DNA from: an uncultured delta proteobacterium
Lineage (GTDB): Bacteria > Desulfobacterota > Binatia > Binatales > Binataceae
DNA: 64,000 nt
Assembly: GCA_963734845.1 (NCBI GenBank)
Contig: CAVTIS010000004.1
Coordinates: forward strand, 158,364-222,363
Direction: 5' to 3'
Numbering within the stretch: position 1 is the first letter of the stretch; the number at the start of each line of letters is the position of its first letter. This document shows positions 1 through 64,000 of this stretch, piece by piece. The notes under the pieces were generated by a model, which had not been told where the DNA came from, searched no databases, and worked only from the letters and a program-made list of their open reading frames with translations. The translations under genes were made by a program, and so were the position numbers.

Positions 1-452
1 GGTCTCGTACAGGCTTGAGCAAACGACAATACCGCCCAACCACGGTCTCGAAATTTGTACTTTCCATGTTCATCACTGTCCTTCCACCGCCAAGCTCCTC
101 CGCCCGCCGTAATGGAGAATGCCCTGAGCCGGTACAGTAGCAATGATCGCGCCTACTGATTAGACGCTTTTCCCCCGATTTTATTTCTCATCCACAGCTT
201 GTGTAAAAGGCAAACAACTGGGGTTTTTGCAAAATTCTTTTCCCCCTTGGCTATTTGCAACTTCCACGGCACCGTTACGCGCTCTTGATCTGCGGCTTGA
301 ATCGCGTCAGGTACAGGACAGGCACAGGTAGGACTGATTCGAGATGGACCGGTTAGGGATGAAGATATGCGCACCGCATCACCGCCTAATCACTACTAGC
401 ATCATTTATTGTTAACAGACGCCCAACCTCCAAGATACTCGTTATAGATGCC

Positions 453-2213
453 ATGTCAACGCTATATCCGCTGATTATGGGCCGCGAGGCCGTGCTATCC
501 ACAGAACATTACCTTTCCGCAGCCGCGGGCGCCCGGATTTTCGACCGTGGCGGCAACGCCATCGACGCCGCCGTCGCCGCCGGCCTGGTCGAGGGTGTCG
601 TCAACCCGCACATGCACACCATAGGCGGCGAAGCGCCGATGCTCATCCGGCTGGGGTCTAACCAGCGCATTTTTTCAATTAATGGCAATACAATGGCGCC
701 CGCGCGGGCCACGATCGCTCATTATCGGGCTTTGGGCCTGGATCTGGTTCCGGGCGAAGGATTGCTCGGCGCGGGAGTGCCTGCGGCTTTCGGCGCGTTT
801 GCCTGCGCGCTCGAAAACTTCGGCACCAAATCGCTGGCCGAGGTCGCCGGCCCCGCGCTCGCGCTATGCGAAGACGGCTTCACCATGCATCCGGGCCTGT
901 GCGGCGACGACGAGTCGACTGACGTTCCGGGCCTCGGCATGGGATCGATTCGTGCCAACGCCGAGATGTTTCGCACGCGATGGCCGTCGACCGCGCGTAT
1001 CTATATGCCCGGCGGCGAACTTCCGCGCTCAGGCGACATCATCAGGAATCCAGCGCTGGCGAATTTCTTCCGTCGCCTGCTAGACGCGGAAGCCGGCGCC
1101 CGCAACGGCGGCCGCGAAGCCGGATTGCGAGCCGCGGTCGAGCGCTTTTACCGCGGCGACATCGCGCGCGAGATTGTCGCGCACTCCGAGGCGCACGGCG
1201 GGCTGCTGGCGCTCGAGGATCTCGCAGCCTTCACTACCCGGATCGAAGAGCCGGCGAGCCGCACTTACCGCGGCGCGACCGTCTTTAAGTGCGGAGCGTG
1301 GTCGCAAGGGCCGGTCTTCCTGCAACAGCTCGCGCTGCTGGAGGGCTTCGATCTCGCTGCAATGGGGCATAACTCGGCCGCCTACCTGCACACGCTCATC
1401 GAGGTGGCCAAGCTTGCGTTCGCCGACCGCGAGGCCTACTACGCCGACCCCGAGTTCGTCGACGTCCCGCTCAAGGAATTGTTCTCGGAGCGCTACGCGG
1501 CGTTGCGCCGCGCGCTGGTCGATCCGAAGCGCGCCTCGATGGATCTGCGGCCGGGTGATCCGCGCGCGATGCGGGCCGAGCTGGGCGCGCCGGTAAAGCC
1601 GCGTTCGTGGGGCGCCGGCACCACTCACGTCGACGCGGCCGATCGCCAGGGCAACCTTATCGCGATAACGCCGAGCGGCGCTTGGCTGCGCAGCTCGCCC
1701 GTCGCCGACGCGCTGGGCTTTCCGCTCGGCACGCGGCTGCAGACATTTTATCTCGACGAGCGCCATCCCAATGCTCTTGCGCCGCTCAAGCGTCCGCGCA
1801 CGACGCTCACGCCGTCGATGGCGACGACTCGCGACGGCCGATGGATCGCGTTCGGCACCCAGGGTGGCGACCAGCAGGATCAATGGACGCTGCAATTTTT
1901 CCTCAACCTGGCGGACTTCGGGATGAACCTGCAGGAGGCGATCGAAGCCCCGCGCTACTCCTGCATGCATGCTCCATCCTCGTTCTATCCGCACGATGCC
2001 GCTCCCGGACTGGTGCGCATGGAGGACCGGATCGATGAGCGCGTGCGTGCCGAGCTGGCCGCGCTCGGCCACAAGGTCGAGACGCGCCCCGCGTGGTGCG
2101 ACGGCAACGTGCTTGCCGTTGCGCACGACAGCGCGCGCGAGCGGCTCGCCGCCGGCGCCGATCCGCGCGGACAGATAGCGGCGCTGATGCCGGCGCAGGC
2201 GATCGGCTGGTGA
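453..2213 (+). CDS. ggt: gamma-glutamyltranspeptidase family protein
   Basis: 586 aa; Thr-nucleophile region GAGTTHVDAADRQGNLIAITPSGAW and overall GGT-like organisation; ATG at 453. Confidence 0.85.
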   Translation: MSTLYPLIMGREAVLSTEHYLSAAAGARIFDRGGNAIDAAVAAGLVEGVVNPHMHTIGGEAPMLIRLGSNQRIFSINGNTMAPARATIAHYRALGLDLVPGEGLLGAGVPAAFGAFACALENFGTKSLAEVAGPALALCEDGFTMHPGLCGDDESTDVPGLGMGSIRANAEMFRTRWPSTARIYMPGGELPRSGDIIRNPALANFFRRLLDAEAGARNGGREAGLRAAVERFYRGDIAREIVAHSEAHGGLLALEDLAAFTTRIEEPASRTYRGATVFKCGAWSQGPVFLQQLALLEGFDLAAMGHNSAAYLHTLIEVAKLAFADREAYYADPEFVDVPLKELFSERYAALRRALVDPKRASMDLRPGDPRAMRAELGAPVKPRSWGAGTTHVDAADRQGNLIAITPSGAWLRSSPVADALGFPLGTRLQTFYLDERHPNALAPLKRPRTTLTPSMATTRDGRWIAFGTQGGDQQDQWTLQFFLNLADFGMNLQEAIEAPRYSCMHAPSSFYPHDAAPGLVRMEDRIDERVRAELAALGHKVETRPAWCDGNVLAVAHDSARERLAAGADPRGQIAALMPAQAIGW

Positions 2214-2249
2214 TCGATCGCCGCGCCGCGTAACACGAGGAGGCGCAAG

Positions 2250-3143
2250 ATGGCGCGCGACAAGATGAAGCACCAGATGACGCGGAAGACGACGCGCGCG
2301 ATCGGCATCGTCGGCGCGGCAGCGACGGTTGCGGCGACGTTCATCGCGGTGTTCGTGGCGACAAGGGCCCCAAGTGCGCGGGCCCAGGGCGAGCTGTTCA
2401 ATCCGGCGCGAATCGCCGGCGCCACGACCAGCGATCCGGGCAAAATCGTTGACCTGACTTACACCTTCGACGCCTCTACCATCTACTGGCCCACCGAGGG
2501 CGGATTCGAGCACAAGTTCGAACTCTTCGGGATGCAGCCGGGCGGCTACTTCTACTCTTCGGCCAAATTCGCCGCGGCCGAGCACGGCGGCACACATATG
2601 GACGCGCCGCTGCATTTCAACCGCGACGGGATGTCGGTGGACCAGGTGCCGATGAGCTACTTCGTGGGGCCGGCGGTGGTAATCGATTTCTCAGCCCGCT
2701 CCGAGAATTATCCCGACGCCACGCTCAGCGTCGAGGACCTCCAAGCCTACGAAAGAACCCACGGCCAGATTCCGTCGGGAGCGATTGTGGTGGGGCGCTC
2801 GGGATGGGGCCGCTACTGGCCCGACAAGAAGCACTATCTCGGAAGCGACAAGCCGGGAGACGTCGCGCATTTGCATTTTCCCGGCTTCTCACCCGAGGCG
2901 GTCAAATTTTTACTCACCGACCGCAACGTAATGGCATTGGCAATTGATACGGCGAGCCTCGACCCCGGCAATTCCAGGGATTTTCCCGTCCATCGAATGT
3001 GGCTGGGCGCTAACCGCATCGGATTTGAAAATCTTGCCAATGCCGACAAACTTCCATTCAGCGGTGCGATGCTTTTTTGTATTCCGATGAAGATTGGCAA
3101 GGGCACTGGAGCACCGGCGCGCATTTTCGCGGTACTCCCATAA
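2250..3143 (+). CDS. cyclase-family protein (kynurenine formamidase-like) with N-terminal signal/TM segment
   Basis: HGGTHMDAPLHF motif (HxGTHxDxPxH of cyclase family PF04199); hydrophobic N-terminus. Confidence 0.75.
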   Translation: MARDKMKHQMTRKTTRAIGIVGAAATVAATFIAVFVATRAPSARAQGELFNPARIAGATTSDPGKIVDLTYTFDASTIYWPTEGGFEHKFELFGMQPGGYFYSSAKFAAAEHGGTHMDAPLHFNRDGMSVDQVPMSYFVGPAVVIDFSARSENYPDATLSVEDLQAYERTHGQIPSGAIVVGRSGWGRYWPDKKHYLGSDKPGDVAHLHFPGFSPEAVKFLLTDRNVMALAIDTASLDPGNSRDFPVHRMWLGANRIGFENLANADKLPFSGAMLFCIPMKIGKGTGAPARIFAVLP

Positions 3144-3458
3144 AGATCCTCGGGGAATTGCTCGCGGCTCCCGCTTCTCTCAGTAAACGAAACAGGCCGG
3201 GGCAGTGTCGGCTGCGCGATCCGCGATCGGCAGAACGTCCGCAAAATGTACCCTAGGATGCATCAAAAGCGGTTGCATCAACGCGACTCACACTGACACC
3301 TGTTAAGCAAAAGACTTGAAAAAGCGGTAGAATATAAAATGATAGTAATCGGCATGAAAGCTGCTGACTGGGGGGTGGGCAAAACCAAGCGGCGGCAGCG
3401 CACCGAACAAGGTTGGAAACCAGGAAATTTTCTTTACGTAGAGAGGAGGGGGCGAGCG

Positions 3459-3806
3459 ATGCGCAAAGGGGCAGTCTCGACGATCTTGGTGGCGATGGCC
3501 GCGATTCTTTTGGTGGCCGGATGCTCCGGGGAGCCGTTGTCGACGCGTGAAAAGGGCACACTTCTGGGAGGTGGAATCGGCGCCGCGACCGGCGCAATTA
3601 TCGGCGCCGCGGTCGGCGCACCCGGCGCGGGTGCCGCTATCGGCGGTGCGATTGGCGGCGTGGGCGGCTTTGCGGTCGGCAACTCGATGCAAAACAACGA
3701 AAACGCTCAAGCTCAGACCCAGAGTCAGATGCAACAACAGCAGCAGCAACTCGAGCAACAGCGCCAACAGATCCAGCAACTCAAACAGCAGCAGGAAACA
3801 GAGTGA
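3459..3806 (+). CDS. glycine-zipper lipoprotein with Gln-rich coiled-coil C-terminus (paralog 1 of 3)
   Basis: SD GAGAGGAGGG 9 nt upstream; signal peptide + lipobox LVAGC; GxxxG zipper GGGIGAATGAIIGAAVGAPGAGAAIGGAIGG; C-terminal QAQTQSQMQQQQQQLEQQRQQIQQLKQQQETE. Confidence 0.75.
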   Translation: MRKGAVSTILVAMAAILLVAGCSGEPLSTREKGTLLGGGIGAATGAIIGAAVGAPGAGAAIGGAIGGVGGFAVGNSMQNNENAQAQTQSQMQQQQQQLEQQRQQIQQLKQQQETE

Positions 3807-3855
3807 CGGTTCGCCCAAGCGGAATCACCTGACGCGAATCGCCTGAGAGGAAGCG

Positions 3856-4221
3856 ATGAAGTATTCCAGAAATTCGAACAAAGGCGTGTTGGCGACGATG
3901 GCCTTTGTGCTGGTCGCGGCCTTTACGCTTGCCGGATGCAGCGGGCAGCCTTTGTCGACACGTGAAGAAGGAACGCTCGGCGGCGGCGTGCTGGGTGCAG
4001 GCGCCGGGGCAATCATCGGCGCTGCGGTCGGCAGTCCGGGCGCCGGCGCTGCGATCGGCGGCGCACTGGGCGCGGGCACCGGCTACGTCATCAGCAACTC
4101 GATGCAGAACAACCAGGACGCGCAGGCGCAGACCCAAGGCCAGATCCAGCAGCAGCAGCAGGAACTCGAGCAGCAGCGCGAGCAGATCCAGCAACTCAAG
4201 CAGCAGCAGCAAACCGAATGA
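3856..4221 (+). CDS. glycine-zipper lipoprotein with Gln-rich coiled-coil C-terminus (paralog 2 of 3)
   Basis: lipobox LAGC; glycine zipper; tail QAQTQGQIQQQQQELEQQREQIQQLKQQQQTE; RBS GAGAGGAAG upstream. Confidence 0.75.
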   Translation: MKYSRNSNKGVLATMAFVLVAAFTLAGCSGQPLSTREEGTLGGGVLGAGAGAIIGAAVGSPGAGAAIGGALGAGTGYVISNSMQNNQDAQAQTQGQIQQQQQELEQQREQIQQLKQQQQTE

Positions 4222-4269
4222 GCAGGCCTCGGCACGGGCGGCCCGGGGAATTGGGGGGGGAACACTTAT

Positions 4270-4635
4270 ATGGAGAAATCGAAAAGTTTTCGCGCGGCGA
4301 CGGTTACGATGGCAGCGTTGTCGGCCCTACTGGTTGTCGCGCTTGCCGGATGCGGTCCGCAAGGAATGTCAACGACTACGGAAGGAACGCTCGGCGGCGG
4401 CGTGCTGGGCGGCGGCACCGGCGCCATAGTCGGCGCGGCGGTAGGACATCCGCTGGCCGGCGCCGCGATCGGCGGTGCGCTGGGCGCGGGCACCGGCTAC
4501 GTCGTGGGCAGCTCGCTCCAGAACCAGCAGACCGCGACCCAGCAGCAGCAAGGGCAGATTCAGAACCAGCAGCAGGAGATCCAGAGCCAGCGCATGCAGA
4601 TCCAGCAGCTTCAGCAGGAACAGCAGACCGAATAG
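4270..4635 (+). CDS. glycine-zipper lipoprotein with Gln-rich coiled-coil C-terminus (paralog 3 of 3)
   Basis: lipobox LAGC; glycine zipper GAAIGGALGAGTGYV; tail QQQQGQIQNQQQEIQSQRMQIQQLQQEQQTE. Confidence 0.75.
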   Translation: MEKSKSFRAATVTMAALSALLVVALAGCGPQGMSTTTEGTLGGGVLGGGTGAIVGAAVGHPLAGAAIGGALGAGTGYVVGSSLQNQQTATQQQQGQIQNQQQEIQSQRMQIQQLQQEQQTE

Positions 4636-4653
4636 CCAACGGGCAGACTCAAG

Positions 4654-4701
4654 ACGCGTTGCGGCGCGGGCGCCTCAAACGGGCTCCGCGCCGCAGCGCG
4701 T
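4654..4701. terminator. GC-rich hairpin between convergent genes (bidirectional terminator candidate)
   Basis: ACGCGTTGCGGCGCGG (4654-4669) pairs with CCGCGCCGCAGCGCGT (4686-4701), a 16-bp stem with 1 mismatch and a 16-nt loop, followed by TTTGG. Confidence 0.5.
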
Positions 4702-4723
4702 TTGGATCTCGCTCAGTCGCGCG

Positions 4724-5599
4724 CTAGGCCGGACGACAGAGCTTGCAGGCGCGCAGTCCCGCACTGCGCGCGCGGTCCGAATTGGCAAAAATGACCGCCT
4801 TCGCGGGGTCGGCGCGAATCGCCGCATGGCATTGCGGTCGGCAGAAGATGTGGGTCACCAGATGCCCCATCACGCTGCTCGCCGGCAATCGATGGTCGCG
4901 CGCCACGCTAAAACCCTCCGCGCGCAACAACTTGATCTTGCGCGGCACGCCGCCGCCATAGTTGCCGATCGTGCCGTCGGACCGGATCACCCGATGGCAT
5001 GGGACATAGAGCGGCACCGGGTTGGTCGCCATCGTATTGCCGATCGCGCGCTGGCCCGACGGCGCGCCCACCGCCGCCGCCAGCGCCTGATAGGTGATGA
5101 CCGAGCCGGGCGGCACTGTACGGCGAAGCCGCATCAGCGCGCGCCGCTGAAAATCTGTCCGCACCAGGCTCAAGTCAACCGGGCGGTCGAGCGCGTGCAT
5201 GTCGCCTTTTATGTAGCGCTCGATCTCGCGTCCGATGCGCGCCGCGGTCTGCGGATCTTCGACCAGATCGAATCCCTCCTTCAACCCGGCCAGCGCGTCG
5301 GGTGCATCGGCTACTTCGAGGAACTGCACCGCGAGCAAACCGCGCACACTCTCGGCCACCAGCAGGCGGCCGACCGGCGAGTCGACTACCCCGACGCGCG
5401 CCACTGGTCTGCGCGCACGGCCAAGCGTCCGTGCGAGCTTAGGCCGCACTGCGCGCAGCGCCGCATCGACGGCGGCGTCGTCGGGCGCGCTCTCCATCCC
5501 GAGCGGCCCGTCATCGCCGAGCATCTCGCGCATCAGTATTTCGTCCTTGAGCGTCTGATTCATGATGTTCACCGTTCTGGATTTCGCCGCCTTGCGCAT
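4724..5599 (-). CDS. methylated-DNA-protein-cysteine methyltransferase (MGMT/Ogt) fused to a C-terminal Ada-type Zn(Cys)4 methylphosphotriester-repair domain
   Basis: MGMT active site PCHRVIRSDGTIGNYGGG; C-terminal IFCRPQCHA...IFANSDRARSAGLRACKLCRPA matches the Ada N-domain pattern FCRPSC...FY...A...GFRPCKRCQP; start ambiguous (M at about 5597 overlapping the sigma stop, or the upstream M at 5665). Confidence 0.8.
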   Translation of the reverse strand: MRKAAKSRTVNIMNQTLKDEILMREMLGDDGPLGMESAPDDAAVDAALRAVRPKLARTLGRARRPVARVGVVDSPVGRLLVAESVRGLLAVQFLEVADAPDALAGLKEGFDLVEDPQTAARIGREIERYIKGDMHALDRPVDLSLVRTDFQRRALMRLRRTVPPGSVITYQALAAAVGAPSGQRAIGNTMATNPVPLYVPCHRVIRSDGTIGNYGGGVPRKIKLLRAEGFSVARDHRLPASSVMGHLVTHIFCRPQCHAAIRADPAKAVIFANSDRARSAGLRACKLCRPA

Positions 5600-6177
5600 C
5601 ACCGGATCGCCTTCAGCTTTTTCAGCGCCTGGTAGACGCTGGCCCGCGCGCTGTCCGCCGAGCACTCCAGCGCCGCGCCGATTTCCTCGTATTCGAGTCC
5701 CGCAAACTTGCGCATCACCAGCGCCTGGCCCTGCTTGTGCGGGAGCCCAGCGATCGCGCGCCGCAAATGGATCACGCCCTCATGTCCGCCGCCGGCAGGC
5801 GCCGCGGATGCGGCATGATGATCGCCGCCGGTCGGATCGTCGCCGTTGCTTATGACGCGCGCACGCCGCATATTGTCGCGCGCGCGGTTGCGGCAGAGAT
5901 TGGTCGCAATTCGGTACAGCCACGGCCGCAGACCCTGCTCGGAGTCGAGTTGCGGATAGGCGCGATAGGCTCGCAGCCAGGTTTCCTGGAAAAGGTCGAG
6001 CGCGTCGTTCTGATCGCGGGTCATGCGGAGCAGAAACCGCATGATCTCACGCTCGTGGCGCCCGAGCGCTTCCTCAAATGGCGGCGGCAAGTTGAGTTTG
6101 GCCGTGGCTTCCATGGCACAGGTTATAACCCCGCCCGGGGCCTGGCGTGAATCGCGAACCAAGGACCCATCCGGCAC
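5599..6177 (-). CDS. RNA polymerase ECF-type sigma-70 factor
   Basis: region 2 LFQETWLRAYRAYPQL...LYRIATNLCRNR and region 4 ALVMRKFAGLEYEEIGAALECSADSARASVYQALKKL; the true start may be the internal M (MEATAKL, about 6114). Confidence 0.8.
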   Translation of the reverse strand: MPDGSLVRDSRQAPGGVITCAMEATAKLNLPPPFEEALGRHEREIMRFLLRMTRDQNDALDLFQETWLRAYRAYPQLDSEQGLRPWLYRIATNLCRNRARDNMRRARVISNGDDPTGGDHHAASAAPAGGGHEGVIHLRRAIAGLPHKQGQALVMRKFAGLEYEEIGAALECSADSARASVYQALKKLKAIR

Positions 6178-6234
6178 TGCCGCGCCCGGCAGTTCGGCCG
6201 TTCCTCTACCCTGCTGTCCGCTGCGCTACTAGAG

Positions 6235-6260
6235 TTGACACCAATCGCAGTCGATATAAT
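6235..6260 (+). promoter_or_regulatory. sigma70-like promoter for the NnrU gene
   Basis: perfect TTGACA (6235-6240) and TATAAT (6255-6260) hexamers with a short 14-nt spacer, about 30 nt upstream of SD AGGAGGAG and the ATG at 6290. Confidence 0.4.
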
Positions 6261-6289
6261 CGCCGCCGCCTCTGAATAGGAGGAGAACG

Positions 6290-6982
6290 ATGGGAGCCGT
6301 CGGACTGATAGCGCTATGGGCCGCACTATTCCTGGCCGGCCATTTCATCCTGTCCTCCGAGACGGTACGCGGCAGGATCGCCGGGGCGGTCGGCGAGCAG
6401 CCTTTTCGCGGCATCTACTCGCTGGTCGCGCTGGCAACGTTCATCCCGATGGTCGTCGCGTTCGGCCATCACAAGCATGCGGGCCCGATGCTGTGGTATC
6501 TGCGCGGGGTCGCGCCGCTGCGATGGCTGGTGTGGCTGATGATGCTGGTGGCGCTGATCATGTGGGTCGCGTCGCTTATAACTCCTAATCCGGGAGCGCT
6601 CGGCGCGCCGGATAATCTTACTCCGCGCGGTATCCTCAAGCTCACGCGGCATCCAGGCTTCGTCGCGTTCGCGATCTTCGGCTTCGCGCACATGCTGATG
6701 AACGGATGGGCCGGCGACCTGATTTTCTTCGGCACGTTTCCGGCGCTAGGCATCTTCGGCGGTCTGCATCAGGACCGTCGCAAGCTGCGCTCGATGGGCG
6801 AACGTTACCGCCGTTTCGTCGAGCAGACCTCTTTCATGCCCGCGGCGGCGTTGCTGAGCGGGCGCCAGCACTGCCATCCGACCGAGGATTTGCCGTTGCT
6901 CGCGATCGTAATCGGCACAGTGCTGACGGCCGTGCTGGTCGCGATTCATCCGTGGGCGTTCGGTGGCCACCCGCTGGGTTAA
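6290..6982 (+). CDS. NnrU-family membrane protein
   Basis: multi-TM; LTRHPGFVAF and C-terminal GERYRRFVEQTSFMPAAAL resemble the NnrU GE.W..Y...TS..PF motif. Confidence 0.6.
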   Translation: MGAVGLIALWAALFLAGHFILSSETVRGRIAGAVGEQPFRGIYSLVALATFIPMVVAFGHHKHAGPMLWYLRGVAPLRWLVWLMMLVALIMWVASLITPNPGALGAPDNLTPRGILKLTRHPGFVAFAIFGFAHMLMNGWAGDLIFFGTFPALGIFGGLHQDRRKLRSMGERYRRFVEQTSFMPAAALLSGRQHCHPTEDLPLLAIVIGTVLTAVLVAIHPWAFGGHPLG

Positions 6983-7006
6983 GGCTGCGCCCAAGGAAGC
7001 TGAGGC

Positions 7007-7792
7007 TTAGGGCGCGGGCAACCTGAACAGGCGTATGGCGTTCGCGCAAATCTGCGCCGCGAACGCCGAGGCGTCGGCACTGCGTAGCGCAGCCATCGCC
7101 TCGAACGTGCGGCGGACGTACGCAGGCTCGTTGGGCTTACCGCGATACGGCTCGGGCGTGAGATAGGGCGCGTCGGTTTCGATTAGCAGGCGATCCCCCG
7201 GCACCACCATCGCGGCCGCCCGCAATGCATTGGCTTTCTTGAAAGTGAGAATTCCGGAGAACGATACATAGAAACCGAGTTCGACGAACTCTTGCGCTGC
7301 GTCTGCGTCGCCGGTGAAGCAATGGATCATCCCGCCGGCCGGCGGCATTCCGGTTTCGCGAACGATCTCGCATAGCCGCCGCTCGGCGTCCCGGCAATGA
7401 ATCATCACCGGACGATCGAGCGCGCCGGCGAGTTCCAGATGCGCTCTGAGTGATCGCTCCTGCGCGTCCGTCGGCGAGTGCATGTAATGAAAATCCAGCC
7501 CGGTCTCGCCGATCGCGACCACTTTCGGCGAGCGCGCGAGCGCGGTGAGCGCCGCGATGCGCGGCTCGTCGCAATCGGAGGCGTTATGCGGATGGACTCC
7601 GACGGCAGCGAAAACGTGCGGATGGCGTTCGGCGATCTCTACCGTGAGCCGGTCAGTCTCAATCGTGTCGATCGCGCCGACCGCGATGATCGTGCCAACC
7701 GCGGCGCCGGCCGCGCGCGCAAGCGCGCCGTCGAGATCCGGATAGAGCCGTGGGTCGGCCAGATGACAATGCGCGTCGAGGATCGTGTCCAT
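7007..7792 (-). CDS. tatD: TatD-family metal-dependent hydrolase/DNase
   Basis: MDTILDAHCHL start and VVAIGETGLDFHY...PVMIHCRDA motifs; the ORF-track N-terminal extension was discarded. Confidence 0.85.
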   Translation of the reverse strand: MDTILDAHCHLADPRLYPDLDGALARAAGAAVGTIIAVGAIDTIETDRLTVEIAERHPHVFAAVGVHPHNASDCDEPRIAALTALARSPKVVAIGETGLDFHYMHSPTDAQERSLRAHLELAGALDRPVMIHCRDAERRLCEIVRETGMPPAGGMIHCFTGDADAAQEFVELGFYVSFSGILTFKKANALRAAAMVVPGDRLLIETDAPYLTPEPYRGKPNEPAYVRRTFEAMAALRSADASAFAAQICANAIRLFRLPAP

Positions 7793-7826
7793 ATCAACTT
7801 TCGATCGGCACTGCTCGATCGGATCT

Positions 7827-9059
7827 TTATTGGTTTTCGACCAGCACCTGGTGGCCGTTGGCGGCAAGCGCTTCGCGGAGGCGCTCGATATGCTCGTGCC
7901 CGCGCGTCTCGAGCTCCAGCGTTACGCGCGCGCCGCCGATTCGGACGTCACGCCGCGTGCGATCGTGCTGAATCGCGTGCACGTTGGCGCCCTGCTCGGT
8001 GATCACCGCGAGCAGCCGCGCCAACTCGCCCGGCCGATCCCGCATCTCCACGGTCAGGCGCATCAGCCGCCCCGCCTTCGCGAGTCCATGGCCGATGATC
8101 CGGTCGAGCAGATTGACGTCGATATTGCCGCCGCTCACCACGATTACCACCCGCCGCCCGGCAATCGCGCCGCCGAGCTTCAGTGCGCCCGCTAGCGCCG
8201 CCGCGCCCGCGCCCTCGGTCAGCAGCTTCATTCGCTCGAGCATCAGCAGCACTGCCTCGCCAATCTCGAAGTCATCGACCGTCACCACACGGTCGAGGCG
8301 GCTGCGCACGATCTCGAAGGGCAGGCGCCCGAGGCGTCCGGTGGCGAGGCCGTCGGCGATAGTGTCCACCGCGGTCGGCACGGTGGAAGGCGCGCCCTGG
8401 CCGAGGCTGAGGCTCAGTTGCGCGGAGCCTGCCGCCTCGACGCCGATTAATTTCGCGCGCGGGGCGCGCGCGGCGAGCGCGAGCGCGATGCCGGCAAGAA
8501 GGCCGCCGCCGCCCACCGGCACCAGCACGAAGTCGGGCGCGAACTCGTCGGCGATCTCCAGGCCAACCGTGCCCTGACCGGCAATCACGAACGGATCGTC
8601 GTAGGCGTCGACGAACAGCGCGCCGGTGCGCGCACAAACTTCGCGGGCGGCGCGGCGCGCCTCGAGGTAGTCGATGCCGGCGAGCTCGACCCTCTGGCCA
8701 TAGCTCCGCGTGGCGTCGATTTTGGCGATCGCGGCCGTCGTCGGCATCACGATCGTCGCGCACACGCCGGCGCGCGACGCGGCACAGGCGAGAGCCTGCC
8801 CATGATTGCCGGCCGACGCCGCTACCGCGCCCCGCGCGGCCTCGGCGGGCGCCAGCGCCGCGACCCGGTTGTACGCGCCGCGAATCTTGAACGAGCCGGT
8901 CTTCTGCAGGTTCTCGGGCTTGAGGTAGACCTCCGCCGCGAGCATCTGCGAAAGCGTCGCGCTATGGATGAGCGGAGTCGGCTTGACGATTCCCGCCAGC
9001 CGCCCGCGCGCAAGCTCGAGATCTTCGATGGTGACGCTTTCGGGAATCGTCGCGCTCAT
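7827..9059 (-). CDS. ilvA: threonine ammonia-lyase (PLP-dependent, with C-terminal ACT-like regulatory domain)
   Basis: PLP lysine motif SFKIRGAYN, glycine-rich VPVGGGGLLAGI, about 80-aa C-terminal regulatory domain. Confidence 0.85.
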   Translation of the reverse strand: MSATIPESVTIEDLELARGRLAGIVKPTPLIHSATLSQMLAAEVYLKPENLQKTGSFKIRGAYNRVAALAPAEAARGAVAASAGNHGQALACAASRAGVCATIVMPTTAAIAKIDATRSYGQRVELAGIDYLEARRAAREVCARTGALFVDAYDDPFVIAGQGTVGLEIADEFAPDFVLVPVGGGGLLAGIALALAARAPRAKLIGVEAAGSAQLSLSLGQGAPSTVPTAVDTIADGLATGRLGRLPFEIVRSRLDRVVTVDDFEIGEAVLLMLERMKLLTEGAGAAALAGALKLGGAIAGRRVVIVVSGGNIDVNLLDRIIGHGLAKAGRLMRLTVEMRDRPGELARLLAVITEQGANVHAIQHDRTRRDVRIGGARVTLELETRGHEHIERLREALAANGHQVLVENQ

Positions 9060-9092
9060 TTTTTTGGCATCTGCGGCGCCGGCGGACGCGGG

Positions 9093-9445
9093 TCAATGTT
9101 GATGCTGATGCGGAGTGAAGCGGCGCTCGCGCGAGGCGCCGAAGGAGTTGCCCTCGAACTCGACCTGGACGCATTGGCCGCTACGCCAATCGAGATCGAG
9201 CAGCAGAAACCGGACCGCGCGCCGCTTGACCGCCTCAACGAGCGAGGCCACCTGGGCCGGATCGGCGGGGTCGATCGCTCCGGTCTCGGCGGCGTCGAGG
9301 TGGCTCGCGGCGACGAACTCGCGCGCGCGCTCGTCGCTCGAAAATCCGAGCACCCCGGCCCAGTGCGTACCCTCTTCCTGGTAGACAATCAGCGCGCCCG
9401 AGGAATCGAGCAGCAGATGCAGTTCCTTTGCGGCGAGCGCGCTCA
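9093..9445 (-). CDS. hypothetical protein (about 117 aa)
   Basis: only the C-terminal about 117 aa of track ORF 9093..9818 looks protein-like (LLLDSSGALIVYQEEGTHWAGVLGFSSDERAREF...); probable TTG start overlapping the stop of the upstream gene. Confidence 0.4.
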
Positions 9446-9784
9446 AGCCGCCTCGATCCTGAGCCGGCCTGCGCGCAGCGCCTCGGCGCGCTCGTGCACC
9501 AGCGCGGGGTAGGTGTAGTAGTGGTCGCCGCTCAGGCGCAGGAACGATGCGACATCGACGTCGTCCAGGCGCATCTCGGCGATTTTCGCCTCGGCCGCGT
9601 CGCGGCTCGGAGCTTTCAGGATGGTGTCGTAAATGGTGCGCGCCTGCTCGGCAAGAAAGTCTTCGCGAGGCGGCATCGCCGCGGGCGGAAGCTTGCCGGC
9701 GTGGAAGTTGTCGAGGATATAGCGCAGCGCCTTGAGTTCGTGGCGCAACACGTCGATTCGCTTCAAAGTCTTGTCGGGCATCAC
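9443..9784 (-). CDS. hypothetical protein (113 aa)
   Basis: ORF MMPDKTLKRIDVLRHELKALRYIL... with balanced composition, in a different frame from the Arg-rich extension of the 9093 ORF. Confidence 0.45.
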   Translation of the reverse strand: MMPDKTLKRIDVLRHELKALRYILDNFHAGKLPPAAMPPREDFLAEQARTIYDTILKAPSRDAAEAKIAEMRLDDVDVASFLRLSGDHYYTYPALVHERAEALRAGRLRIEAA

Positions 9785-9843
9785 TCAGAAGCTTATCGCC
9801 GCCGCGCGGGTCGTTCAAACGCGGGGACGAGGCAGCTTTGGAG

Positions 9844-10674
9844 CTAGCTTCGAGTCAGGCGATGGACCATCCCGAGATGGCGCAGCGCCTCGCGCTTACG
9901 GCCCATCGATTCGTACAATTCGGCTAGGTTGCGATGCGCCGCGAGCGAGAGTGGGTCGCATTCCGAGGCGCGCACGAAACTCCCGAGCGCATTTTGCAGA
10001 TCCTCGCGGCGGCGGTAGAGCAGGCCCAGGCGGATGTACACGTCCGCGTTGGTGGGAACGATCGCCGCGGCCCCCAGCAGCGCGCGCAGCGCGCCAGCGA
10101 GGTCGCCCTCGCGTTCGAGCAGGCTGGCGAGATCGATATGGGCCTCGAAATTTCCCGGCTCGCGTCCCAGCAGTTCGCTGTAAAGAGTCAGCGCGCGCAA
10201 CGGATCGCTCTCAGCCAGCCGGCGCGCTTCCTCGAAGCGTTCGCGCACGCGGGCCGGGCCGAAGCGCTCTTCGACCTTGCCCGGCGCGGGCGGCGCCTCG
10301 AAGTTGAGCAGGAGCTGGCCGGTCATCGCCTCGACCATCACGCTGCCGTCGCGCACCACGATCTGGCCCTCGTGGTTGGCCAGCCTGAGCGAGGTCACCG
10401 ACCGCGCCGGTCCGAACATCCCGCGCACCCGCTCAAAACATCGGCGCACCGGGTCCAGATGATGACGCGTGGGGAGCAATTCCTTGGCCAAGCGCATCAC
10501 CAGCAGATCGTCGAAGCCGAAACGCATCTGGCGCCCGCCCTTGAGCGGCCGCACCAGCGAGCGTTTGACCCAATAGCGAATCCGGTCGGGCGAGATGGCG
10601 AGAATCCGCGCCGCCGCACGCGTCGAAAAAGTGTGCGCGCGCCTCACCGCCGCATCGTCCAGCGTCCCCACCAC
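9844..10674 (-). CDS. transcriptional regulator: MerR-type HTH N-domain fused to TPR repeats
   Basis: N-terminal FSTRAAARILAISPDRIRYWVKRSLV (MerR-like HTH); C-terminal TPR-like repeats (ALTLYSELLGREPGNFEAHIDLASLLEREGDLAGAL...). Confidence 0.65.
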   Translation of the reverse strand: MVGTLDDAAVRRAHTFSTRAAARILAISPDRIRYWVKRSLVRPLKGGRQMRFGFDDLLVMRLAKELLPTRHHLDPVRRCFERVRGMFGPARSVTSLRLANHEGQIVVRDGSVMVEAMTGQLLLNFEAPPAPGKVEERFGPARVRERFEEARRLAESDPLRALTLYSELLGREPGNFEAHIDLASLLEREGDLAGALRALLGAAAIVPTNADVYIRLGLLYRRREDLQNALGSFVRASECDPLSLAAHRNLAELYESMGRKREALRHLGMVHRLTRS

Positions 10675-10832
10675 GGGCCGAGTATAAAAACTAGTCTAGG
10701 GCGTCTCAACGCCCGTGACTGCGATCTTTAAACAGCGCCCTGTTGAGAGGCTGTCGGCAGAACTGTGGCAGGAACTGTGCTCTGGACCGGGGCAGCTCAC
10801 GTTCGCGAGCTGCTGCGCTCCCGATGCGCGGG

Positions 10833-11246
10833 CTATTCGCCGATATCCTTGAGCGTGCGCACCATCCGCACCGCGGCCTCGACCGCATTGCGCGCGTTGT
10901 CGATCCGGTCGAAGGCCTGTTCGCGGGTCATCCCGGGCCCGGTCATCCCGAGTGCGACCGGCTTGTCGAACTGCAGTGCCAGGTCGGCGGCGGCGCGCGC
11001 GGCGGCATGCGCAACGACCTCGTCGTGACCGGTGTCGCCCTTGATTACGGTGCCGATTATGACCACCGCGTCGACGTCCTTGCGGCGCACCAGTTTTTTT
11101 ATCGCCGGGCCCATGTCGAACACGCCCGGGACGTGGACCACGTGGCTAACCTCGACCCCCAGAAAGGCGGCGTGGCGCCGCGCCCGCTCCTCCATCGCGG
11201 AGGTTACGTCAAAGTTGAACTCCGACACTACCATCGCGATTTTCAC
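10833..11246 (-). CDS. ribH: 6,7-dimethyl-8-ribityllumazine synthase (short type)
   Basis: [45 protein letters not shown] match the lumazine synthase core; start overlaps the hisF stop. Confidence 0.7.
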
Positions 11247-12064
11247 GTGCCGCTCCTCTCCATTTCTTCTTTATCGCGGAAGTCCAGGTGGATCGCTTCG
11301 CGAATCTCGACACCGCTCGCGCGCAAGTAGCGCTTGAGGTCGGGAATCGTACATTCGCCGTAATGGACGATCGAGGCAACGATGGCGGCGTCGGCGCCGC
11401 CCGCGGTAAACGCGTCTAGCAGATGGCGCGGCTCGCCCGCGCCGCCCGAAGCGATCACCGGGATTCCCACCCCGTCCGCGATCATTCGGGTTATTTCGAG
11501 ATCGTAGCCGGCCTTGGTGCCGTCGGCGTCGATCGAGTTGATACACAGTTCGCCGGCGCCCAGACGCTCGCCCTCGCGCGCCCATGCAAACGCGTCACGC
11601 CCGGTCGGCGTTCGTCCGCCGTCGATAATGACCTCGTGGCCCGAGGGCAGCCCGGTTCGCCCGGTGCGCTTGACCTGCATCGAAAGCACCACGCATTGGC
11701 TGCCAAAGGCGCGCGCGCCGGCCGCAATCAGGCCCGGATCGCGCACCGCGCCCGAGTCGATCGAAACCTTCTCAGCGCCCGCCAGCAGCACCGCGCGCAT
11801 GTCCTCGAGCGTGCGCAAGCCGCCGCCGACGCTGAACGGAATGAAAATCTCGCGGGCCACCGCGCGCACCACGTCGATCATGATCCCGCGCTGCTCGTTG
11901 GAGGCCGTGATGTCGTAGAAGACCAGCTCGTCGGCGCCCTGCTCGTAATAGTAACGCGCCATCGCGACCGGGTCGCCGACGTCGGCGTTGTCGAGGAACT
12001 GGACGCCCTTGGTGACCTTGCCTGCGCGCACGTCGAGGCAGGGGATGATGCGTTTGGCGATCAC
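11243..12064 (-). CDS. hisF: imidazole glycerol phosphate synthase cyclase subunit
   Basis: [22 protein letters not shown] and [11 protein letters not shown] motifs; probable GTG start just downstream of the hisH stop. Confidence 0.9.
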
Positions 12065-12069
12065 GGCCG

Positions 12070-12690
12070 TCAGATCTTCATGCGGCAGAAGTTGTCGAGC
12101 AAGCGGAGTCCCGCGGCGCCGCTTTTTTCGAGATGGAACTGGGTGGCGATAACATTGTCGCGTGCGATCGCGGCGCAAAACGGCACGCCGTGGTCGCTGG
12201 TCGCGATCACCAGCGCCGGATCCTCAGGGATCGGATAGTAGGAGTTGACGAAATAGAAATGAGTATTGTCGGGGACGCCACGAAAGATCTTATGGGGCCG
12301 CGTCTGGCGCACGCGGTTCCATCCGATCTGCGGAACCTTCAGCGGACGGCCGTCTAAAGCTGCCGGAAAGCGCACCACGCGGCCCGCGACAATTCCGAGG
12401 CAACTCGCTTCGTCCTCCTCGCTCCGATCCAGCAGCACCTGAATCCCAATGCAGATGCCGAGGAACGGTTTGCCGGCGCGGACAACGTCGTCGCGCAGCA
12501 CCTGGTCGAGTCCTAGCGCGTGCAGGTTTTCCATCGTAGCGCCCGCCGCGCCGACTCCGGGCAGGATAGCGCGGTCGGCGGCGCGCACGCGCTCGGGGCG
12601 GTCGGTTACCTCGCAGGGATGGCCGAGATGCTCTAGCGCCCGTGCGACGCTGGTGAGATTTCCCGCCTTGTAATCGACTATTGCGATCAT
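12070..12690 (-). CDS. hisH: imidazole glycerol phosphate synthase glutamine amidotransferase subunit
   Basis: [23 protein letters not shown] start, class-I GATase core GICIGIQ. Confidence 0.9.
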
Positions 12691-12841
12691 CGCGTAACAG
12701 GATCGTGCAGCTAAAAGGATTGCGCGACCCGGGTAAGCATCTTAGCCTGAGCGCCCGGCCCGCGCGACACCGCTTTCCCGGCGACTCACCGGACATCCGC
12801 GAGGCTTCCAAAGCCATTGCGACGCCCGTTCCTGCCTGCGC

Positions 12842-14338
12842 CTAGCCGCGGCGCAGTGCGCGGCCGGGGCGGGCCTTAGTATGGCGGCCGTTTGCGACCA
12901 CGGCGACGCCGTTGACGAAGACGTACGCGATACCAGCCGGATAGCGCTTGGGATCGTTGAAAGTCCCGGTGTCGATTACCGTCACCGGATCGAAGATGAC
13001 CAGGTCGGCAGAGGCTCCGGCGCGCAGCACGCCGCGGTCAGAGAGGCCGAACTTTTGCGCGGGCATCCCGGTCATCCGATACACCGCGTCTTCCATCGTG
13101 AGCAAGCCGAGTTCTCGCGCGTAATGGCCGAGCACGCGGGCAAAGGTCCCGTAAAGGCGCGGATGAGGCTTGCCCCCCAGCGGAATTCCATCCGAGCCGA
13201 TCATGGTCGTGGGATGCCGCATTACGGTTTGCACGTCGCCCTCGTCCATCATGTCGAGGATCGCGATCGCGCGATGCTGCTCGTCGGTGTCCACCTTGCG
13301 CGCCGCGTCTTCGGGCGAAAGATCGAGCTGCGAGGCGAGTTCCGCGATCGTGTGGCCCTCGTATTCCGGATGAAGCGGCGCGGACGCGATCAACACGCGT
13401 TCGGGCTCGACCCGCGCGATTCCGCCGCGGTCGCCTTGCGGGTTGAAGGCGTTGTTGTGCAGCACCGCCGCCAGCATCGTGCTGCCCGAGGTGTATGGAT
13501 ACTGATCCGCGGTCACATCGAGGCCTTCTGCGCGCGCCTCTTCGATAAGTTTGATCGATTCCCGCACCCGGCCCCAGTTTCTCTTCCCCGCGGCCTTATG
13601 ATGCGAGATCTGCACGCGCACGCCGGATTCTCGGCCGATGCGAATCGCCTCGCGTACGGCGTCAAGCAGGCCCGAAGCTTCGTTGCGCATGTGAGTCGCG
13701 TAGACTCCGCCCGCCGCGGCCACGTCGAGCGCAAGCTCGATGACCTCTTCGGTTGCACAGTGGCGGCCCGGTTCATAGATGAGGCCGGTGGAGAGGCCGA
13801 CCGCGCCGGCTTCGAGCCCCTCGTGCACGAGCTCGCGCATCGCGCGCTGCTCGTCCTGCGTCGGCGCGCGGCGCGCCATCCCCATCACGGCCGCGCGGAT
13901 CGTGTTGTGTCCGACCAGCATCGCGACGTTGAGGCTCGGCGGTGCGCTTTCGACCATTTCGAGGTAGCCGCGATGGCCTTTCCACCCAGGCATCGCCGCC
14001 TCGCCGAAGAAAGTGCCGAAGTGTTCGCGCACTGCCGCGTAGGGCGCCGCGCCCATCCCGCAGTTGCCAACCACTTCCGTGGTGACACCCTGCATCAGCT
14101 TGAAGTCCATCGTCGGCATGGTCAGCACGGCGAAGTCGTCGTGACTGTGGACGTCGATGAAGCCGGGTGCGAGCGCGAGGCCGCCTGCGTCGATTTCGAG
14201 CGCCGCTGCGCCCTGGACCTCGCCGACTGCCGCGATCCGATCGCCGCGCACCGCGAGGCTGCCGACGAACGGCGTAGCACCGGTGCCGTCGAAGATGTTC
14301 GCGCCGCGAATCACGATGTCCCAGCGGTCGCTGCTCAT
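12842..14338 (-). CDS. N-acyl-D-amino-acid deacylase (D-aminoacylase), amidohydrolase family
   Basis: IRGANIFDGTG...GFIDVHSHDD and overall about 500-aa amidohydrolase-3 layout. Confidence 0.75.
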   Translation of the reverse strand: MSSDRWDIVIRGANIFDGTGATPFVGSLAVRGDRIAAVGEVQGAAALEIDAGGLALAPGFIDVHSHDDFAVLTMPTMDFKLMQGVTTEVVGNCGMGAAPYAAVREHFGTFFGEAAMPGWKGHRGYLEMVESAPPSLNVAMLVGHNTIRAAVMGMARRAPTQDEQRAMRELVHEGLEAGAVGLSTGLIYEPGRHCATEEVIELALDVAAAGGVYATHMRNEASGLLDAVREAIRIGRESGVRVQISHHKAAGKRNWGRVRESIKLIEEARAEGLDVTADQYPYTSGSTMLAAVLHNNAFNPQGDRGGIARVEPERVLIASAPLHPEYEGHTIAELASQLDLSPEDAARKVDTDEQHRAIAILDMMDEGDVQTVMRHPTTMIGSDGIPLGGKPHPRLYGTFARVLGHYARELGLLTMEDAVYRMTGMPAQKFGLSDRGVLRAGASADLVIFDPVTVIDTGTFNDPKRYPAGIAYVFVNGVAVVANGRHTKARPGRALRRG

Positions 14339-14345
14339 ATCAAAG

Positions 14346-15476
14346 TCACGCGCGGGCGATGCGCGCCGGTGATACCGCCGATTCGGTCACGCCCTCCTCC
14401 GCGAGGTCGGGGGGAACCGCGCGCCTAAGCGCGAGGCTAGCGGTCAGCCGTCCCATCGACGGCGAAGTCTCGATTCCATAGCCGCCCTGGCCGGCCAGCC
14501 AGAAAAATCCCTCCACGCGCGGGTCGTAACCGACCACCGGGCATCCGTCGGCGACGAACGAACGCAGGCCCGCCCACTTGCGGTTGACATGCGCGACCGG
14601 AATTCGCGCCGCACGCTGAATCCGATCGACGGCGAGTGCGACGTCGAAGTCGTCGGGCTGCACGTCGCACGGCTCCATCGGTGTCTGGTCGGCCGGCGAG
14701 CCGAGGAACTTGCCCGCGTCGGGTTTGAAATAGAATTCCTCGCCGACATCGATCACCGAGGGCCATTTCGCGATCTCGGCGGCCGGCGGCGGATCGAAAA
14801 TAAACGCGGTGCGCCGCTTCGGCACCAGGCCAATCGGCGCCGCCGACGCCATCGCACCCACCACGTCGCACCACGCGCCCGCCGCGTTGACCACGACCGG
14901 CGCGGCGAAATCACCAGCCGTTGTCCGCGCGATCCATGCATCAACGTTGCGCTCGAGGCCCAGGAGTTCGGCGCCGGTTACCAGCTTCCCGCCGCGCCCG
15001 CGCATCCCGCGGATGAACCCCCAGTGGATTGCGTGCACGTCCATGTCCATCGCCTCGGGATCGAGCACAGCGCCGGCGACGTACTCCTCTCTGAGCAGCG
15101 GCACGAGTGTGCACGCCTGGGTGGCGTCGAGACGGCGGACGCCGGCGATGTGGCGTGAGGATTGCGCGAAATTCTGCTCGAGCAGGGCGGACTGGTCGGA
15201 ACGCCCGATTAGAAGCATCCCGCGCTCGGTCAACAACGGATGCTCGGCGAATCCGGTCGGGGGGTTGAGGAAAAAGTCTTTCGCGGCCCGGCTGAGCGCG
15301 CGAATCACCGAAGGGCCGTGGGTCTGGACGAAGAGTGCCGCCGAGCGGCCGGTCGTATGGTAGCCGGGCTGACTTTCGCGCTCGAGCACCAGCACTCGTG
15401 CGTGCGCCGCCAGTTCATAGGCGGCCGAGGCGCCTGCGATACCGCCGCCCACGATTATGAAATCGTAAGTGTCCAT
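14346..15476 (-). CDS. FAD-dependent oxidoreductase (DadA/glycine oxidase-like)
   Basis: N-terminal dinucleotide fold DFIIVGGGIAGASAAYELA; stop 8 nt before the D-aminoacylase start. Confidence 0.75.
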   Translation of the reverse strand: MDTYDFIIVGGGIAGASAAYELAAHARVLVLERESQPGYHTTGRSAALFVQTHGPSVIRALSRAAKDFFLNPPTGFAEHPLLTERGMLLIGRSDQSALLEQNFAQSSRHIAGVRRLDATQACTLVPLLREEYVAGAVLDPEAMDMDVHAIHWGFIRGMRGRGGKLVTGAELLGLERNVDAWIARTTAGDFAAPVVVNAAGAWCDVVGAMASAAPIGLVPKRRTAFIFDPPPAAEIAKWPSVIDVGEEFYFKPDAGKFLGSPADQTPMEPCDVQPDDFDVALAVDRIQRAARIPVAHVNRKWAGLRSFVADGCPVVGYDPRVEGFFWLAGQGGYGIETSPSMGRLTASLALRRAVPPDLAEEGVTESAVSPARIARA

Positions 15477-15611
15477 CTCATACTTATTATCTTGGCGCTC
15501 GTTCTCTTATCGCGCCGGCCATCGCGAGAGATCAAGCCGGTTGCCAAGCGGAGAAGGTTCCGGCTAACGATTCATCGGACGACTCAAAACCTGGAAAGGA
15601 CGTGATACGCG

Positions 15612-16550
15612 ATGGCGAAGACCGCGCTTGCATTCTCGCTGATGCCCGATAGCCCGATCGAAAAGGTCGTTGAGTGGACCAAAGACGCGGAGGAGATGGG
15701 ATTCGCGGCGGCTTTTATGACCGAGGCGAACAACGATTCGCTCGCCTGCTCGCTGGCGCTCGGGATGCGGACGCAGCGTATCGGGCTCGGCACCGCAATT
15801 ACCAACATCTACCTGCGTCATCCGGCGCTGCTGGCCAACGAGGCCGCGACCGTGCATCAGTTGACTGGCGGACGCTTCATCCTGGGCCTCGGCACCGGCC
15901 ACGGCGAGGGCAACTCGCGCCTGGGGATCGAGATGGGGCAGCCGATGGCGAAGATGCGCGAGACCGTTGCGACGCTGCGCAAGATGCTCGAAGGCGGCGG
16001 CAGCGGACCGAAAATAAGCGGCAAGCTGCCGCTTTACCTGGCGGGTGTGTCGCGGCCGATGGTGCGGATGGCGGGCGAGATCGCCGACGGAGTGATTTTC
16101 AATTTTTTTCCGCCCGCCCGCGTGCGCGAGGCGCTGGGCGAAATCGCTGAGGGCGCCCGCGCGGCCGGGCGGGACCCGGCCGCGGTCGAGCCGACGCTGT
16201 TCGCGACCGCGTTCATCGCGAACGACCTGGAGGCGGCGCGCCGTCCGGCGCGCACGCTGCTCTCGCGTTACGGAGCGTTGCGGTTTTACGGCAACATGAT
16301 GGCTAAGGCGGGGTTCGAGCGCGAGATTGCGGCGATTCGCGCGGCGCGCGGCGACGCCGCGCTGGCGCTCGCCGCAGTGAGCGACGCGATGATCGACGCG
16401 ACGCTGCTGGTCGGATCCGAGGAGCGGGTGCGCGAGCGGCTCGCCGAGCTATGCGCGCCGGGAATCGGCACGGCGATCGTGTTCGTCAATCCGGTCAACG
16501 AACCGCGCGAGGCCGCGGTTCGCCGGCTGATGCGCGCGCTGCGCCCCTAG
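15612..16550 (+). CDS. LLM-class (luciferase-like) flavin/F420-dependent oxidoreductase
   Basis: FAAAFMTEANNDSLACSLALG...GGRFILGLGTGH typical of luciferase-like monooxygenases. Confidence 0.75.
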   Translation: MAKTALAFSLMPDSPIEKVVEWTKDAEEMGFAAAFMTEANNDSLACSLALGMRTQRIGLGTAITNIYLRHPALLANEAATVHQLTGGRFILGLGTGHGEGNSRLGIEMGQPMAKMRETVATLRKMLEGGGSGPKISGKLPLYLAGVSRPMVRMAGEIADGVIFNFFPPARVREALGEIAEGARAAGRDPAAVEPTLFATAFIANDLEAARRPARTLLSRYGALRFYGNMMAKAGFEREIAAIRAARGDAALALAAVSDAMIDATLLVGSEERVRERLAELCAPGIGTAIVFVNPVNEPREAAVRRLMRALRP

Positions 16551-16592
16551 GGGGGGCCACAACGCGCGCAGCAATCAGGCTTGGCGCATGGG

Positions 16593-17348
16593 TTACGCCG
16601 GCGGCGCCGGCGTGGCCTCGCCGCCCGGCGGCTTCAGCATGCCGAAGAATCCGCGGATACGGTTGTAGTTCACGCCGAAGTCGCCGGTGCCGTCGCGCGA
16701 GCGCGAGCGCATCTCGACCAGGCTGCTGTTAGGGTCAGGCCCCGGACGCACCTGGATCACGAAATCGTCGCGAAAGCGGAACAGGTTGGAGGTCTCGACG
16801 CCCTCGATCGTGCGCGTCGCCGGATCGGTGAAAACGATCAGCCATCCCGGCATCGTGTTCGCCGCGGCCCGCACCTTGAGCAACGCGTCGTCGGGCTTCT
16901 CGTCGAGCCGCAGCGGATCGAGCTTCGGGTAGTCCTTGCTTTGTACCGGCTCGAACTTGGCGCGGTCGTACTTCATCGAGTCGGGTGACAAGTTCGGTGG
17001 TTTGACGAACTCCGGCGGATTTTCGTAGTCCGTGGTGATGTCGTTGATCTCCGGATAGGGCATCGACATCCAACGCCACATCGTGAATCCGACCGGCACG
17101 GCGATCAGCAAGCCGAGCACCAAACCGGCGATAGCCTTGGGCCTTCCGACCCTGCGCTCGGGCGCAGAGGTGCGCAGCAGGCCGATTAGTCCGAACAGCA
17201 GCGCCAGGACCGCGAGTGCGAAGCTGAGCAGAAACGCCAGGAAGCCGGTCATCGGCGGGACCATGCCAAGATGCGCGCCCACGACGCCAATTCCCACCAG
17301 CAGCAGGGCGAGTATCGCGTTCATGATGGAGAGCCAGGCAGTGATCAT
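16593..17348 (-). CDS. DUF1499-domain membrane protein
   Basis: N-terminal TM helices; C-terminal DFVIQVRPGPDPNSSLVEMRSRSRDGTGDFGVNYNRIRGF resembles DUF1499. Confidence 0.5.
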   Translation of the reverse strand: MITAWLSIMNAILALLLVGIGVVGAHLGMVPPMTGFLAFLLSFALAVLALLFGLIGLLRTSAPERRVGRPKAIAGLVLGLLIAVPVGFTMWRWMSMPYPEINDITTDYENPPEFVKPPNLSPDSMKYDRAKFEPVQSKDYPKLDPLRLDEKPDDALLKVRAAANTMPGWLIVFTDPATRTIEGVETSNLFRFRDDFVIQVRPGPDPNSSLVEMRSRSRDGTGDFGVNYNRIRGFFGMLKPPGGEATPAPPA

Positions 17349-17534
17349 CCTCGTTTCTCCTTGGCTGGGCGGCGCCGTGGGCCACCAAGCGACGAACTGT
17401 GCCAGCAAAGCGATCCGTTACAGCAGTTAAGGCCTAAATACAAAACCCGCCATATCGCGGCATGCGAAATTGCTCGTCACGCCGCGCTCGGATAGGCTTG
17501 AGGGCCGAGGCCATCCGGGCCTGTTCTCTTAAGC

Positions 17535-21077
<3,543 letters not shown>

Positions 21078-21115
21078 CTCTTTTTCCAGACTAATCGCGG
21101 AAGCGGTGACGCGCG

Positions 21116-23212
21116 TCAGGCGCGACGGCGGCGGATTTCGCACGCGCGCGGGAATTCGATGGTGAAAGTCGAGCCCTCGCCCTTGCGGCTGGTGGCGGAG
21201 ATACGCGCGCCGCCGAGTTCGACGCACTTGCGCGCGAAGGCCAGCCCCAGTCCCGCGCCCTCGAAGCGCCGGCTATGGCCGGTCTGCTCCTGCGAGAACG
21301 GCTCGAACAGCCGCGGCAGGTAGTCGTTGTCGATACCGATGCCGGTATCGCGGACCTCGAGTTTCAGCGTGCCGGTGTTGTCGCGATCGAGCCCGAGGAC
21401 GATCTCGCCGCGGTCGGTGAACTTGATCGCGTTTTGCAGCAGGTTGGTCAGCGCGGTTTGCAGGCAGAATTCGTCGAAACGAATGGTGGCTTCGGTCTCC
21501 GCGATTTCGAGTCGCAGCTTGAGCCCCTTTTCGTCGGCCAGCACACTGAGATCGTTGGCCTGGTCCTCGATAAACGGGGCGAGCGCGATCGCTGAAGGAT
21601 TAAGCGCCAGCGCTCCGGCTTCCAGCCGCGAGTAGTCGAGGATCTGCTGGATAGTGGTCAGCAGGCGGCGCCCGGCGCGCCCGAGCGCTTCGAGATAGGT
21701 GTCCTGAGTATGGTCGCCGATATTGGCCAGATGCTCGCCGACCAGATCGGTGTATCCCAGGATGACATTGAGTGGCGTGCGAATTTCATGGCTGGTATTG
21801 GCTAGGAAGGCGGACTTCAGGCGTGTCGATTCCAGTGCGGCGTCGCGCGCGCTGGCGAGTTCGATATCGGCCGCGCGGCGCTCGGTGATGTCGCGGAGCA
21901 CCGTCACTACCCGCGGCCCGACACCCAGATCGACCATCACCGCGGAGAGCAGGGTGGGCACGGTCCGGCCGTCACGCGTGCGCAGGTCGGCCTCAAAACT
22001 GTTTACCGCTCCGCGCTCGAGGAGCTCGCGCCCGAAACGCCGATACTCCGCCGAATCCACGAAGAGCGCGAGCTCACGCGGATCTTTGCCCAACGCCTGC
22101 TCGCGGCTGTGGCCATAGACGCGGCTGAACGCGCTGTTGACGTCGACGGTTCGGCCGTCACCTGGGGTTGCGATCACGATCGCGTCCTGGCCGCTATCGA
22201 AGATGCCGCGAAAGCGCCGCTCGCTTTCGCGCAGATCCTCCAGCATCCTTTCGCGCGCGCTGACGTCGCGCGCGTTTCCTACCAGGCATCGCGCGCCCTT
22301 GATGTCGAGCACGGGGCGAGCGTTCCACTCCAGCACCCGCCACGAGCCGTCCTTGTGGCGGATTCGGGAGTGCAGCATCCGCTCTTCTGCGCCCTGAAGG
22401 ACAATGTGGCGCAGGTTGTCGCCAACCGCCTCGCGCTCGTCGGGATGGCATAAATCAAGCGCGCTCTTGCCGACTAACTCCTCGCCTTTGTAGCCAAGAA
22501 TCCTTTCTATGGAAGCGCTGACGAACTGGAACCTGTGATCCATATCCATGACCACTACGAGATCGCTGGTGTTTTCAATGAGTGAACGGAAGTAGCGCTC
22601 GCTCGCGCGCAACTCGCGCTCGCTCTGGCTCTGTCGGATAGCCAAACCCAGAATGTTGGCGACCGACTGGAGAAAATTCACCTCGTCATGGCTGTATTGA
22701 CGTTCCTGCCGATGATGGGCCGAGAGCACACCGTAGGGCCGGTCGCGGCCGTGAATTACGATCGTCACGCCACTGCGCAGGCCGCACTGCTCCGCGATGG
22801 CGCTTTGCAGGCGCCGCTCGCTGCTGAAGTCTGTCACGACCACGGGAGCGTTGACCAGCAAAGCATAGCCGGCGTGCGAACGAGCGCCCGCCTCCGCGAT
22901 CATGGCTCGCACCACGTCCGGTTCCCATCCGGCGCCGGCCCGGCCGATCAGGGTCTCGCGGTCCGGGCGCAACTCGGTCACCGTGGCATAGTCAATTCGC
23001 AAGGTCTGACGGACCAGGCGGGTGGCTTCTTCGAACAATTGCTGCGGGTCGCCGCCAATCAGCGCGTGTTGGCTGAGCGAGGCTACGACCGACTGCTGAA
23101 GAGCATAGTCGTCGCGAGAAACGGTGGCATCGCCCAAGCTCTTGTCGACCATCGCCGCGTCGCCCGCGTGCGATGATCGAATGGCAGTAGGAACGTTATT
23201 GACCTGCGCCAT
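21116..23212 (-). CDS. sensor histidine kinase with GAF and tandem PAS domains
   Basis: HisKA H-box NTSHEIRTPLNVILGY; HATPase G-boxes DTGIGI and GAGLGLA; upstream GAF/PAS-like segments; start set at MAQVNN. Confidence 0.8.
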   Translation of the reverse strand: MAQVNNVPTAIRSSHAGDAAMVDKSLGDATVSRDDYALQQSVVASLSQHALIGGDPQQLFEEATRLVRQTLRIDYATVTELRPDRETLIGRAGAGWEPDVVRAMIAEAGARSHAGYALLVNAPVVVTDFSSERRLQSAIAEQCGLRSGVTIVIHGRDRPYGVLSAHHRQERQYSHDEVNFLQSVANILGLAIRQSQSERELRASERYFRSLIENTSDLVVVMDMDHRFQFVSASIERILGYKGEELVGKSALDLCHPDEREAVGDNLRHIVLQGAEERMLHSRIRHKDGSWRVLEWNARPVLDIKGARCLVGNARDVSARERMLEDLRESERRFRGIFDSGQDAIVIATPGDGRTVDVNSAFSRVYGHSREQALGKDPRELALFVDSAEYRRFGRELLERGAVNSFEADLRTRDGRTVPTLLSAVMVDLGVGPRVVTVLRDITERRAADIELASARDAALESTRLKSAFLANTSHEIRTPLNVILGYTDLVGEHLANIGDHTQDTYLEALGRAGRRLLTTIQQILDYSRLEAGALALNPSAIALAPFIEDQANDLSVLADEKGLKLRLEIAETEATIRFDEFCLQTALTNLLQNAIKFTDRGEIVLGLDRDNTGTLKLEVRDTGIGIDNDYLPRLFEPFSQEQTGHSRRFEGAGLGLAFARKCVELGGARISATSRKGEGSTFTIEFPRACEIRRRRA

Positions 23213-23402
23213 AAGTCGCCTGGTCACCGCACGCCTTTTGCAATTGTTACCTACGTTACTCTTTAGCCCAGCATAAGCAAGCACGCAAAGGAGCGACGGT
23301 TTCGTTCTTTGGCGGAGACGCTATTCGCTCGACGCTCGAGGCCTCAACCGTGGCACCGGCATCGCCGGTCCGCTTCTCTCGGCTTGACGCTCGCGCGAGC
23401 CG

Positions 23403-23421
23403 GATGATAATAATTATCATC
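23403..23421. promoter_or_regulatory. Fur/PerR-type operator (perfect 19-bp 9-1-9 palindrome)
   Basis: GATGATAAT-A-ATTATCATC, an AT-only perfect palindrome in a GC-rich genome, about 100 bp upstream of the rubrerythrin ATG. Confidence 0.6.
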
Positions 23422-23523
23422 TGGCCGGGCGAGCAAAATCACTTTAGAAAGCGCCGCGGCGACGCGCCGCGCGAGCTGCGCCGCCGGCCATTAACCGCGC
23501 ATACGCTCAGGGAGAGAGCAACA

Positions 23524-23940
23524 ATGAACAATCTGAAAGGAACCAAGACACACGCCAACCTTAAGGATGCCTTTGCCGGCGAGAGCCAGGCCAATCGGCG
23601 CTACCTGTACTTTGCCAAGATTGCCGACGTGGAGGGCCAGCCGGAAATCGCAGGGCTCTTCCGCGATACTGCGGAGGGCGAGACCGGGCACGCTCACGGC
23701 CATCTCGACTATCTCAAGCAGGTCGGCGATCCGGCCACTGACCAGCCGATCGGCGACAGCATGCTCAATCTAAAGTCGGCCGTCCACGGCGAGACCTACG
23801 AGTATACGAACATGTATCCCGGGATGGCGAAGACCGCTCGCGAAGAGGGTTTTACGGAGATCGCCGACTGGTTCGAGACTCTGGCCAAGGCCGAGAAGTC
23901 GCACGCCGGTCGCTTCCAGAAAGCCACCACTACGCTTTAA
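23524..23940 (+). CDS. rubrerythrin-family diiron protein (no rubredoxin domain)
   Basis: ferritin-like diiron ligand motifs E..GE...[25 protein letters not shown]...EEG; RBS GGGAGAGAG before the ATG at 23524. Confidence 0.8.
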
Positions 23941-24120
23941 CGGCGGCCGCCCTGTTAGGTCGTGGCATGCGGGCGCGCCGCGCTCGTTTGCATCTATTCG
24001 AAATTCCGGCCCGCCGGACACCGTTGGGCGTCTGGCGGGCCGGCTCGCGCGTCACCGGCCGTAGTGTACTGCCACAACCTCGATGCCGTAACTTCGACGT
24101 GCCACCCGAGAGCCGCTTAA

Positions 24121-25467
24121 ATGGAACGTATCCAGTCGCGACCGACCGACGCTCTTTCGTACAATCAAAACGAGCCCAAGTACTGGGATCGCGCGGCCCT
24201 CGACCAGGAAATCGAGCGCGTGTTCGACATCTGCGCGGGCTGTCGGCTGTGCTTCAACCTGTGCCCGTCGTTCCCGGAGCTGTTCGGGGCGCTCGATAGC
24301 GGCGACGGCGACGTGCGCAGCCTGAGCGCGGCGCACAAGCAACGCGTGATCGATCTGTGTTACGGCTGCAAGCTGTGCGAGGTGCGATGCCCATACACGC
24401 CGCACGACGGCCACGAGTTCCAGCTCGACTTCCCGCGCCTGATGCTGCGGGCGCGCGCGGTCGAAGGCCGCGAACAGGGAATCGGCATGCGCGAAAAGAT
24501 GCTGGGCAATCCGGACCGCCTGGGCAAGGTCGGGAGCATTGTGCCGAAGCTCGCCAATTGGGCCTGCCGCAGCCCTTTTCAGCGCGCGATGATGGAGAAG
24601 ATGCTCGGCATCTCGCGCGCCAAGCAACTGCCTGAGTTTGCCGGCGAAACCTTCGACGCGTGGCTACAGCGCACGGGAATTCCGGCCGCGCCGGCCGAGC
24701 CCGCGGCCAAGGTCGCCATCTTTCATACCTGCTTCGTCAACTACTACAATCCGGCGCCCGGGCGCGCGCTGGTCTCGGTGCTGGCCCGCAATCGATGCTC
24801 GATGGCGTCGCCGGCGCAGAACTGCTGCGGGATGCCGGCGCTGGACGGCGGCGACGTCGCTTTTGCGCAAAAGCTCGCGCGCGCCAACGTGGCCTCGATG
24901 CTGCCGCTGGTGCGCCAGGGCTATCGCATCGCCGCGATCAATCCGACCTGCTCGCTGATGATGCGCGCGGAATATCCGGACCTGCTCGATACCGCCGAGG
25001 GGCGCGAGCTCGCTGCGGCGGTCGTCGACCCGCACGAGCTGCTCTATGCGCTCCGGCGCGAGGGCAAATTTGACCGCGATTTTCGCACCACGCCGGGCAA
25101 GGTCGCCTATCACGTGCCGTGTCATCTCAAGGCCCAGAACGTGGGCCTGCGCTCGCGCGATCTTATCCGATCGATCCCGGGCGCGGAGGTCGTGACGGTG
25201 GACGCCTGCACGGCTCACGACGGCACCTGGGCGATGAAGAGGGAGTTTTTCGAGCTGTCGATGAAGTGGGGAGCGAAGGCCTTCGCCGGAATGAAGGACG
25301 CCGAAGCGCAGGTGTTGGCCACCGACTGTCCGCTCGCCGCGATCCAGATCGAGCAGGCCATCGGCGTGCGCCCGCTCAACCCGGTCGAGATTCTGGCGCG
25401 CGCTTACGAGGCCGACGGCTTCGCCGCGCCAGTGCCGCCGCCGGAGCCGCCCGCCGTCGAGGAGTGA
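24121..25467 (+). CDS. Fe-S oxidoreductase with two 4Fe-4S ferredoxin motifs and CCG domains (GlcF/GlpC/HdrD-like)
   Basis: CAGCRLCFNLCP and CYGCKLCEVRCP (CxxCxxCxxxCP); C-terminal Cys-rich CCG segment (NCCGMPA). Confidence 0.7.
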   Translation: MERIQSRPTDALSYNQNEPKYWDRAALDQEIERVFDICAGCRLCFNLCPSFPELFGALDSGDGDVRSLSAAHKQRVIDLCYGCKLCEVRCPYTPHDGHEFQLDFPRLMLRARAVEGREQGIGMREKMLGNPDRLGKVGSIVPKLANWACRSPFQRAMMEKMLGISRAKQLPEFAGETFDAWLQRTGIPAAPAEPAAKVAIFHTCFVNYYNPAPGRALVSVLARNRCSMASPAQNCCGMPALDGGDVAFAQKLARANVASMLPLVRQGYRIAAINPTCSLMMRAEYPDLLDTAEGRELAAAVVDPHELLYALRREGKFDRDFRTTPGKVAYHVPCHLKAQNVGLRSRDLIRSIPGAEVVTVDACTAHDGTWAMKREFFELSMKWGAKAFAGMKDAEAQVLATDCPLAAIQIEQAIGVRPLNPVEILARAYEADGFAAPVPPPEPPAVEE

Positions 25468-25471
25468 AACC

Positions 25472-26056
25472 GTGAAACCGATAACTCCCCCCGAAGTACT
25501 GCCGGTTACGACCTATGACCGCGTGCGGCCCCTGCTGCGCCCACTATGCATCGCCGAAAAGACGCGCCGTCGCCTCGCCGTCGGTCCTCATCTCACGCTG
25601 ATGTTCGAAAACCGTCAGACGGTCTGGTACCAAATCCAGGAAATCCTGCGCACCGAGCGCATCTTCGAGGAGGCCGCGGTCAACGCCGAGGTCGAGACCT
25701 ATAACGAACTTCTGCCGCGCCCGGGCGAACTCTTTGCCACCCTGCTCATCGAGTATGCGGACCCGGCCGAACGCGACGTCGAGCTTGCCCGCCTGGTGGG
25801 TCTGGAGCGCCATTTGTGGATCGTTCTTGACGGACGCCGCGTCGGCGCCCGCTTCGATGAACGCCAAATGTCGCCGGATCAGATAAGCGCGGTGCAGTTC
25901 ATCGCTTTTCCGCTGGGCGCGGAAGCCGGCCGTTTTGGAGAGCTGGCGGCAGTCGGCAAGGCCGCAATCGAAGTTGACCATCCGCATCTCTCCGTCACGG
26001 CTCCAATTGAAGGCCCACTCGCAGAGGCGCTTAGCGACGATCTGCGCCCCGATTAG
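25472..26056 (+). CDS. DUF3501-like uncharacterised protein
   Basis: about 190-aa protein immediately downstream of the CCG Fe-S gene on the same strand; DUF assignment is from memory of family context and is uncertain. Confidence 0.35.
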   Translation: MKPITPPEVLPVTTYDRVRPLLRPLCIAEKTRRRLAVGPHLTLMFENRQTVWYQIQEILRTERIFEEAAVNAEVETYNELLPRPGELFATLLIEYADPAERDVELARLVGLERHLWIVLDGRRVGARFDERQMSPDQISAVQFIAFPLGAEAGRFGELAAVGKAAIEVDHPHLSVTAPIEGPLAEALSDDLRPD

Positions 26057-26350
26057 GCCCTTTTTTTCTTCCTGCGCCAACGATCACTTACTCGGTCTGC
26101 GGCCTTGGAAACCGTTTTTCCAAGAGCATCTCCGCGGCCGGGATAGTTAGCTGGATTGCTTCATATGATAACTTGAGCTACATTTAAGCGCCTTACTTAT
26201 ATCTAAGACGCGCATCTATGAATCCGCGTGATTTACCTGCTTGCCACAGCACGCCTGTTTATGAGGAATATGGAGACCGTAAGCAATCAGCAAAGCTGCT
26301 TTTAGTCTAACTTAACTGAGCACTGTGGGCGATTGAATTGAATTAGCCGG

Positions 26351-28231
26351 ATGACCGCTATCGCCGAAAAGCTTGCCATCTGCTCTGCTGCGGCCTTCGG
26401 CCTGTCCGTCGCCCTGACGCCTGCGGCCAAGGCGCTCGCCGCGCGCTTCAACATCGTCGCCTCACCTAGCGAAGAGTCGGGCCATCCGGAACCGACGCCG
26501 GTGCTCGGCGGCGTGGCGATCGTGGTTGCCGTGATCGTGGCGCTCGGCCTTGCGGGCGAGCTGCCACTGTGGACGCTCGCCGGAATGCTGGCATTGCTGG
26601 CGGTCGGCACGCTCGACGACGTGGTCGCGTTGAAACCGTCGCACAAACTGCTTGCGCAGTTGATAGTGGTCGCGTTCTTCTTTTGGGCTTCGCCGGCCGC
26701 GCCCGAGGTCACGCGCTGGCCGCTAGTCAATCTGGGGCTGGCCGGCTTCTTCATGGTTGCCGCGATCAACGCCTTCAACCTGGTTGATGGGCTCGACGGC
26801 TTGGCCGCCGGGGTCGGAATTGCCGCGATGGGGGCAGTGGGCGTCGTCGCATGGTGGTCGCGCGACGCGGGGTTGGCATGCGGGGCATTGGCGGCCGCTG
26901 GGGCGTTGGGCGGCTTTTTGTTCTTCAACTTCTATCCGGCGTCGATTTTCATGGGCGACGGCGGCGCACTACCCATGGGTTTTTTGCTTGGAGCCCTGGC
27001 GCTGCAGGGCGCCGGGTTGCAGCGTAACTCGCATCTTTCGTGCGCGGTCTTTCCGGTGCTGGTTATGCTGGTGCCGCTGCTCGACACCGCTATTGTGACG
27101 ATGTCGCGGCTGGCCACGGGAAACCCGATTTCGCGACGCGGCCTGGACCATTCGCATCATCGTCTGCTGATGCTGGGGCTCACGGTGCGGCGCGCAGTGG
27201 TCGTCAGCTGGATGCTAGCGGCGGCAAGCGCACTGCTGGCGGCGGGCGAGAGCCTCTTGTCGCATGTTTATTTGCTGAGCGCTCTCCCCTTCGTGATCGC
27301 AGGAATCGGGGTGATTGGATTGTTCATGGTCGATCTGACTTTCGAGAATCGCGCGCCCGGCATGGACTACGGCTACTTGCAGGGCCTCGCGCGCTACCTC
27401 TTAAGCCTCGGTTACAAGCGGCGTCTGGCGGAAGCGGTGCTCGATTTCGCGCTCATTCCGGCGGCGTATTTCGGCGCCTGTCTGCTGCGGCGCGATTTCA
27501 AGCTCACTGACCCGCAGATCCTTTCGATGATGACGAGCACGCCGGTGTTTTTCGCCGCCACCTACCTCGCCTTCGTGCTGACCGGTGTTTACCGCGGAAT
27601 CTGGCGCTACGCCGGAATCGCCGACATCATTCGCTTCGCCAATGGCTCGCTGCTGGCTGGCATCCTGGTCGCGGTCACCTCGCTGTTCATCCCGATTGAG
27701 GTGTCGGGGTCCGTCGCCGTCCTGTACGTGGTGCTGCTCTTCAACCTGCTGGTGTTCACGCGCGTGTCGTTCCAGCTTCAGCGCCGCGCCCTCGGGCTGT
27801 TGGCGCTGCCGACCGAGCGGGTGCTTATAGTCGGAGCGGGCCGGATGGGCGAGGCGGCCGTGCGCTACATCTTCTCGGGCAGCGACCGGCGAATGCGGCT
27901 AGTCGGATTCGTCGACGACGATGCCTTCAAGGAAGGGAAGCTCGTTCACGGTCATCAGGTGCTCGGCCCGCTCGACGAACTGGCCCGGACCTACACGGCC
28001 ACGGGCTTTCATCGGATTCTTATCGCCGCCGACGCGATCGGCGAGGAACGTCTTGCGCTAGTCAAGGCATTCGCCGATGCTCATGATCTGCCGCTCCAGC
28101 GCTTCTCGATCGAAGTCAACGAATTCGTGCCGATCGTCGCTGGCGACAACAATGGCCGTGGCACGGGCGAAGATAACGCTGCAGTCATCGAAGCGCCTGC
28201 GCCCGCTGTCGTGCGGCCTTCGATCGCTTGA
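26351..28231 (+). CDS. glycosyltransferase family 4 (WecA/MraY-like polyprenyl-phosphate HexNAc-1-P transferase) fused to a C-terminal TM + Rossmann/CoA-binding-like domain
   Basis: GTLDDVVALKP, NAFNLVDGLDGLAAG, FMGDGGALPMG, DHSHHRL (GT4 motifs); C-terminal VLIVGAGRMGEAAVRY...LVGFVDDD resembles the N-terminal module of WbaP/CapD-type proteins. Confidence 0.7.
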   Translation: MTAIAEKLAICSAAAFGLSVALTPAAKALAARFNIVASPSEESGHPEPTPVLGGVAIVVAVIVALGLAGELPLWTLAGMLALLAVGTLDDVVALKPSHKLLAQLIVVAFFFWASPAAPEVTRWPLVNLGLAGFFMVAAINAFNLVDGLDGLAAGVGIAAMGAVGVVAWWSRDAGLACGALAAAGALGGFLFFNFYPASIFMGDGGALPMGFLLGALALQGAGLQRNSHLSCAVFPVLVMLVPLLDTAIVTMSRLATGNPISRRGLDHSHHRLLMLGLTVRRAVVVSWMLAAASALLAAGESLLSHVYLLSALPFVIAGIGVIGLFMVDLTFENRAPGMDYGYLQGLARYLLSLGYKRRLAEAVLDFALIPAAYFGACLLRRDFKLTDPQILSMMTSTPVFFAATYLAFVLTGVYRGIWRYAGIADIIRFANGSLLAGILVAVTSLFIPIEVSGSVAVLYVVLLFNLLVFTRVSFQLQRRALGLLALPTERVLIVGAGRMGEAAVRYIFSGSDRRMRLVGFVDDDAFKEGKLVHGHQVLGPLDELARTYTATGFHRILIAADAIGEERLALVKAFADAHDLPLQRFSIEVNEFVPIVAGDNNGRGTGEDNAAVIEAPAPAVVRPSIA

Positions 28232-28404
28232 CGAGATGCCTTTGGGGGGTAAACGCCCCGGCGGGCGTCGGCGAGCCTGTTTGCCGGGCAGACTGGTGCG
28301 CCTTGCCATCCTCTGGCATTGTAGGAGGAGCGGCGCTACCGGATGTGGTGCCTAGACGTCTAAGATGACGTCAAGACGAGCGCCTGAAAGGGGCTGCAAC
28401 AGTC

Positions 28405-28767
28405 ATGAGTCGCGCGCGCAAGCCGGTCAAAATTGTGCCTAAAGGGTGGGGTCGCGAGGTATGGATCGTCAATGGCGAACTCTACTGCGGCAAAATCCTT
28501 GAGATTCGCAAGGGCAAGCGCTGCTCGCTACATTTTCACAAGCTCAAGACCGAGTCGTTCTACTTGCGCGCGGGCCGGCTCAAGGTGCGCGTTAAGGAAT
28601 CGCCGGACTCCGAAGTAATCGAGGAGTTCGAACTCACGGCTGGTGAGTGCATGGACGTTCCGCTCGGCCTGGTGCACCAAATGGAAGCGCTTGAGGACGC
28701 CGAGTTGTTCGAGTTCTCCACCCAGCACTTCGAGAGCGATTCGCATCGTCTCGTGCCCGGCGACTAA
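28405..28767 (+). CDS. cupin-domain protein (phosphomannose isomerase type II C-terminal-like)
   Basis: PKGWGREVWIVNGELYCGKILEIRKGKRCSLHFHKLKTESFYL resembles the PMI/ManC cupin. Confidence 0.55.
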   Translation: MSRARKPVKIVPKGWGREVWIVNGELYCGKILEIRKGKRCSLHFHKLKTESFYLRAGRLKVRVKESPDSEVIEEFELTAGECMDVPLGLVHQMEALEDAELFEFSTQHFESDSHRLVPGD

Positions 28768-28794
28768 ACGGCGCTGGCGGACACAGGAAAATCG

Positions 28795-29811
<1,017 letters not shown>

Positions 29812-29956
29812 CTTTCGCAGAGGTTCCCGCGCGCTTAGGATTCCGGCCGCGCCATCGCGCCTTTGAGCATTTTCTTTTTCCGATCGCATAGAACTTCGCG
29901 ATTGCAGTTCCATTGGCCTTGCCCTCGACCGCCATTTCGCGAAAGTATGATCCGAC

Positions 29957-30535
29957 ATGGCTGAGCGGAGACGCAGATTTTCGGCTTTCATGGTGCGCGG
30001 CGGTCTCGCGCGCCACTCGCTTAACGACGAGAGCGCGGCCTTCCCGGAGAGCTTCGCGCTCACGCGGCTGCACGACGCCGTGCAGTGGGCGCGCAAGTAT
30101 TCCTTTTTCACCTACCCGTTCGTGACCGCGTGTTGCGGGATGGAATATTTCTCGGTCGCCGGCCCGCGCTACGACATCGACCGCTTCGGTGCGGCATTGC
30201 CGCGGTTCACTCCGCGCCAGGCCGATCTGTTGTTCGTGGTCGGCACCATCACGCAGCGCCAGGCGCCGATCCTGCGCCGCGTGTGGGAGCAGATGGCGGA
30301 GCCAAAATGGGTGGTATCGTTCGGCGCCTGCACCAGTTCGGGCGGCCCCTACGACAACTACGCTGTGCTACAGGGCATCGACCGCATCATTCCGGTCGAC
30401 GTCTACATTCCCGGATGTCCGCCGCGCCCCGAGGCCGTCCTCGACGGCCTGATCAAGCTGCAGTACCGCGTCCAGAACGAACGTCAGCCTCAACTGTGGT
30501 CCAGTCTCCATGGCAGCGGACGCAAGCTCGACTAA
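29957..30535 (+). CDS. nuoB: NADH-quinone oxidoreductase subunit B
   Basis: N2 cluster motifs CCGMEYF, GACTSSGGPYD, IPGCPPRPE. Confidence 0.9.
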   Translation: MAERRRRFSAFMVRGGLARHSLNDESAAFPESFALTRLHDAVQWARKYSFFTYPFVTACCGMEYFSVAGPRYDIDRFGAALPRFTPRQADLLFVVGTITQRQAPILRRVWEQMAEPKWVVSFGACTSSGGPYDNYAVLQGIDRIIPVDVYIPGCPPRPEAVLDGLIKLQYRVQNERQPQLWSSLHGSGRKLD

Positions 30536-32177
30536 CCCCCCCAAGGCCAACGCCCCTAGCGCTCCTAGCGCCCCGAAGACCGCGAAGCTCACGGTCGACG
30601 GCCGCGCGATCGAAGCGCCCGAGGGCACGCCGCTGTTGCAGGCGATGCTCGATGCGGGAATCGACCTCCCGCACTACTGCTACCATCCCAAGCTCAGCAT
30701 CGACGGCAGTTGCCGCCTTTGCCAGGTCAAGATCGAGGGGATGCCGAAGCTTCAGATTTCCTGCAACACCCAGGTGCGCGACGGGATGGTCGTGCATACG
30801 GCGGACCCGGAGGTCGCGCTGGCACGCCGCGGCGTGCTCGAGCTGCTCCTGATCAACCATCCGCTGGATTGCCCGATCTGCGACAAGGCCGGAGAGTGCT
30901 GGCTGCAAAACTACGCGATGCGCTTTGGGAGCCGCCATGCGCGTACGCTCGATCCGCGGCGCAAGCATGAGAAAAGGCTGGACATCGGCGAGCGTATGCT
31001 GCTCGACCAGGAACGATGCATCCTGTGCCGGCGCTGTGTTCGCTTTTGCCGCGAGATCAGCAAGACCGGCGAGCTCGCCGTTTTCAACCTTGGCGACCGC
31101 TCGGTGCTCGACGTCTATGACCGCCGCCTAGACAATGACTACTCCATCTGCACCGCCGACATCTGCCCGGTCGGCGCACTCGAAAGCAAGGACTTCCATC
31201 ATCGCATCCGGGTCTGGTTTCTCCAGGAGACCGCCAGCGTTTGTCCCGGTTGTTCCAACGGCTGCAACATCATGATCTCGGAGTATCGCAATCGCATCTG
31301 GCGGCTGATCCCGCGCCGCAACGACGCGGTCAACGACACCTGGATGTGCGACCAGGGGCGTTTGGACTATAAGTTCGTCGATGCATCCGAGCGCTTGCGG
31401 GCGCCGATGGTCGAGGAGAATGGCGCGCTTGCCCCGACCACGTGGGAGGAGGCGCTGGCGCGGGCCTCAGCTGCGATCGCGGCGCTCAAAGAGCGCCACG
31501 GCGACGGCGCGATGGGCGCGGTCGTCTCGCCCCATCTCACCGTCGAGGAGAATTTTCGCTTCGGCGAGTTCTTGCGCGCAGCTGGCGCGGGCAAGAGCGC
31601 GATGGCGGTGCGGCGCGGGCCCGCCGACGACTTCCTGATCAAGGCCGAGAAAGCGGCCAACGCGCGCGGCGTGCGCGAGCTGGGCCTGGTGAGCGGCAGT
31701 GACGACGGGCTCGGCGAGCTGTTGCGGGCCGTGGAAGCCGGCGAGCTCAAGGGACTCTACCTTTGCGGTGACGATGTTCTTGAGACGCTTGCCCCCGAAC
31801 GTCTCACGGCAATTCTGGGAAGGCTCGAACTCTTGATTGTGCAGACGCTCAAGCTCGACCAGCGCCTGGGCGCGGCCGCCGTGGTGTTTCCCACCACGGC
31901 CTTCGCCGAGAAGGACGGTTCGTTTGTCAACCACGCCGGGCGCGTGCAGCGCATTTATAAGGCGATCGAAACGGCGCCGGGATGGCTCAGCGACGGTGAG
32001 ATTTTCACGCGCTTGCTCAACGCTATCGACCCCAGCGATCGCCGCTTCGATCCTGATGCGATGTGGGAGCCGATATGCCGCGCGCATTCGCGCTTCGCCG
32101 GGCTTTCGCTGGACTCCCTCGGAGCTAGTGGCGCGATGCCTAACGGCGCGGGCGTGCAGGGCACAAGCGACCGTTGA
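30510..32177 (+). CDS. nuoG: NADH-quinone oxidoreductase subunit G, short form (555 aa)
   Basis: 2Fe-2S (CYHPKLSIDGSCRLCQV), HPLDCPICDKAGEC, CILCRRCVRFC, CPVGAL Fe-S motifs plus a truncated molybdopterin-like domain; 26-nt overlap with nuoB. Confidence 0.8.
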   Translation: MAADASSTNPPKANAPSAPSAPKTAKLTVDGRAIEAPEGTPLLQAMLDAGIDLPHYCYHPKLSIDGSCRLCQVKIEGMPKLQISCNTQVRDGMVVHTADPEVALARRGVLELLLINHPLDCPICDKAGECWLQNYAMRFGSRHARTLDPRRKHEKRLDIGERMLLDQERCILCRRCVRFCREISKTGELAVFNLGDRSVLDVYDRRLDNDYSICTADICPVGALESKDFHHRIRVWFLQETASVCPGCSNGCNIMISEYRNRIWRLIPRRNDAVNDTWMCDQGRLDYKFVDASERLRAPMVEENGALAPTTWEEALARASAAIAALKERHGDGAMGAVVSPHLTVEENFRFGEFLRAAGAGKSAMAVRRGPADDFLIKAEKAANARGVRELGLVSGSDDGLGELLRAVEAGELKGLYLCGDDVLETLAPERLTAILGRLELLIVQTLKLDQRLGAAAVVFPTTAFAEKDGSFVNHAGRVQRIYKAIETAPGWLSDGEIFTRLLNAIDPSDRRFDPDAMWEPICRAHSRFAGLSLDSLGASGAMPNGAGVQGTSDR

Positions 32178-32267
32178 AGCGCTTGCCGTTAGACGATCAA
32201 TTGACGCACTCTGTGCTTGCGAACCGGCATCTGATGCCGGCAAAAAGCCGCAGGGGGGCGAAGAATA

Positions 32268-33668
32268 ATGGCGACCGCAGCGGTTTCTGAAGCGGGTGGC
32301 CTCAAGGGCTACCTCGCGACCCATCGCACCCTCGAGACTTATCCGGTCGGCGCACATCGCTGGGCCATGCTGATGCTCACGGTGCTCGCGACGATCGTCT
32401 CGTTCTACGAATTCCAGTTCGCGCCGCTGTTGCCGCTGTGGATGCCGGCGCTGCATTTCAGCCTGGACGACTTCGGCTGGTTTTTGTTGTTCGCGGTACT
32501 GCTCTCGGGCGGTTCGGCGATGATCGGCGGGCCGCTTGCCGATCGTCACGGCCGTATCATCATCATCGACGTGTGCCTCGCGATCATCATCGTATTGACC
32601 TTTGCCAATCTCCTGATGACCGGGTTCTGGTCGTTCGTGATCGTTCGCGGTGCGATGAATCTGACGGCGGGGCTGATGTGGGGTGCGCTCGGGGGCCTCA
32701 CCCGCGATATGTCGCCGCGCGTCAGCCGCGGCGCGGCCTTCGGCCTGCTTACGGTTGGCGCGGTCGGCTGCATCTTCCTGTGGAATTTCATCAGCGGCGA
32801 GACGCTACCGCTTTTCCATAACGCATGGCAGTCACAGATCTGGATCATGGGGATCCTGGCGATCGTCATGTACATCCCCGTTCTGCTGTGGCTCAAGGAT
32901 TTGCATCCAAACCTGCGCCTGACCATCGTCGAGAGCGAAGCGACGGTCGCCGCCGCTCCGGCCGAGCATATGCGCGAGGCGGCGATGAAAGTTCCGGCCA
33001 GCGGAAGCGCAGCCTTCAGGGAGTTGCTCGGCCGTTGGGAGGTGTGGGTCCTGGTGGTCGGGTCGGTGGCCTTCCTGACGCTGCCGATCACCAGCCAGAC
33101 GTTTTTCCCGGTGATGTTCACCGGCGCATTCCATTACACTCCGGCCGCGGCGGCCAAGATGGCGTCGTACTTCTGGCTGCTCAACCTGTTCATGCTGGTG
33201 CCGGCCGGCTTGCTCTCGGACAAGCTGCGGGTGCGCAAACCGCTGGTGTTGATTGGCGACGTCGCCGCTCTGGTGGCGCTGGTCTGGTGGATTGGAACGT
33301 TCTCCAATCCATTGCCGCCGTTTCAGTTGGCGACGATGATGTTTGTGCTCGGCGGCCTGGTCGCCTTCGCCTTCATCCCCTGGTGCGCGCAATATTCGGA
33401 ACTGCTCGAAGACATCTCGCCCGCGCTGCAGGCGAGCGGATGGTCATTCTTTCAGTTGATTTACCGCGGCTGGATCGCCATCTCGGGGACTATTGTCACG
33501 CACGTTTCGCATCGCTACGGATGGGCGGCATGGATGTGGGTGGCCGCCGCGGGTATGGCGATGCTTATTCCCGCGATGCTCTCGGTGCGCGGCGGATGGC
33601 TGCCGGCCAAGGCCGGACAGGGCTCAGATGGGCATGCGGCGCCCACCGTGCGGCCATCGCCCGCGTAG
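32268..33668 (+). CDS. MFS transporter
   Basis: about 12 hydrophobic segments; MFS signature GGPLADRHGRI between TM2 and TM3. Confidence 0.7.
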   Translation: MATAAVSEAGGLKGYLATHRTLETYPVGAHRWAMLMLTVLATIVSFYEFQFAPLLPLWMPALHFSLDDFGWFLLFAVLLSGGSAMIGGPLADRHGRIIIIDVCLAIIIVLTFANLLMTGFWSFVIVRGAMNLTAGLMWGALGGLTRDMSPRVSRGAAFGLLTVGAVGCIFLWNFISGETLPLFHNAWQSQIWIMGILAIVMYIPVLLWLKDLHPNLRLTIVESEATVAAAPAEHMREAAMKVPASGSAAFRELLGRWEVWVLVVGSVAFLTLPITSQTFFPVMFTGAFHYTPAAAAKMASYFWLLNLFMLVPAGLLSDKLRVRKPLVLIGDVAALVALVWWIGTFSNPLPPFQLATMMFVLGGLVAFAFIPWCAQYSELLEDISPALQASGWSFFQLIYRGWIAISGTIVTHVSHRYGWAAWMWVAAAGMAMLIPAMLSVRGGWLPAKAGQGSDGHAAPTVRPSPA

Positions 33669-33736
33669 GCCAAATCTGTAAAACTGATCCTGAAAATTGA
33701 ACCTGCACGACTTGTACAACGGATAGTTAAAGCGAG

Positions 33737-34270
33737 ATGGCGATTCGAATAGTAAAGGTTGCACGGCCGGCGCCAAGCCTGGTCGGGCCGTACTCGCTGC
33801 GGGCGGTGCTGGTGGGACTGTGGGTCGCGTCGGCCCATCTGCTGCGCAACCTCTTCGGCTTCATGCGCGGGCGGCAGGACTTCACCGTGTATTTTCCCGA
33901 GCAGCGCTTCGTGCAGCCGCCGGCTATGCGCGGGATGCCGGTGCTGGTGCAAATGGAAAGCGGCAAGGAGCGATGCGTCGCGTGCGGGCTATGCGAATGG
34001 GCCTGCCCCACCACCTGCATCACGATCTTTCCGGCCGAGACCGTCGACGAGGTCGAACGTTACCCCGAGATTTTCGACATCGATATGTCGCGCTGCATGT
34101 TTTGCGGGTTGTGCGAAGAGGCCTGCCCCGAAGAGGCGATCGTGATGAGCCGCGAGGTCGAAATCGCAACCTACTCGCGCCGCGGCTCGCTCTGGCACAA
34201 GGCCGATCTGCTGGTGCCGCAGGATCGTCTCAAAACCCGAACCGACTTTCTGCGCGGCCACTATGAATAA
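33737..34270 (+). CDS. nuoI: NADH-quinone oxidoreductase subunit I
   Basis: two 4Fe-4S motifs CVACGLCEWACP and CMFCGLCEEACP. Confidence 0.9.
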   Translation: MAIRIVKVARPAPSLVGPYSLRAVLVGLWVASAHLLRNLFGFMRGRQDFTVYFPEQRFVQPPAMRGMPVLVQMESGKERCVACGLCEWACPTTCITIFPAETVDEVERYPEIFDIDMSRCMFCGLCEEACPEEAIVMSREVEIATYSRRGSLWHKADLLVPQDRLKTRTDFLRGHYE

Positions 34271-34276
34271 GGACCG

Positions 34277-34930
34277 ATGAGCGCCCCCGAAGAACCAAAA
34301 ACGCCCCCGCCGCCCGAGCCTTCCGCGTTGTTGCAAAAGGTGATCGCGCGGCTTGGCCCGCTGCTTGCGGAGCATCAGAGCTTTCGCGGCGACGACTGCG
34401 TCCACGTCGCGCGCGAGCATATTCTCGAAGTCGCGCGCGCGCTGCGTGACTCGCCCGAGCTTGGCTTCGACCTGCTGCTCGACGTCACCTGCGTCGATTA
34501 CTTCGGCCAGCTCGACGGTTTCAAGAACGCTCCCGAAATCTGGGATCGCAATCGCAACCTGGTGCGCAAGCGCGCCGAGTGGCGCCATCGCGTCAACATG
34601 CCCGCGCGCGGTGACGCGCCGCGCTTCGCCGTGGTCTATCATCTGGTCTCCACTCGCCTGCTCCATCGCTTGCGCGTGAAATGCCGGGTGCCGGAAGACA
34701 ATCCGGTGATCGCTAGCCTGAGCGGCCTATGGTCCGGCGCCAACTGGCTGGAGCGCGAAACCTTCGACCTCTACGGTATCCGCTTCGATGGCCATCCAGA
34801 CCTCCGCCGCATCTATCTCTACGACGAATTCGTAGGCCATCCACTGCGCAAAGACTACGCCAAACACGACGAACAACCGATTGAACCTTATGCCGGACCT
34901 GGAGCCCAAGAACCCCGTCGTCCCAACTGA
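34277..34930 (+). CDS. nuoC: NADH-quinone oxidoreductase subunit C (30 kDa)
   Basis: FDLLLDVTCVDYF...ERETFDLYGIRFDGHPDLRRI typical of NuoC. Confidence 0.85.
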   Translation: MSAPEEPKTPPPPEPSALLQKVIARLGPLLAEHQSFRGDDCVHVAREHILEVARALRDSPELGFDLLLDVTCVDYFGQLDGFKNAPEIWDRNRNLVRKRAEWRHRVNMPARGDAPRFAVVYHLVSTRLLHRLRVKCRVPEDNPVIASLSGLWSGANWLERETFDLYGIRFDGHPDLRRIYLYDEFVGHPLRKDYAKHDEQPIEPYAGPGAQEPRRPN

Positions 34931-36128
34931 CCCGTCGTCCGCCGATTCGTCGCGCGATCTGCAAACGCCGCTGATGCGGATGCAGATGGGCCCGTCGCAT
35001 CCGGCGACTCACGGCACGGTCAAGATGGTGCTCGACCTCGACGGCGAACGCGTGGTCAAAGCTGACATCCAGGTCGGCTATCTCCATCGCGGCTTCGAGA
35101 AAGAATGCGAGACCGGATACTACTACCAGAACATCCCATACACCGACCGGCTGAACTACAGCTCGCCGATGCTCAACAACGTCGGTTACTGCCTCGCGGT
35201 CGAGAAGCTGATGGATCTGCGCACGCCGCCGCGCTGCGATTTCATCCGGGTGATTGCGGGCGAGATCTCGCGCATGAGCGACCATTATCTGTGCCTGGGT
35301 GCGATGGCGCTCGAGCTGGCGGCGATGACCCCGTTTCTGTACCTGCTCGAGGCGCGCGAGCTGATGTGCGATTTGCTCGACGCGCTTTGCGGCGCGCGCG
35401 TCACCACCAACTACATCCGCATCGGTGGCGTTTCGGCCGACCTGCCCCAGGGCTTCGATCGCTTCGCCGCCGAGCGCCTGGATCGCTCACTCGTTCTGCT
35501 CGGCGACGCCGACAAACTGCTCACGCAAAATCCGGTGTTTCGCGATCGCGTCGAGGGTACCGGCCATCTGGCGCCCGAAACGCTAATCGCGCAGGGCGTG
35601 ACCGGCCCGCTGCTCCGCGCCGGCGGCGTGGCCTACGACGTGCGCCGCGTGCAGCCATATCTCGTGTACGGAGAGTTGGACTTTGACGTCCCGGTAGGCG
35701 AGCACAGCGACAACTTCGACCGCTACCTGGTGCGCCTGGAAGAAGTGCGCCAGAGCCGCCGCATGATCGCGCAATGCTTCGAGAAAATTCCCGCCGGGCC
35801 CGTTAACTCCGACGACCCCCGCGTGCGCTGGCCGCGCAAGGGCCAGGTGTTCGGCCGGATGGAAGAATTGATCGACCAGTTCAAGCTGGTCACCGAGGGC
35901 GGCCTCATCCCGCCGGGCGAGGTCTATCACGCGGTCGAAGGCGCCAACGGCGAGCTGGGTTTTTATATCGTAAGCGACGGCACCGGAAAGCCGTACAAGT
36001 GCCGATGCCGCGCGCCGAGCTTCTCCAATATGTCGGCATTGGAAAAGATGATCACCGGCGGGATGCTGGCCGACGTGGTGCCGACCTTCGACTTGATCAA
36101 CATGATCGGCGGCGAGTGCGACCGTTAG
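34881..36128 (+). CDS. nuoD: NADH-quinone oxidoreductase subunit D (49 kDa)
   Basis: GPSHPATHGTVKMVLDLDGERV...GYLHRGFEKECE; no NiFe-binding Cys; start may be an internal Met (overlaps the nuoC end). Confidence 0.9.
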   Translation: MNLMPDLEPKNPVVPTDPSSADSSRDLQTPLMRMQMGPSHPATHGTVKMVLDLDGERVVKADIQVGYLHRGFEKECETGYYYQNIPYTDRLNYSSPMLNNVGYCLAVEKLMDLRTPPRCDFIRVIAGEISRMSDHYLCLGAMALELAAMTPFLYLLEARELMCDLLDALCGARVTTNYIRIGGVSADLPQGFDRFAAERLDRSLVLLGDADKLLTQNPVFRDRVEGTGHLAPETLIAQGVTGPLLRAGGVAYDVRRVQPYLVYGELDFDVPVGEHSDNFDRYLVRLEEVRQSRRMIAQCFEKIPAGPVNSDDPRVRWPRKGQVFGRMEELIDQFKLVTEGGLIPPGEVYHAVEGANGELGFYIVSDGTGKPYKCRCRAPSFSNMSALEKMITGGMLADVVPTFDLINMIGGECDR

Positions 36129-36167
36129 GGCGCCGTCGCCGCGACAACCGCCTGAGCATGAAATACG

Positions 36168-37958
36168 ATGGCCTTGTCGGCTGAAACGCAGGAAAAGATC
36201 CGCGCCGAGCAGGCGCGCTTTCCCAATCCGCGCGGCGCGTTGCTCGCCGCGATCTATCTCGCGCGCGACGACCTCGGTGCGCTGGGCCCTGAGGCCTTTG
36301 CCGAACTTGCGCCGCTATTCGGCATGCGAGCCAACGAGGTCGCCGAAGTCGCCTCGTTCTACTCGCTCTTCAATCTGCCCCGTGCGCAGGCGGTAATTCA
36401 GGTTTGCACCAATCTGCCGTGCTGCCTGCGTGGCGCGCGCGGCGTGGTGCGCGAGCTTGAGCATCGGCTCGGTATTAAGGCCGGCACTGCTACACCCGAC
36501 GGCCGCTTCGCGATCGCAGAAGTCGAATGCCTCGGCTCATGCGCGACCGCGCCGGTCGTGCAGGTGAACCGCAATCCGTATCTGGAAAACGTAACGCCGG
36601 AGTTGGCGGCAACCCTGCTTGAATCGCCGGACGCGGCGCGCGCGGCGCGCCGCCCCGCGCCGGTCATCTCGCACGTTCCCGACGGCGTCGAGGGATACCT
36701 GCTGCCGCGCGGGGACGAGAAATGGCTGACGCTAGAGGAATATCGCGCGCACGGCGGCTTCAAGGCGGCTCCCAAGGCGGGCGCGATGACGCCCAAGGAC
36801 CTCGCGACACTGGTGAAGGACTCCAACCTTCGCGGACGCGGCGGCGCCGGTTTCGTCACCGGACTTAAGTGGACGTTCATGCCGCCGCGCGACGCGCGTC
36901 CGCGCTACCTCGCGGTCAATGCCGACGAGAGCGAGCCCGGCACCTTCAAGGACCGCCAGATCATGTCGCGCAATCCGTTCCTGCCGCTGGAGGGAATCAT
37001 GATCGCCGCGATGGCGATGGAGTCCACCGCCGCCTTCATCTACATCCGCGGCGAATACGTCGAGGAATTCGCGGCGATGAGCGCGGCGATCCGCTCGCTC
37101 TACGAAGCGAAAATTCTCGGCGACAACGCGCTCGGCTTCAACCGCCGCTTCGACATCACCATCCAGCAGGGCGCCGGTGCGTACATCTGCGGCGAGGAGA
37201 GCGGGATGCTGGAATCGATGGAAGGGCGCAAGGGACAGCCGCGCAAGCGCCCGCCCTTTCCCGCGCAGGCGGGATTGTGGGGCCAGCCGACCACGGTCGA
37301 CAACGTCGAAACGCTCTCGCACGTGCCGGTGATCGTGATGCGCGGCGCGCAATGGTTCCTGGATGAAGGAGTCAAGAACGCCGCCGGCCACACGCTGTTC
37401 GGCGTGAGCGGCCACGTCAACAATCCGGGAATTTTCGAGCTTCGGCTCGGCGTCAAGCTGCGCGATCTCATCTATCAGCACGCCGGCGGAGTTATCGGCG
37501 GACGGCCGATCAAGGCGATCATTCCGGGCGGCGTCTCGATGCCGGTGCTGCGCGGCGACCAGATCGACGTCGCGATGGATCACGAATCGTTGCGCGCGGC
37601 CGGCACGCTTATCGGCACCGGCGGGGCGATCGTGATGGACGATCGTACCTGCATGGTCCGCACGGCGCTGGTAGTGGCGCGTTTTTTCGAGCACGAGTCG
37701 TGTGGCCAGTGCACCCAGTGCCGCGAGGGCACCGGCTGGACATATAAGACGCTGCGCCGGATCGAAAGCGGCGGAGGCGAACCGCAGGATCTTCAGACCC
37801 TGGCCGACACTTTTGATTTCATGGACGGCAAATGCATCTGCGCGCTCGCCGACGGCGCGTCATGGGCGGCGCGCGCGTTTCTCAAACAGTTTCGCGCCGA
37901 CTTTGAGGCCCACATCACGGAGCACCGATGCCCCTTTCCGGAGAGTTTCGAGGTATGA
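36168..37958 (+). CDS. nuoEF: fused NADH-quinone oxidoreductase subunits E (24 kDa) and F (51 kDa)
   Basis: N-terminal NuoE 2Fe-2S cysteines (CTNLPCC...ECLGSC); C-terminal NuoF NADH/FMN motifs (RGRGGAGFVTGLKW, NADESEPGTFKDR, ICGEESGMLESMEG) in one 596-aa ORF. Confidence 0.85.
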   Translation: MALSAETQEKIRAEQARFPNPRGALLAAIYLARDDLGALGPEAFAELAPLFGMRANEVAEVASFYSLFNLPRAQAVIQVCTNLPCCLRGARGVVRELEHRLGIKAGTATPDGRFAIAEVECLGSCATAPVVQVNRNPYLENVTPELAATLLESPDAARAARRPAPVISHVPDGVEGYLLPRGDEKWLTLEEYRAHGGFKAAPKAGAMTPKDLATLVKDSNLRGRGGAGFVTGLKWTFMPPRDARPRYLAVNADESEPGTFKDRQIMSRNPFLPLEGIMIAAMAMESTAAFIYIRGEYVEEFAAMSAAIRSLYEAKILGDNALGFNRRFDITIQQGAGAYICGEESGMLESMEGRKGQPRKRPPFPAQAGLWGQPTTVDNVETLSHVPVIVMRGAQWFLDEGVKNAAGHTLFGVSGHVNNPGIFELRLGVKLRDLIYQHAGGVIGGRPIKAIIPGGVSMPVLRGDQIDVAMDHESLRAAGTLIGTGGAIVMDDRTCMVRTALVVARFFEHESCGQCTQCREGTGWTYKTLRRIESGGGEPQDLQTLADTFDFMDGKCICALADGASWAARAFLKQFRADFEAHITEHRCPFPESFEV

Positions 37959-38359
37959 GCGCCGACCGGCCGGCCCGCAACGCGATCGTCGCTATCCTCG
38001 GCACGCCCGACCGAACCGAGGGCAGCCTCGACGATCCGCGCGAGCGTGAAGAAGACGGCGTGCGCTTCAACGAGAAATGGATCTATACGCATCTGCGCCG
38101 CGATCCGGCGGGCGCCGCGATGCGCACGGTTTACTGGATGCGCTACGATTTTCGCGGTACCGCCGTGCGTAACAACGAGGCGGAACCTTGGCGGCCCGAC
38201 ACCGCACTCGTCGAGGCCGCCGCGAAACGCGACGACCGTCTCCCGCCGCTCGATCCGTCGCGCAATCCGCAGCTTGCGCCTAGCACCAGGTATCGTCCAG
38301 TCTCGGATTTTACCGGCGTGTCCGACCTCGGCGGCGAAATCCAGGAAAAAAAATCCTGA
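37955..38359 (+). CDS. hypothetical protein (about 134 aa)
   Basis: ATG overlaps the nuoEF stop (GTATGAGC); charged, non-membrane protein with no recognisable motif. Confidence 0.4.
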   Translation: MSADRPARNAIVAILGTPDRTEGSLDDPREREEDGVRFNEKWIYTHLRRDPAGAAMRTVYWMRYDFRGTAVRNNEAEPWRPDTALVEAAAKRDDRLPPLDPSRNPQLAPSTRYRPVSDFTGVSDLGGEIQEKKS

Positions 38360-38388
38360 CCAAGACTTGGGTCCGCGCGCCGGCCCGC

Positions 38389-39336
38389 TCAGCTGCCGAA
38401 GGCTTCGCGCAACGCGGCCGCCGCTTCCAGAATCGACTGGCGGCCCTTGGCCAGAATCGGCGCCATCCCGGTGAACGCGTGCGTCACGCCCTCATAGCGC
38501 GAGCATTTGACCGCGACCCCCGCGCGTTTGAGACGCGCGGCGTATTCCTCAGCCTCGTCGCGCAGCGGATCGTATTCGGCGGTGACGATCAGCGCCGGCG
38601 GCAGATCGCGTAAATCCTTGGCCACGCCTGGACAGCAATATGGATTGGCGCGATCGCGCTCGGAGGACAGGTAGCAGCTCCAGAACCACTCCATGTCGGC
38701 ACGCGAGAGCAGATAATACGTTCCGGTGGAGTAGTCGCGATGAGACGGCGTGTCCATCGCTGCGTCGGTCGCCGGGTACCACATCACCTGGCATCCGATA
38801 CGTGGGCCGCGGCGATCACGAGCCATCATGGCGACCGCGGCCGCCAGCGTCCCGCCAGCACTGGTGCCGGCGACCGCCAGGTGCGAGCGCTCTGCTCCGA
38901 GCGCCGCGGCGTTGTCCGCGATCCATACGGTCGCGGCGTAGCAATCGTCGGGGCTCGCGGGAAACCGATGCTCCGGCGCGAGCCGGTAATCGACCGACAC
39001 GACCACGCATCGCGCAGCATTAGTCAGTATCCGGCAGATAACGTCATGAGTGTTCAGATCGCCCGCGACCCATCCGCCGCCATGGAAGAAAGCCACCGCG
39101 GGGAGCGGCGCGTCAGCCGACGGATGCGCTGACGGACGATAGATGCGAACAGGAATCTCGCCCGCTGGTCCCGGGATGCGCCGGTCTTCGACCTGCGCGA
39201 CGGATTCTCGCGCGCCCGTCGCCGAACCGCTGCGGATAGCCTCGCGCACTTTCTCGATGCCCAGCGTATGAAACGCAGGGCCGCCGGCTTCGGCGGCCTT
39301 GTCGAGTATCGCCTTCATTTGCGGGTCCAATGGCAT
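38389..39336 (-). CDS. alpha/beta-hydrolase fold-3 esterase/lipase (HSL family)
   Basis: oxyanion-hole motif FFHGGGWVAGD and the nucleophile-elbow AVAGTSAGG segment. Confidence 0.8.
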   Translation of the reverse strand: MPLDPQMKAILDKAAEAGGPAFHTLGIEKVREAIRSGSATGARESVAQVEDRRIPGPAGEIPVRIYRPSAHPSADAPLPAVAFFHGGGWVAGDLNTHDVICRILTNAARCVVVSVDYRLAPEHRFPASPDDCYAATVWIADNAAALGAERSHLAVAGTSAGGTLAAAVAMMARDRRGPRIGCQVMWYPATDAAMDTPSHRDYSTGTYYLLSRADMEWFWSCYLSSERDRANPYCCPGVAKDLRDLPPALIVTAEYDPLRDEAEEYAARLKRAGVAVKCSRYEGVTHAFTGMAPILAKGRQSILEAAAALREAFGS

Positions 39337-39362
39337 GCGCGAATTCCCTTACTGCCGCTGCG

Positions 39363-40301
39363 CTACTTCTTGAGCGCAGCTTTGAGCGCCGCGCCCATGT
39401 CCGTGATCGCCTTGCGCGCCTCGTCGAGCACCGCCCCCATCAGCACGAAGCCGTGAGTGACCCCTTCGTAACGGACGCACTCGGTCTTGACGCCTGCCTC
39501 CTGCAAGCGCGCCGCGTAGGTCTCTCCCTCGTCGCGCAGCGGATCGAAACCGGCCGTCACCACCAGCGCCGGCGGCAATCCGCGCAGGCTGCTGGCCTCG
39601 GCCGGGCACGCGTACGGGTTGGTTTTGTCCTTGTCGCTGTTGAGGTAATGGCCCCAGAACCAGATCATGTCCTTCTTGGACAAGATATAACCGTCGTCCT
39701 GAAACTGCTGTTGCGAGGGCGTGTCGAGCCCGGCGTCGGTCGCAGGATAAATCAGGAGCTGGAAGCTGATTTTCGGGCCACCGCGATCGCGCGCCATCAG
39801 TGCAACCACCGCGGCGAGATTTCCGCCCGCGCTGTCGCCGCCGACCGCCACGCGCGCCGGGTCGCCGCCGATCGACGCCGCGTTCTCCGCGGCCCATTTG
39901 GTCGCGGCATAGCAGTCTTCCGGGCCGGCAGGAAATTTGTGCTCCGGCGCGAGCCGATAATCGACCGACACCGTCACGCATCCCGAAGCGTTGCACAGTG
40001 AGCGGCAAAACGAATCCCACGACGTGGTATCGCCGACTGTCCATCCGCCGCCGTGAAAGTAAACCAGCACCGGAAACGGCGCGCGGCCTTCGGGGGTATA
40101 AATCTGTACCGGGATTTGGCCGCCCGGTCCGGGGATGTTGCGTTTCTCTGACTTGGCGACTTTCTCGGGAGCGCTGTTGAATGGCTCCAGCAGCGCCGTA
40201 ATTCCCTGACGCGCCTCGACCGGCGTCATCGAATGGAACGGCTTGCCGCCGGAGGCGGCTGCCTGGTCCAGAATTGCCTTCATTTGGGGATGCAGCTGCA
40301 T
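39363..40301 (-). CDS. alpha/beta-hydrolase fold-3 esterase/lipase (HSL family), paralog
   Basis: YFHGGGWTVGD and GDSAGG motifs; N-terminus MQLHPQMKAILDQAA is parallel to its neighbour's MPLDPQMKAILDKAA. Confidence 0.8.
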   Translation of the reverse strand: MQLHPQMKAILDQAAASGGKPFHSMTPVEARQGITALLEPFNSAPEKVAKSEKRNIPGPGGQIPVQIYTPEGRAPFPVLVYFHGGGWTVGDTTSWDSFCRSLCNASGCVTVSVDYRLAPEHKFPAGPEDCYAATKWAAENAASIGGDPARVAVGGDSAGGNLAAVVALMARDRGGPKISFQLLIYPATDAGLDTPSQQQFQDDGYILSKKDMIWFWGHYLNSDKDKTNPYACPAEASSLRGLPPALVVTAGFDPLRDEGETYAARLQEAGVKTECVRYEGVTHGFVLMGAVLDEARKAITDMGAALKAALKK

Positions 40302-40418
40302 AAGATCAGCTCCTTGATGCGAGGTTCTGCGCGGTTGGGACCCAGCGCGAACGCGAGAATAGCGCAACTCGCGCACGCGGCCCAAGCGCACGCACCCTCT
40401 ACGAAGCCCGTCGCGTCG

Positions 40419-41933
40419 TTAGCGTCGCCAGGCGAGCAGCCGTGCGAGCAGGCGTTTGCGCGACGGCGTTAGCCGCGTGCGATTGTAAGCGTCGGCAATC
40501 TTCTTTATCGCCTCGGCCTGCGTGGGGTAGGGATGAATCACGCCGGCGATTCGCCCAAGGCCGATTCCCGCGGCGATCGCCAGCGTCAATTCCGAAATAA
40601 TTTCGCCAGCGTGGGCCGCGACGATCGTTGCGCCGACGATTTGGTCGGTACCCTCACGCACGTGCACTTTGGCCATCCCCGCGGTCTCTCCGTCGAGCAC
40701 CGCGCGGTCCACCGCGCTCATTTCCTGTGTAAACGTTCGGATCGCGATACCGCGCAGGGTGGCCTCGGCTTCGCTGAGCCCGACGTGCGCGATTTCCGGA
40801 TCGGTGTAGATGCACCACGGAATAGTGAGGCGGCTTGCGCGGTCGCGTCCGAAGAATAGCGCGTTGCGAATCACGATACGCGCGTGCGCGTCGCTAAGAT
40901 GCGTAAACTGCAGCACCGAGCAAACGTCGCCGGCGGCGAAAATGTGAGGGTTGCTGGTTTGCAGATAGTCGTCCACTCGCACCCCGCTTTTGCGATCGTA
41001 TTCCACGCCGGCGGCCTCGAGCCCCATCCCCTCTACGTTGGGCGCGCGTCCCGCGGTCACCAGAATTTCGTCGACTTCGATCTCACGATTCGCGCCGCGA
41101 TACTCAAGTCGCACGACGCGGCCTGCCGCGCTTCGCCCGATGCTCGCCACTTTGCATCCGGTGAGCAGCTCGACGCCGTCGGCCACGATTGCGCGCTCGA
41201 CAATTGCGGCGGCGTCGCAATCCTCGCGCGGCAGAATCTGCTCCAACGCCTCGAGCAGCCATACTTCGGAGCCGAAACGCCGAAACGCCTGCGCGAGTTC
41301 GCATCCGATCGGCCCCGCACCGATCACCGCGAGCCGCCTAGGTAACTCGGTCAGTGAGAAGACCGTTTCGTTGGTGAGAAACCCCGTCTCGGCGAGCCCC
41401 GGAATCGGCGGCGAGGCCGGACGTGCTCCGGTTGCGACCAGCGCCCGGCTGAAATTGAGCCGCTTGCCATCGACTTCGGCTGCTGCGCGTCCGACCAATC
41501 GCGCCTCGCCAAGAAAGACGTCTACGCCGAGGCTCTTGAAGCGCGCGGCCGAGTCGTTGGCGCTCAACTCCGCGCGCACGCGGCGCATCCGTTCCACCAC
41601 TGCGCCAAAGTCTGCATGCGGCGCAGTTGTGATCCCATAGCTCAGCGCGTGATTGCTGTCGCCGCATACGCGCGAGGCGCGAATCAGCGCTTTCGACGGG
41701 ACGCAACCGAAGTTCAAGCAATCGCCGCCCATCAAGCGGCGCTCGACCAGTGCGACTCGCGCGCCCAGCCCCGCGGCGCCAGCGGCGGCCACCAAGCCCG
41801 CCGTGCCGGCGCCGATCACCAGCAGGTTGTAGCGCGGCGCCGGTTCGGGATTTACCCAATCCTCGGGGTGGACGTTGGCGAGAAGCCTCGCGTCGTACTC
41901 GTCCGCAGGCGCGATGCGCGATGCGTCTGCCAT
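40419..41933 (-). CDS. FAD-dependent pyridine nucleotide-disulfide oxidoreductase (dihydrolipoyl dehydrogenase family)
   Basis: redox-active disulfide GGDCLNFGCVPSK; C-terminal HAGE motif (AAHAGEIISE); no C-terminal Cys pair, so not MerA. Confidence 0.75.
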   Translation of the reverse strand: MADASRIAPADEYDARLLANVHPEDWVNPEPAPRYNLLVIGAGTAGLVAAAGAAGLGARVALVERRLMGGDCLNFGCVPSKALIRASRVCGDSNHALSYGITTAPHADFGAVVERMRRVRAELSANDSAARFKSLGVDVFLGEARLVGRAAAEVDGKRLNFSRALVATGARPASPPIPGLAETGFLTNETVFSLTELPRRLAVIGAGPIGCELAQAFRRFGSEVWLLEALEQILPREDCDAAAIVERAIVADGVELLTGCKVASIGRSAAGRVVRLEYRGANREIEVDEILVTAGRAPNVEGMGLEAAGVEYDRKSGVRVDDYLQTSNPHIFAAGDVCSVLQFTHLSDAHARIVIRNALFFGRDRASRLTIPWCIYTDPEIAHVGLSEAEATLRGIAIRTFTQEMSAVDRAVLDGETAGMAKVHVREGTDQIVGATIVAAHAGEIISELTLAIAAGIGLGRIAGVIHPYPTQAEAIKKIADAYNRTRLTPSRKRLLARLLAWRR

Positions 41934-41939
41934 CGCGGC

Positions 41940-42278
41940 TCACGCCTTTTGCTTGAAGCTATACTCGTGGAGCGGGGTGCAGACGGTGATTTCAAACTCG
42001 GCGTAAAAGGCCTGCCGTCCGCGCTCCTGCGCCTTGCGATGCTCGGGATTTTCCCGCCACTCGGCCAGTGCCTCTGCCGAAGCCCATTCGGTGATGCCGA
42101 GCAATTCGCCGTCATGATTTTTGTACTCGCGAAACGAGATGAAGCCGGGCATCGCGTTTACGATCTTCAGCATCCGCTCCGCGGTGGTGTTGTATTCATC
42201 GCGCTCGGCGGCGCTCAGGTTCCTCATCCGAAAGCGAAAGATGCTGATCACGCGATTGGGATTCTTTTGCTCGGCCAT
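41940..42278 (-). CDS. antibiotic-biosynthesis-monooxygenase (ABM) domain protein
   Basis: 112-aa ABM-like ferredoxin-fold protein (ISIFRFRMRNLS...FISFREYK). Confidence 0.55.
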   Translation of the reverse strand: MAEQKNPNRVISIFRFRMRNLSAAERDEYNTTAERMLKIVNAMPGFISFREYKNHDGELLGITEWASAEALAEWRENPEHRKAQERGRQAFYAEFEITVCTPLHEYSFKQKA

Positions 42279-42316
42279 GGCTATTTCCTTTTCCTAACGG
42301 ACATCGCCTTGCCTGG

Positions 42317-43495
42317 TCACTCGCGCGCGTCGAGGCCCATCCGGCGCGCGATGATCACCTTCATGATCTCGTTGGTGCCCGCGTAGATCGATTGCACTGC
42401 CGCGTCGGCGTAGTCGGTCGCCACCGGAAACTCCATCATGAAGCCATAGCCGCCGTGCAGCTGCAGGCACTGACTTGAGACGCGCTTGAGTAGCTCGGTC
42501 ACCCACCATTTCGCCATGCTGACTTCGGTCACGAGTTCCTCGCCGCGCACGTGCGCAGCCAGCAGGCGGTCGACGAAGGCCTGGCCGACCTCGACCTCGG
42601 TCAGCATCTCGGCGAGCTTGAACTGAGTGTTCTGGAACGACGCGATGGGCTGGCCGAAGGCCTTGCGGCCGCGGGTGTACTCGATGGTGTCGTCGAGGCA
42701 TCGCCGCGCGCTGGTGATTGCGCCGACCGCGGTGACCAGCCGTTCCTGCTGCAGCTTGTCCATCAGCATCTTGAACCCCGCGCCCTCGCGGCCCAGAAGG
42801 TTGGTGACCGGCACGCGGCAATCCTCGAAGAACAGCTCGCTGGTGTCCTGGCCGCGAAAGCCGAGCTTGTCGAGCTTGCGTCCGCGCACGAACCCCGGCG
42901 CATCGGCTTCGACCAGGATGAGGCTGACGCCGCGATGGGGCGGGTTGGCTTTGGGGTCGGTCTTCACGACCACGACGAAGAGGTCGGCGATCTGGCCGTT
43001 GGAGATGAAAATCTTGGAGCCGTTGATGACGTAGCTGTCGCCGTCGCGCCGCGCGGTGGTTTGCACCGCGGCGAGATCGGAGCCGGTGCCCGGCTCAGTC
43101 ATCGCGATACCCATGATCACGTCGCCGCTGATCGCTCCCGGAGCCCATCGCCGCTTCTGCTCCTCGCTGCCGAAACTGACTAGGTAGGGTAGGCAGATGT
43201 CCGAGTGCAGCCCCATCATCAGACCGTGCGCGCGCACCCGCGCCATCTCTTCGATCACGATCGCATCGTAGATAAAGTCCACGCCGCCGCCGCCGTATTC
43301 TGCCGGCGCGTTAGGCGCGAGAAATCCGGCGGCGCCCAGCTTGCGCCAGCTCTCTCGGTCGCTCATCCCGGCGCGGTTCCATCCGTCGATCTTCGGCACA
43401 ATTTCGGTCTCGACGAAACGGCGCACCTGCGCCCGGAACATCTCGTGCTCTTCGGTGAAAATGTCGCGTCGCATATTGGGGTTGGCCTCGGGCAA
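42317..43495 (-). CDS. acyl-CoA dehydrogenase
   Basis: 392 aa; ACAD N, middle (GSDLAAV) and C-terminal (QLHGGYGF) signatures. Confidence 0.85.
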   Translation of the reverse strand: MPEANPNMRRDIFTEEHEMFRAQVRRFVETEIVPKIDGWNRAGMSDRESWRKLGAAGFLAPNAPAEYGGGGVDFIYDAIVIEEMARVRAHGLMMGLHSDICLPYLVSFGSEEQKRRWAPGAISGDVIMGIAMTEPGTGSDLAAVQTTARRDGDSYVINGSKIFISNGQIADLFVVVVKTDPKANPPHRGVSLILVEADAPGFVRGRKLDKLGFRGQDTSELFFEDCRVPVTNLLGREGAGFKMLMDKLQQERLVTAVGAITSARRCLDDTIEYTRGRKAFGQPIASFQNTQFKLAEMLTEVEVGQAFVDRLLAAHVRGEELVTEVSMAKWWVTELLKRVSSQCLQLHGGYGFMMEFPVATDYADAAVQSIYAGTNEIMKVIIARRMGLDARE

Positions 43496-43638
43496 ATCCT
43501 TACACGGACGCGCCGGTGTTCCAACCGGAGCGGCGGCCGCAGCCGGGAGCCCTTCGAAAGCCCCAACGAGGGTTTGTGCCCGAGGAAGCCGGCGCGCTAC
43601 ATAAGATCAAACCGCTGCTCGCGTATCGGAGGATACAG

Positions 43639-44244
43639 ATGCTCAAGATTTACGGCACTTCCAAGTCGCGCTCGGCCCGCGCCCTTTGGGCACTCGAGGA
43701 ACTGGGGCTCAAGTACGAACACATTCCGGTCGAGGTGGCCAAGGCCAAGTCGCCCGAACACCTCAAGCTCAACCCTAACGGACACGTCCCGGTGCTCGAA
43801 GACGACGGGAAAATTTTCTGGGAGTCGATGGCCATCAATCTCTACCTCGCGGCCAAGTATGGCAAGGCGCCGTTTTGGCCCGAGTCGCACGAGGACCGCG
43901 GCCATGCGGTTCAGTGGAGTTTATGGGGAATGACCGAGGCCGAACCGCATCTGCTGACCATCCTGCGCAACCGCATGCTGCTGCCGGCCGAGCAGCGCAA
44001 CGAACAGGCGGCGGTGACGGCAGTCGCGGCGATGGAAGCGCCGCTGAAGGTGCTCGACGGAGCGCTTAAGGGGCGCGACTATCTGCTCGGCAAAGACTTT
44101 ACGATCGCTGATCTCAACCTGGCCTCGGTAATGAGCTTCGCGATGTTTGCGAAGCTGGATATGGCGGCGACGCCGGTGGCGCAAGCGTGGATGCAGAAAT
44201 GCCTCGGGCGCGATGCGTTCAAGAAGGCGCGCAGCCTGCCGTAG
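43639..44244 (+). CDS. glutathione S-transferase
   Basis: MLKIYGTSKSRSARALWALEELGL start after SD GGAGGA; GST N and C domains. Confidence 0.75.
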   Translation: MLKIYGTSKSRSARALWALEELGLKYEHIPVEVAKAKSPEHLKLNPNGHVPVLEDDGKIFWESMAINLYLAAKYGKAPFWPESHEDRGHAVQWSLWGMTEAEPHLLTILRNRMLLPAEQRNEQAAVTAVAAMEAPLKVLDGALKGRDYLLGKDFTIADLNLASVMSFAMFAKLDMAATPVAQAWMQKCLGRDAFKKARSLP

Positions 44245-44267
44245 GAATGTGAAAAGGGAGAATAGTT

Positions 44268-44648
44268 ATGGAGCGCGGTCATCTTTTGGATCTCACCAAT
44301 CGCTTCGTCGAAGCGTTCAATCGCAACGATCTGGACGCCGTAATGACATTCTTCGCCGACGACGGTATCTACGATGAGTTCAATGGCCGCCGCAATGTGG
44401 GCAAGGCCGCGGTCCGTGCGGCTTTCGAGCCGCAATTCAACGGCGCGTTTGGTGAGATGAAATTCATCGACGAAGACATGTTTGTCGACGCCGACGCGGG
44501 CAAGGTGATGGCGAGTTGGCGCTGCACGCTGAGCGTCAAGGGCCAGCCGACGTCATGGCGTGGGCTCGACCTGATGCATTTCAAGGGCGATAAGCTAGTG
44601 CAGAAGCTGACTTACGCCAAGACCAAGGTTCCGCTGTTTCAAAGCTGA
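44268..44648 (+). CDS. SnoaL-like / NTF2-like domain protein
   Basis: LTNRFVEAFNRNDLDAVMTFFADDGIYDEF typical of the SnoaL-like polyketide-cyclase fold. Confidence 0.65.
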   Translation: MERGHLLDLTNRFVEAFNRNDLDAVMTFFADDGIYDEFNGRRNVGKAAVRAAFEPQFNGAFGEMKFIDEDMFVDADAGKVMASWRCTLSVKGQPTSWRGLDLMHFKGDKLVQKLTYAKTKVPLFQS

Positions 44649-44655
44649 ATCGCCG

Positions 44656-44761
44656 CCTGCACATAGTGCAGGGTTATCGCGCGAGCGGGTCGCCCCGCGC
44701 CGCAGATTGCGCGGGGCGACGTTGCGGCAGGATCGTAGCGCGTGTTGCGCGCGAGCAACAC
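44656..44761. other. three consecutive perfect hairpins in an intergenic region (terminator/REP-like/structured RNA candidate)
   Basis: CCTGCAC-ATA-GTGCAGG (44656-44672); GTCGCCCCGCGC-CGCAGATT-GCGCGGGGCGAC (44689-44720); GTGTTGC-GCGCGA-GCAACAC (44742-44761). Confidence 0.5.
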
Positions 44762-44933
44762 TTCTTCCGAACAACTTCCCAAAGTTTCTCTAACTTCCGC
44801 CAAGCCGGTCTTTACTAACATCGAGTGCTGGCACGAGCTCTGCTCGTGTATGGGCTCGTACGACGCCACTTCCCTGCCTTCGGGGGCGAAACGAATCACG
44901 CACCGTTGGGTGCCACAAAAGAGGAGTGTCTAG

Positions 44934-45572
44934 ATGTTGAACGCACGTTCGCGCACTACGAGATTCTCCCACCTGGCCGCTTTGACTTTCGCCTGCGTGG
45001 CGATCGGGCTTTGCGCGCCGCGCCTGGCGCTCGCCGACCGCGGTCATGGCGGCAAAGGCCACGAGGGAAAAGGCGAAATGCAGGTTCAGTGGGTCAATCA
45101 TTTCGACTTATTCTCGGGCGACCCATCAGTGACCACCACTTCGTCCCTGTCGACCAACTCCGGCGTCGGCGGCGGCCTAACTGCGCTGGTCATCACTTCA
45201 AGCACGACTGGCGATATCGATTCGTTCGGCGGCGACAAGGTCGTGCAGATGGCGCTCGAACTGCAACCCAAGGCTCGTATCGTGGGCGTGCGTGTGTGTT
45301 ACGAATTGTCGGATCCGGGCCCGAGCGGCAGTTTTATTGATCAGATCCGGCTCGCGCAGATACAGGATCCGCCGGATACCGCGTTGGTGCTGCTCGATGA
45401 CGGCACGGCGCTGAACGCCTCCGGGCCGACCTGCGTGAACAGCGCGCTCGCGTCGCCACCGATCCGTGCAAAGGACGGTTCGGTCCTGTTAAGTCTGCGG
45501 GTCACTTTCAGCAACATTGCCGACAAGATCGCGGTGCGTGCGGTCGGACTCCTGGTGAACCCGCAAGACTAG
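44934..45572 (+). CDS. secreted hypothetical protein
   Basis: signal peptide LAALTFACVAIGLCAPRLALA; Gly/Ser/Thr-rich mature protein with no recognisable domain. Confidence 0.5.
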   Translation: MLNARSRTTRFSHLAALTFACVAIGLCAPRLALADRGHGGKGHEGKGEMQVQWVNHFDLFSGDPSVTTTSSLSTNSGVGGGLTALVITSSTTGDIDSFGGDKVVQMALELQPKARIVGVRVCYELSDPGPSGSFIDQIRLAQIQDPPDTALVLLDDGTALNASGPTCVNSALASPPIRAKDGSVLLSLRVTFSNIADKIAVRAVGLLVNPQD

Positions 45573-45623
45573 GCCACGTGAAGACAGGGGAACTCGACTA
45601 GAGAACCCGGCATTTTTAATTCA

Positions 45624-45677
45624 GGCGTTGCGGGCCGCGGCCTTGAAGCCTCGGTTCGCAACGCCATTTTTTGTTTG
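45624..45677 (+). terminator. rho-independent terminator
   Basis: GGCGTTGCG...CGCAACGCC stem followed by ATTTTTTGTTTG immediately downstream of the 44934..45572 gene. Confidence 0.65.
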
Positions 45678-45744
45678 CATTTCGGATCCAAACGTTTGCG
45701 AGCCTTTGACAGGCGCGAGCGATCCAGCTTGAGTACCAGCTAAC

Positions 45745-46941
45745 ATGCAGGAGGCGTCCGTCATGGGAGTTTTGTCAGGCTACAAAATCATTGAATTCGC
45801 GGGTATCGGCCCCGCCCCGATGTGCGCGATGCTGCTTTCGGACATGGGAGCCGAAATCCTGCGCCTGGACCGCGCCGAGGATGCCAACCTCGGAATCAAT
45901 ACCGAATCGAAGTACAACCTGCTGGGCCGTGGCCGCCGCTCGGTGGCGATCGATCTCAAGCGCCGCGAGGGCACCGAACTCGCCCTCAAGCTGATCGAGC
46001 GGGCCGACGCGCTGATCGAGGGTTTCCGGCCGGGCGTGATGGAACGTCTGGGGCTCGGACCCGACGTGTGCCAGGCGCGCAACCCGAAACTGGTCTATGG
46101 ACGGATGACCGGCTGGGGGCAGGACGGACCGCTTGCGCTCGCGGCCGGCCACGACATCAACTACATCGCGCTGACCGGCGCGCTTCATTCGATCGGGCGG
46201 CGCGGCGAAGCCCCGGTGCCGCCGCTTAACCTGGTCGGCGACTTCGGCGGCGGCGGCGTGTACCTTGCGCTGGGCGTGGTGGCGGGCCTGCTCGAAGCGA
46301 AGACGTCGGGCAAGGGACAGGTGATCGATGTCGCGATGATCGACGGCGCGTCATCTCTGATGGCCGGGATTTACGGCCTGCGCGGCGCGGGCGTGTGGAA
46401 CGACAATCGCGGCGAAAACATCCTCGACACCGGCGCGCACTATTACAACGTCTACGAGACCAGCGACGGCAAGTACGTCTCGATAGGCTCGATCGAGGGC
46501 AAATTCTACGCCGAACTGCTGCGGCTCACCGGGTTGGAAGGCGAGAAGCTGCCGCGCCAGAACGATCGCACGCAATGGCCCGCGTTCCAAGAGCGGCTCA
46601 AGGCGGTATTCAAGACCAAGACCCGCGACCAGTGGTGCACGATCATGGAAGGCAGCGAGGTGTGCTTTGCGCCCGTGCTCACCTTGATCGAGGCGCCGCA
46701 GCATCCGCACAACCGCCATCGCGGAACCTTCGTCGAGGTCGACGGCGTGGTGCAGCCGGCGCCGGCGCCGCGCTTTAGCCGCACGCCGAGCAAAATCCAG
46801 TGCCCGCCGGCGCGCCCGGGCGAGCATACCGACGAAGCGTTGCGGGATTGGGGTTTCAAGCCCTCCGAACTCGAGGGGCTGCGTTCAAGCGGCGCCATCG
46901 GCGTGCGCAACGCGGAAGCGAAAGCGGCGGCCGGGCGTTAG
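45745..46941 (+). CDS. CoA-transferase family III (CaiB/BaiF-like)
   Basis: YKIIEFAGIGPAPMCAMLLSDMGAEILRLDR...GHDINYIALTG typical of family-III CoA-transferases. Confidence 0.85.
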   Translation: MQEASVMGVLSGYKIIEFAGIGPAPMCAMLLSDMGAEILRLDRAEDANLGINTESKYNLLGRGRRSVAIDLKRREGTELALKLIERADALIEGFRPGVMERLGLGPDVCQARNPKLVYGRMTGWGQDGPLALAAGHDINYIALTGALHSIGRRGEAPVPPLNLVGDFGGGGVYLALGVVAGLLEAKTSGKGQVIDVAMIDGASSLMAGIYGLRGAGVWNDNRGENILDTGAHYYNVYETSDGKYVSIGSIEGKFYAELLRLTGLEGEKLPRQNDRTQWPAFQERLKAVFKTKTRDQWCTIMEGSEVCFAPVLTLIEAPQHPHNRHRGTFVEVDGVVQPAPAPRFSRTPSKIQCPPARPGEHTDEALRDWGFKPSELEGLRSSGAIGVRNAEAKAAAGR

Positions 46942-46969
46942 AACCAGCCCGTTGCAAGCGGCGCGATGT

Positions 46970-47656
46970 TCATCGCGTCGCGAGCAGCGCCGGCAGGTCG
47001 TAGCCGACGAGGTCGCCCACGCGCTCGACGGTGATGTCGGGCGGTCGGTAGCTTGCGACGTCGTCGGCGTGAGCGTAGTGCCCCTGGCGCGGAAAAACCG
47101 TGGTCACGCGCTTGCCCCAGATTTCCTTGACCGCAGCCAGGATTCGCACCTTGTCGTCGATCAACACATAATGAGTCGCCGGGTAACGGCGCTCGACCTC
47201 CTCAAGCTCCTTCTCCTTGTGGATATAAATCAACACGCGCCCCTCGACGGCCTCGTATATCCCGGAGCGTTTCACCTTGCGCGGCTGGAACACCACGTCA
47301 CCGTCGGAGAGGATGACGGTCGGTCCGAAGGGTGCCAGATGCGCGATCGTATCGAGCGAGCCCGGATAGAGCCGGTTGGCGAACGGATATTCGACCAGGT
47401 ACGAAGAGACCTCGTAAAGATGAGTGTCGTGCGGATGCTCGACACGATATCGCTGAAGCGCGCCGAGGTAGTCGGCATAGCCGAGTTCCTTGCGTAGCTC
47501 CTCGAAGATGGCCCAGTAGCGTTCCTGCGGATCGGCGCCGACCTCACGCGTGAGATGGCGCCTCAAGTCTTCCGACACGCGATCGTTGTCGAGCAGCGTG
47601 TTGTCGACGTCGAACAGGAACACCACGGCGGTAGGGGACTTCGATGACGGCGGCAT
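46970..47656 (-). CDS. HAD-superfamily hydrolase
   Basis: motif I FLFDVDNTLLD at the N-terminus; SDGD and D-containing downstream motifs. Confidence 0.65.
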   Translation of the reverse strand: MPPSSKSPTAVVFLFDVDNTLLDNDRVSEDLRRHLTREVGADPQERYWAIFEELRKELGYADYLGALQRYRVEHPHDTHLYEVSSYLVEYPFANRLYPGSLDTIAHLAPFGPTVILSDGDVVFQPRKVKRSGIYEAVEGRVLIYIHKEKELEEVERRYPATHYVLIDDKVRILAAVKEIWGKRVTTVFPRQGHYAHADDVASYRPPDITVERVGDLVGYDLPALLATR

Positions 47657-47833
47657 AGCTCCTCGCTGGGGCGGAATCGCGCCCGTTAATAAAGATTGCA
47701 GGCAGTGGCGGCGCCAACAAGCGTCGCGCGCGCGCTTCTCGCGCCGGCGAATTTGCGCTATCTGGCGTCATGGCGGTTGGCGCGTCCGCCAGCGGCCCGT
47801 ATCACCAGTCGAGCGCGCAACGGAGGTTGTCGG

Positions 47834-49411
47834 ATGAAACGCGAGACGCCCGAGACGGGAAGTGAGCGCCGATCCGTGCGGCCGCTTACTGGCAAGGAAT
47901 TTCTGGAAAGCATCCGCGATTCGCGCGAGGTCTGGATATACGGCGAACGGGTCAGGGACGTGACGACGCATCCCGCGTTCCGTAACTCGGCGCGGATGCT
48001 GGCGCGGATGTACGACGCCCTGCATGATCCGCAAAAGAGCCCGGCGCTCACCGCGCCCACCGACACCGGCAACGGTGGTTTCACGCACAAGTTCTACAAG
48101 GTCCCGCGCACCGCGGAGGATCTGGTCGGCGCGCGCGACGCGATCGCCGAGTGGGCGAAAGTCTCTTACGGATGGCTCGGACGATCGCCGGACTACAAGG
48201 CGAGTCTCACCGGCACGCTGGGCGCCAATGCCGAGTTCTACGCGCCCTACCAGGAAAATGCGCTCCGATGGTATCGCGAGACGCAGGAAAAATGCCTGTT
48301 CCTCAACCACGCCCTGGTCAATCCGCCCACCGACCGCAGCAAATCGCCCGACGAAGTGACCGACGTCTTCGTGCACGTGGAGAAGGAAACCGACGCCGGC
48401 GTGATGGTCAGCGGGGCCAAGGTCGTGGCGACCGGCTCTGCGCTGACCCACTACAATTTCATCGGCTTTTACGGCCCGACTCCGCTCGGCAAGCCCGAGC
48501 TAGCGATTTTCGCGATGATTCCGATGGATACGCGCGGCGTGAAGCTCATCTGCCGCCCGTCGTACGAATTGATGGCGGCGACGATGGGCAGTCCGTTCGA
48601 CTATCCGCTTTCCTCGCGCCTGGACGAGAACGACGCCGTGCTCATCCTCGACCAGGTGCTGATACCGTGGGAGAACCTGTTCGTTTACCGCGACGTCGAA
48701 AAGGCCAACACTTTTTTTCCGCGCTCAGGCTTCATCCCGCGCTTCACGCTGCACGGATGCACGCGGCTCGCGGTGAAGCTCGATTTTCTGGCCGGGCTGA
48801 TTCTGAAAGCGATCGACGCGATCGGATCGAAGGAACTGCGTTCGGCCCAGGTGCAGGCGGGAGAGGTGCTGGCGTGGCGCAACGTGTTCTGGGGGCTGAC
48901 CGACGCGATGGCCCGCACGCCCGATCCATGGGTCAACGGCACGGTTCTGCCAAAAGCAGAGTATGGTATGGCGTACCGCTTCCTCGCGACCACTGCCTAT
49001 CCGCGGATCAAGGAAATCGCCGAACAGACCATCTCGAGCGGCCTTATCTACCTCAATTCTCACGCCGCCGATTTCAAGAATCCGGAGTTGCGCCCATACC
49101 TCGACAAATACCTGCGCGGCTCCAACGGTTACGACGCGCTTGAGCGGGTCAAGCTGCTCAAGGTGCTATGGGACGCGATTGGGACCGAGTTCGGCGGCCG
49201 CCACGAACTATACGAGCGCAACTACGCGGGCAACTACGAAAACATCAGGCTCGAAAATCTGCCGATGGCGCTCGCCACCGGCCGCGCGGAGGAACTGACC
49301 GGGTTCGTCGATAAATGCATGGCCGAGTACGACCTGGACGGATGGAAAGTCCCGGACCTGGTCAATCCCACTGACGTGAATGTGATCATGAAGAAGCCGA
49401 AGCATGGATGA
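47834..49411 (+). CDS. 4-hydroxyphenylacetate 3-monooxygenase oxygenase-component family (HpaB-like) flavin-dependent monooxygenase
   Basis: [44 protein letters not shown] and about 525-aa length; ATG 47834 after SD GGAGG; the upstream ORF-track extension was discarded. Confidence 0.7.
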
Positions 49412-49414
49412 CAC

Positions 49415-50344
49415 TTGCAAACCGGTCGATGCGAAGGCGGGGCGATGAAATTTCACGCCGGAGAAATCGCGGTGCAGACCAAGGCCGGAGTGCGTCGGCA
49501 GGCCGACCGGCTGGCCGCTGGAATCCGCGGTTCAATCTCCGCTGGGCGGCACGAGTTTATCGCCGCTCAACGGATGGCTGTGATGGGAACAGTCGATCGG
49601 CAGGGCTTCGTATGGGCTTCGGTCGTCACGGGGGAGGAGGGATTTCTGCAGGCGCCCGACGAGCAGACGATACGGATCGCAGCCATTCCTGCTGCCGGCG
49701 ATCCTTTGATTGAAAACCTCGCCCGGCCGGCCCATGCCGCACTGATCATTCCCGATCTCGACGCCCGCCGCAGGCTGCGGCTGAATGGACGCGGACAGAT
49801 CAGTGACGGGACTATCGAAATTCACGCAGAGCAGGTCTACGGCAATTGCTCGCATTACATTCAGGCCCGCGCGCCAATCGGCGAGCACGAATGGCGGCCG
49901 GGCATCGCTAAGGCAGCCGTGCGGGCAACCGACCTTTCAGTTGACCATCAACGGCTCATCGCGCTTGTCGACACGTTTTTCATCGCGACCGACCATCCCG
50001 AGTCCGGCGCCGACATATCCCATCGCGGCGGCAATCCCGGTTTCGTGCGCGTCGCCGGCAGCCGCCGCCTCGCGATTCCCGACTACGCGGGCAACAACCT
50101 GTTCAACACGCTGGGCAATATCGTCGCCAATCCGCGCGTCGGGCTGCTTTTTATCGGCTTTGAGAGCGGGCGAACGCTCCAGCTGAGCGGCCGCGCGACG
50201 ATCGATTGGGACTCCGCGCGCGCGGCGACGCTGGCCGGCGCGGCGCGCGTCGTCGATTTCGAACTCGACGAGGCGATCGACAATTCGCACGGATTCGCGC
50301 TGCGCTACGAATTCCACGACTACTCGCATTTCAACCCTTCGTAA
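49415..50344 (+). CDS. pyridoxamine 5'-phosphate oxidase-like FMN-binding split-barrel protein (two-domain)
   Basis: FIAAQRMAVMGTVDRQGFVWASVVTG split-barrel signature; stop of HpaB-like gene 3 nt upstream. Confidence 0.55.
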   Translation: MQTGRCEGGAMKFHAGEIAVQTKAGVRRQADRLAAGIRGSISAGRHEFIAAQRMAVMGTVDRQGFVWASVVTGEEGFLQAPDEQTIRIAAIPAAGDPLIENLARPAHAALIIPDLDARRRLRLNGRGQISDGTIEIHAEQVYGNCSHYIQARAPIGEHEWRPGIAKAAVRATDLSVDHQRLIALVDTFFIATDHPESGADISHRGGNPGFVRVAGSRRLAIPDYAGNNLFNTLGNIVANPRVGLLFIGFESGRTLQLSGRATIDWDSARAATLAGAARVVDFELDEAIDNSHGFALRYEFHDYSHFNPS

Positions 50345-50432
50345 CAGAATGCAGCGCGGCGCGAGCAGCCAATAAAAAAGCGGCGGGACGATGCGTCCCG
50401 CCGCCTCCAATCAGTCGCAGTTCGGCTGCGGC

Positions 50433-51284
50433 CTACGCCTCGAAACGAAAGCCGCCGTTTCGACGCACGATATGGCCCGAAGTCGGCCCCGCGAAGTGCG
50501 TGCCGATGACATGTACGGGCTGGTCGCAATAGCGCTCGACGAACTTCTTGCGCGTCTCGGAGGCCATCGCCGGGTCGGTATCGAACTCGCAGACCCATTC
50601 CGGATGGGCGACCTGGATCGGATGATGGATCATATCGCCGGTTATCACCGCGTTCTCGCCGCGCGACGAAATCCGCACGCTGGTATGGCCGGGAGTATGG
50701 CCCGGGGTCGGCTCGAGCCAGACCTCGCCGGTCAGCTTGCGTGCCGGTTCGACCAGCTCGGCGAGCCCCGCCTCGATCACCGGACGCACCGAATCCTCGA
50801 TCGGCTTCTGGAAGTCGGGACTGCCGTCGTACTTCGACCAGTGGTCCCACTCGCGATTGCACATCATGTACTTCGCCTTGGGAAAAGTCGGCACCCAGCG
50901 TCCGTTGACCAGCATCGTGTTCCATCCGACGTGATCGAGATGAAGGTGGGTGCAGATGACGGTGTCCACCGATTCGCGCGAGACGCCCGCCTTCTCCATG
51001 TCGGACAGGAATGACGTGTGCAGGTTGTTGAAATCCGCAAAGCCCGGACGCGGCTTGTCGTTGCCGACGCAGGTGTCGACCAGGATGCGGCGGCCCTCGG
51101 ACTCCAGAAGCAGGGCATGGATGCTAAGCAGAATTTTGTTGCTGTCGTCGATAAAGGGGCTCAGCCATTCGCGTTCGCGCTTGAGCGCATCGACCGTCGC
51201 GTTGGCCGTGATCATTGTGCCGGCCCAGTGCGGTTCCTGCTCGCGAAGCAGGGTGACTTTAACGTCGCCAATATTCCAATGCAT
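50433..51284 (-). CDS. MBL-fold metallo-hydrolase
   Basis: HLHLDHVGWN (HxHxDH) motif and downstream His/Asp ligands. Confidence 0.8.
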   Translation of the reverse strand: MHWNIGDVKVTLLREQEPHWAGTMITANATVDALKREREWLSPFIDDSNKILLSIHALLLESEGRRILVDTCVGNDKPRPGFADFNNLHTSFLSDMEKAGVSRESVDTVICTHLHLDHVGWNTMLVNGRWVPTFPKAKYMMCNREWDHWSKYDGSPDFQKPIEDSVRPVIEAGLAELVEPARKLTGEVWLEPTPGHTPGHTSVRISSRGENAVITGDMIHHPIQVAHPEWVCEFDTDPAMASETRKKFVERYCDQPVHVIGTHFAGPTSGHIVRRNGGFRFEA

Positions 51285-51927
51285 AGCGAGTAACCTCCAC
51301 GGTTGTTAGGGCGCTACCTTAACCCGAGTCGCACGACGGCGGCAATCGAAATTCGCCAGATACCGGGTTGCCGATCAAGTGTTTAGCCAACGGTCTTTTT
51401 TGTCGACTGTCTTCCTCGGCGGTGGACCACGCGGAGCGCAGTTGTCCGTTGGCTGAATCAGTTGCCGCCATCTTGACCAGAGCCGCTACGACGGCCACTT
51501 CGAGTCGATCTGGTATCATCCTCATCCGCTGCTGCGGTTAAATCGTGAAGGCGAATGTTTGGCCGCCAGGCTGCGCCCCGGAAACGTCCACAGCGCCGAT
51601 GGCCGGGAAGAATTGCTGCTGCCCGAGATTGACCGGCACCAGACGCTGAACAAGGAGGTGCGTGACCAATCTTGGACTTCAAGCCGCGCGGTGGTGCGCT
51701 TTTAGGTCGGCCAAGCCATTCGAAAGCGTGGAGTTGTTCGGAGGTGCTAAATGAGAGCCGACCCCGTCCTATCGGACGATATTGGTACCTAATCGCCCCG
51801 CCAATCGCTACGCCGCCAGATTGCCAGAAACCGCCCCACGAGCGGGGGGCCATCAGTAACGCTACACCAGTCAAGACTTCGCCCACGGCGGCCAGCATAA
51901 GCACCCTCTTCATCGCACCGCCGCCAG

Positions 51928-58666
<6,739 letters not shown>

Positions 58667-58805
58667 ATCTCGTTGTGCATGTCTCTCGGTTAAATCATCG
58701 AATCCTCGCGTGATCCAGCACGCAAAACCGAGCCCGAAATCAGGGCATTGCCGCGAGCCGATTCTGCCTCTGATGTGGTAGGCTCGGCCGCGGGAGGACC
58801 TTCCG

Positions 58806-59321
58806 ATGGACGCACGTTCGCCCCTTCATTATCTCGGCGGCGCTTTACAGCAGGTCGCGTTCGTGGTCAAAGACCTGACGGCGGGGATGGAGTTTTTCAA
58901 CCGAACCATGGGTGTGGCGCGGTTCTATGTGATCGAGGACTTCGGGCTGCACGCTCGCGACAAAATGTTCCGCGGCCGTCCGGCTGAGCAGAATTTCAAG
59001 CTCGCGCTCGCCTATTCCGGCGATACCCAAATCGAGCTCATCCAGCACCTCTCCGGCGACACCTGCTACAAGGAGCACCTCGAAAGCAGGGGCGAAGGCC
59101 TGCACCATCTCGGATTCTTCCTCTATGATCCGCAGGAGTATCAGCGCGCGCTGGATTCGCTCGGCGCCGGCGGCTATTCGGCTCTGATGAGCGGGCGGTT
59201 CGGCACCACGCGCTATACCTACTTCGACACCGAAGCGGCGATCGGCTCGATAATGGAGATCGTATACCTCGATTCCGGCGGCCAGGACTTCATGGCCAAG
59301 ATAAAAAGTGGCGACTTCTAG
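58806..59321 (+). CDS. VOC-family (glyoxalase/bleomycin-resistance/dioxygenase) protein
   Basis: LQQVAFVVKDLTAGMEFF...GEGLHHLGFFLYD typical of the VOC fold. Confidence 0.7.
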   Translation: MDARSPLHYLGGALQQVAFVVKDLTAGMEFFNRTMGVARFYVIEDFGLHARDKMFRGRPAEQNFKLALAYSGDTQIELIQHLSGDTCYKEHLESRGEGLHHLGFFLYDPQEYQRALDSLGAGGYSALMSGRFGTTRYTYFDTEAAIGSIMEIVYLDSGGQDFMAKIKSGDF

Positions 59322-59560
59322 CCCGCTTTGAAGGCGACAAGTGCTAATGTCCCAATAAGACGCTCATCGTAGCGCACGCATAGACATAGACCGCCAAGCA
59401 GTGTAACCTCTGTGACACCGGTCAGAACGCCTTTCAGTTAACCTTCTTCGCCCTCTCGGTTTCTTGTTCGCGCGCTCTCCGGCCAACTGCCAAGGGAGAG
59501 CAGCGCCATGTCTATTGTACGCGACGTGCCCGCTATGGCGATTTACGCCGGGCCAATTAG

Positions 59561-60526
59561 TTGAAGAGCGCAAGGGCCTTAGAAGGGCCGATGGATCCGC
59601 CGTGGGAGTGGCCATGGTGGCGCGCACGCAACGAAGACTCGCTCGTGCTGCCCTGGTTCATCCTGATTCACCTGACTGCGCTCGCCGGCCTGATCCTGTT
59701 TCCGCTGCCGGGATGGCGCGTTCTCTTCGGTTCATTTTGCCTGGTATGGCTGGGCGGAATGGCCACTACGGTCTGCTATCATCGCGCGCTGGCGCATCGC
59801 GCCCTGCGGCTCAATCCCTGGCTGATATCGATTCTTACTTTCTTCGCGGTATTTAACGGCTCCGGGACACCGCTTAGCTGGGCCGCCGGCCATCGGCGGC
59901 ATCACGCGTTCGCGGACACCGAAAACGATATCTCGAGCCCGGTCAATGGTTTCTGGTGGGCACATCTGCGATGGCTCTGGCAGTCGGGCGAGCCATCGGT
60001 AGAGCGGTTCTGCCCCGAGCTTGACCGCCCGATGTACCGGTTCTGGTGGTACGTGCAGGGACCGATCCTGGCGGTATCATATTTCGGCGGCTTGTATTTC
60101 GGCGCCGCCGCCTTTTTCTGGATGGGGTCGATTCGCCTGGTCTTCGCGCTCCACGCCCAATGCTTCGTCAACAGCGTCTGCCATACGGAGCCCGGGGTTT
60201 CGCCCGGCGAGGACTCCAGCCGCAACGTGACCTGGCTTGCCCTGATGCAGTTTTGCCAGGGCGAGAACTGGCATCGCAATCATCATGCGCGCCCGGGTAT
60301 CGCACGGTTGGGATGGAGCTGGCGGCAGCCCGACGTGGGCTACCTGGCGATTTGCCTGCTCGAGAAAATCGGCCTCGCAAACGATGTCCGGCGCTTGCGG
60401 CAAGGCTCTACGCAGGATAGCTCGCAAGACGTTGGGCGCAAGGTTACGCAAGACGTTCCGCAAAACATTCCTCAGGACATTCTGCGGGACGTTGCGCGAG
60501 TTAGTCCGAGCGCCGAATCCGCCTGA
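59561..60526 (+). CDS. acyl-CoA (fatty acid) desaturase with QD-rich C-terminal tail
   Basis: His boxes HRALAHR, HRRHHAF and NWHRNHHARP; TM segments; start may be the downstream Met (MDPPWEW). Confidence 0.8.
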   Translation: MKSARALEGPMDPPWEWPWWRARNEDSLVLPWFILIHLTALAGLILFPLPGWRVLFGSFCLVWLGGMATTVCYHRALAHRALRLNPWLISILTFFAVFNGSGTPLSWAAGHRRHHAFADTENDISSPVNGFWWAHLRWLWQSGEPSVERFCPELDRPMYRFWWYVQGPILAVSYFGGLYFGAAAFFWMGSIRLVFALHAQCFVNSVCHTEPGVSPGEDSSRNVTWLALMQFCQGENWHRNHHARPGIARLGWSWRQPDVGYLAICLLEKIGLANDVRRLRQGSTQDSSQDVGRKVTQDVPQNIPQDILRDVARVSPSAESA

Positions 60527-60594
60527 CGGCGGGGCGGCGCCCTTTCCTCCCCGATAGCGACGCGGGCGTAGCGACCCAGGCGCTCGCGGGCCGC

Positions 60595-62601
60595 TCAGTC
60601 AGCGGCTGGCGATGCGTCGGGAGGACCCGCCAGTACCGCGGGCGTCCAGGTCTTCACGTTCTCCATCGCCTGCGCCGGCGGAGCGCCACCCAGCGACATC
60701 CAGCGTGAACGATAAAATGCGGTCGCCGCGAGTTGAACTCGCAGGCGTTTGTCGGCTGGGGGTCCGGATACGCCCAGCGCCTGCCAGGGAAGCGAGACCG
60801 ACCATTTGTATCGCGGGCGTCCCCGGATCGTCGAGATTACGGCCTCACAGCTTCCATGGCTCATGCGGCAGACTTCGACCTGCATCTGCTCGCCGCCCTT
60901 GGTTGAAGCGCCGGTTGACGGGACGACAAAAAACGCAAAGCGCTGCGCGCCCGCTCCTGCGTCCACGCCGAAGTCGATCCGAAACGCCTCGCTACGCGGA
61001 AATTCGCCTACATATGCGAGCAGATACGGGTCGAAGTGATCCATGCTGATGGTTGCGACGTGAAGTCCCCGAGGGCTCCAGGCCAGGAACAGATCGCCGA
61101 AAACCACCTCCGGCGAGGGCGCGCAAAGGCCCTTCACCAGGGCCGCGTCCTTCGGCCATTGCGCGAACGAGACTGCGGTGGGGTCGATGTCCGCTTCGGG
61201 GATCTGAATCCTGGCGGTCCCCTGCACCAATGGGCGCAGCGCCGCCGCCCTTTGATGAATTTCCTCAAGGCTCCGGTTAGCCGCGCTCAGGGCGGTAACC
61301 AGTGCCTGGTATGGCCGGCCATTGACGTCGAGCAGGCCGAAGTCGAAATCCTCGTGGTCGGCCGCGCGGCCGCCCTTGGGCTCATCGTAGTACTGAAACC
61401 AGTGCAGTCCGACGATCTCGGGCACGGATGCGAAGTTTCGGGCGGCGCTCGCCGCGCCCCAGGCGCGCTCAGCCTGGGTTCGCACTGTCATGAAACGCCC
61501 GACGTTCAGATTTCCAGAGCGGTTCTCCTGGGCGGCGAAATACCATTCGGAGATCAGTACCGGCTTGTTACCCGTCAACTGGCGCAAGCCGTCGAAATAG
61601 TAATGCGCGATCCATCCGTCCGGACTATCGACGTTGTAATTGGTGGCGATAGCGTCGACGAAGGGCGCCATCGCTCGTACGGCATCCGGATCGTAGAAAC
61701 TGGGAAGGCGGTCGCCGAAGATAAGTGCCTTCGGGTCCGCCTCGCGAATCGCGCGGTGAACGAGTTGGTAGTAACGGCGCGTAATGACGCTCGTCCATTC
61801 GCGCACCACGCTGATTCCGTTTTCTCCCGGCCGCAACTGTGCCCGTACGTCCGCGCTTTGCAGCAGGCCCTGAAAGGAGGAAATCCCCGTTGAGACGGCA
61901 AAGTCGCGAGTGAATCGACCCCAATCTCCGCCATAATGACGGCCGATGAGATCGACCAGCACCTGCTTGGTGTGATTTGCGCCGTCCCGCTTGAGATAGT
62001 TACTGAACAGTTCTCCGTTCCACCATCCGATCTCGTTGTCGGAAAAATACCCTATTCGATAGCCATTCGCTTTGTACCCAGCGGCCGCCTTCCGAGCTTC
62101 GTTCACCATCCTTTGTTCGACAGATGGATCGAAAGGATCGGCCCATAGATATCGCCCCCGCCAGCCGAGCTCGAGATCGGGCAGGCTGGGCAGCGGCAGG
62201 CTGGAAGGACTGAACGCGCCGGCTGTGTTAAATCCCCAAGCGCCCATCTGCTTGAGTGCGCGGCGCTTCCAGCCGCCCGAGGCGGGGGAAATTGAGGGCT
62301 CCGGGTTTACCTCGCCGCTCGCAGGCAAGGGCGGAATCGGGCCGTCGCTCAGGGTATTAATTCCGATGGAAAAGAATCGCGCACCGCACGGATTTATCAG
62401 CCAGGATGCGCCGTCGCGGGTCTGAAGGGTCCATCTGCCGGCACCGGTTGGGCGCGGGGTGCACGCCGCGCCGCTCGACAGCGGCGGCAAGGAGCAAAAT
62501 ATTATAATGGCGGCCGCCAGTGCGCGCCCGAGCTTAGGGCTGCTAGTCGCCGTGCGATCGCTGCCAGAACCTCCGCGCGACCTATCGCGATTGCGCAACA
62601 T
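60595..62601 (-). CDS. secreted TIM-barrel glycoside hydrolase (GH clan-A-like), putative
   Basis: signal peptide LGRALAAAIIIFCSLPPLSSGAAC; candidate acid/base FSDNEIGWW and nucleophile VLISEWYF motifs; the first about 100 codons of the track ORF were discarded. Confidence 0.45.
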   Translation of the reverse strand: MLRNRDRSRGGSGSDRTATSSPKLGRALAAAIIIFCSLPPLSSGAACTPRPTGAGRWTLQTRDGASWLINPCGARFFSIGINTLSDGPIPPLPASGEVNPEPSISPASGGWKRRALKQMGAWGFNTAGAFSPSSLPLPSLPDLELGWRGRYLWADPFDPSVEQRMVNEARKAAAGYKANGYRIGYFSDNEIGWWNGELFSNYLKRDGANHTKQVLVDLIGRHYGGDWGRFTRDFAVSTGISSFQGLLQSADVRAQLRPGENGISVVREWTSVITRRYYQLVHRAIREADPKALIFGDRLPSFYDPDAVRAMAPFVDAIATNYNVDSPDGWIAHYYFDGLRQLTGNKPVLISEWYFAAQENRSGNLNVGRFMTVRTQAERAWGAASAARNFASVPEIVGLHWFQYYDEPKGGRAADHEDFDFGLLDVNGRPYQALVTALSAANRSLEEIHQRAAALRPLVQGTARIQIPEADIDPTAVSFAQWPKDAALVKGLCAPSPEVVFGDLFLAWSPRGLHVATISMDHFDPYLLAYVGEFPRSEAFRIDFGVDAGAGAQRFAFFVVPSTGASTKGGEQMQVEVCRMSHGSCEAVISTIRGRPRYKWSVSLPWQALGVSGPPADKRLRVQLAATAFYRSRWMSLGGAPPAQAMENVKTWTPAVLAGPPDASPAAD

Positions 62602-62618
62602 GCGGCTCGAGCGCGGCG

Positions 62619-64000
62619 TTATGGCTGGCTCGGCGGCGGCTGGATCGGATATGGATAGCCCTTCGCCAGCGCCTTGGCCAGTTCGGCATCCTGACCGTAG
62701 ATATCTCTGAAGAAGTGCACTCCGCCGTCCGGCTCCACCACCGCCGAGGTGTAGAGAATCAGCACCGGGATGGGCTTGTCGAGATGCACCTCCACTGTTT
62801 GATCGCCGTTCATGGTGGCATTGATTTTGTCCATCGTCCATTGCGGTTCGTCGCGCAGCACCCAGGCGGCGAGGTCCGCTGGATGCTGCACGCGGATGCA
62901 TCCGTGACTGAAATCGCGCCGCGCTTTCAGAAACAGCTCAGGCTCCGGGGTGCTATGCAGATAGACGTCGTAATGGTTCGGGAAGATAAACTTTACCAAC
63001 CCTAGCGCGTTCTTGGGCCCCGGTTTCTGCCTAATAGTCAGCGAGCCCAAGCGAAGCTTACTGAGTATATCGTCGCTGACGGCGCCGTCGGTTACCACCA
63101 TGCCGCTGCTGGTGACTACTTCGAATCCATGATCCGCAAGATAGTTGGGATCCTTCCGAATTTTAGGCACCAGTTCGGCGAACTGGATCGAGAGCGGGAC
63201 TTCCCAATACGGCCGGAAAATGAGGTAGCGCATGTAGTCTGCGAACACGGGGGTCTGATGACCATAGGCCTTGCCGACGATCACCCGCATATCCAGGAAC
63301 GGCGCGGGCTGTTTGCGCATCGTGCGGAGCCTGAACTCGGGGAGATTGACGATCAGCGGCGGCTGCGGAAAGTTCGGCGGAATCCAGCGATAGCGCTCGA
63401 GCGCGTACTGAAGCTGCGCGACCCGCTGGCCGAGCGGCACGTTGAGCTGGGCGAACGTGTCCCTGCCGATCACGCCGTCGGGCTGAAGGCCGTGGAGGTC
63501 CTGAAAATGCTTCACCCCGTCGACCACCGCGCCCTCGTAGACGGTGGCGTCGGCGGGCACGGGGGCGTCAGGCGCAAGGTCGCCAAGCAGGTGCAAGCGC
63601 GCGACCAGCGGCGCGATTCCTGAATAGCGGTCGCCCGGATGCACGGATTTGGCCGTCCGCGGCGCCGGCGTGCCATCGCCCTGGACCGCCAGCTTCAGGT
63701 AGGCCGCAAGCGCGGTCTTCGCCCGCCGGTACCCCTCGTATTGCGGCTCGACGCCCGCGGCAGCGGCGCTGACGTCCTCGGCGTTGATCACCCGGATGCG
63801 GAGCTCGCCGGCGAGATCGTACTTGTTGGATCCGCTGTCGATTTCGAACTTGAAATGCTGCGGGTCGACTCTTCCCAGACGCAGGGCCGAGAGGTAACGC
63901 GTCGCGCAAACCGTCAGCGCGAGATCGAAGTGCGCCGGGTCGCTGTCGGTCGCAGCCGAGTCGGCTCCCGGTGAGGCGAGCGCAGCCAAGCGGCCGTCCC
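62619..64000 (-). CDS. L,D-transpeptidase (YkuD/ErfK family) with peptidoglycan-binding region; 5' end beyond the window
   Basis: catalytic SHGCIRV motif; the ORF stays open to the window edge. Confidence 0.8.
   Translation of the reverse strand, partial: DGRLAALASPGADSAATDSDPAHFDLALTVCATRYLSALRLGRVDPQHFKFEIDSGSNKYDLAGELRIRVINAEDVSAAAAGVEPQYEGYRRAKTALAAYLKLAVQGDGTPAPRTAKSVHPGDRYSGIAPLVARLHLLGDLAPDAPVPADATVYEGAVVDGVKHFQDLHGLQPDGVIGRDTFAQLNVPLGQRVAQLQYALERYRWIPPNFPQPPLIVNLPEFRLRTMRKQPAPFLDMRVIVGKAYGHQTPVFADYMRYLIFRPYWEVPLSIQFAELVPKIRKDPNYLADHGFEVVTSSGMVVTDGAVSDDILSKLRLGSLTIRQKPGPKNALGLVKFIFPNHYDVYLHSTPEPELFLKARRDFSHGCIRVQHPADLAAWVLRDEPQWTMDKINATMNGDQTVEVHLDKPIPVLILYTSAVVEPDGGVHFFRDIYGQDAELAKALAKGYPYPIQPPPSQP

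What the first reader, a model, noticed from the sequence alone, without database searches (positions are those of the whole stretch)
23403..23421. Perfect 19-bp AT-only palindrome with Fur/PerR-box architecture upstream of rubrerythrin
GATGATAAT-A-ATTATCATC is a perfect 9-1-9 inverted repeat built from GAT/AAT hexamer-like units, the classical Fur-box layout. Its presence in a GC-rich genome is very unlikely by chance. It sits about 100 bp upstream of a rubrerythrin gene, a typical PerR/Fur target.
Basis: partly seen in the sequence, partly recalled or inferred. Interest (0 to 1): 0.55.

Follow-up and report, generated by a model that had tools for sequence, protein, structure and literature searches.

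The report
Fur-family repressor site at rubrerythrin promoter
The palindrome is real and is very probably the binding site of a peroxide-sensing (PerR-type) Fur-family repressor that sits on the promoter of a peroxide-detoxifying rubrerythrin operon; this is a well-supported but ordinary kind of bacterial gene switch.

Summary
GATGATAATAATTATCATC at 23403-23421 is a perfect 9-1-9 palindrome. It is 15/19 A+T, not "AT-only". Its core is an exact match to the Fur-type 7-1-7 box TGATAATnATTATCA, expected about 8e-6 times per window.

It overlaps the -10 hexamer of a strong sigma-70-like promoter (TTGACG-16-GATAAT). That promoter drives a three-gene operon: single-domain "aerobic-type" rubrerythrin, a CCG Fe-S oxidoreductase (RFO) and DUF3501.

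The source looks like Candidatus Binataceae. In relatives chosen by protein similarity alone, the same -35/operator module is kept at 17-18 of 18 positions while surrounding DNA diverges.

In most relatives the module sits directly in front of a Fur-family gene that heads the same operon. That regulator has the PerR-type metal site (H37/D85/H91/H93/D104) and an Arg at the DNA-reading position, which fits a Fur-type box.

The window belongs to a clade where this gene is absent from the operon but the operator is intact. No Fur-family gene lies in the 64 kb, so the regulator here is inferred to act in trans.

This is a new member of a known kind (perR-rbr regulation), of modest interest.

The parts
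23384..23389 (+). -35 hexamer TTGACG of the rubrerythrin-operon promoter
   Evidence: Consensus scan gives TTGACG-16-GATAAT, 10/12 matches. TTGAC is invariant at the same spacing in 10 class-2 loci and is present in the class-1 loci.
23406..23411 (+). -10 hexamer GATAAT, lying inside the left arm of the palindrome
   Evidence: The same arrangement occurs in L002 at 9425-9430.
23403..23421 (.). Operator: perfect 9-1-9 palindrome GATGATAAT-A-ATTATCATC. Its core at 23405-23419 is TGATAATAATTATCA, the 7-1-7 Fur-type box. An imperfect extension covers 23399-23425.
   Evidence: Conserved at 17-18/18 positions in relatives chosen by protein homology. The central base varies A/T.
23418..23523 (+). Predicted 5' leader, with the transcription start inferred about 7 nt after the -10 (about 23418). 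It contains the Shine-Dalgarno GGGAGAG at 23510-16.
   Evidence: Inference from promoter geometry and the sequence. Leader length varies from 112 to 181 nt among relatives. There is no Rfam family at gathering score and folding is unexceptional, z = 0.05.
23524..23940 (+). Single-domain ('aerobic-type', sulerythrin/ferriperoxin-like) rubrerythrin, 138 aa
   Evidence: PF02915, E = 1.6e-29. The closest solved structures are single-domain rubrerythrins and sulerythrin, E about 1e-63 to 1e-56. Homologues are 138-139 aa.
24121..25467 (+). [quoted passage not shown]
   Evidence: Pfam CCG and Fer4 hits. NCBIfam GlpC scores just below its cutoff. The cluster is described in PMC5114695.
25472..26056 (+). 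DUF3501 protein, third gene of the conserved cluster
   Evidence: PF12007, E = 8.7e-55. See PMC5114695.

Best explanation
The palindrome is the operator of a Fur-family dimeric repressor. It is placed over the -10 hexamer and the predicted transcription start of the promoter for the rubrerythrin-RFO-DUF3501 operon.

The regulator is most likely the PerR-type protein that is encoded directly behind the same operator in most Binataceae relatives. In its metal-loaded form this protein would bind the site and block RNA polymerase. Peroxide would oxidise its Fe-binding histidines, releasing it and de-repressing the peroxidase system.

In the window's lineage the regulator gene is no longer in the operon, so it must act in trans.

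Shown: the sequence, its overlap with the promoter, its conservation, and its linkage to a PerR-type gene in relatives.

Inferred: binding, repression, peroxide as the signal, and the existence of the regulator in this genome.
For: - **Box and promoter.** The core is an exact 7-1-7 Fur-family box overlapping the -10 of TTGACG-16-GATAAT.
- **Conservation in unbiased loci.** Eight lineages were picked by rubrerythrin or regulator protein homology, not by the motif. Window, L001, L002 and L201 keep 18/18 positions; L202, L203, L206 and L211 keep 17/18. All have TTGAC at the same spacing, while upstream DNA and leader diverge and carry indels.
- **Identical site before the regulator gene.** L002 carries the identical 19-mer and promoter 6 nt upstream of a 179-aa Fur-family gene, followed by rbr, RFO and DUF3501.
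- **Linkage across phyla.** 20 of the 80 best rubrerythrin-orthologue loci have a Fur-family gene immediately upstream on the same strand, and none elsewhere within +/-10 kb.
- **PerR-type residues.** All 23 regulators aligned (10 Binataceae-like, 13 from other phyla) have H37/D85/H91/H93/D104, where E. coli Fur has Glu at the two acidic positions. 20 of the 23 also show all four zinc-site Cys; L003 is cut short, and L044 and the Irr-like L078 lack them. The Asp at position 104 is the criterion used to separate PerR/Irr from Fur/Zur (PMC8638967).
- **Closest known relatives of the regulator.** Best NCBIfam models are PerR, the best solved structure is B. subtilis PerR 2fe3, and JGI names the homologues 'peroxide stress response regulator'.
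- **DNA-reading residue matches the box type.** Binataceae regulators carry Arg at the B. subtilis N61 position, the Fur-box-reading residue (PMC8638967). Across phyla, Arg/Lys regulators go with xGAnAAT boxes and Asn regulators with TTAGAAT boxes.
- **Specificity of the site.** In about 274 kb of Binataceae-like DNA, the only sites within 2 mismatches are the ones at this operon, one per locus.
- **Precedent.** perR-rbr operons with palindromes over the -10 are described in delta-proteobacteria (PMC545781).
Against: - No Fur-family gene lies in the 64-kb window, in L001 or in the other class-2 loci.
- Every close PerR-like orthologue whose context I examined sits next to rbr. No free-standing copy that could serve class-2 genomes was seen.
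- The box matches the Fur consensus (14/14) better than the B. subtilis PerR box (12/14).
- The identical 19-mer serves as an ordinary Fur box before TonB-receptor and solute-binding-protein genes in other bacteria.
- No binding, expression or transcription-start data exist.
- The regulator scores below the curated cutoffs of all NCBIfam PerR equivalogs.
Confidence: 0.68

Rival explanations
1. The site is read by the genome's housekeeping iron sensor Fur, not by a PerR-type protein. The iron-rich rubrerythrin/Fe-S system would then be placed under iron control. This could have followed loss of the operon-linked PerR gene in this lineage.
For: The box is a 14/14 match to the Fur-type 7-1-7 consensus and 15/19 to the E. 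coli 19-bp consensus quoted in PMC545781. The same 19-mer precedes TonB-receptor and solute-binding-protein genes elsewhere. No PerR-like gene is in the window or in other class-2 loci. In alpha-proteobacteria the orthologous gene is under the iron-responsive Fur-family protein Irr.
Against: Holo-Fur repression over a -10 element would switch an iron-using peroxidase off exactly when iron is plentiful, the opposite of the usual logic. In all class-1 relatives the identical site is paired with a PerR-type regulator. No canonical Fur gene or iron-uptake gene carrying this box was seen in about 274 kb of Binataceae-like DNA.
Confidence: 0.2
2. The AT-rich palindrome is only a promoter feature (-10 / extended AT tract that eases DNA melting), or a relic operator that no longer binds a regulator in this lineage.
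For: The left arm contains the -10 hexamer. The regulator gene is missing from the operon here.
Against: The right arm ATTATCATC is not needed for a -10 element, yet it is kept perfectly in the class-2 clade members found independently of the motif (L001, L201). Their leaders differ from the window's by indels of up to about 70 nt. A relic site would decay at the rate of its flanks.
Confidence: 0.07
3. The palindrome acts as a nucleic-acid hairpin (RNA leader element, terminator or DNA cruciform), or it lies within coding sequence of the 196-aa ORF 23350-23940.
For: As single-stranded DNA the 27-mer folds at -8.9 kcal/mol, z = -7. Gene callers have produced proteins starting MIIIIIW from this stretch.
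Against: The hairpin score follows trivially from the sequence being a palindrome. The predicted transcription start lies inside the palindrome, so it would not be transcribed whole. There is no T-tract, no GC stem, no Rfam family at gathering score, and the leader fold has z = 0.05. Rubrerythrin homologues are 138-139 aa, starting at MNNLKG with a Shine-Dalgarno 7 nt upstream. In relatives a separate gene occupies the upstream space.
Confidence: 0.03

Closest known systems
perR-rbr operons with a palindromic PerR operator over the -10 element (Desulfovibrio vulgaris perR-rbr-rdl, Geobacter perR-rbr-roo; Rodionov et al. 2004, PMC545781)
   Same: A Fur-family PerR-type gene heads a rubrerythrin operon. 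A palindrome sits in the promoter and implies autoregulation. This is exactly the class-1 architecture in Binataceae relatives.
   Different: The rubrerythrin here is the single-domain 'aerobic-type', partnered with RFO and DUF3501 rather than rubredoxin/Roo. The box sequence is Fur-type, unlike any of the delta-proteobacterial PerR motifs listed in that paper. In the window itself the perR gene is absent from the operon.
Fur box (E. coli 19-bp GATAATGATNATCATTATC; B. subtilis 7-1-7 TGATAATnATTATCA, Baichoo & Helmann 2002, the latter from my own knowledge)
   Same: 14/14 identity to the 7-1-7 core and 15/19 to the 19-bp consensus. The site overlaps the promoter. The identical 19-mer precedes TonB-receptor and solute-binding-protein genes in other bacteria.
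   Different: The target is a peroxide-detoxifying system, not iron uptake. The linked regulator in relatives has the Asp/Asp PerR-type metal site.
B. subtilis PerR and its box TTATAATNATTATAA (consensus as quoted in PMC545781)
   Same: The regulator's closest solved structure and best family models are PerR. It has the same five metal ligands and Cys4 zinc site, and the target is a peroxide-defence gene.
   Different: The box differs at the two discriminating positions (G/C instead of T/A), giving 12/14. The regulator has Arg, not Asn, at the N61 position. This is the change that Caux-Thang et al. 2015 (title cited in PMC8638967) reported to switch PerR from the PerR box to the Fur box.
Irr / ICE (TTTAGAA-N3-TTCTAAA) control of rubrerythrin-like genes in alpha-proteobacteria (blr7895; PMC1698941, PMC3413700)
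   Same: Orthologous single-domain rubrerythrin genes in alpha-proteobacterial loci L064, L078 and L079 carry TTAGAATnATTCTAA boxes and an adjacent irr-like gene. This is the same theme of a Fur-family repressor on this gene.
   Different: The box sequence, the regulator (no Cys4 site) and the signal (haem/iron) are all different. The window's box is not an ICE.
'Aerobic-type' rubrerythrin-RFO-DUF3501 cluster (Cardenas et al. 2016, PMC5114695); ferriperoxin (PMC3317640)
   Same: The regulated operon has exactly this three-gene content.
   Different: The term search of that paper found no occurrence of 'PerR' or 'operator', and the shown passages do not discuss a Fur-family regulator. The association in 20 of the 80 best orthologue loci is an addition.

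Membership tests
Fur-family 7-1-7 operator (Fur-type box) | Inverted repeat matching TGATAATnATTATCA | tested here: met
   14/14 at 23405-23419. Expected about 8e-6 per window.
Fur-family 7-1-7 operator (Fur-type box) | Position overlapping the core promoter, so that binding excludes RNA polymerase | tested here: met
   The -10 GATAAT (23406-11) lies inside the left arm, with -35 TTGACG 16 nt upstream. The same geometry is conserved in relatives. The promoter is predicted, not mapped.
Fur-family 7-1-7 operator (Fur-type box) | A Fur-family regulator is encoded in the same genome | tested here: inconclusive
   None in the 64-kb window. One is directly adjacent in class-1 relatives. The rest of the source genome was not available.
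Fur-family 7-1-7 operator (Fur-type box) | Metal-dependent binding of the protein to the site | not testable with these tools
   Needs EMSA or footprinting.
Iron (Fur) regulon | Target genes act in iron acquisition and respond to iron | tested here: not met
   The target is rubrerythrin-RFO-DUF3501. No iron-uptake gene with this box was found in about 274 kb of Binataceae-like DNA.
PerR regulon | [quoted passage not shown] | tested here: not met
   12/14. The two discriminating positions are G/C (Fur-type). Compared by eye with the consensus quoted in PMC545781.
PerR regulon | The regulator has the PerR-type site (His37, Asp85, His91, His93, Asp104) and the Cys4 zinc site | tested here: met
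   The five-residue site is met in all 23 rbr-linked regulators of relatives. All four Cys are present in the 10 Binataceae-like ones and in 20 of 23 overall. This was tested on relatives, not on the window's own unseen regulator.
PerR regulon | Targets are peroxide-defence genes, and the operator also precedes perR (autoregulation) | tested here: met
   Rubrerythrin is the target. The operator lies 4-7 nt before the perR-like ATG in class-1 loci.
PerR regulon | De-repression by H2O2 | not testable with these tools
   Needs expression data.
Irr / ICE | TTTAGAA-N3-TTCTAAA motif | tested here: not met
   The window's core is TGATAAT-A-ATTATCA. ICE-like boxes occur only at the alpha-proteobacterial and some other orthologues.
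Aerobic-type rubrerythrin cluster (RBR-RFO-DUF3501) | Rubrerythrin without a rubredoxin domain, plus a CCG Fe-S oxidoreductase, plus DUF3501, all co-oriented | tested here: met
   Pfam results. Definition in PMC5114695.

The most novel reading that the evidence does not exclude
The Binataceae regulator is a natural hybrid: a PerR-type peroxide sensor (Asp/Asp iron site) with a Fur-type DNA-reading head (Arg in the recognition helix). It uses a canonical Fur box, making it the natural counterpart of the engineered PerR N61R switch.

In the window's clade its gene has left the operon while the operator was kept. The site could therefore be shared with, or have been taken over by, the housekeeping Fur. 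That would couple peroxide defence to iron status through identity of the box.
Probability: 0.2. Interest if true: 0.5.

Novelty: new member of a known kind. Interest (0 to 1): 0.3.

Why it matters
It assigns a concrete regulatory switch to the widespread but poorly understood aerobic-type rubrerythrin-RFO-DUF3501 operon. It does so in an uncultured soil lineage (Binataceae). In a quarter of the 80 best orthologue loci across several phyla, this operon travels with its own PerR-type Fur-family regulator.

The finding gives a testable operator/regulator pair for studying how Fur-family proteins divide Fur-type and PerR-type boxes between them. It also flags mis-called N-terminal extensions (MIIIIIW...) in database rubrerythrins.

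It does not change the known principles of Fur/PerR regulation.

Tried and rejected
- **Fur-family gene in the window.** tblastn with E. coli Fur and B. subtilis PerR, and phmmer on all six-frame ORFs, found nothing.
- **Second site in the window.** Only a 3-mismatch match at 15478 (between the divergent DAO and luciferase-like genes) and an overlapping self-hit were found. This is at chance level, 0.4 expected.
- **Regulon extension.** About 274 kb of Binataceae-like loci held no further sites within 2 mismatches.
- **Free-standing perR-like gene for class-2 genomes.** Every close orthologue context I looked up was next to rbr.
- **RNA element in the leader.** No Rfam hit reached gathering score, and the fold z-score was 0.05. 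Rejected.
- **perR remnant in the leader.** The alignment with L002 shows no convincing homology. Left open.
- **Divergent GAF-PAS histidine kinase as the replacement regulator.** It is absent in class-2 loci L146, L166 and L197, which keep the operator. Not required.
- **Extended palindromy of the flanks (up to 13-1-13).** It is perfect in some loci (L146, L177, L189) but inconsistent overall. Not pursued.
- **Wasted search.** One literature search on '7-1-7' returned only outbreak-metric papers.

Full report
**1. The observation**

Positions 23403-23421 read GATGATAATAATTATCATC, a perfect 9-1-9 inverted repeat. With one mismatch the symmetry extends to 13-1-13 at 23399-23425.

The window is 60-68% G+C.

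A perfect 9-1-9 palindrome is not remarkable in itself. The window has three, against 0.64 expected in Markov shuffles. The other two are GC-rich.

An AT-rich one never appeared in 200 shuffles. The expected number of exact matches to TGATAATnATTATCA is about 8e-6 per window. No shuffle matched the 19-mer within three mismatches.

The central 15 bp (23405-23419) are a 14/14 match to the Fur-type 7-1-7 box. That consensus is from my own knowledge of Baichoo & Helmann 2002, a paper that could not be opened. They match the B. subtilis PerR box TTATAATNATTATAA at 12/14. The 19-mer matches the E. coli Fur consensus GATAATGATNATCATTATC at 15/19. Both of those consensi are quoted in PMC545781.

**2. 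Local anatomy**

The site lies in a 311-bp gap between two divergent genes. One is a minus-strand GAF-PAS-PAS histidine kinase whose likely start is about 23212. The other is a plus-strand operon.

The only strong promoter-like match in the gap is TTGACG (23384-89), a 16-nt spacer, then GATAAT (23406-11). This scores 10/12. The -10 hexamer is therefore the inner part of the left arm. A transcription start about 7 nt downstream would fall in the right arm.

The downstream genes are:

| Gene | Coordinates | Evidence |
|---|---|---|
| Rubrerythrin without a rubredoxin domain, 138 aa | 23524-23940 | PF02915, 1.6e-29; Shine-Dalgarno GGGAGAG 7 nt before the ATG |
| CCG / 4Fe-4S oxidoreductase, GlpC-like | 24121-25467 | Pfam CCG and Fer4 hits |
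| DUF3501 protein | 25472-26056 | PF12007, 8.7e-55 |

This is the "aerobic-type RBR-RFO-DUF3501" cluster of Cardenas et al. 2016 (PMC5114695). Its biochemically studied relative is ferriperoxin, an NADPH/FNR-dependent peroxidase (PMC3317640). The closest solved structures are single-domain rubrerythrins and sulerythrin.

The 196-aa ORF 23350-23940 that runs through the palindrome ("RMIIIIIW") is a calling artefact. Homologues are 138-139 aa. Some database entries nevertheless begin MIIIIIW.

The leader matches no Rfam family at gathering score and folds no better than shuffles. No Fur-family gene is found in the window.

**3. Relatives**

The rubrerythrin's closest homologues are named Candidatus Binataceae or Binatus.

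*A related genome carries the regulator.* In L002, which has 91% identical rubrerythrin on a 1.97-Mb contig, the identical 19-mer sits behind the same TTGACG-16-GATAAT promoter. There it lies 6 nt upstream of the ATG of a 179-aa Fur-family gene. That gene is followed by rbr, RFO and DUF3501.

*Loci chosen by protein similarity all keep the module.* These are unbiased with respect to the motif.

| Loci | Positions kept (of 18) |
|---|---|
| window, L001, L002, L201 | 18 |
| L202, L203-205, L206-210, L211 | 17 |

TTGAC sits at the same distance in all of them. The central base is A or T. DNA upstream of the -35 is unalignable, and the leader carries indels of up to about 70 nt.

Of about 35 loci with G+C of at least 0.55, about 24 are this operon. 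They fall into three architectures:

- **Class 1:** operator, then perR-like, rbr, RFO, DUF3501.
- **Class 2 (the window's type):** operator, a 110-180-nt leader, then rbr, RFO, DUF3501.
- **Class 3:** operator, then a fragmented DUF3501 gene beside thiD. This looks like a decayed operon.

The remaining high-GC hits and the many low-GC hits fall into two groups. Some are coding or chance matches. Others are ordinary Fur boxes in front of a TonB-dependent receptor (L094) and solute-binding proteins (L118, L175). The sequence itself is therefore indistinguishable from a canonical Fur box.

*Class 2 appears to have a single origin.* Class-2 rubrerythrins form one clade in a rough neighbour-joining tree. 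They share the synteny metH-(histidine kinase)-operator-rbr-RFO-DUF3501-GT4. The kinase is missing in three loci that still keep the operator. This points to a single loss or relocation of the regulator gene, with the operator retained.

*No further sites were found.* Across about 274 kb of Binataceae-like DNA, the only sites within two mismatches of the 15-mer are the ones at this operon, one per locus.

**4. The regulator**

Among the 80 best rubrerythrin-orthologue loci from species-representative genomes, 20 carry a Fur-family gene immediately upstream on the same strand. They come from Acidobacteriota, Myxococcota, Binataceae-like and alpha-proteobacterial MAGs. No Fur-family gene lies elsewhere within +/-10 kb.

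All 23 regulators aligned have His37, Asp85, His91, His93 and Asp104 in B. subtilis PerR numbering. E. coli Fur has Glu at both acidic positions. The Asp at position 103/104 is the criterion used to separate PerR/Irr from Fur/Zur/Mur/Nur (PMC8638967, citing Parent et al. 2013).

All four zinc-site Cys are present in 20 of the 23, including all ten Binataceae-like proteins. L003 is cut short at its C-terminus. L044 and the Irr-like L078 lack them.

For the L002 protein:

- The best NCBIfam models are PerR (104 and 99 bits, against 70 for Bacillus Fur). All scores are below the equivalog cutoffs.
- The best solved structure is B. subtilis PerR 2fe3.
- JGI labels its close homologues "peroxide stress response regulator".

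At the position of B. subtilis PerR Asn61 the Binataceae proteins have Arg (ATVHRTLE). PMC8638967 uses this Asn/Arg residue, with Asp103, to tell PerR-type from Fur-type regulators. It cites Caux-Thang et al. 2015, whose title states that an Asn-to-Arg change moves PerR from the PerR box to the Fur box. That a Fur-type Arg reads the G of the box is my recollection of that work. On this reading the Arg fits the G/C at box positions 2 and 14.

Across phyla the pairing between reading residue and box type holds as a trend:

| Reading residue | Loci | Box type |
|---|---|---|
| Arg or Lys | L002, L003, L027, L050 and others | xGAnAAT-n-ATTnTCx |
| Asn | Myxococcota L043, L048, L059, L065; Irr-like L079 | TTAGAAT-n-ATTCTAA |

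It argues that the adjacent regulator is the protein that reads the adjacent palindrome.

**5. Mechanism**

*Shown:* a perfect, conserved Fur-family-type operator centred on the -10 and start region of the rubrerythrin-operon promoter. In most relatives it is physically linked to, and precedes, a PerR-type regulator gene.

*Inferred:* the metal-loaded dimer binds and excludes RNA polymerase. H2O2 oxidises the iron-ligand histidines, as in B. subtilis PerR, the protein dissociates, and the peroxidase operon is de-repressed. In class 1 the regulator gene is de-repressed as well.

*Inferred for the window:* the regulator acts in trans. The operator's right arm is not needed for a -10 element, yet it has stayed perfect throughout a diversified clade lacking the linked gene.

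*Main rival:* the housekeeping Fur reads this canonical Fur box. This cannot be excluded without the rest of the genome.

**6. Comparison and novelty**

The closest known systems are the perR-rbr operons with palindromes over the -10 in Desulfovibrio and Geobacter (PMC545781). Next closest is Irr/ICE control of rubrerythrin-like genes in alpha-proteobacteria (PMC1698941, PMC3413700). I also see ICE-like boxes at the alpha-proteobacterial orthologues.

Three things differ here:

- The lineage is Binataceae.
- The partner genes are RFO and DUF3501. The term search of the paper that defined the cluster found no 'PerR' or 'operator', and the passages shown do not discuss a Fur-family regulator.
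- The box is Fur-type while the sensor is PerR-type with Arg in its reading head. This combination has been noted, without assigned function, for Leptospira Ffr2 (PMC8638967).

**7. Verdict**

This is a new member of a known kind. Interest is modest.

Noticed in passing
window 23350-23940; proteins P0007, P0010: The longest ORF reads through the palindrome ('RMIIIIIW'). Public protein entries for close homologues start 'MIIIIIW...'. These are mis-called N-terminal extensions of a 138-aa rubrerythrin whose true start is 23524.
   Followed up: yes
L109, L169, L173, L181, L186 (metagenome contigs): The same promoter and 19-mer stand directly in front of a fragmented DUF3501 gene, divergent from thiD, with no perR, rbr or RFO. 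Class-1 loci L127 and L189 have thiD at the same place, so this looks like a decayed operon that kept its operator.
   Followed up: partly
L138:507-525 and gene 537-1394: The identical 19-mer lies 11 nt upstream of a heliorhodopsin gene (PF18761, 2e-91) on a 69% G+C contig. This may be a Fur-family-controlled heliorhodopsin.
   Followed up: no
L064, L078, L079 (alpha-proteobacteria); also L015, L025 (Leptospiraceae), L055, L071: Orthologous rubrerythrin genes carry TTAGAATnATTCTAA-type (ICE-like) palindromes. In the three alpha-proteobacterial loci an irr-like gene without the Cys4 site is also adjacent. ICE-like boxes outside alpha-proteobacteria are unexpected given PMC1698941.
   Followed up: partly
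window 23389-23400: The promoter spacer GCTCGCGCGAGC is itself a perfect 12-bp GC palindrome. Its arm is also complementary to 23468-23476 in the leader. It is only partly conserved in class-2 relatives, and its meaning is unknown.
   Followed up: partly
window 16595-16613 and 19529-19547: There are two other perfect 9-1-9 palindromes: ACGCCGGCGGCGCCGGCGT, at the 3' end of the DUF1499 gene (between the convergent luciferase-like and DUF1499 genes), and CATCAACGGTCCGTTGATG, inside metH.
   Followed up: no
window 21116-23212 (minus strand): An orphan GAF-PAS-PAS histidine kinase is divergent from the rubrerythrin operon. It is syntenic in most class-2 relatives but absent in L146, L166 and L197. 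No response regulator is adjacent.
   Followed up: partly
L002 9440-9447; L084, L119, L189, L203, L206, L211: In class-1 loci the perR-like ATG begins only 4-7 nt after the palindrome. With a start about 7 nt after GATAAT, the regulator mRNA would be nearly leaderless and lack a Shine-Dalgarno.
   Followed up: no
window 15478-15492: A weak Fur-like match, TCATACTTATTATCT (3 mismatches), lies in the gap between the divergent DAO-type oxidoreductase and luciferase-like monooxygenase genes. It is at chance level (0.4 expected).
   Followed up: no

Follow-up and report, generated by a model that had tools for sequence, protein, structure and literature searches.

A Candidatus Binataceae copy of the aerobic-type rubrerythrin system with a putative Fur/PerR-type operator and a conserved hairpin after rbr

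Background

The RBR-RFO-DUF3501 gene cluster was published in 2016 as an "aerobic-type" rubrerythrin system by Cardenas, Quatrini & Holmes (PMC5114695), and that paper reports co-occurrence of the 3 genes in 185 genomes, along with fusion of RFO and DUF3501 in Nitrosomonas. The protist Andalucia also encodes all 3 proteins, with a predicted mitochondrial location (Gray et al. 2020, PMC7050145). We found no experiments on RFO or DUF3501 in the searchable literature. Among single rubrerythrins, ferriperoxin reduces H2O2 and organic peroxides, its gene is required for aerobic growth, and the protein is active in vitro with ferredoxin:NADPH reductase (FNR) alone (PMC3317640), while the Burkholderia pseudomallei rubrerythrin (BpRbr) has a pre-formed site with promiscuous binding of Fe, Mn, and Co (PMC12154734). 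Further, perR-rbr operons in which a palindrome covers the -10 element are an established pattern (PMC545781).

We analyzed a 64-kb stretch of DNA (hereafter the window, meaning the whole stretch) from a Candidatus Binataceae MAG (Binatota), an uncultured soil bacterium. The window carries the same 3 genes and, given its host, its trio is therefore a further member of the known system: the Binataceae copy of the published aerobic-type rubrerythrin system. A preliminary description had read these genes as a single peroxide-stress unit, an idea that is correct but not new.

Gene content and synteny

The trio comprises the following genes:

23524..23940, + strand: rbr, aerobic-type (rubredoxin-less) rubrerythrin, 138 aa (PF02915, PDB matches, diiron motifs)
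24121..25467, + strand: RFO, CCG/2x[4Fe-4S] protein, 448 aa (2 Pfam CCG domains and Fer4)
25472..26056, + strand: DUF3501 protein, 194 aa (PF12007)

The preliminary description had placed 3 same-strand genes downstream of a Fur/PerR-like box, and the coordinates confirm this arrangement, with rbr, RFO, and DUF3501 following one another in that order on the + strand, gaps of 180 nt and then 4 nt between them, and the palindrome at 23403-23421. Minus-strand ORFs overlapping the 3 genes had no family support and were treated as high-GC artefacts.

The order RBR-RFO-DUF3501 on a single strand was identified in 69 of the 72 related loci that had sufficient upstream DNA, an arrangement far beyond chance, and was also retained in distant lineages (L086-L089, L092, and L102-L108). 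The trio is a real, strongly conserved unit. The preliminary description would have been refuted by a third protein not conserved beside these partners; its conservation there is borne out by the same 69 loci and by the 185 genomes with triple co-occurrence given in the 2016 paper (PMC5114695). At the RFO-DUF3501 junction, most of the 72-locus set shows either a 4-nt overlap or a distance of no more than 10 nt, and in the window the DUF3501 gene has a GTG start 4 nt past the RFO stop, with GAGGAG 7 nt upstream of the GTG. In most cases, the 2 genes are coupled in translation. The rbr-RFO spacer is long everywhere, with a median of 177 nt and a range of 47-1417 nt.

A rubrerythrin without a rubredoxin domain

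The mechanical ORF of rbr opens at 23350; read from the ATG at 23524, which is preceded by GGGAGAGAG, the gene encodes a protein of 138 aa whose alignment with full-length rubrerythrins of known structure begins at residue 2. RBR matched the Pfam Rubrerythrin family (PF02915, 1.6e-29), shares approximately 70% identity with the B. pseudomallei Rbr (4DI0/9ONM, E 1e-63), and is related to sulerythrin (1J30, E 2e-56). The diiron ligand motifs are complete (E20, E53xxH56, E90xxE93, and E124xxH127). The rubredoxin centre is absent because the protein has no Cys: we found no C-terminal rubredoxin-type Cys4 domain in RBR, and PF02915 was its only domain match, in agreement with the preliminary description of a rubrerythrin lacking that domain. 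RBR also did not reach the cutoff of the classical rubrerythrin model NF045767 (131.8 vs 200), covering profile positions 1-142 of 194. These matches mark RBR as a rubredoxin-less diiron protein of the ferriperoxin/sulerythrin/BpRbr type. Turnover of ferriperoxin in vitro with FNR alone means that RFO and DUF3501 are not strictly required.

RFO and the GlpC family

The second gene had been described as a CCG iron-sulfur protein, and RFO does carry 2 CxxCxxCxxxCP motifs and 2 CCG domains (PF02754, 3e-18). Public annotation routinely misnames it "anaerobic glycerol-3-phosphate dehydrogenase subunit C," and JGI and NCBI label close homologues as glycerol-3-phosphate dehydrogenase subunit C. A true GlpC, sitting beside rbr without functional meaning, would also fit the best NCBIfam match (GlpC PRK11168/NF008369) and the 30% identity to Escherichia coli GlpC over approximately 400 residues. 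However, both GlpC equivalog models stay below cutoff (274 vs 278 bits for PRK11168 and 183 vs 279.9 bits for TIGR03379), and neither GlpA nor GlpB homologues were found in the window by tblastn with E. coli GlpA and partial GlpB. Further, the GlpC motifs QCCGIAGT and DCETC correspond to ACTAHDGT and DCPLA in RFO, so that the second CCG motif becomes C363-T-A-H366-D-G and the final CxxC a single Cys; RFOs have the form C-[TSC]-x-H-[DG]-G at this second motif, and the replacement extends to distant RFOs. The gene also lies between rbr and DUF3501 in the 69 syntenic loci. We rejected the assignment of RFO to GlpC on the model scores, the changed motifs, and the missing partners; this alternative is already largely refuted and we regard it as highly improbable.

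The first CCG domain of RFO has C204, C226, C235, C236, and C277 (C226 is missing in L079 and L080), and the second has only C334, C363, and C403 together with H366, giving 3 Cys and a conserved His at the second site vs the 5 Cys of HdrB/GlpC. No transmembrane segment was found in RFO. The AF2 model (pLDDT 84) had LutA, EtfD, and HdrB as top Foldseek matches, and the modeled fold resembles these Fe-S/CCG electron-transfer modules. RFO has 2 predicted cubane [4Fe-4S] sites followed by HdrB/LutA-like CCG domains.

As an observation on the searches themselves, only the fold search was informative for RFO, unlike PDB sequence searches with the single sequence, its C-terminal half, or a 19-sequence profile, which returned only ferredoxin-domain or chance matches.

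DUF3501 and its wider associations

The third protein, described beforehand as a DUF3501-like protein of 194 aa, matched PF12007 end to end (8.7e-55). The family has no conserved Cys and only 1 near-invariant His; R33, T50, Q54, E57, E62, and D190 are invariant across it. In other lineages, we identified 11 clusters of DUF3501::PrxQ-like peroxiredoxin fusions, and in each of the 3 clusters whose contigs were read, RBR and RFO came first and the fusion stood in the third slot. DUF3501 paralogues also follow perR-like and katG genes (perR-like - katG - DUF3501 loci) without an adjacent RFO, in genomes that also carry the trio (L073/L076 and L063/L052); this arrangement comprises only 4 sequence variants from 1 lineage. 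A single DUF3501+ferritin-like fusion was also identified (P0207). The fusions and the katG-linked paralogues link DUF3501 with peroxide chemistry in a way that does not depend on rubrerythrin and, together with PerR-like regulators sharing the same operator, support the single peroxide-stress unit that had been proposed. Since DUF3501 accompanies KatG without an adjacent RFO, its role may therefore exceed docking between RBR and RFO.

These associations also bear on a reading in which RFO and DUF3501 form a separate module, a general peroxidase accessory that is not the RBR reductase, DUF3501 being an interchangeable adaptor (for RBR, KatG, or PrxQ) and the HdrB-like CCG site of RFO performing thiol/disulfide chemistry, such as re-reducing a peroxiredoxin disulfide. 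The CCG domains of HdrB catalyse disulfide reduction, and the fold match of RFO is consistent with such chemistry, as are the PrxQ-like fusions directly after RFO and the katG-linked paralogues. The direct use of FNR by ferriperoxin (PMC3317640) points the same way, as does the occurrence of RBR and DUF3501 without RFO in Thermoproteales (PMC5114695). However, RBR is the only clustered peroxidase in the window and in most genomes, 2 of the 5 Cys that ligate the HdrB-type cluster are missing from the second CCG site in RFO, and the KatG link is confined to the few variants noted above. We therefore consider a separate module unlikely. A broader version seems to us equally unlikely: DUF3501 would serve as a modular adaptor connecting several peroxide-reducing enzymes, namely rubrerythrin, a PrxQ-type peroxiredoxin fused to it, and (via a dedicated paralogue) KatG, to a single Fe-S reductase, RFO. 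The trio would then be one case of a wider RFO/DUF3501 platform for recharging peroxidases, which would be under local PerR-like control and would have passed to early mitochondria as well.

Promoter, operator, and regulator

Upstream of rbr, we identified the following sites:

23384..23389, + strand: -35 hexamer TTGACG of the rbr promoter (promoter-like site, conservation)
23403..23421, no strand assigned: 19-bp perfect palindrome GATGATAATAATTATCATC, putative 7-1-7 Fur/PerR-type operator (unique in the window, conserved)
23406-23411: -10 hexamer GATAAT, inside the palindrome

The promoter-like site TTGACG-16 nt-GATAAT has 10 of 12 matches, and we predict that this promoter, with its -10 inside the Fur/PerR-type operator, drives rbr. 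In a phylogenetic footprint of the window and 12 related loci, GCTTGAC is invariant and the palindrome is kept in every one of the 13 sequences from the window's clade, while the flanks diverge. The palindrome occurs once in the window, 100 shuffles yielded 0 matches with up to 3 mismatches allowed, and in all 12 closest loci it is identical or has 1 central change. In most of the more distant loci, this box (usually at 0-2 mismatches) is found approximately 20-30 nt ahead of a PerR-like gene that itself precedes rbr, and the combination of box and Fur-family gene immediately upstream of rbr was identified in about 55 loci. The window's clade has no PerR-like gene just before rbr, and tblastn found no Fur-family gene in the window (E of at least 0.17). 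Among NCBIfam models, the box-linked regulators of the relatives scored 104-109 bits with PerR and 76-80 bits with Fur, without reaching the PerR cutoff of 180.

The nature of the box is relevant to a reading of the unit as iron-regulated (Fur or Irr) metal handling, with RBR buffering iron or metal in a ferritin-like way and the box being a classical iron-responsive Fur box. The box core, TGATAATnATTATCA, is Fur-type rather than PerR-type by the Bacillus subtilis rule, and it fits the 7-1-7 Fur consensus perfectly. Further, an Irr-type regulator lies upstream of the distant trio L087 (189.7 bits vs the NCBIfam cutoff of 150), and both the promiscuous metal binding of BpRbr (PMC12154734) and the DUF3501+ferritin-like fusion would suit a metal-handling role. 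Against this, PerR models outscore Fur for the Binataceae box-linked regulators, RBR carries every ligand of the peroxidase-type diiron site and has relatives with measured peroxidase activity, and DUF3501 is fused to peroxiredoxin and adjoins katG. Repression of an iron-using enzyme by Fur under plentiful iron would also be an odd logic, and we judge iron-regulated metal handling to be quite improbable.

Bradyrhizobium blr7895, an Irr target, was considered as a possible rubrerythrin of this type. MbfA (RSP_0850) is a membrane-bound ferritin, and we dropped blr7895 as a precedent, as its paper reports good homology to MbfA.

The spacer hairpin and the end of the unit

2 features frame the transcript downstream of rbr:

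24006..24043, + strand: GC-rich stem-loop with a 14-bp outer stem and no U tract (fold of the rbr-RFO spacer)
26061..26067, + strand: T7 run just past the DUF3501 stop, a possible weak terminator and unit end (read from the sequence)

The strongest spacer hairpin exceeded its coding-region control in stability in all 58 related spacers (mean -33 vs -22 kcal/mol, Wilcoxon p = 3.5e-11). The hairpin sequences differ between lineages, and U runs follow some of them. This cross-locus comparison carries the case for the hairpin; by itself, the entire 180-nt gap has only a marginal folding advantage over shuffles (z = -1.44). A consensus terminator scan gave nothing credible after rbr or after DUF3501, no Rfam family reached or neared its threshold in 23100-26400, and no promoter-like site was found in the 180-nt gap. 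The region after DUF3501 folds no better than shuffles (z-score 0.02) and has no convincing stem, so the T7 run is weak terminator evidence; the next gene (GT4 family, 26351-28231) lies beyond a 294-nt AT-richer spacer.

With such a strong hairpin in the spacers, rbr may therefore be expressed apart from, or above, RFO and DUF3501. Most transcripts may stop past rbr at the conserved hairpin, which probably sets the RBR:RFO:DUF3501 expression ratio. A reading with 2 transcription units, in which the rbr message is essentially monocistronic and stops at the hairpin, with RFO-DUF3501 transcribed separately or by rare read-through, is possible, if rather doubtful. The contrast between the long rbr-RFO spacer and the tight RFO-DUF3501 coupling favors it, as does the very stable hairpin in every spacer compared, with its occasional U runs. 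However, the window's own hairpin has no U tract, its gap offers no second promoter-like site, and the trio order is kept across lineages; a partial terminator or stabiliser would also be compatible with a single regulated unit.

Proposed mechanism

The explanation that we favor, and hold to be probable rather than firm, is that the trio is a Binataceae aerobic-type rubrerythrin system under PerR-like control, in which RFO and DUF3501 replace the rubredoxin domain for the RBR peroxidase. A PerR-like repressor, encoded elsewhere in the genome (directly upstream of rbr in most relatives), would silence the unit until peroxide appears, and the diiron site of RBR would then reduce H2O2 and organic hydroperoxides. 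After rbr, the sequence shows the conserved hairpin followed by the translationally coupled RFO and DUF3501 genes, and the hairpin would keep rbr mRNA above the RFO-DUF3501 message in abundance. An RFO-DUF3501 complex would stand in for the missing rubredoxin domain, with the Fe-S clusters of RFO carrying electrons and DUF3501, which has no cofactor motif, acting as an adaptor or docking subunit that brings the peroxidase to RFO. We infer that RFO/DUF3501 deliver electrons to the diiron site, as the published account already did; candidate donors for RFO would be a ferredoxin/NAD(P)H system, a thiol, or a quinol.

Comparison with known systems

Ferriperoxin of Hydrogenobacter thermophilus, sulerythrin of Sulfolobus tokodaii, and B. 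pseudomallei Rbr are, like the window's RBR, one-domain proteins of approximately 140 aa with identical diiron motifs. Each of these was studied alone, and the ferriperoxin assay used FNR and NADPH without RFO or DUF3501, whereas the window's RBR is known from sequence. The GlpC/HdrD/HdrB/LutA/EtfD family shares with RFO a ferredoxin-like 2x[4Fe-4S] domain followed by 2 CCG domains; RFO differs in having neither a membrane anchor nor a nearby flavoprotein partner.

In the perR-rbr-rdl and perR-rbr-roo operons of Desulfovibrio and Geobacter (Rodionov et al. 2004, PMC545781), a PerR gene lies directly upstream of rbr, as in the relatives described here, and a palindromic operator overlapping the -10 is common to those operons and the window. 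Desulfuromonas perR paralogues beside katG and rbr2 (PMC545781) mirror the perR-like - rbr and perR-like - katG loci of the relatives. However, the Rodionov operons encode classical rubrerythrins with a rubredoxin domain, partnered by Rdl or Roo and without RFO/DUF3501, and in the window's clade the regulator gene is no longer adjacent to rbr.

The closest match is the system of Cardenas et al. (PMC5114695), which shares with the window a rubrerythrin lacking the rubredoxin domain, a COG0247/CCG Fe-S oxidoreductase with GlpC as its nearest family, and DUF3501, all on one strand, along with the same proposed role of RFO in compensating for the lost rubredoxin domain. Candidatus Binataceae (Binatota) is not among the taxa named in the accessible text of that paper, and the words Fur, PerR, OxyR, KatG, catalase, and regulator do not occur in the paper. 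The window adds no new kind of system. To the published one, we add the Fur/PerR-type operator, the PerR-like gene in relatives, and the conserved hairpin after rbr; a defined operator with a PerR-like regulator, a conserved hairpin, an RFO-specific second CCG site with 3 Cys and a His, and the natural DUF3501-peroxiredoxin fusions and katG-linked paralogues serve as handles for experiments.

Gene content and family assignment

We identified three same-strand genes separated by 180 nt and 4 nt, the arrangement given in the preliminary description and matched by both the ORF list and the sequence.

23524-23940, + strand: rbr, rubrerythrin (RBR), 138 aa; ATG at 23524, preceded by GGGAGAGAG
24121-25467, + strand: RFO, CCG Fe-S protein, 448 aa
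25472-26056, + strand: DUF3501 gene, 194 aa; GTG start, GAGGAG 7 nt upstream

The ORF list begins rbr mechanically at 23350; the ATG at 23524 is the better start because its product aligns from residue 2 onward with full-length solved rubrerythrins. RBR matched Pfam Rubrerythrin (1.6e-29) with complete diiron motifs (E20, E53xxH56, E90xxE93, and E124xxH127), and it contains no cysteine, as expected of the rubredoxin-less rubrerythrin originally proposed; it fell far under the NCBIfam cutoff for classical rubrerythrin because the rubredoxin part is missing. Two Pfam CCG domains and 4Fe-4S dicluster motifs were identified in RFO, and the third protein matched DUF3501 end to end (8.7e-55). No membrane-spanning hydrophobic segment was found in the window copies of the three proteins. 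The trio almost certainly belongs to the known aerobic-type rubrerythrin system, whose rubredoxin-less rubrerythrin is an established peroxidase in relatives. The neighboring genes have no relation to the unit: an 1180-aa product that, by its sequence, we take to be a MetH-type methionine synthase (17535-21077, +), a histidine kinase with GAF-PAS-PAS domains, oriented divergently from rbr (21116-23284, -), and a glycosyltransferase family 4/CoA-binding membrane protein (26351-28231, +).

Conservation of gene order and of the rbr-RFO spacer

A scan of one genome per species with a DUF3501 alignment confirmed 264 relatives. We kept the best 80 loci (L001-L080), nearly all from MAGs that carry the label Candidatus Binataceae or "delta proteobacterium," and the closest of these 80 was 95-99% identical to the window over the three proteins. 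Among the 72 of these best 80 with 2300 nt or more of sequence 5' of DUF3501, to which the synteny count was limited, 69 carried RBR, RFO, and DUF3501 in this order on one strand, so the neighborhood conservation proposed as a check on the unit is present. The same order was found in distant lineages (L086-L089 and L092), where RFO identity is ~36%. In most loci, the RFO and DUF3501 genes share a 4-nt overlap or are 10 nt or less apart, an arrangement indicative of translational coupling and of a fixed ratio between the two products.

The rbr-RFO spacer was long throughout (median 177 nt, range 47-1417) and, at a few loci, enlarged to 455-1417 nt (L025:2228-3646, L019:3039-3664, and L029:3148-3604), where insertion of a gene or element may be the cause. 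The 180-nt window spacer contains the following element.

24006-24043: hairpin, 14-bp stem, without a U tract

By itself, the window spacer folded only slightly better than its shuffles (z = -1.44). Across 58 loci, the strongest 50-nt spacer hairpin was always more stable than equal-length pieces of RFO coding sequence (mean -33 vs. -22 kcal/mol, p = 3.5e-11), with sequences varying by lineage and U runs following some of them. No Rfam family fitted the gap hairpin, and no promoter-like site was found in the 180-nt gap. We read the hairpin as a putative conserved partial terminator or mRNA-stabilizing element that would keep the rbr message above that of RFO-DUF3501 and tune stoichiometry.

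Operator, promoter, and regulator

Upstream of rbr, the Fur/PerR-like box of the preliminary description proved to be a perfect 19-bp palindrome.

23384: -35 TTGACG of a promoter-like site
23403-23421: box, enclosing the -10 GATAAT of that site

The box occurs once in the window, against a chance expectation of none. The 12 closest loci had an identical palindrome or one with a single central change, at a varying distance from rbr, and GCTTGAC plus the box was kept in 13 of 13 aligned sequences while the flanks diverged. Among the more distant loci (L014-L080), ~55 have a Fur-family gene immediately 5' of rbr, and most of these ~55 have the box, mostly with 0-2 mismatches, ~20-30 nt 5' of that gene. 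Because it prevails in the more distant loci, the layout box, regulator, rbr, RFO, DUF3501 is likely ancestral. The window clade (L001-L013) has retained the operator and lacks the PerR-like gene that most other Binataceae have between box and rbr, and no Fur homologue was detectable in the 64-kb window (E of at least 0.17); the clade must either encode its regulator at another site in the genome or have replaced it.

The relatives' Fur-family regulators scored best with PerR models (104-109 bits vs. 76-80 for Bacillus Fur), below the PerR cutoff of 180. The layout resembles the perR-rbr operons described for Desulfovibrio and Geobacter, where a palindrome lies over the -10 (PMC545781). A PerR-like repressor would control the trio. 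Iron control may apply, because the core TGATAATnATTATCA is the Fur-type rather than the PerR-type box of B. subtilis and because an Irr-type Fur-family regulator precedes the trio in a distant lineage (L087:99-545; NCBIfam IrrA 189.7 bits vs. a cutoff of 150), suggesting iron- or haem-responsive control there. A fragment of an Irr-type regulator was also found ahead of the trio at L089:3-209.

RFO is distinct from GlpC

RFO has two CxxCxxCxxxCP motifs (C38-C48 and C80-C90), a first CCG domain with C204, C226, C235, C236, and C277, and a second with only C334, C363, and C403 plus an invariant H366-D367-G368. It is 30% identical to E. coli GlpC and differs from it in the second motif (QCCGIAGT in GlpC, ACTAHDGT in RFO) and at the terminus (DCETC and DCPLA, respectively). 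RFOs with only 36% identity keep C363 and H366, with RCSGHGGS as the motif there; judged from these alignments, C363/H366 is a usable signature for telling RFO from GlpC.

Many RFO homologues in JGI/NCBI records (P0271-P0390) are named "anaerobic glycerol-3-phosphate dehydrogenase subunit C," and close homologues also appear as "heterodisulfide reductase-related." The former name is unsupported for RFO, with neither GlpA nor GlpB found in the window and both NCBIfam GlpC cutoffs failed, one narrowly (274 vs. 278 bits). The AF2 model of RFO (pLDDT 84, dropping exactly at 88-99 and 364-371) has fold matches in LutA, M. smegmatis EtfD, and HdrB, all of them Fe-S/CCG modules that act as electron relays linking a dehydrogenase or a cytochrome to a terminal substrate. 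The EtfD structure (PDB 9ojn) was the sole solved CCG protein found by the RFO sequence profile (E 0.0064) and was also among the top fold matches; this membrane-bound relative could be used as a template for modelling the geometry of the RFO clusters.

DUF3501 within and outside the trio

The DUF3501 protein was modelled confidently by AF2 (pLDDT 93.8, pTM 0.88), and its family comprises 2130 clusters at 50% identity. Over 63 diverse members, R33, T50, Q54, E57, E62, and D190 were invariant; no redox cofactor site is evident because these members lack a conserved Cys and have a single near-invariant His.

Three loci held DUF3501 without RBR or RFO. At L063 and L073, a PerR-like gene of the Fur family, katG (catalase-peroxidase), and DUF3501 follow one another on the same strand, and the MAGs of both also hold a full trio (L052 and L076). 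A metagenome scan added two variants of this arrangement (L083 and L084); L081 and L082 are identical to L073.

katG-linked solo DUF3501 loci
L073:1987-5582
L063:1945-5591
L084:1-3623
L083:1-937

Identity between the katG-linked copies and the trio copy of their own genome is 45-49%, and all residues invariant across the family are present in them apart from E62D in L073. No Fur-type box (up to 3 mismatches) was found 5' of the regulators at katG-DUF3501 loci.

Among longer family members, we identified a DUF3501 protein fused to a C-terminal AhpC/TSA domain, and, used as a query, it retrieved 11 clusters of like architecture (52-100% identity), one labelled Nannocystaceae. In all 3 clusters whose contigs were read, the fusion gene is third after RBR and RFO, its start overlapped by the RFO stop. 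The peroxiredoxin part, as read from the sequence, has a Cys-x4-Cys motif of BCP/PrxQ type.

DUF3501-peroxiredoxin fusion loci (proteins P0398, P0400, P0394, and P0225)
L102:4124-7086
L105:4123-7098
L108:3070-6080

These fusions and the katG-linked paralogues make DUF3501 a likely physical partner of peroxide-reducing enzymes and also suggest a role not confined to rubrerythrin.

Other architectures included single fusions to a ferritin-like domain (P0207) and an AHSA1/SRPBCC domain (P0218, PF08327), and frequent C-terminal extensions of ~100 aa without a Pfam match (P0146, P0152, P0162, P0170, P0190, and P0213, each ~300 aa), several ending in ...RWH[LIV].... At L093:1454-2970, a distant DUF3501 gene (30-35% identity) lies directly 3' of a major-intrinsic-protein (aquaporin-type) gene (PF00230, 1.4e-41), and a gene for a small 2x[4Fe-4S] ferredoxin is found further 5'. 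At L097:35-1517, the ORF 5' of DUF3501 begins with the N-terminal sequence seen at L093; L095 is another distant solo DUF3501.

Mechanism and comparison with known systems

In the proposed mechanism, an RFO-DUF3501 complex would re-reduce the RBR diiron site, with DUF3501 as the docking subunit; we consider this role of RFO and DUF3501 as the reductase slightly more likely than not. Evidence against an obligatory role comes from Hydrogenobacter ferriperoxin, which turns over with FNR alone (PMC3317640), and from the Thermoproteales, which lack RFO (Cardenas, Quatrini, and Holmes 2016, PMC5114695). That paper already reports the RBR-RFO-DUF3501 cluster, with all three families together in 185 of 4461 genomes, proposes that RFO makes up for the missing rubredoxin domain, and mentions no fusion other than RFO-DUF3501, found in Nitrosomonas (PMC5114695). 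The peroxide-stress unit of the preliminary description is supported and restates a hypothesis published before. A full-text literature search that included DUF3501 found no experiments on RFO or DUF3501, and functional data on rubrerythrin itself only: ferriperoxin, with FNR and NADPH, reduces H2O2 and organic hydroperoxides, and the fpx mutant shows no aerobic growth (PMC3317640). The idea of operon partners as electron suppliers recurs in a 2025 preprint on B. pseudomallei Rbr (PMC12154734). Andalucia and other protists have all three proteins, each predicted to be targeted to mitochondria, and the LECA mitochondrion has been suggested to have had the system (Gray et al. 2020, PMC7050145).

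The window trio is a Binataceae example of this already described system rather than a new discovery. The additions made here, namely the operator together with the PerR-like regulator, the hairpin conserved after rbr, the signature residues of RFO, the DUF3501-peroxiredoxin fusions, and the katG-linked paralogues, are useful leads for testing the aerobic-type rubrerythrin system and not a discovery on their own.

What the first reader, a model, noticed from the sequence alone, without database searches (positions are those of the whole stretch)
29957..37958. Complex-I gene cluster encoding only peripheral-arm subunits in a non-canonical order (B-G-MFS-I-C-D-EF); no nuoA/H/J-N
All seven hydrophilic subunits are present and tightly linked, with overlaps or short gaps of 6-90 nt. 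The order is scrambled relative to the canonical nuoA-N order. nuoA is absent upstream, where gmd sits. None of the membrane-arm genes (nuoH, J, K, L, M, N) follow; instead the region ends in a coupled orphan ORF and then esterases on the opposite strand. Either the membrane arm is encoded elsewhere, or this is a distinct complex-I-derived module.
Basis: partly seen in the sequence, partly recalled or inferred. Interest (0 to 1): 0.65.

Follow-up and report, generated by a model that had tools for sequence, protein, structure and literature searches.

The report
Split complex I peripheral-arm operon
A soil bacterium of the uncultured class Binatia keeps all the water-soluble parts of respiratory complex I in one reshuffled operon, with an inserted transporter gene and a small unknown coupled gene, while the membrane parts are almost certainly encoded elsewhere: an unusual gene layout, not a new enzyme.

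Summary
Window 29957-38359 (+) holds nuoB, a short nuoG, an MFS transporter, nuoI, nuoC, nuoD, a fused nuoE-F and a small coupled ORF ("orfX"). No nuoA/H/J-N lies anywhere in the 64 kb. The organism is a Candidatus Binataceae MAG.

In about 46 complete species-level loci the order B-G-(MFS)-I-C-D-E/F-orfX is conserved, and no membrane-arm gene lies within 10 kb in any of 87 related loci. All cofactor ligands and the NuoD His/Tyr quinone ligands are invariant, so this is a working canonical peripheral arm.

The MFS gene is a single insertion in one sub-clade, not a core part. The E-F fusion is also derived.

A published survey states that all complex I subunits are encoded in all Binatota genomes. 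Related myxobacteria are already known to split and reorder nuo genes (nuoEFJKLMN plus nuoIHGDBA). The best reading is therefore a lineage-wide split nuo gene set. I could not locate the membrane-arm genes directly.

The least ordinary element is orfX. It belongs to a tiny family with no Pfam match and no PDB relative, and it is fused ATGA-style to the nuoEF stop in 46 loci. It is a candidate accessory subunit or assembly factor.

Verdict: new variant of a known kind, modest interest.

The parts
29990..30535 (+). nuoB (N2 cluster subunit). The ORF opens at 29957; gene callers start at 29990 (181 aa).
   Evidence: PF01058 3e-26; NF005012 208 bits (cutoff 116); TIGR01957 201 bits (cutoff 143). 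CCGME / GACTSSGG / GCPP cluster ligands are present, and these motifs are found in all 43 orthologues (GACTSSGG in 40, GNCT variants in 3). Gene call.
30510..32177 (+). Short nuoG (555 aa). It has the N1b, N5, N4 and N7-type Cys/His motifs and a reduced FdhH-like C-terminal domain. It overlaps nuoB by 26 nt.
   Evidence: Pfam Fer2_4, NADH-G_4Fe-4S_3, Fer4_Nqo3, Molybdop_Fe4S4 and Molybdopterin. TIGR01973 412 bits, below the 470 cutoff. PDB: residues 9-364 match complex I 75-kDa subunits at 2.6e-78, and the C-terminus matches FdhH. Motifs were read from the translation.
32268..33668 (+). MFS transporter (466 aa) of unassigned subfamily: a lineage-specific insertion between nuoG and nuoI.
   Evidence: PF07690 2.4e-25; no NCBIfam subfamily anywhere near its cutoff. 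It sits at this position in 26 loci that form one clade of the NuoD tree and is absent from 20 other Binatia clusters. A 51%-identical paralogue is not linked to nuo genes.
33737..34270 (+). nuoI (N6a/N6b ferredoxin subunit).
   Evidence: NF004536 2e-36; TIGR01971 112.2 bits (cutoff 113.05). A CxxCxxCxxxCP motif is present in all 61 orthologues (CVACGLCEWACP in 48, two close variants in 13).
34277..34930 (+). nuoC (30-kDa subunit).
   Evidence: PF00329 1.1e-42; TIGR01961 132 bits (cutoff 122).
34890..36128 (+). nuoD (49-kDa quinone-site subunit). It overlaps nuoC by 41 nt.
   Evidence: NF004739 469.5 bits (cutoff 360); TIGR01962 461.7 bits (cutoff 459.35). Full-length alignment to NDUFS2 (373 bits) and T. 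thermophilus Nqo4 (337 bits). A GP.HP..HG motif (GPSHPATHG in 55 of 61) and DRLNY (61 of 61) are present in all orthologues.
36168..37958 (+). nuoE-nuoF fusion (596 aa): N1a, FMN/NADH site and N3.
   Evidence: PF01257 1e-35, PF01512 7e-42, PF10589 3e-27. NF010120 477.6 bits (cutoff 389). One ORF in 50 loci; separate adjacent nuoE and nuoF in the deepest Binatia clade. GGAGF is present in 50 of 50 and CGQCTQC in 49 of 50.
37955..38359 (+). orfX: a 134-aa conserved hypothetical protein whose start overlaps the nuoEF stop (ATGA). It is a candidate accessory subunit or assembly factor.

Best explanation
This is the complete hydrophilic (peripheral) arm of an ordinary proton-pumping NADH:quinone oxidoreductase (complex I) of a Candidatus Binataceae bacterium. 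It is encoded as one operon whose order has been reshuffled: B-G-[MFS]-I-C-D-EF-orfX. The seven membrane subunits (NuoA, H, J, K, L, M, N) are encoded at one or more other loci in the same genome, so this is a lineage-wide split nuo gene set.

Mechanism, inferred from the conserved ligands:
- NADH is oxidised at the FMN of the NuoF part of the NuoE-F fusion.
- Electrons pass through N3, then the NuoG clusters, then the two NuoI clusters, to N2 in NuoB.
- They then reduce quinone held by the conserved His/Tyr pair of NuoD, at the interface with a separately encoded NuoH. The quinone is probably menaquinone.
- Proton pumping is done by the separately encoded antiporter-like subunits.

The MFS gene is a passenger that entered the operon once in a Binataceae sub-clade and is co-oriented with it. 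Its substrate is unknown.

orfX is made in step with NuoEF by translational coupling. It is most likely a lineage-specific accessory subunit or assembly chaperone of the peripheral arm.

Shown here: gene content, order, conservation, ligand conservation and coupling. Inferred: assembly with a membrane arm, and the roles of orfX and the MFS.
For: - Family assignments, with equivalog-level scores for NuoD and NuoF.
- NuoD aligns end to end with mitochondrial NDUFS2 and T. thermophilus Nqo4.
- The NuoG N-terminal 360 aa matches complex I 75-kDa subunits.
- The N2, N6, N3 and FMN motifs and the NuoD His-loop and Tyr motifs are conserved in all 43-61 orthologous clusters examined. This points to strong purifying selection on an NADH-to-quinone path whose quinone pocket needs NuoH.
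- The same cluster occurs in about 46 complete species-level Binatia loci with different flanks, so it is a stable inherited operon, not a fragment.
- No membrane-arm gene lies within 10 kb in any of 87 loci. In nine sister-group loci the genes are scattered even further, as I-C-D-orfX only. Dispersal of nuo genes is therefore the norm in this part of the tree.
- Murphy et al. 2021: 'All subunits of complexes I ... were encoded in all genomes' of Binatota.
- Myxobacteria have syntenic split clusters nuoEFJKLMN and nuoIHGDBA (PMC2330069).
- 'Many examples' of two or three dispersed complex I clusters are reported (PMC3144371), and 'split' operons such as that of Bdellovibrio are described (PMC4758237).
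- The MFS is monophyletic and nested in the NuoD tree.
- The E-F fusion is derived.
Against: - I never saw the membrane-arm genes of this organism or of any Binatia genome. Only 64 kb of this genome, and 10 kb either side of the cluster in the relatives, could be read.
- The published statement that all subunits are present is a one-line, HMM-based summary, not a per-gene table.
- NuoG (412 vs 470), NuoE (124 vs 142) and NuoI (112.2 vs 113.05) score below the NCBIfam cutoffs of their best nuo models, so the N-module is somewhat atypical.
- NuoD carries D->N, T->A and D->E changes next to the quinone ligands.
- I could not determine whether this cluster is the genome's only copy of nuoB/C/D/I/E/F/G.
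Confidence: 0.78

Rival explanations
1. An extra peripheral-arm isoform. Under this reading, Binatia genomes also carry a complete canonical nuoA-N operon, and this cluster encodes a second, alternative hydrophilic arm. That arm would either dock on the same membrane arm under particular conditions or be a redundant duplicate.
For: - Many bacteria carry two or more complex I gene sets, and at least one shares a single nuoEFG between two sets of the remaining genes (Spero 2015).
- Anaeromyxobacter has three clusters.
- One MAG (JBOHWF01) yielded two loci with a nuoEF-orfX junction, L043 and L048.
- I could not count nuoD copies per genome.
Against: - Sequence conservation is that of a core housekeeping enzyme: NuoB 70-98% and NuoD 58-96% identity across the loci, with all ligands invariant.
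- All 120 best NuoD relatives in 5.8 billion proteins are orthologues at 68% identity or more, and every named one is Binataceae or Binatales. The context is the same peripheral-only cluster in the two examined.
- The two-locus MAG may simply be a mixed bin.
Confidence: 0.14
2. A stand-alone complex-I-derived module. The seven hydrophilic subunits, plus orfX, would work without the canonical membrane arm. The module could be a soluble NADH dehydrogenase/diaphorase, or it could be attached to another membrane partner such as the co-encoded MFS protein.
For: - No membrane-arm gene lies within 10 kb in 87 loci.
- A membrane protein (the MFS) is embedded in the operon in 26 loci.
- A private small subunit candidate, orfX, is coupled to the module.
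- NuoG is truncated.
Against: - The MFS is absent from 20 Binatia clusters and from the sister group, so the core module does not need it.
- The quinone-ligating His and Tyr of NuoD and the tandem-Cys N2 site are invariant, and the full-length NuoD architecture is canonical. In solved structures these features function at the NuoH interface (established knowledge).
- Published gene inventories report all complex I subunits in Binatota.
- Related myxobacteria with equally scrambled clusters have complete sets.
Confidence: 0.06
3. A decaying remnant of a broken nuo operon (pseudogenised relic) or an assembly artefact.
For: Some long-read assemblies show split NuoD, NuoG or NuoEF gene calls (L002, L003, L008, L026, L046, L054).
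Against: - The window and most short-read and long-read assemblies have intact ORFs.
- The frameshifts differ between assemblies of near-identical DNA, so they are sequencing errors.
- Order and ligands are conserved over about 46 complete loci from different species.
Confidence: 0.02

Closest known systems
Myxobacterial split complex I gene sets (Anaeromyxobacter dehalogenans, Myxococcus xanthus, Stigmatella aurantiaca): clusters nuoEFJKLMN and nuoIHGDBA (Thomas et al. 2008, PMC2330069)
   Same: - A neighbouring lineage: the NuoD sister group in my tree is labelled Myxococcota.
- The nuo genes are split into separate, reordered, syntenically conserved clusters.
- nuoG has moved in among the Q-module genes.
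- NuoD shares the D86N and T135A type substitutions listed for Myxococcales.
   Different: - The partition differs. Here every hydrophilic gene is in one cluster and every membrane gene is absent from it. Myxobacteria mix them: EF sit with J-N, and H and A sit with the Q-module.
- Here E and F are fused.
- An MFS gene and orfX are included.
Canonical 14-gene nuoA-N / nqo1-14 operon (E. coli, Thermus thermophilus, Paracoccus)
   Same: The same seven hydrophilic core subunits with all cofactor ligands, including an N7-type motif in NuoG as in E. coli and Thermus. NuoD aligns full-length at 277-337 bits.
   Different: - Gene order is B-G-I-C-D-EF instead of A-B-C-D-E-F-G-H-I-...
- No membrane genes are in the cluster.
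- NuoG is about 120-350 aa shorter.
- E and F are fused.
Eleven-subunit 'partial' complex I operons lacking nuoEFG (Moparthi & Hagerhall 2011, PMC3144371; Spero et al. 2015, PMC4453560)
   Same: These show that the complex I modules can be encoded and inherited separately.
   Different: This is the opposite partition. Those operons keep the Q- and P-modules together and lack the N-module. This cluster keeps N and Q together and lacks P.
Lineage-specific extra hydrophilic subunits of bacterial complex I, e.g. Thermus Nqo15 (frataxin-like; cited in PMC1959517 abstract) and the NDUFS4/S6/A12 homologues of Paracoccus (own knowledge)
   Same: orfX is a small soluble protein genetically tied to the peripheral arm. 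Its predicted helix / beta-sheet / helix layout recalls small accessory subunits.
Rhodothermus marinus nqo operons, which contain non-complex-I genes including a cation/proton antiporter (own knowledge; my literature search, did not retrieve the paper)
   Same: A precedent for a transporter gene co-transcribed inside a split complex I operon.
   Different: A different transporter family and a different partition of the nuo genes.

Membership tests
Respiratory complex I (NDH-1, 14-subunit type), peripheral arm | NuoF with an FMN/NADH site and an N3 cluster; NuoE with N1a | tested here: met
   NF010120 477.6 bits (cutoff 389). PF01512, PF10589 and PF01257 all match. GGAGF and CGQCTQC are conserved in 50 and 49 of 50 loci.
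Respiratory complex I (NDH-1, 14-subunit type), peripheral arm | NuoG with N1b, N4 and N5 ligands | tested here: met
   The Cys/His motifs were read in the translation. Pfam Fer2_4, NADH-G_4Fe-4S_3 and Fer4_Nqo3 match. The best PDB hits are complex I 75-kDa subunits. The whole-protein score is below the TIGR01973 cutoff (412 vs 470) because the C-terminal domain is short.
Respiratory complex I (NDH-1, 14-subunit type), peripheral arm | NuoB with tandem-Cys N2 ligation; NuoI with two 4Fe-4S motifs | tested here: met
   CCGME, a G.C...GG motif (GACTSSGG in 40 of 43) and GCPP are present in all 43 loci. The NuoI CxxCxxCxxxCP motif is present in 61 of 61 loci. NF005012 scores 208 bits (cutoff 116).
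Respiratory complex I (NDH-1, 14-subunit type), peripheral arm | NuoD without NiFe ligands and with the quinone-binding His (beta1-beta2 loop) and Tyr | tested here: met
   NF004739 469.5 bits (cutoff 360). GPSHPATHG and DRLNY align with the His and Tyr of NDUFS2, and these motifs are present in 61 of 61 loci. Membrane-bound hydrogenase and FHL large subunits score only 118-121 bits.
Respiratory complex I (NDH-1, 14-subunit type), whole enzyme | Membrane subunits NuoA, H, J, K, L, M, N encoded in the same genome | not testable with these tools
   They are absent from the 64-kb window and from 10 kb either side of the cluster in 87 loci. The rest of the genomes could not be read. The literature states that all subunits are present in all Binatota genomes.
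Canonical nuoA-N operon architecture | Single cluster in the order A-B-C-D-E-F-G-H-I-J-K-L-M-N | tested here: not met
   The order is B-G-(MFS)-I-C-D-EF-orfX with no membrane genes, conserved across Binatia.
Soluble NuoEFG-type diaphorase modules (Hox, Fds, HydABC) | Only NuoE/F/G-like subunits, joined to a hydrogenase or formate dehydrogenase catalytic subunit | tested here: not met
   The full Q-module (B, C, D, I) is present. The NuoG C-terminus is a short remnant. No hydrogenase or Fdh catalytic gene is in the cluster.
Major facilitator superfamily | MFS_1 profile match above the gathering score | tested here: met
   PF07690 89.6 bits (cutoff 33.4). No subfamily model comes near its cutoff (best 39.7 bits against 395), so the substrate is unassigned.
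Known complex I accessory subunits or assembly factors (Nqo15/frataxin-like, NDUFS4, NDUFS6, NDUFA12), considered for orfX | Sequence or fold similarity to one of these families | tested here: not met

The most novel reading that the evidence does not exclude
The Binatia hydrophilic arm (NuoB-G-I-C-D-EF plus the private small protein orfX) is a self-contained complex-I-derived enzyme that does not use the canonical NuoA/H/J-N membrane arm. It would be either soluble or docked to a different membrane partner. It would then be a new kind of complex I derivative: a 'peripheral-arm-only' NADH dehydrogenase.
Probability: 0.06. Interest if true: 0.8.

Novelty: new variant of a known kind. Interest (0 to 1): 0.35.

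Why it matters
If the split-operon reading is right, the finding has three modest uses.

- It documents a clean genetic separation of the complex I hydrophilic arm (N- plus Q-module) from the membrane arm, conserved across a whole uncultured class. It adds a further pattern to the myxobacterial and cyanobacterial examples of dispersed nuo genes. It also warns annotation pipelines that require co-localised nuoA-N (as in Spero et al. 2015) that they may treat the dispersed Binatia nuo genes as not co-localised.
- It gives a natural series for operon evolution: E and F separate, then E-F fused, then the MFS inserted.
- It flags orfX as a cheap, testable candidate for a new bacterial complex I accessory subunit or assembly factor. 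orfX is a roughly 80-aa core domain restricted to Binatia and some Myxococcota-like MAGs, and it is translationally coupled to nuoEF or nuoD.

None of this changes how complex I is thought to work.

Tried and rejected
- **Membrane-arm genes near the cluster.** tblastn with E. coli NuoA/H/J/K/L/M/N against the window and 87 loci (1.42 Mb) gave zero hits. The E. coli peripheral baits gave 50-134 HSPs each as a positive control.
- **Extending the window.** Exact look-up of the edge proteins found no record.
- **Finding a Binatia NuoH.** This was not possible. All three protein-database searches went to the MFS, NuoD and orfX, and the single genome-contig scan went to orfX. I considered a metagenome-contig scan with a NuoH bait or a degenerate PFDxPEAE DNA pattern and rejected it. 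The 80 loci returned would probably be relatives of the bait, and I guessed that Binatia make up well under 1% of NuoH sequences, so the expected yield was about 0.1 locus.
- The afdb50 library was unavailable.
- **The MFS as a replacement membrane anchor.** Rejected as the core explanation, because 20 Binatia clusters and the sister group lack it.
- **Rfam on the window.** No hits.
- **Promoter and terminator scan.** No promoter-like sites, and terminator-like sites at chance level, so it was uninformative.
- **Cluster names for distant orfX relatives.** None carry an organism name.

Full report
**What is in the window**

ORF listing and profile searches show eight co-oriented genes on the + strand:
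- nuoB, 29957/29990-30535
- a short nuoG, 30510-32177 (555 aa)
- an MFS transporter, 32268-33668
- nuoI, 33737-34270
- nuoC, 34277-34930
- nuoD, 34881/34890-36128
- a single 596-aa nuoE-nuoF fusion, 36168-37958
- a small ORF with no family, here called orfX

Spacings between successive genes are -26, 90, 68, 6, -41, 39 and -4 nt.

NuoD and NuoF pass NCBIfam equivalog cutoffs (469.5 vs 360 and 477.6 vs 389). NuoB and NuoC pass their subfamily cutoffs. NuoI, NuoE and NuoG fall just or moderately below theirs.

Upstream lie a GT4 glycosyltransferase, a cupin-like ORF and gmd. Downstream lie two esterases on the opposite strand.

tblastn with E. coli NuoA/H/J/K/L/M/N finds nothing in the 64 kb. 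The E. coli peripheral subunits hit at 1e-22 to 1e-107.

**Whose genome it is**

The identical locus is found on four ENA long-read contigs of 437-626 kb and in NCBI MAG GCA_936415795.1. Homologues of the MFS, NuoD and orfX that carry names are all 'Candidatus Binataceae' or 'Binatales'. The source is an uncultured soil Binatia (phylum Binatota) bacterium.

**Is the arrangement a one-off?**

No. Context look-ups and a scan of GTDB species-representative genomes with an orfX alignment (75 loci) were annotated locally by tblastn.
- Every complete Binatia locus has B-G-(MFS)-I-C-D-E/F-orfX, with different flanking genes.
- Nine loci labelled mostly Myxococcota, which form the sister group in a NuoD tree, carry only I-C-D-orfX. 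In one of them this follows 2-oxoacid dehydrogenase and lipoate genes.
- None of the 87 loci (1.42 Mb including the window) contains a membrane-arm gene within 10 kb.

**Which parts are core**

A neighbour-joining tree of NuoD places the 26 MFS-bearing clusters in one clade, nested among 20 MFS-less Binatia clusters. The MFS gene therefore entered once between nuoG and nuoI and has been kept there. It is not part of the ancestral module. A 51%-identical paralogue sits in an unrelated context.

The E-F fusion is likewise derived. It is one ORF in 50 loci, but nuoE and nuoF are separate adjacent genes in the deepest Binatia clade. Apparent splits in a few long-read assemblies are frameshift errors.

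**Is it a working complex I arm?**

All the diagnostic motifs are present, and they are conserved in every one of the 43-61 orthologous clusters examined:
- NuoB: CCGME, a G.C...GG motif (GACTSSGG in 40 of 43) and GCPP (the N2 site)
- NuoI: CxxCxxCxxxCP
- NuoF: GGAGF (50 of 50) and CGQCTQC (49 of 50)
- NuoE: a CxxxxC motif
- NuoD: a GP.HP..HG motif (GPSHPATHG in 55 of 61) and DRLNY

NuoD aligns over its full length with human NDUFS2 (373 bits) and T. thermophilus Nqo4 (337 bits). The quinone-ligating His and Tyr are in place. Neighbouring positions carry D->N, T->A and D->E changes. The first two are substitutions that Degli Esposti lists for Myxococcales NuoD.

NuoG keeps the N1b, N5, N4 and N7-type ligands. 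Its first 360 residues match complex I 75-kDa subunits, and the remainder is a short FdhH-like remnant.

Membrane-bound hydrogenase and FHL large subunits score far lower against NuoD (118-121 bits). So this is a canonical NADH-to-quinone electron path. In solved structures its quinone pocket is completed by NuoH (established knowledge).

**Where is the membrane arm?**

I could not see it directly, and this is the main gap. The indirect evidence is as follows.
- Murphy et al. 2021 state that all subunits of complex I were encoded in all Binatota genomes analysed (mBio supplement and preprint).
- In the related myxobacteria, the 14 genes lie in two syntenic, reordered clusters, nuoEFJKLMN and nuoIHGDBA (Thomas et al. 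2008).
- Moparthi and Hagerhall note 'many examples' of two or three dispersed complex I clusters.
- Degli Esposti defines 'split' operons, for example in Bdellovibrio.
- In the sister group found here the nuo genes are scattered further still.

Together with the invariant quinone site, this makes a lineage-wide split nuo gene set the best explanation (about 0.78). Two alternatives remain open. One is an extra isoform beside a full operon (about 0.14). The other is a stand-alone module without the canonical membrane arm (about 0.06). A single search of the full MAGs would settle the question.

**orfX**

The small trailing ORF is the least ordinary element.
- Its conserved core is about 80 aa: RN-IV--LGTP--TEGS-N-PRE-EE-G--FNEKW-Y...R-IYW-RYDF-G.
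- It has no Pfam or NCBIfam match.
- The family comprises 573 proteins, all named 'hypothetical'. It forms only 82 clusters at 50% identity among 1.84 billion representatives. None comes from a named cultured organism.
- Its start codon overlaps the nuoEF stop by 4 nt (ATGA, GTGA in a few) in 46 loci, including the window at 37955. In the I-C-D-orfX loci it overlaps the nuoD stop. This pattern is typical of translational coupling.
- AlphaFold2 with 36 homologues gives a confident model (pLDDT 83). It has a small helix, a six-strand sheet, a second helix and a disordered tail.
- In three other Binatia loci (L056, L061, L066) orfX has no nuo gene within 10 kb. In L056 it lies between ligA and an aconitase gene.

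I infer a lineage-specific accessory subunit or assembly factor of the peripheral arm. This is untested.

**Comparison with what is known, and verdict**

The enzyme is a member of the complex I family by every feature that could be tested. It fails only the 'canonical operon' feature, which is not a defining property of the enzyme.

The gene layout is a new variant of the already documented split and shuffled nuo arrangements. The partition is clean (N plus Q together, P elsewhere). It comes with an E-F fusion, a truncated NuoG, an inserted MFS gene and a private coupled small protein.

A specialist would find this a tidy comparative-genomics note rather than a surprise. orfX is the one lead worth an experiment. 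Interest 0.35.

Noticed in passing
window 23350-26056 (+); also L007 4406-7432, L008 1059-3597, L011 1270-4470: A rubrerythrin / HdrD-like Fe-S protein with CCG domains / DUF3501 trio lies next to the nuo cluster in the window. It recurs beside the cluster, often with a Fur-family regulator, in distant Binatia loci. In the window lineage it is separated from nuoB by an inserted GT4-cupin-gmd sugar-nucleotide block (26351-29811). This is a conserved neighbourhood of unknown meaning.
   Followed up: partly
L079 3-7703; L010 13985-17369: 2-oxoacid dehydrogenase complex genes (E1 alpha/beta, E2, E3) lie directly beside the nuo/orfX cluster in a Myxococcota-labelled locus (there with lipoate ligase/synthase genes) and in a Binatia locus. 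This may be a recurrent link between NADH producers and the NADH dehydrogenase, or a coincidence.
   Followed up: no
L056 10001-10309; L061, L066 (same position): In three Binatia loci from other lineages (L056 is HRbin30), orfX homologues stand alone with no nuo gene within 10 kb. In L056, orfX lies between NAD-dependent DNA ligase and aconitase genes. The neighbours in L061 and L066 were not annotated.
   Followed up: partly
L043 and L048 (MAG JBOHWF01); L049 and L053 (MAG JBOHWM01): Two MAGs each gave two orfX loci. In L043 the contig edge still shows a nuoEF stop overlapping orfX, so that bin may hold two peripheral-arm clusters or be a mixture of strains. L053 is a longer orfX paralogue without nuoEF upstream.
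   Followed up: no
L002, L003, L008, L019, L026, L046, L054: Long-read (Microflora Danica type) assemblies show NuoD, NuoG, MFS or NuoEF broken into two or three frames at different places in near-identical DNA. These are homopolymer-type assembly errors, not pseudogenes.
   Followed up: yes
window 51928-55134 (-): One 1068-aa ORF combines an IS110-family transposase domain (residues 56-141) with a sulfatase domain (315-730). Most likely these are two genes read through by the mechanical ORF caller, or an insertion next to a sulfatase gene.
   Followed up: no
window 55151-58666 (-): A single 1171-aa protein carries biotin carboxylase, biotin-carrier and carboxyltransferase domains: a fused, single-chain acyl-CoA carboxylase.
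   Followed up: no
window 60595-62901 (-): A 768-aa ORF has no Pfam hit at all. Exact look-up found no gene call with this product in the public collection.
   Followed up: no
window 34890-36128 (NuoD residues near the quinone ligands): All 61 orthologues have DRLNY, with N where most complex I has D. The window protein also has A and E where NDUFS2 has T156 and D160. The D->N and T->A changes occupy positions that Degli Esposti 2015 links to natural resistance to myxobacterial quinone-site antibiotics. This may reflect shared ancestry with Myxococcota or life in the same soils.
   Followed up: partly

What the first reader, a model, noticed from the sequence alone, without database searches (positions are those of the whole stretch)
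32268..33668. MFS transporter gene embedded inside the nuo operon
A 466-aa MFS-type transporter (DRxGRR signature) lies between nuoG and nuoI on the same strand with short gaps. It is therefore probably co-transcribed with respiratory-chain subunits. I do not recognise this as a standard arrangement.
Basis: seen in the sequence. Interest (0 to 1): 0.5.

Follow-up and report, generated by a model that had tools for sequence, protein, structure and literature searches.

The report
Transporter gene inserted in atypical nuo cluster
A real membrane-transporter (MFS) gene sits between nuoG and nuoI, but the "nuo operon" is an unusual cluster with no membrane subunits, found in uncultured Binataceae soil bacteria, and the transporter is a lineage-specific insertion that most likely works as an ordinary transporter, not as part of the respiratory enzyme.

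Summary
ORF 32268-33668 (+) encodes a 466-aa, 12-helix MFS protein. It is not a misread NuoH. It lies 90 nt after a short nuoG and 68 nt before nuoI.

The surrounding operon is not a standard nuo operon. It reads nuoB, short nuoG, [MFS], nuoI, nuoC, nuoD, fused nuoEF, then a small unknown ORF. No nuoA/H/J/L/M homolog was found in the 64-kb window or within 10 kb of the cluster in 40 related loci.

The organism belongs to Candidatus Binataceae (Binatota). In 26 species-level relatives the MFS sits at the same junction, is intact, and has dN/dS of about 0.05-0.17. In 8 other Binataceae-type clusters and in Myxococcota the MFS is absent, and nuoG and nuoI abut (-1 to 7 nt). The MFS is therefore a derived insertion and is dispensable for the complex.

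The insert brought non-coding spacers. The upstream spacer holds a conserved promoter-like element (TTGACA-N17/18-CATAGC in the sister clade, weaker in the window). No terminators were found.

The closest folds are organic-anion MFS transporters (DgoT, sialin, G6PT). Close homologs also occur outside nuo clusters.

Most likely this is an ordinary transporter that is transcriptionally tied to nuoI-X. A role as membrane partner is not excluded (about 7%).

The parts
29957..30535 (+). nuoB-like gene (192 aa), first gene of the cluster
   Evidence: Pfam Oxidored_q6 3e-26 and NCBIfam NuoB 1.6e-78. All four cluster-N2 cysteines are present (CC, GAC, GCPP) in the alignment to PDB NDUFS7/NuoB.
30510..32177 (+). 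short nuoG-like gene (555 aa)
   Evidence: Fer2_4, NADH-G_4Fe-4S_3 and Fer4_Nqo3 domains plus a truncated molybdopterin domain; TIGR01973 4e-123 over model positions 1-338.
32178..32267 (+). nuoG-MFS spacer (90 nt). It holds a promoter-like block, CTTGCCG (32182-32188)-N18-CACTCT (32207-32212). It also holds a conserved stem-loop (32209-32255, apical hairpin 32224-32240) that overlaps the GGGGG ribosome-binding site.
   Evidence: Sequence. The block is conserved across the window's genus, and TTGACA-N17/18-CATAGC occupies the same place in the sister clade. The stem-loop is conserved but shows 0 of 26 compensatory pairs. The consensus scanner does not call a sigma-70 promoter here.
32268..33668 (+). 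MFS transporter gene (466 aa), the finding
   Evidence: Pfam MFS_1 2.4e-25. 12-helix AF2 model, pLDDT 84.6. Foldseek best hits are DgoT 6e9n, sialin and G6PT. dN/dS is 0.05-0.17 in the less diverged pairs and 0.285 in the most diverged pair. Orthologs in 26 loci.
33669..33736 (+). MFS-nuoI spacer (68 nt) with a 13-nt tandem repeat (33680-33705)
   Evidence: Repeat copy number and spacer length vary (68-175 nt) within the genus.
33737..34270 (+). nuoI-like gene (177 aa, two 4Fe-4S motifs)
   Evidence: Pfam Fer4; NCBIfam NuoI 2.3e-36.
34277..34930 (+). nuoC-like gene (217 aa)
   Evidence: Complex1_30kDa 1e-42.
34881..36128 (+). nuoD-like gene (415 aa; the ORF from the TTG start overlaps nuoC)
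   Evidence: Complex1_49kDa 3e-99 and NF004739 6.8e-141. Best PDB match is NDUFS2, 2e-110. The quinone ligands are kept (His in GPSHPATHG, Tyr in DRLNYSS) and there are no NiFe cysteine motifs.
36168..37958 (+). fused nuoE-nuoF gene (596 aa)
   Evidence: 2Fe-2S_thioredx + Complex1_51K + SLBB + NADH_4Fe-4S domains; nuoF_fam 7e-160; nuoE_fam 4.5e-36.
37955..38359 (+). small conserved soluble ORF 'X' (134 aa) that closes the cluster
   Evidence: No Pfam hit. Present after nuoEF in the Binataceae clusters whose downstream end is on the contig, and a short homolog follows nuoD in Myxococcota.

Best explanation
The gene encodes an ordinary, functional MFS secondary transporter. It belongs to a small, divergent family largely confined to Binataceae, and its fold is closest to organic-anion/H+ transporters.

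In an ancestor of one Binataceae sub-lineage the gene was inserted, together with its own leader and promoter-like element, into the tightly coupled nuoG|nuoI junction. The host cluster is non-canonical and has no membrane subunits: nuoB-G-I-C-D-EF-X. The gene has since been kept there under purifying selection.

It most likely acts as a transporter, not as a subunit of the NADH dehydrogenase. Because no terminators flank it, its transcript probably continues into nuoI-C-D-EF-X and may also be reached by read-through from nuoB-G. Solute uptake would then be expressed together with the NADH-oxidising module.

Shown: the protein's identity and fold, the cluster composition, the presence/absence pattern, the selection, the spacers and their conserved motifs. 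Inferred: promoter function, co-transcription, substrate class (organic anion), and the absence of a physical role.
For: - MFS identity and a 12-helix model. The nearest solved folds are DgoT, sialin, SLC37A4/G6PT and FLVCR at about 15% identity.
- All MFS signature positions are invariant across 45 homologs: D92/G95/R96, R127, the R146-R154 loop, D318/R323 and R400.
- dN/dS is 0.05-0.17 in the less diverged pairs (0.285 in the most diverged pair, L026 vs L024), similar to nuoG and X.
- The same cluster occurs without the MFS in L006, L007/8, L035-L037 and L039-L041, where the nuoG stop and nuoI start are -1 to 7 nt apart (58 nt in L036). The MFS is also absent from the Myxococcota nuoI-C-D-X loci.
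- MFS-bearing clusters are nested among MFS-less ones.
- Family members also sit outside nuo clusters: P0120 and P0110 next to cupin, amidohydrolase and lactonase genes, and P0115 next to nitroreductase and methyltransferase genes.
- Only 6 conservative positions distinguish nuo-linked copies from those outside.
- A conserved TTGACA-N17/18-CATAGC element lies just after the nuoG stop in 14 loci. The window genus has a weaker counterpart.
- No terminator-like site lies in either spacer.
Against: - Every sampled descendant of the insertion has kept the gene at this exact junction, although both flanks of the cluster have been rearranged. That is more than a neutral passenger would predict and leaves room for a tighter functional tie.
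- The insertion site is exactly where nuoH lies in the related A-B-C-D-G-H-I clusters.
- The substrate is unknown. No curated MFS subfamily model comes near its cut-off.
- The promoter is only a motif; its -10 part is poor by E. coli standards and the scanner does not call it.
- The 6-protein tree does not recover MFS-bearing clusters as monophyletic (49/200), so the history may include a loss or a second gain.
Confidence: 0.62

Rival explanations
1. The protein's transport function is irrelevant to the cluster. What matters is transcriptional architecture: the inserted cassette split a tightly coupled operon and supplied a new internal promoter that now drives nuoI-C-D-EF-X. The gene is then retained at this site by entrenchment, or simply because it is independently useful.
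For: - MFS-less clusters have nuoG and nuoI 0-7 nt apart, whereas MFS-bearing ones have 87-305 nt and 31-175 nt spacers.
- A conserved -35/-10-like element lies in the upstream spacer.
- In one clade a second element (TTTAYC-N16-TAGACT) lies just before nuoI.
- There are no terminators.
Against: - The coding sequence is under purifying selection along its whole length and keeps all transporter motifs, so the protein itself is needed.
- Promoter function is untested.
- The window's own element is weak.
Confidence: 0.2
2. The MFS protein is the membrane partner of the peripheral-arm-only NADH dehydrogenase. It would anchor the NuoB/C/D/I module in place of NuoH, or deliver an acceptor or substrate to the N2/quinone site.
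For: - The cluster has no other membrane protein.
- The MFS occupies the G|I position that nuoH holds in related A-B-C-D-G-H-I clusters.
- It is retained in all 26 descendant loci.
- NuoD and NuoB keep the residues of a working quinone/N2 site that would need a membrane partner.
Against: - Close sister lineages and Myxococcota have the same peripheral module without any MFS.
- Nuo-linked copies show no distinctive surface changes relative to copies in unrelated neighbourhoods.
- All transporter motifs are retained.
- The literature reports nuoA-N subunits in all Binatota genomes, so a NuoH is presumably available elsewhere.
Confidence: 0.07
3. The ORF is really NuoH, or another complex I membrane subunit, misread as an MFS; or it is a decaying pseudogene.
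For: Its position between nuoG and nuoI and its size (466 aa) are compatible with the long NuoH forms (for example 455 aa in Pendulispora).
Against: - Pfam gives MFS_1 and no NADHdh hit.
- The 12-helix MFS fold is matched by 340 PDB MFS chains.
- A real NuoH from a relative has no tblastn hit anywhere in the window.
- The ORF is intact with low dN/dS.
Confidence: 0.01

Closest known systems
Canonical bacterial complex I operon (nuoA-N / nqo1-14)
   Same: NuoB, C, D, I, E, F and G homologs carry all the expected cofactor-binding residues: the N2 cysteines, the NuoD His/Tyr, and the FMN/NADH module.
   Different: Gene order is B-G-[MFS]-I-C-D-EF-X. nuoE and nuoF are fused and nuoG is shortened. 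There is an extra small ORF X. No nuoA/H/J/L/M homolog was found in the window or within 10 kb in 40 related loci (nuoK and nuoN were not among the queries). An MFS gene is inserted.
'Partial' complex I operons: the 11-subunit enzymes lacking nuoEFG (Moparthi & Hagerhall 2011, PMC3144371; Spero et al. 2015, PMC4453560)
   Same: A conserved nuo-derived cluster that lacks a whole module of the 14-gene set.
   Different: The missing module is the opposite one. Here the membrane arm is absent and the N- and Q-modules are present. Neither paper describes such a cluster or an MFS insert.
Related A-B-C-D-G(short)-H-I clusters of Myxococcota (Pendulispora albinea L090; L044, L091, L092)
   Same: The nearest relatives of the window's NuoB and NuoD outside the B-G-I-C-D-EF-X clusters (NuoD 52-54%, NuoB 56-63%; NuoC, NuoG and NuoI only 32-38%). 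They share the short NuoG and have nuoG next to nuoI with one gene in between.
   Different: The gene between G and I there is a genuine nuoH (PF00146). nuoA is present, nuoE/F are absent, and there is no X.
Organic-anion MFS transporters: DgoT (ACS family), sialin/VGLUT (SLC17), G6PT/GlpT-like (SLC37/OPA)
   Same: Best structural matches (Foldseek E 2.5e-8 to 1e-7, TM about 0.67-0.8). They share the loop motifs after TM2, TM4 and TM8.
   Different: Only about 15% identity. The curated family models score far below their cut-offs (TIGR00893 39.7 vs 395 bits; TIGR00881 31.4 vs 408). By my reading of the sequence, the DgoT coupling pair (D46/R47, E133) has no clear counterpart.
Rhodothermus marinus nqo operon carrying nhaD (Na+/H+ antiporter) and pcd genes (recalled from memory: Melo et al. 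2005; not retrieved)
   Same: A precedent for a transporter gene embedded in, and reportedly co-transcribed with, complex I genes.
   Different: That operon encodes a complete complex I, and the transporter belongs to another family. I could not verify the details here.

Membership tests
Major facilitator superfamily (MFS) | Match to Pfam MFS_1 above the gathering score | tested here: met
   89.6 bits vs 33.4, E=2.4e-25, residues 40-405.
Major facilitator superfamily (MFS) | Twelve transmembrane helices in two six-helix bundles | tested here: met
   AF2 model with pLDDT 84.6 and pTM 0.84. 340 PDB chains match at E<=0.001, and the listed best matches are MFS transporters or close relatives.
Major facilitator superfamily (MFS) | Motif A (GxxxDRxGR[RK]) in the TM2-TM3 loop and its echo in the TM8-TM9 loop | tested here: met
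   G87-G-P-L-A-D92-R-H-G-R96-I, with the last position I instead of R/K, and S317-D318-K-L-R-V-R323-K. D92, G95, R96, D318 and R323 are invariant in 45 homologs.
ACS family of MFS (DgoT-like, TC 2.A.1.14) | Curated family model TIGR00893 above its cut-off | tested here: not met
   39.7 bits vs cut-off 395. The resemblance is structural only.
OPA family of MFS (GlpT/UhpT/PgtP) | Curated family model TIGR00881 above its cut-off | tested here: not met
   31.4 bits vs 407.75. The JGI names 'OPA family ... -like' are automatic.
NuoH / complex I subunit 1 | Match to PF00146 (NADHdh) | tested here: not met
   No hit for the window ORF. A real NuoH (L044) scores 6e-96. NuoH queries have no tblastn hit in the window.
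Canonical complex I (nuoA-N) operon | Membrane-arm genes nuoA, H, J, K, L, M, N present with the peripheral-arm genes | tested here: not met
   NuoA, H, J, L and M queries from canonical loci give no hit (>=55 bits) in the 64-kb window or in 40 Binataceae loci, while the peripheral-arm proteins in the same query set (NuoB, C, D, E, F, G, I) each hit 32-42 loci. nuoK and nuoN were not among the queries. Whether these genes lie elsewhere in the genome was not testable here. The literature says yes for Binatota in general.
Complex I Q-module (NuoB/C/D/I) | Four cysteines ligating cluster N2 in NuoB; quinone-ligand His and Tyr in NuoD | tested here: met
   Alignments to NDUFS7 and NDUFS2.
Complex I N-module (NuoE/F/G) | NuoE 2Fe-2S thioredoxin-like domain, NuoF FMN/NADH and 4Fe-4S domains, NuoG N-terminal Fe-S domains | tested here: met
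   Pfam and NCBIfam hits. E and F are fused and G is truncated at the C-terminus.
[NiFe] hydrogenases related to complex I (groups 3 and 4) | Two CxxC motifs ligating Ni-Fe in the large subunit | tested here: not met
   The NuoD homolog aligns end to end with NDUFS2. The N-terminal motif region has no Cys pair, and the C-terminus reads GECDR with a single Cys. Matches to hydrogenase subunits are much weaker (1e-34 vs 1e-110).
Operon membership of the MFS gene (co-transcription with nuo genes) | One transcript spanning nuoG-MFS-nuoI | not testable with these tools
   Indirect evidence only: same strand, no terminator-like sites in the spacers, and a conserved promoter-like element upstream of the MFS.

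The most novel reading that the evidence does not exclude
In this Binataceae lineage the MFS protein has been recruited as the membrane partner of a complex-I-derived NADH dehydrogenase that lacks a membrane arm. It would take the place of NuoH at the base of the NuoB/C/D/I module, either anchoring the module or gating access of a lipophilic or anionic acceptor to cluster N2. This would be a previously unknown way of coupling a complex I peripheral arm to the membrane.
Probability: 0.07. Interest if true: 0.85.

Novelty: new variant of a known kind. Interest (0 to 1): 0.35.

Why it matters
The MFS insertion on its own is a modest curiosity. It shows a transporter gene captured by, and stably kept inside, a redox-enzyme operon, probably reshaping that operon's transcription.

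The host cluster is of wider interest. It is a conserved gene set of complex I peripheral-arm subunits only (B-G-I-C-D-EF plus a new small protein X). It occurs in Binataceae, and a partial nuoB ... nuoI-C-D-X set occurs in Myxococcota. The quinone and N2 sites are intact, yet no membrane subunit is nearby.

If this module works on its own or with a non-NuoH partner, it would be a new branch of the complex I family. If it docks on a membrane arm encoded elsewhere, it is an example of modular, possibly interchangeable, peripheral arms. Both outcomes can be tested using the MAGs named here.

Tried and rejected
1. NuoH misannotation: rejected.

2. Known RNA elements in the spacers: no Rfam match at E<=1 in 29000-39500.

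3. Consensus sigma-70 promoters and intrinsic terminators in the window cluster: none in the spacers. The same holds for L001.

4. Covariation support for the stem-loop in the MFS leader: 0 of 26 pairs are compensatory, so there is no evidence either way.

5. Finding nuoH in the same genome:
   - The last protein search used a relative's NuoH.
   - One hit (P0318, L089) lies on a contig with the same ENA assembly accession as the MFS-bearing L001. I first read this as 'same MAG'.
   - I withdrew that reading. L089 has 69.7% GC against 62.6%, tetranucleotide r is only 0.92, no taxon names are attached, and the accession is probably a sample-level assembly.
   - The taxonomy of L089, L091 and L092 is therefore unknown.

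6. Monophyly of MFS-bearing clusters:
   - Supported by 135/200 bootstraps with 4 proteins rooted on Myxococcota.
   - Supported by only 49/200 with 6 proteins rooted on L006.
   - The tight, similar nuoG|nuoI junctions of the MFS-less loci argue against a secondary precise loss, but one loss or a second gain cannot be excluded.

7. Literature: nothing on an MFS in nuo clusters, and nothing on nuo clusters lacking membrane subunits. The Rhodothermus nhaD precedent could not be retrieved.

8. tblastx for membrane subunits produced only composition noise. It was replaced by tblastn with defined proteins.

9. MFS subfamily assignment: no curated model comes near its cut-off. Only 393 representatives out of 1.84 billion reach E<=0.001.

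Full report
**Observation**

The ORF at 32268-33668 (+) is real: it starts with ATG and encodes 466 aa. Given its position between nuoG and nuoI, a misread NuoH was my first suspicion, and that is ruled out:
- Pfam gives MFS_1 (E=2.4e-25, above the gathering score) and no NADHdh hit.
- A genuine NuoH from a relative scores 6e-96 on PF00146 and has no tblastn match anywhere in the window.
- An AlphaFold2 model built on 45 homologs is confident (pLDDT 84.6, pTM 0.84) and shows the canonical 12 helices.

The sequence reads ADRHGRI: the D, G and second R are invariant in the family, and the final R/K is replaced by I. The neighbours on the same strand are a short NuoG (30510-32177) and NuoI (33737-34270). 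The gaps are 90 and 68 nt.

**What the 'nuo operon' really is**

The + strand from 29957 to 38359 carries these genes:
- nuoB
- a 555-aa nuoG
- the MFS
- nuoI, nuoC and nuoD
- a fused nuoE-nuoF (596 aa)
- a 134-aa soluble ORF with no Pfam match, here called X

The redox machinery looks intact. NuoB keeps the four N2 cysteines. NuoD aligns end to end with mitochondrial NDUFS2 (2e-110). It keeps the quinone-ligand His and Tyr and has no NiFe cysteine motifs.

No membrane-arm gene was found. NuoA, H, J, L and M proteins taken from canonical loci have no hit in the 64-kb window. They also have no hit within 10 kb of the cluster in 40 related loci. The peripheral-arm proteins in the same query set (NuoB, C, D, E, F, G, I) each hit 32-42 loci. 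nuoK and nuoN were not among the queries.

**Organism and conservation**

MFS and NuoD homologs that carry names come from Candidatus Binataceae MAGs, phylum Binatota. L009 (DATJID010000016.1) is 96-99% identical at the protein level.

I mapped the eight window proteins onto loci fetched by exact-protein look-ups and by a scan of GTDB species representatives. The results:
- The MFS sits between nuoG and nuoI in 26 species-level loci. MFS identity to the window is 52-99%; NuoD identity is 72-99%.
- The genes flanking the cluster differ between loci (sigma-70, Fur/rubrerythrin, thiamine/pyridoxal genes, GDP-mannose dehydratase).
- The MFS is under purifying selection. dN/dS is 0.05-0.17 in the less diverged pairs and 0.285 in the most diverged pair. 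This is comparable to nuoG and X and somewhat higher than nuoB/D/EF.

**The MFS is an insertion**

Clusters with NuoD 68-79% identical (L006, L007/8, L035-L037, L039-L041) have the same gene order without the MFS. In these the nuoG stop and the nuoI start are -1 to 7 nt apart, and 58 nt in L036. L007 shares the Fur-rubrerythrin-CCG-DUF3501 neighbourhood of the MFS-bearing L004.

The next relatives are Myxococcota (NuoD 58-59%). They have nuoB ... nuoI-nuoC-nuoD-X, separated by 2-oxoacid dehydrogenase and lipoate genes, and no MFS.

The phylogenetic evidence is mixed:
- A concatenated NuoB+I+C+D tree rooted on Myxococcota nests all MFS-bearing clusters as one clade inside the MFS-less ones (135/200 bootstraps).
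- A six-protein tree rooted on L006 instead places three MFS-less loci beside one MFS-bearing subclade (monophyly 49/200).

I therefore state one gain with confidence. A possible later loss, or a second acquisition, remains open. The uniform tight G|I junctions of the MFS-less loci argue against a precise secondary deletion. Under either history, closely related organisms run the same cluster without the MFS.

**What came in with the gene**

MFS-bearing loci have spacers of 87-305 nt before the MFS and 31-175 nt after it (607 and 436 nt in L034). In the loci inspected, all other gene junctions abut, overlap or are separated by far less.

*Upstream spacer.* Directly after the nuoG stop, 14 loci of the sister clades carry CTTGACA-N17/18-CATAGC. 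The -35 hexamer is perfect, while the rest of the spacer has diverged. The window's genus has CTTGCCG-N18-CACTCT at the same place (32182-32212), 55 nt before the ATG. This is followed by a conserved stem-loop that overlaps the ribosome-binding site (32209-32255). That stem-loop shows no compensatory changes.

*Downstream spacer.* One clade has TTTAYC-N16-TAGACT ending 7 nt before nuoI.

*Negative results.* The consensus scanner calls no sigma-70 promoter and no terminator in either spacer. Rfam finds nothing.

*Inference.* The cassette probably brought, or evolved, its own promoter. Nothing stops transcription from running on into nuoI-X, or from nuoB-G into the MFS. This is inference from motifs, not a measurement.

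**What kind of MFS**

The family is small and divergent. Only 393 of 1.84 billion representatives reach E<=0.001, and 51 reach 1e-30. The nearest named relatives are again Ca. Binatus proteins.

No curated subfamily model comes near its cut-off. By sequence, PDB relatives are marginal (NorA, 7e-4). By fold, the best matches are DgoT, sialin, SLC37A4/G6PT and FLVCR, which points to an organic-anion-type MFS.

Relatives at 51-54% identity lie in unrelated neighbourhoods:
- P0120 and P0110 sit next to cupin, amidohydrolase, lactonase and luciferase-like monooxygenase genes.
- P0115 sits next to nitroreductase and a UbiE-like methyltransferase.

In an NJ tree, P0120 and P0110 even nest among the nuo-linked copies. 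Only six positions, all conservative, are specific to nuo-linked copies. There is thus no sequence sign of a new docking function.

**Interpretation**

The best-supported reading (about 0.6) is an ordinary transporter gene inserted into the nuoG|nuoI junction of a nuo cluster that lacks membrane subunits. It has been maintained by selection on its transport function and is transcriptionally tied to nuoI-X.

A variant (about 0.2) holds that the main consequence is the new internal promoter.

The exciting alternative is that the MFS replaces NuoH as the membrane partner. Three things keep it alive:
- The cluster has no other membrane protein.
- The insertion site is exactly where nuoH lies in the related A-B-C-D-G-H-I clusters of Pendulispora and of L044, L091 and L092.
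- Every sampled descendant has kept the gene.

Three things weaken it:
- The MFS-less sister clusters.
- The unremarkable sequence of the nuo-linked copies.
- The literature statement that all Binatota genomes encode all complex I subunits.

I put it at about 0.07.

**Caveats**

- I could not inspect whole genomes, so the location of nuoA/H/J-N in these organisms, and whether a second B/C/D/I set exists, is unknown.
- I withdrew an initial inference that L089 (an A-B-C-G-H-I locus lacking nuoD) belongs to the same MAG as L001. Its GC content and tetranucleotide pattern differ from L001, and no taxon names are attached.
- Promoter, co-transcription and substrate are inferences.
- The Rhodothermus marinus precedent (nhaD within the nqo operon) is from memory and could not be verified.

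**Verdict**

- The feature is a new variant of known kinds: an MFS transporter and a complex-I-derived gene cluster.
- Interest is moderate to low for the MFS itself. It is somewhat higher for the host cluster of peripheral-arm genes only.

Noticed in passing
window 29957-38359 (whole cluster); L006, L007, L035-L041, L042, L043: This conserved nuo-derived cluster encodes only peripheral-arm subunits (B-G-I-C-D-EF) plus a small unknown protein, and no membrane subunit lies within 10 kb in 40 loci. Myxococcota carry a partial version (nuoB ... nuoI-C-D-X). I found no description of such a cluster in the papers searched.
   Followed up: partly
window 37955-38359 (+): Small soluble ORF 'X' (134 aa, no Pfam hit) ends the Binataceae clusters whose downstream end is on the contig. 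A shorter homolog (motif NE[KR]W.Y) follows nuoD in Myxococcota L042/L043. It is a candidate new accessory subunit or assembly factor. dN/dS is 0.11-0.31.
   Followed up: partly
window 33680-33705; L014 8693-8777: The MFS-nuoI spacer of the window's genus carries a 13-14-nt tandem repeat (unit TTGGTCCTGCGAAG in L014). Copy number ranges from 2 in the window to 6 in L014, so the spacer varies from 68 to 175 nt between close species.
   Followed up: partly
window 32209-32255: A conserved stem-loop lies in the MFS leader. Its 3' arm (CGCAGGG) overlaps the GGGGG ribosome-binding site, and the apical hairpin CCGGC-loop-GCCGG has a variable loop. No compensatory changes were seen, so structure is neither supported nor refuted.
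   Followed up: yes
L089 7719-10001 (ENA ERZ25039495:contig_46381): This related nuoA-B-C-G-H-I locus has no nuoD, with only 48 nt between nuoC and nuoG. Its close relatives L091 and L092 have nuoD there. The taxonomy of these contigs is unknown. L089 has 69.7% GC against 62.6% for L001, which carries the same assembly accession.
   Followed up: partly
L042 1084-8861; L043; L006 13985-17369: In Myxococcota, genes for a 2-oxoacid dehydrogenase complex (E1, E2, E3) and lipoate synthesis (lipB, lipA) sit between nuoB and nuoI-C-D-X. In L006, E1 and E2 genes follow the cluster. This hints at a link between the module and NADH-producing 2-oxoacid oxidation.
   Followed up: no
window 23350-26056; L004 4406-7432; L007 1270-4470: A rubrerythrin / CCG-domain Fe-S protein / DUF3501 set recurs next to the cluster in distant Binataceae lineages, both with and without the MFS. 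Fur accompanies it in L004 and L007.
   Followed up: no
window 34881-34930: The longest nuoD ORF starts at a TTG and overlaps the end of nuoC by 50 nt. A similar overlap of about 40 nt is called in L001, L004 and L005. The true start codon is uncertain.
   Followed up: no
L011 5631-8778: In this long-read MAG, both nuoG and the MFS are split over several reading frames. These are most likely assembly indel errors, not pseudogenes.
   Followed up: yes
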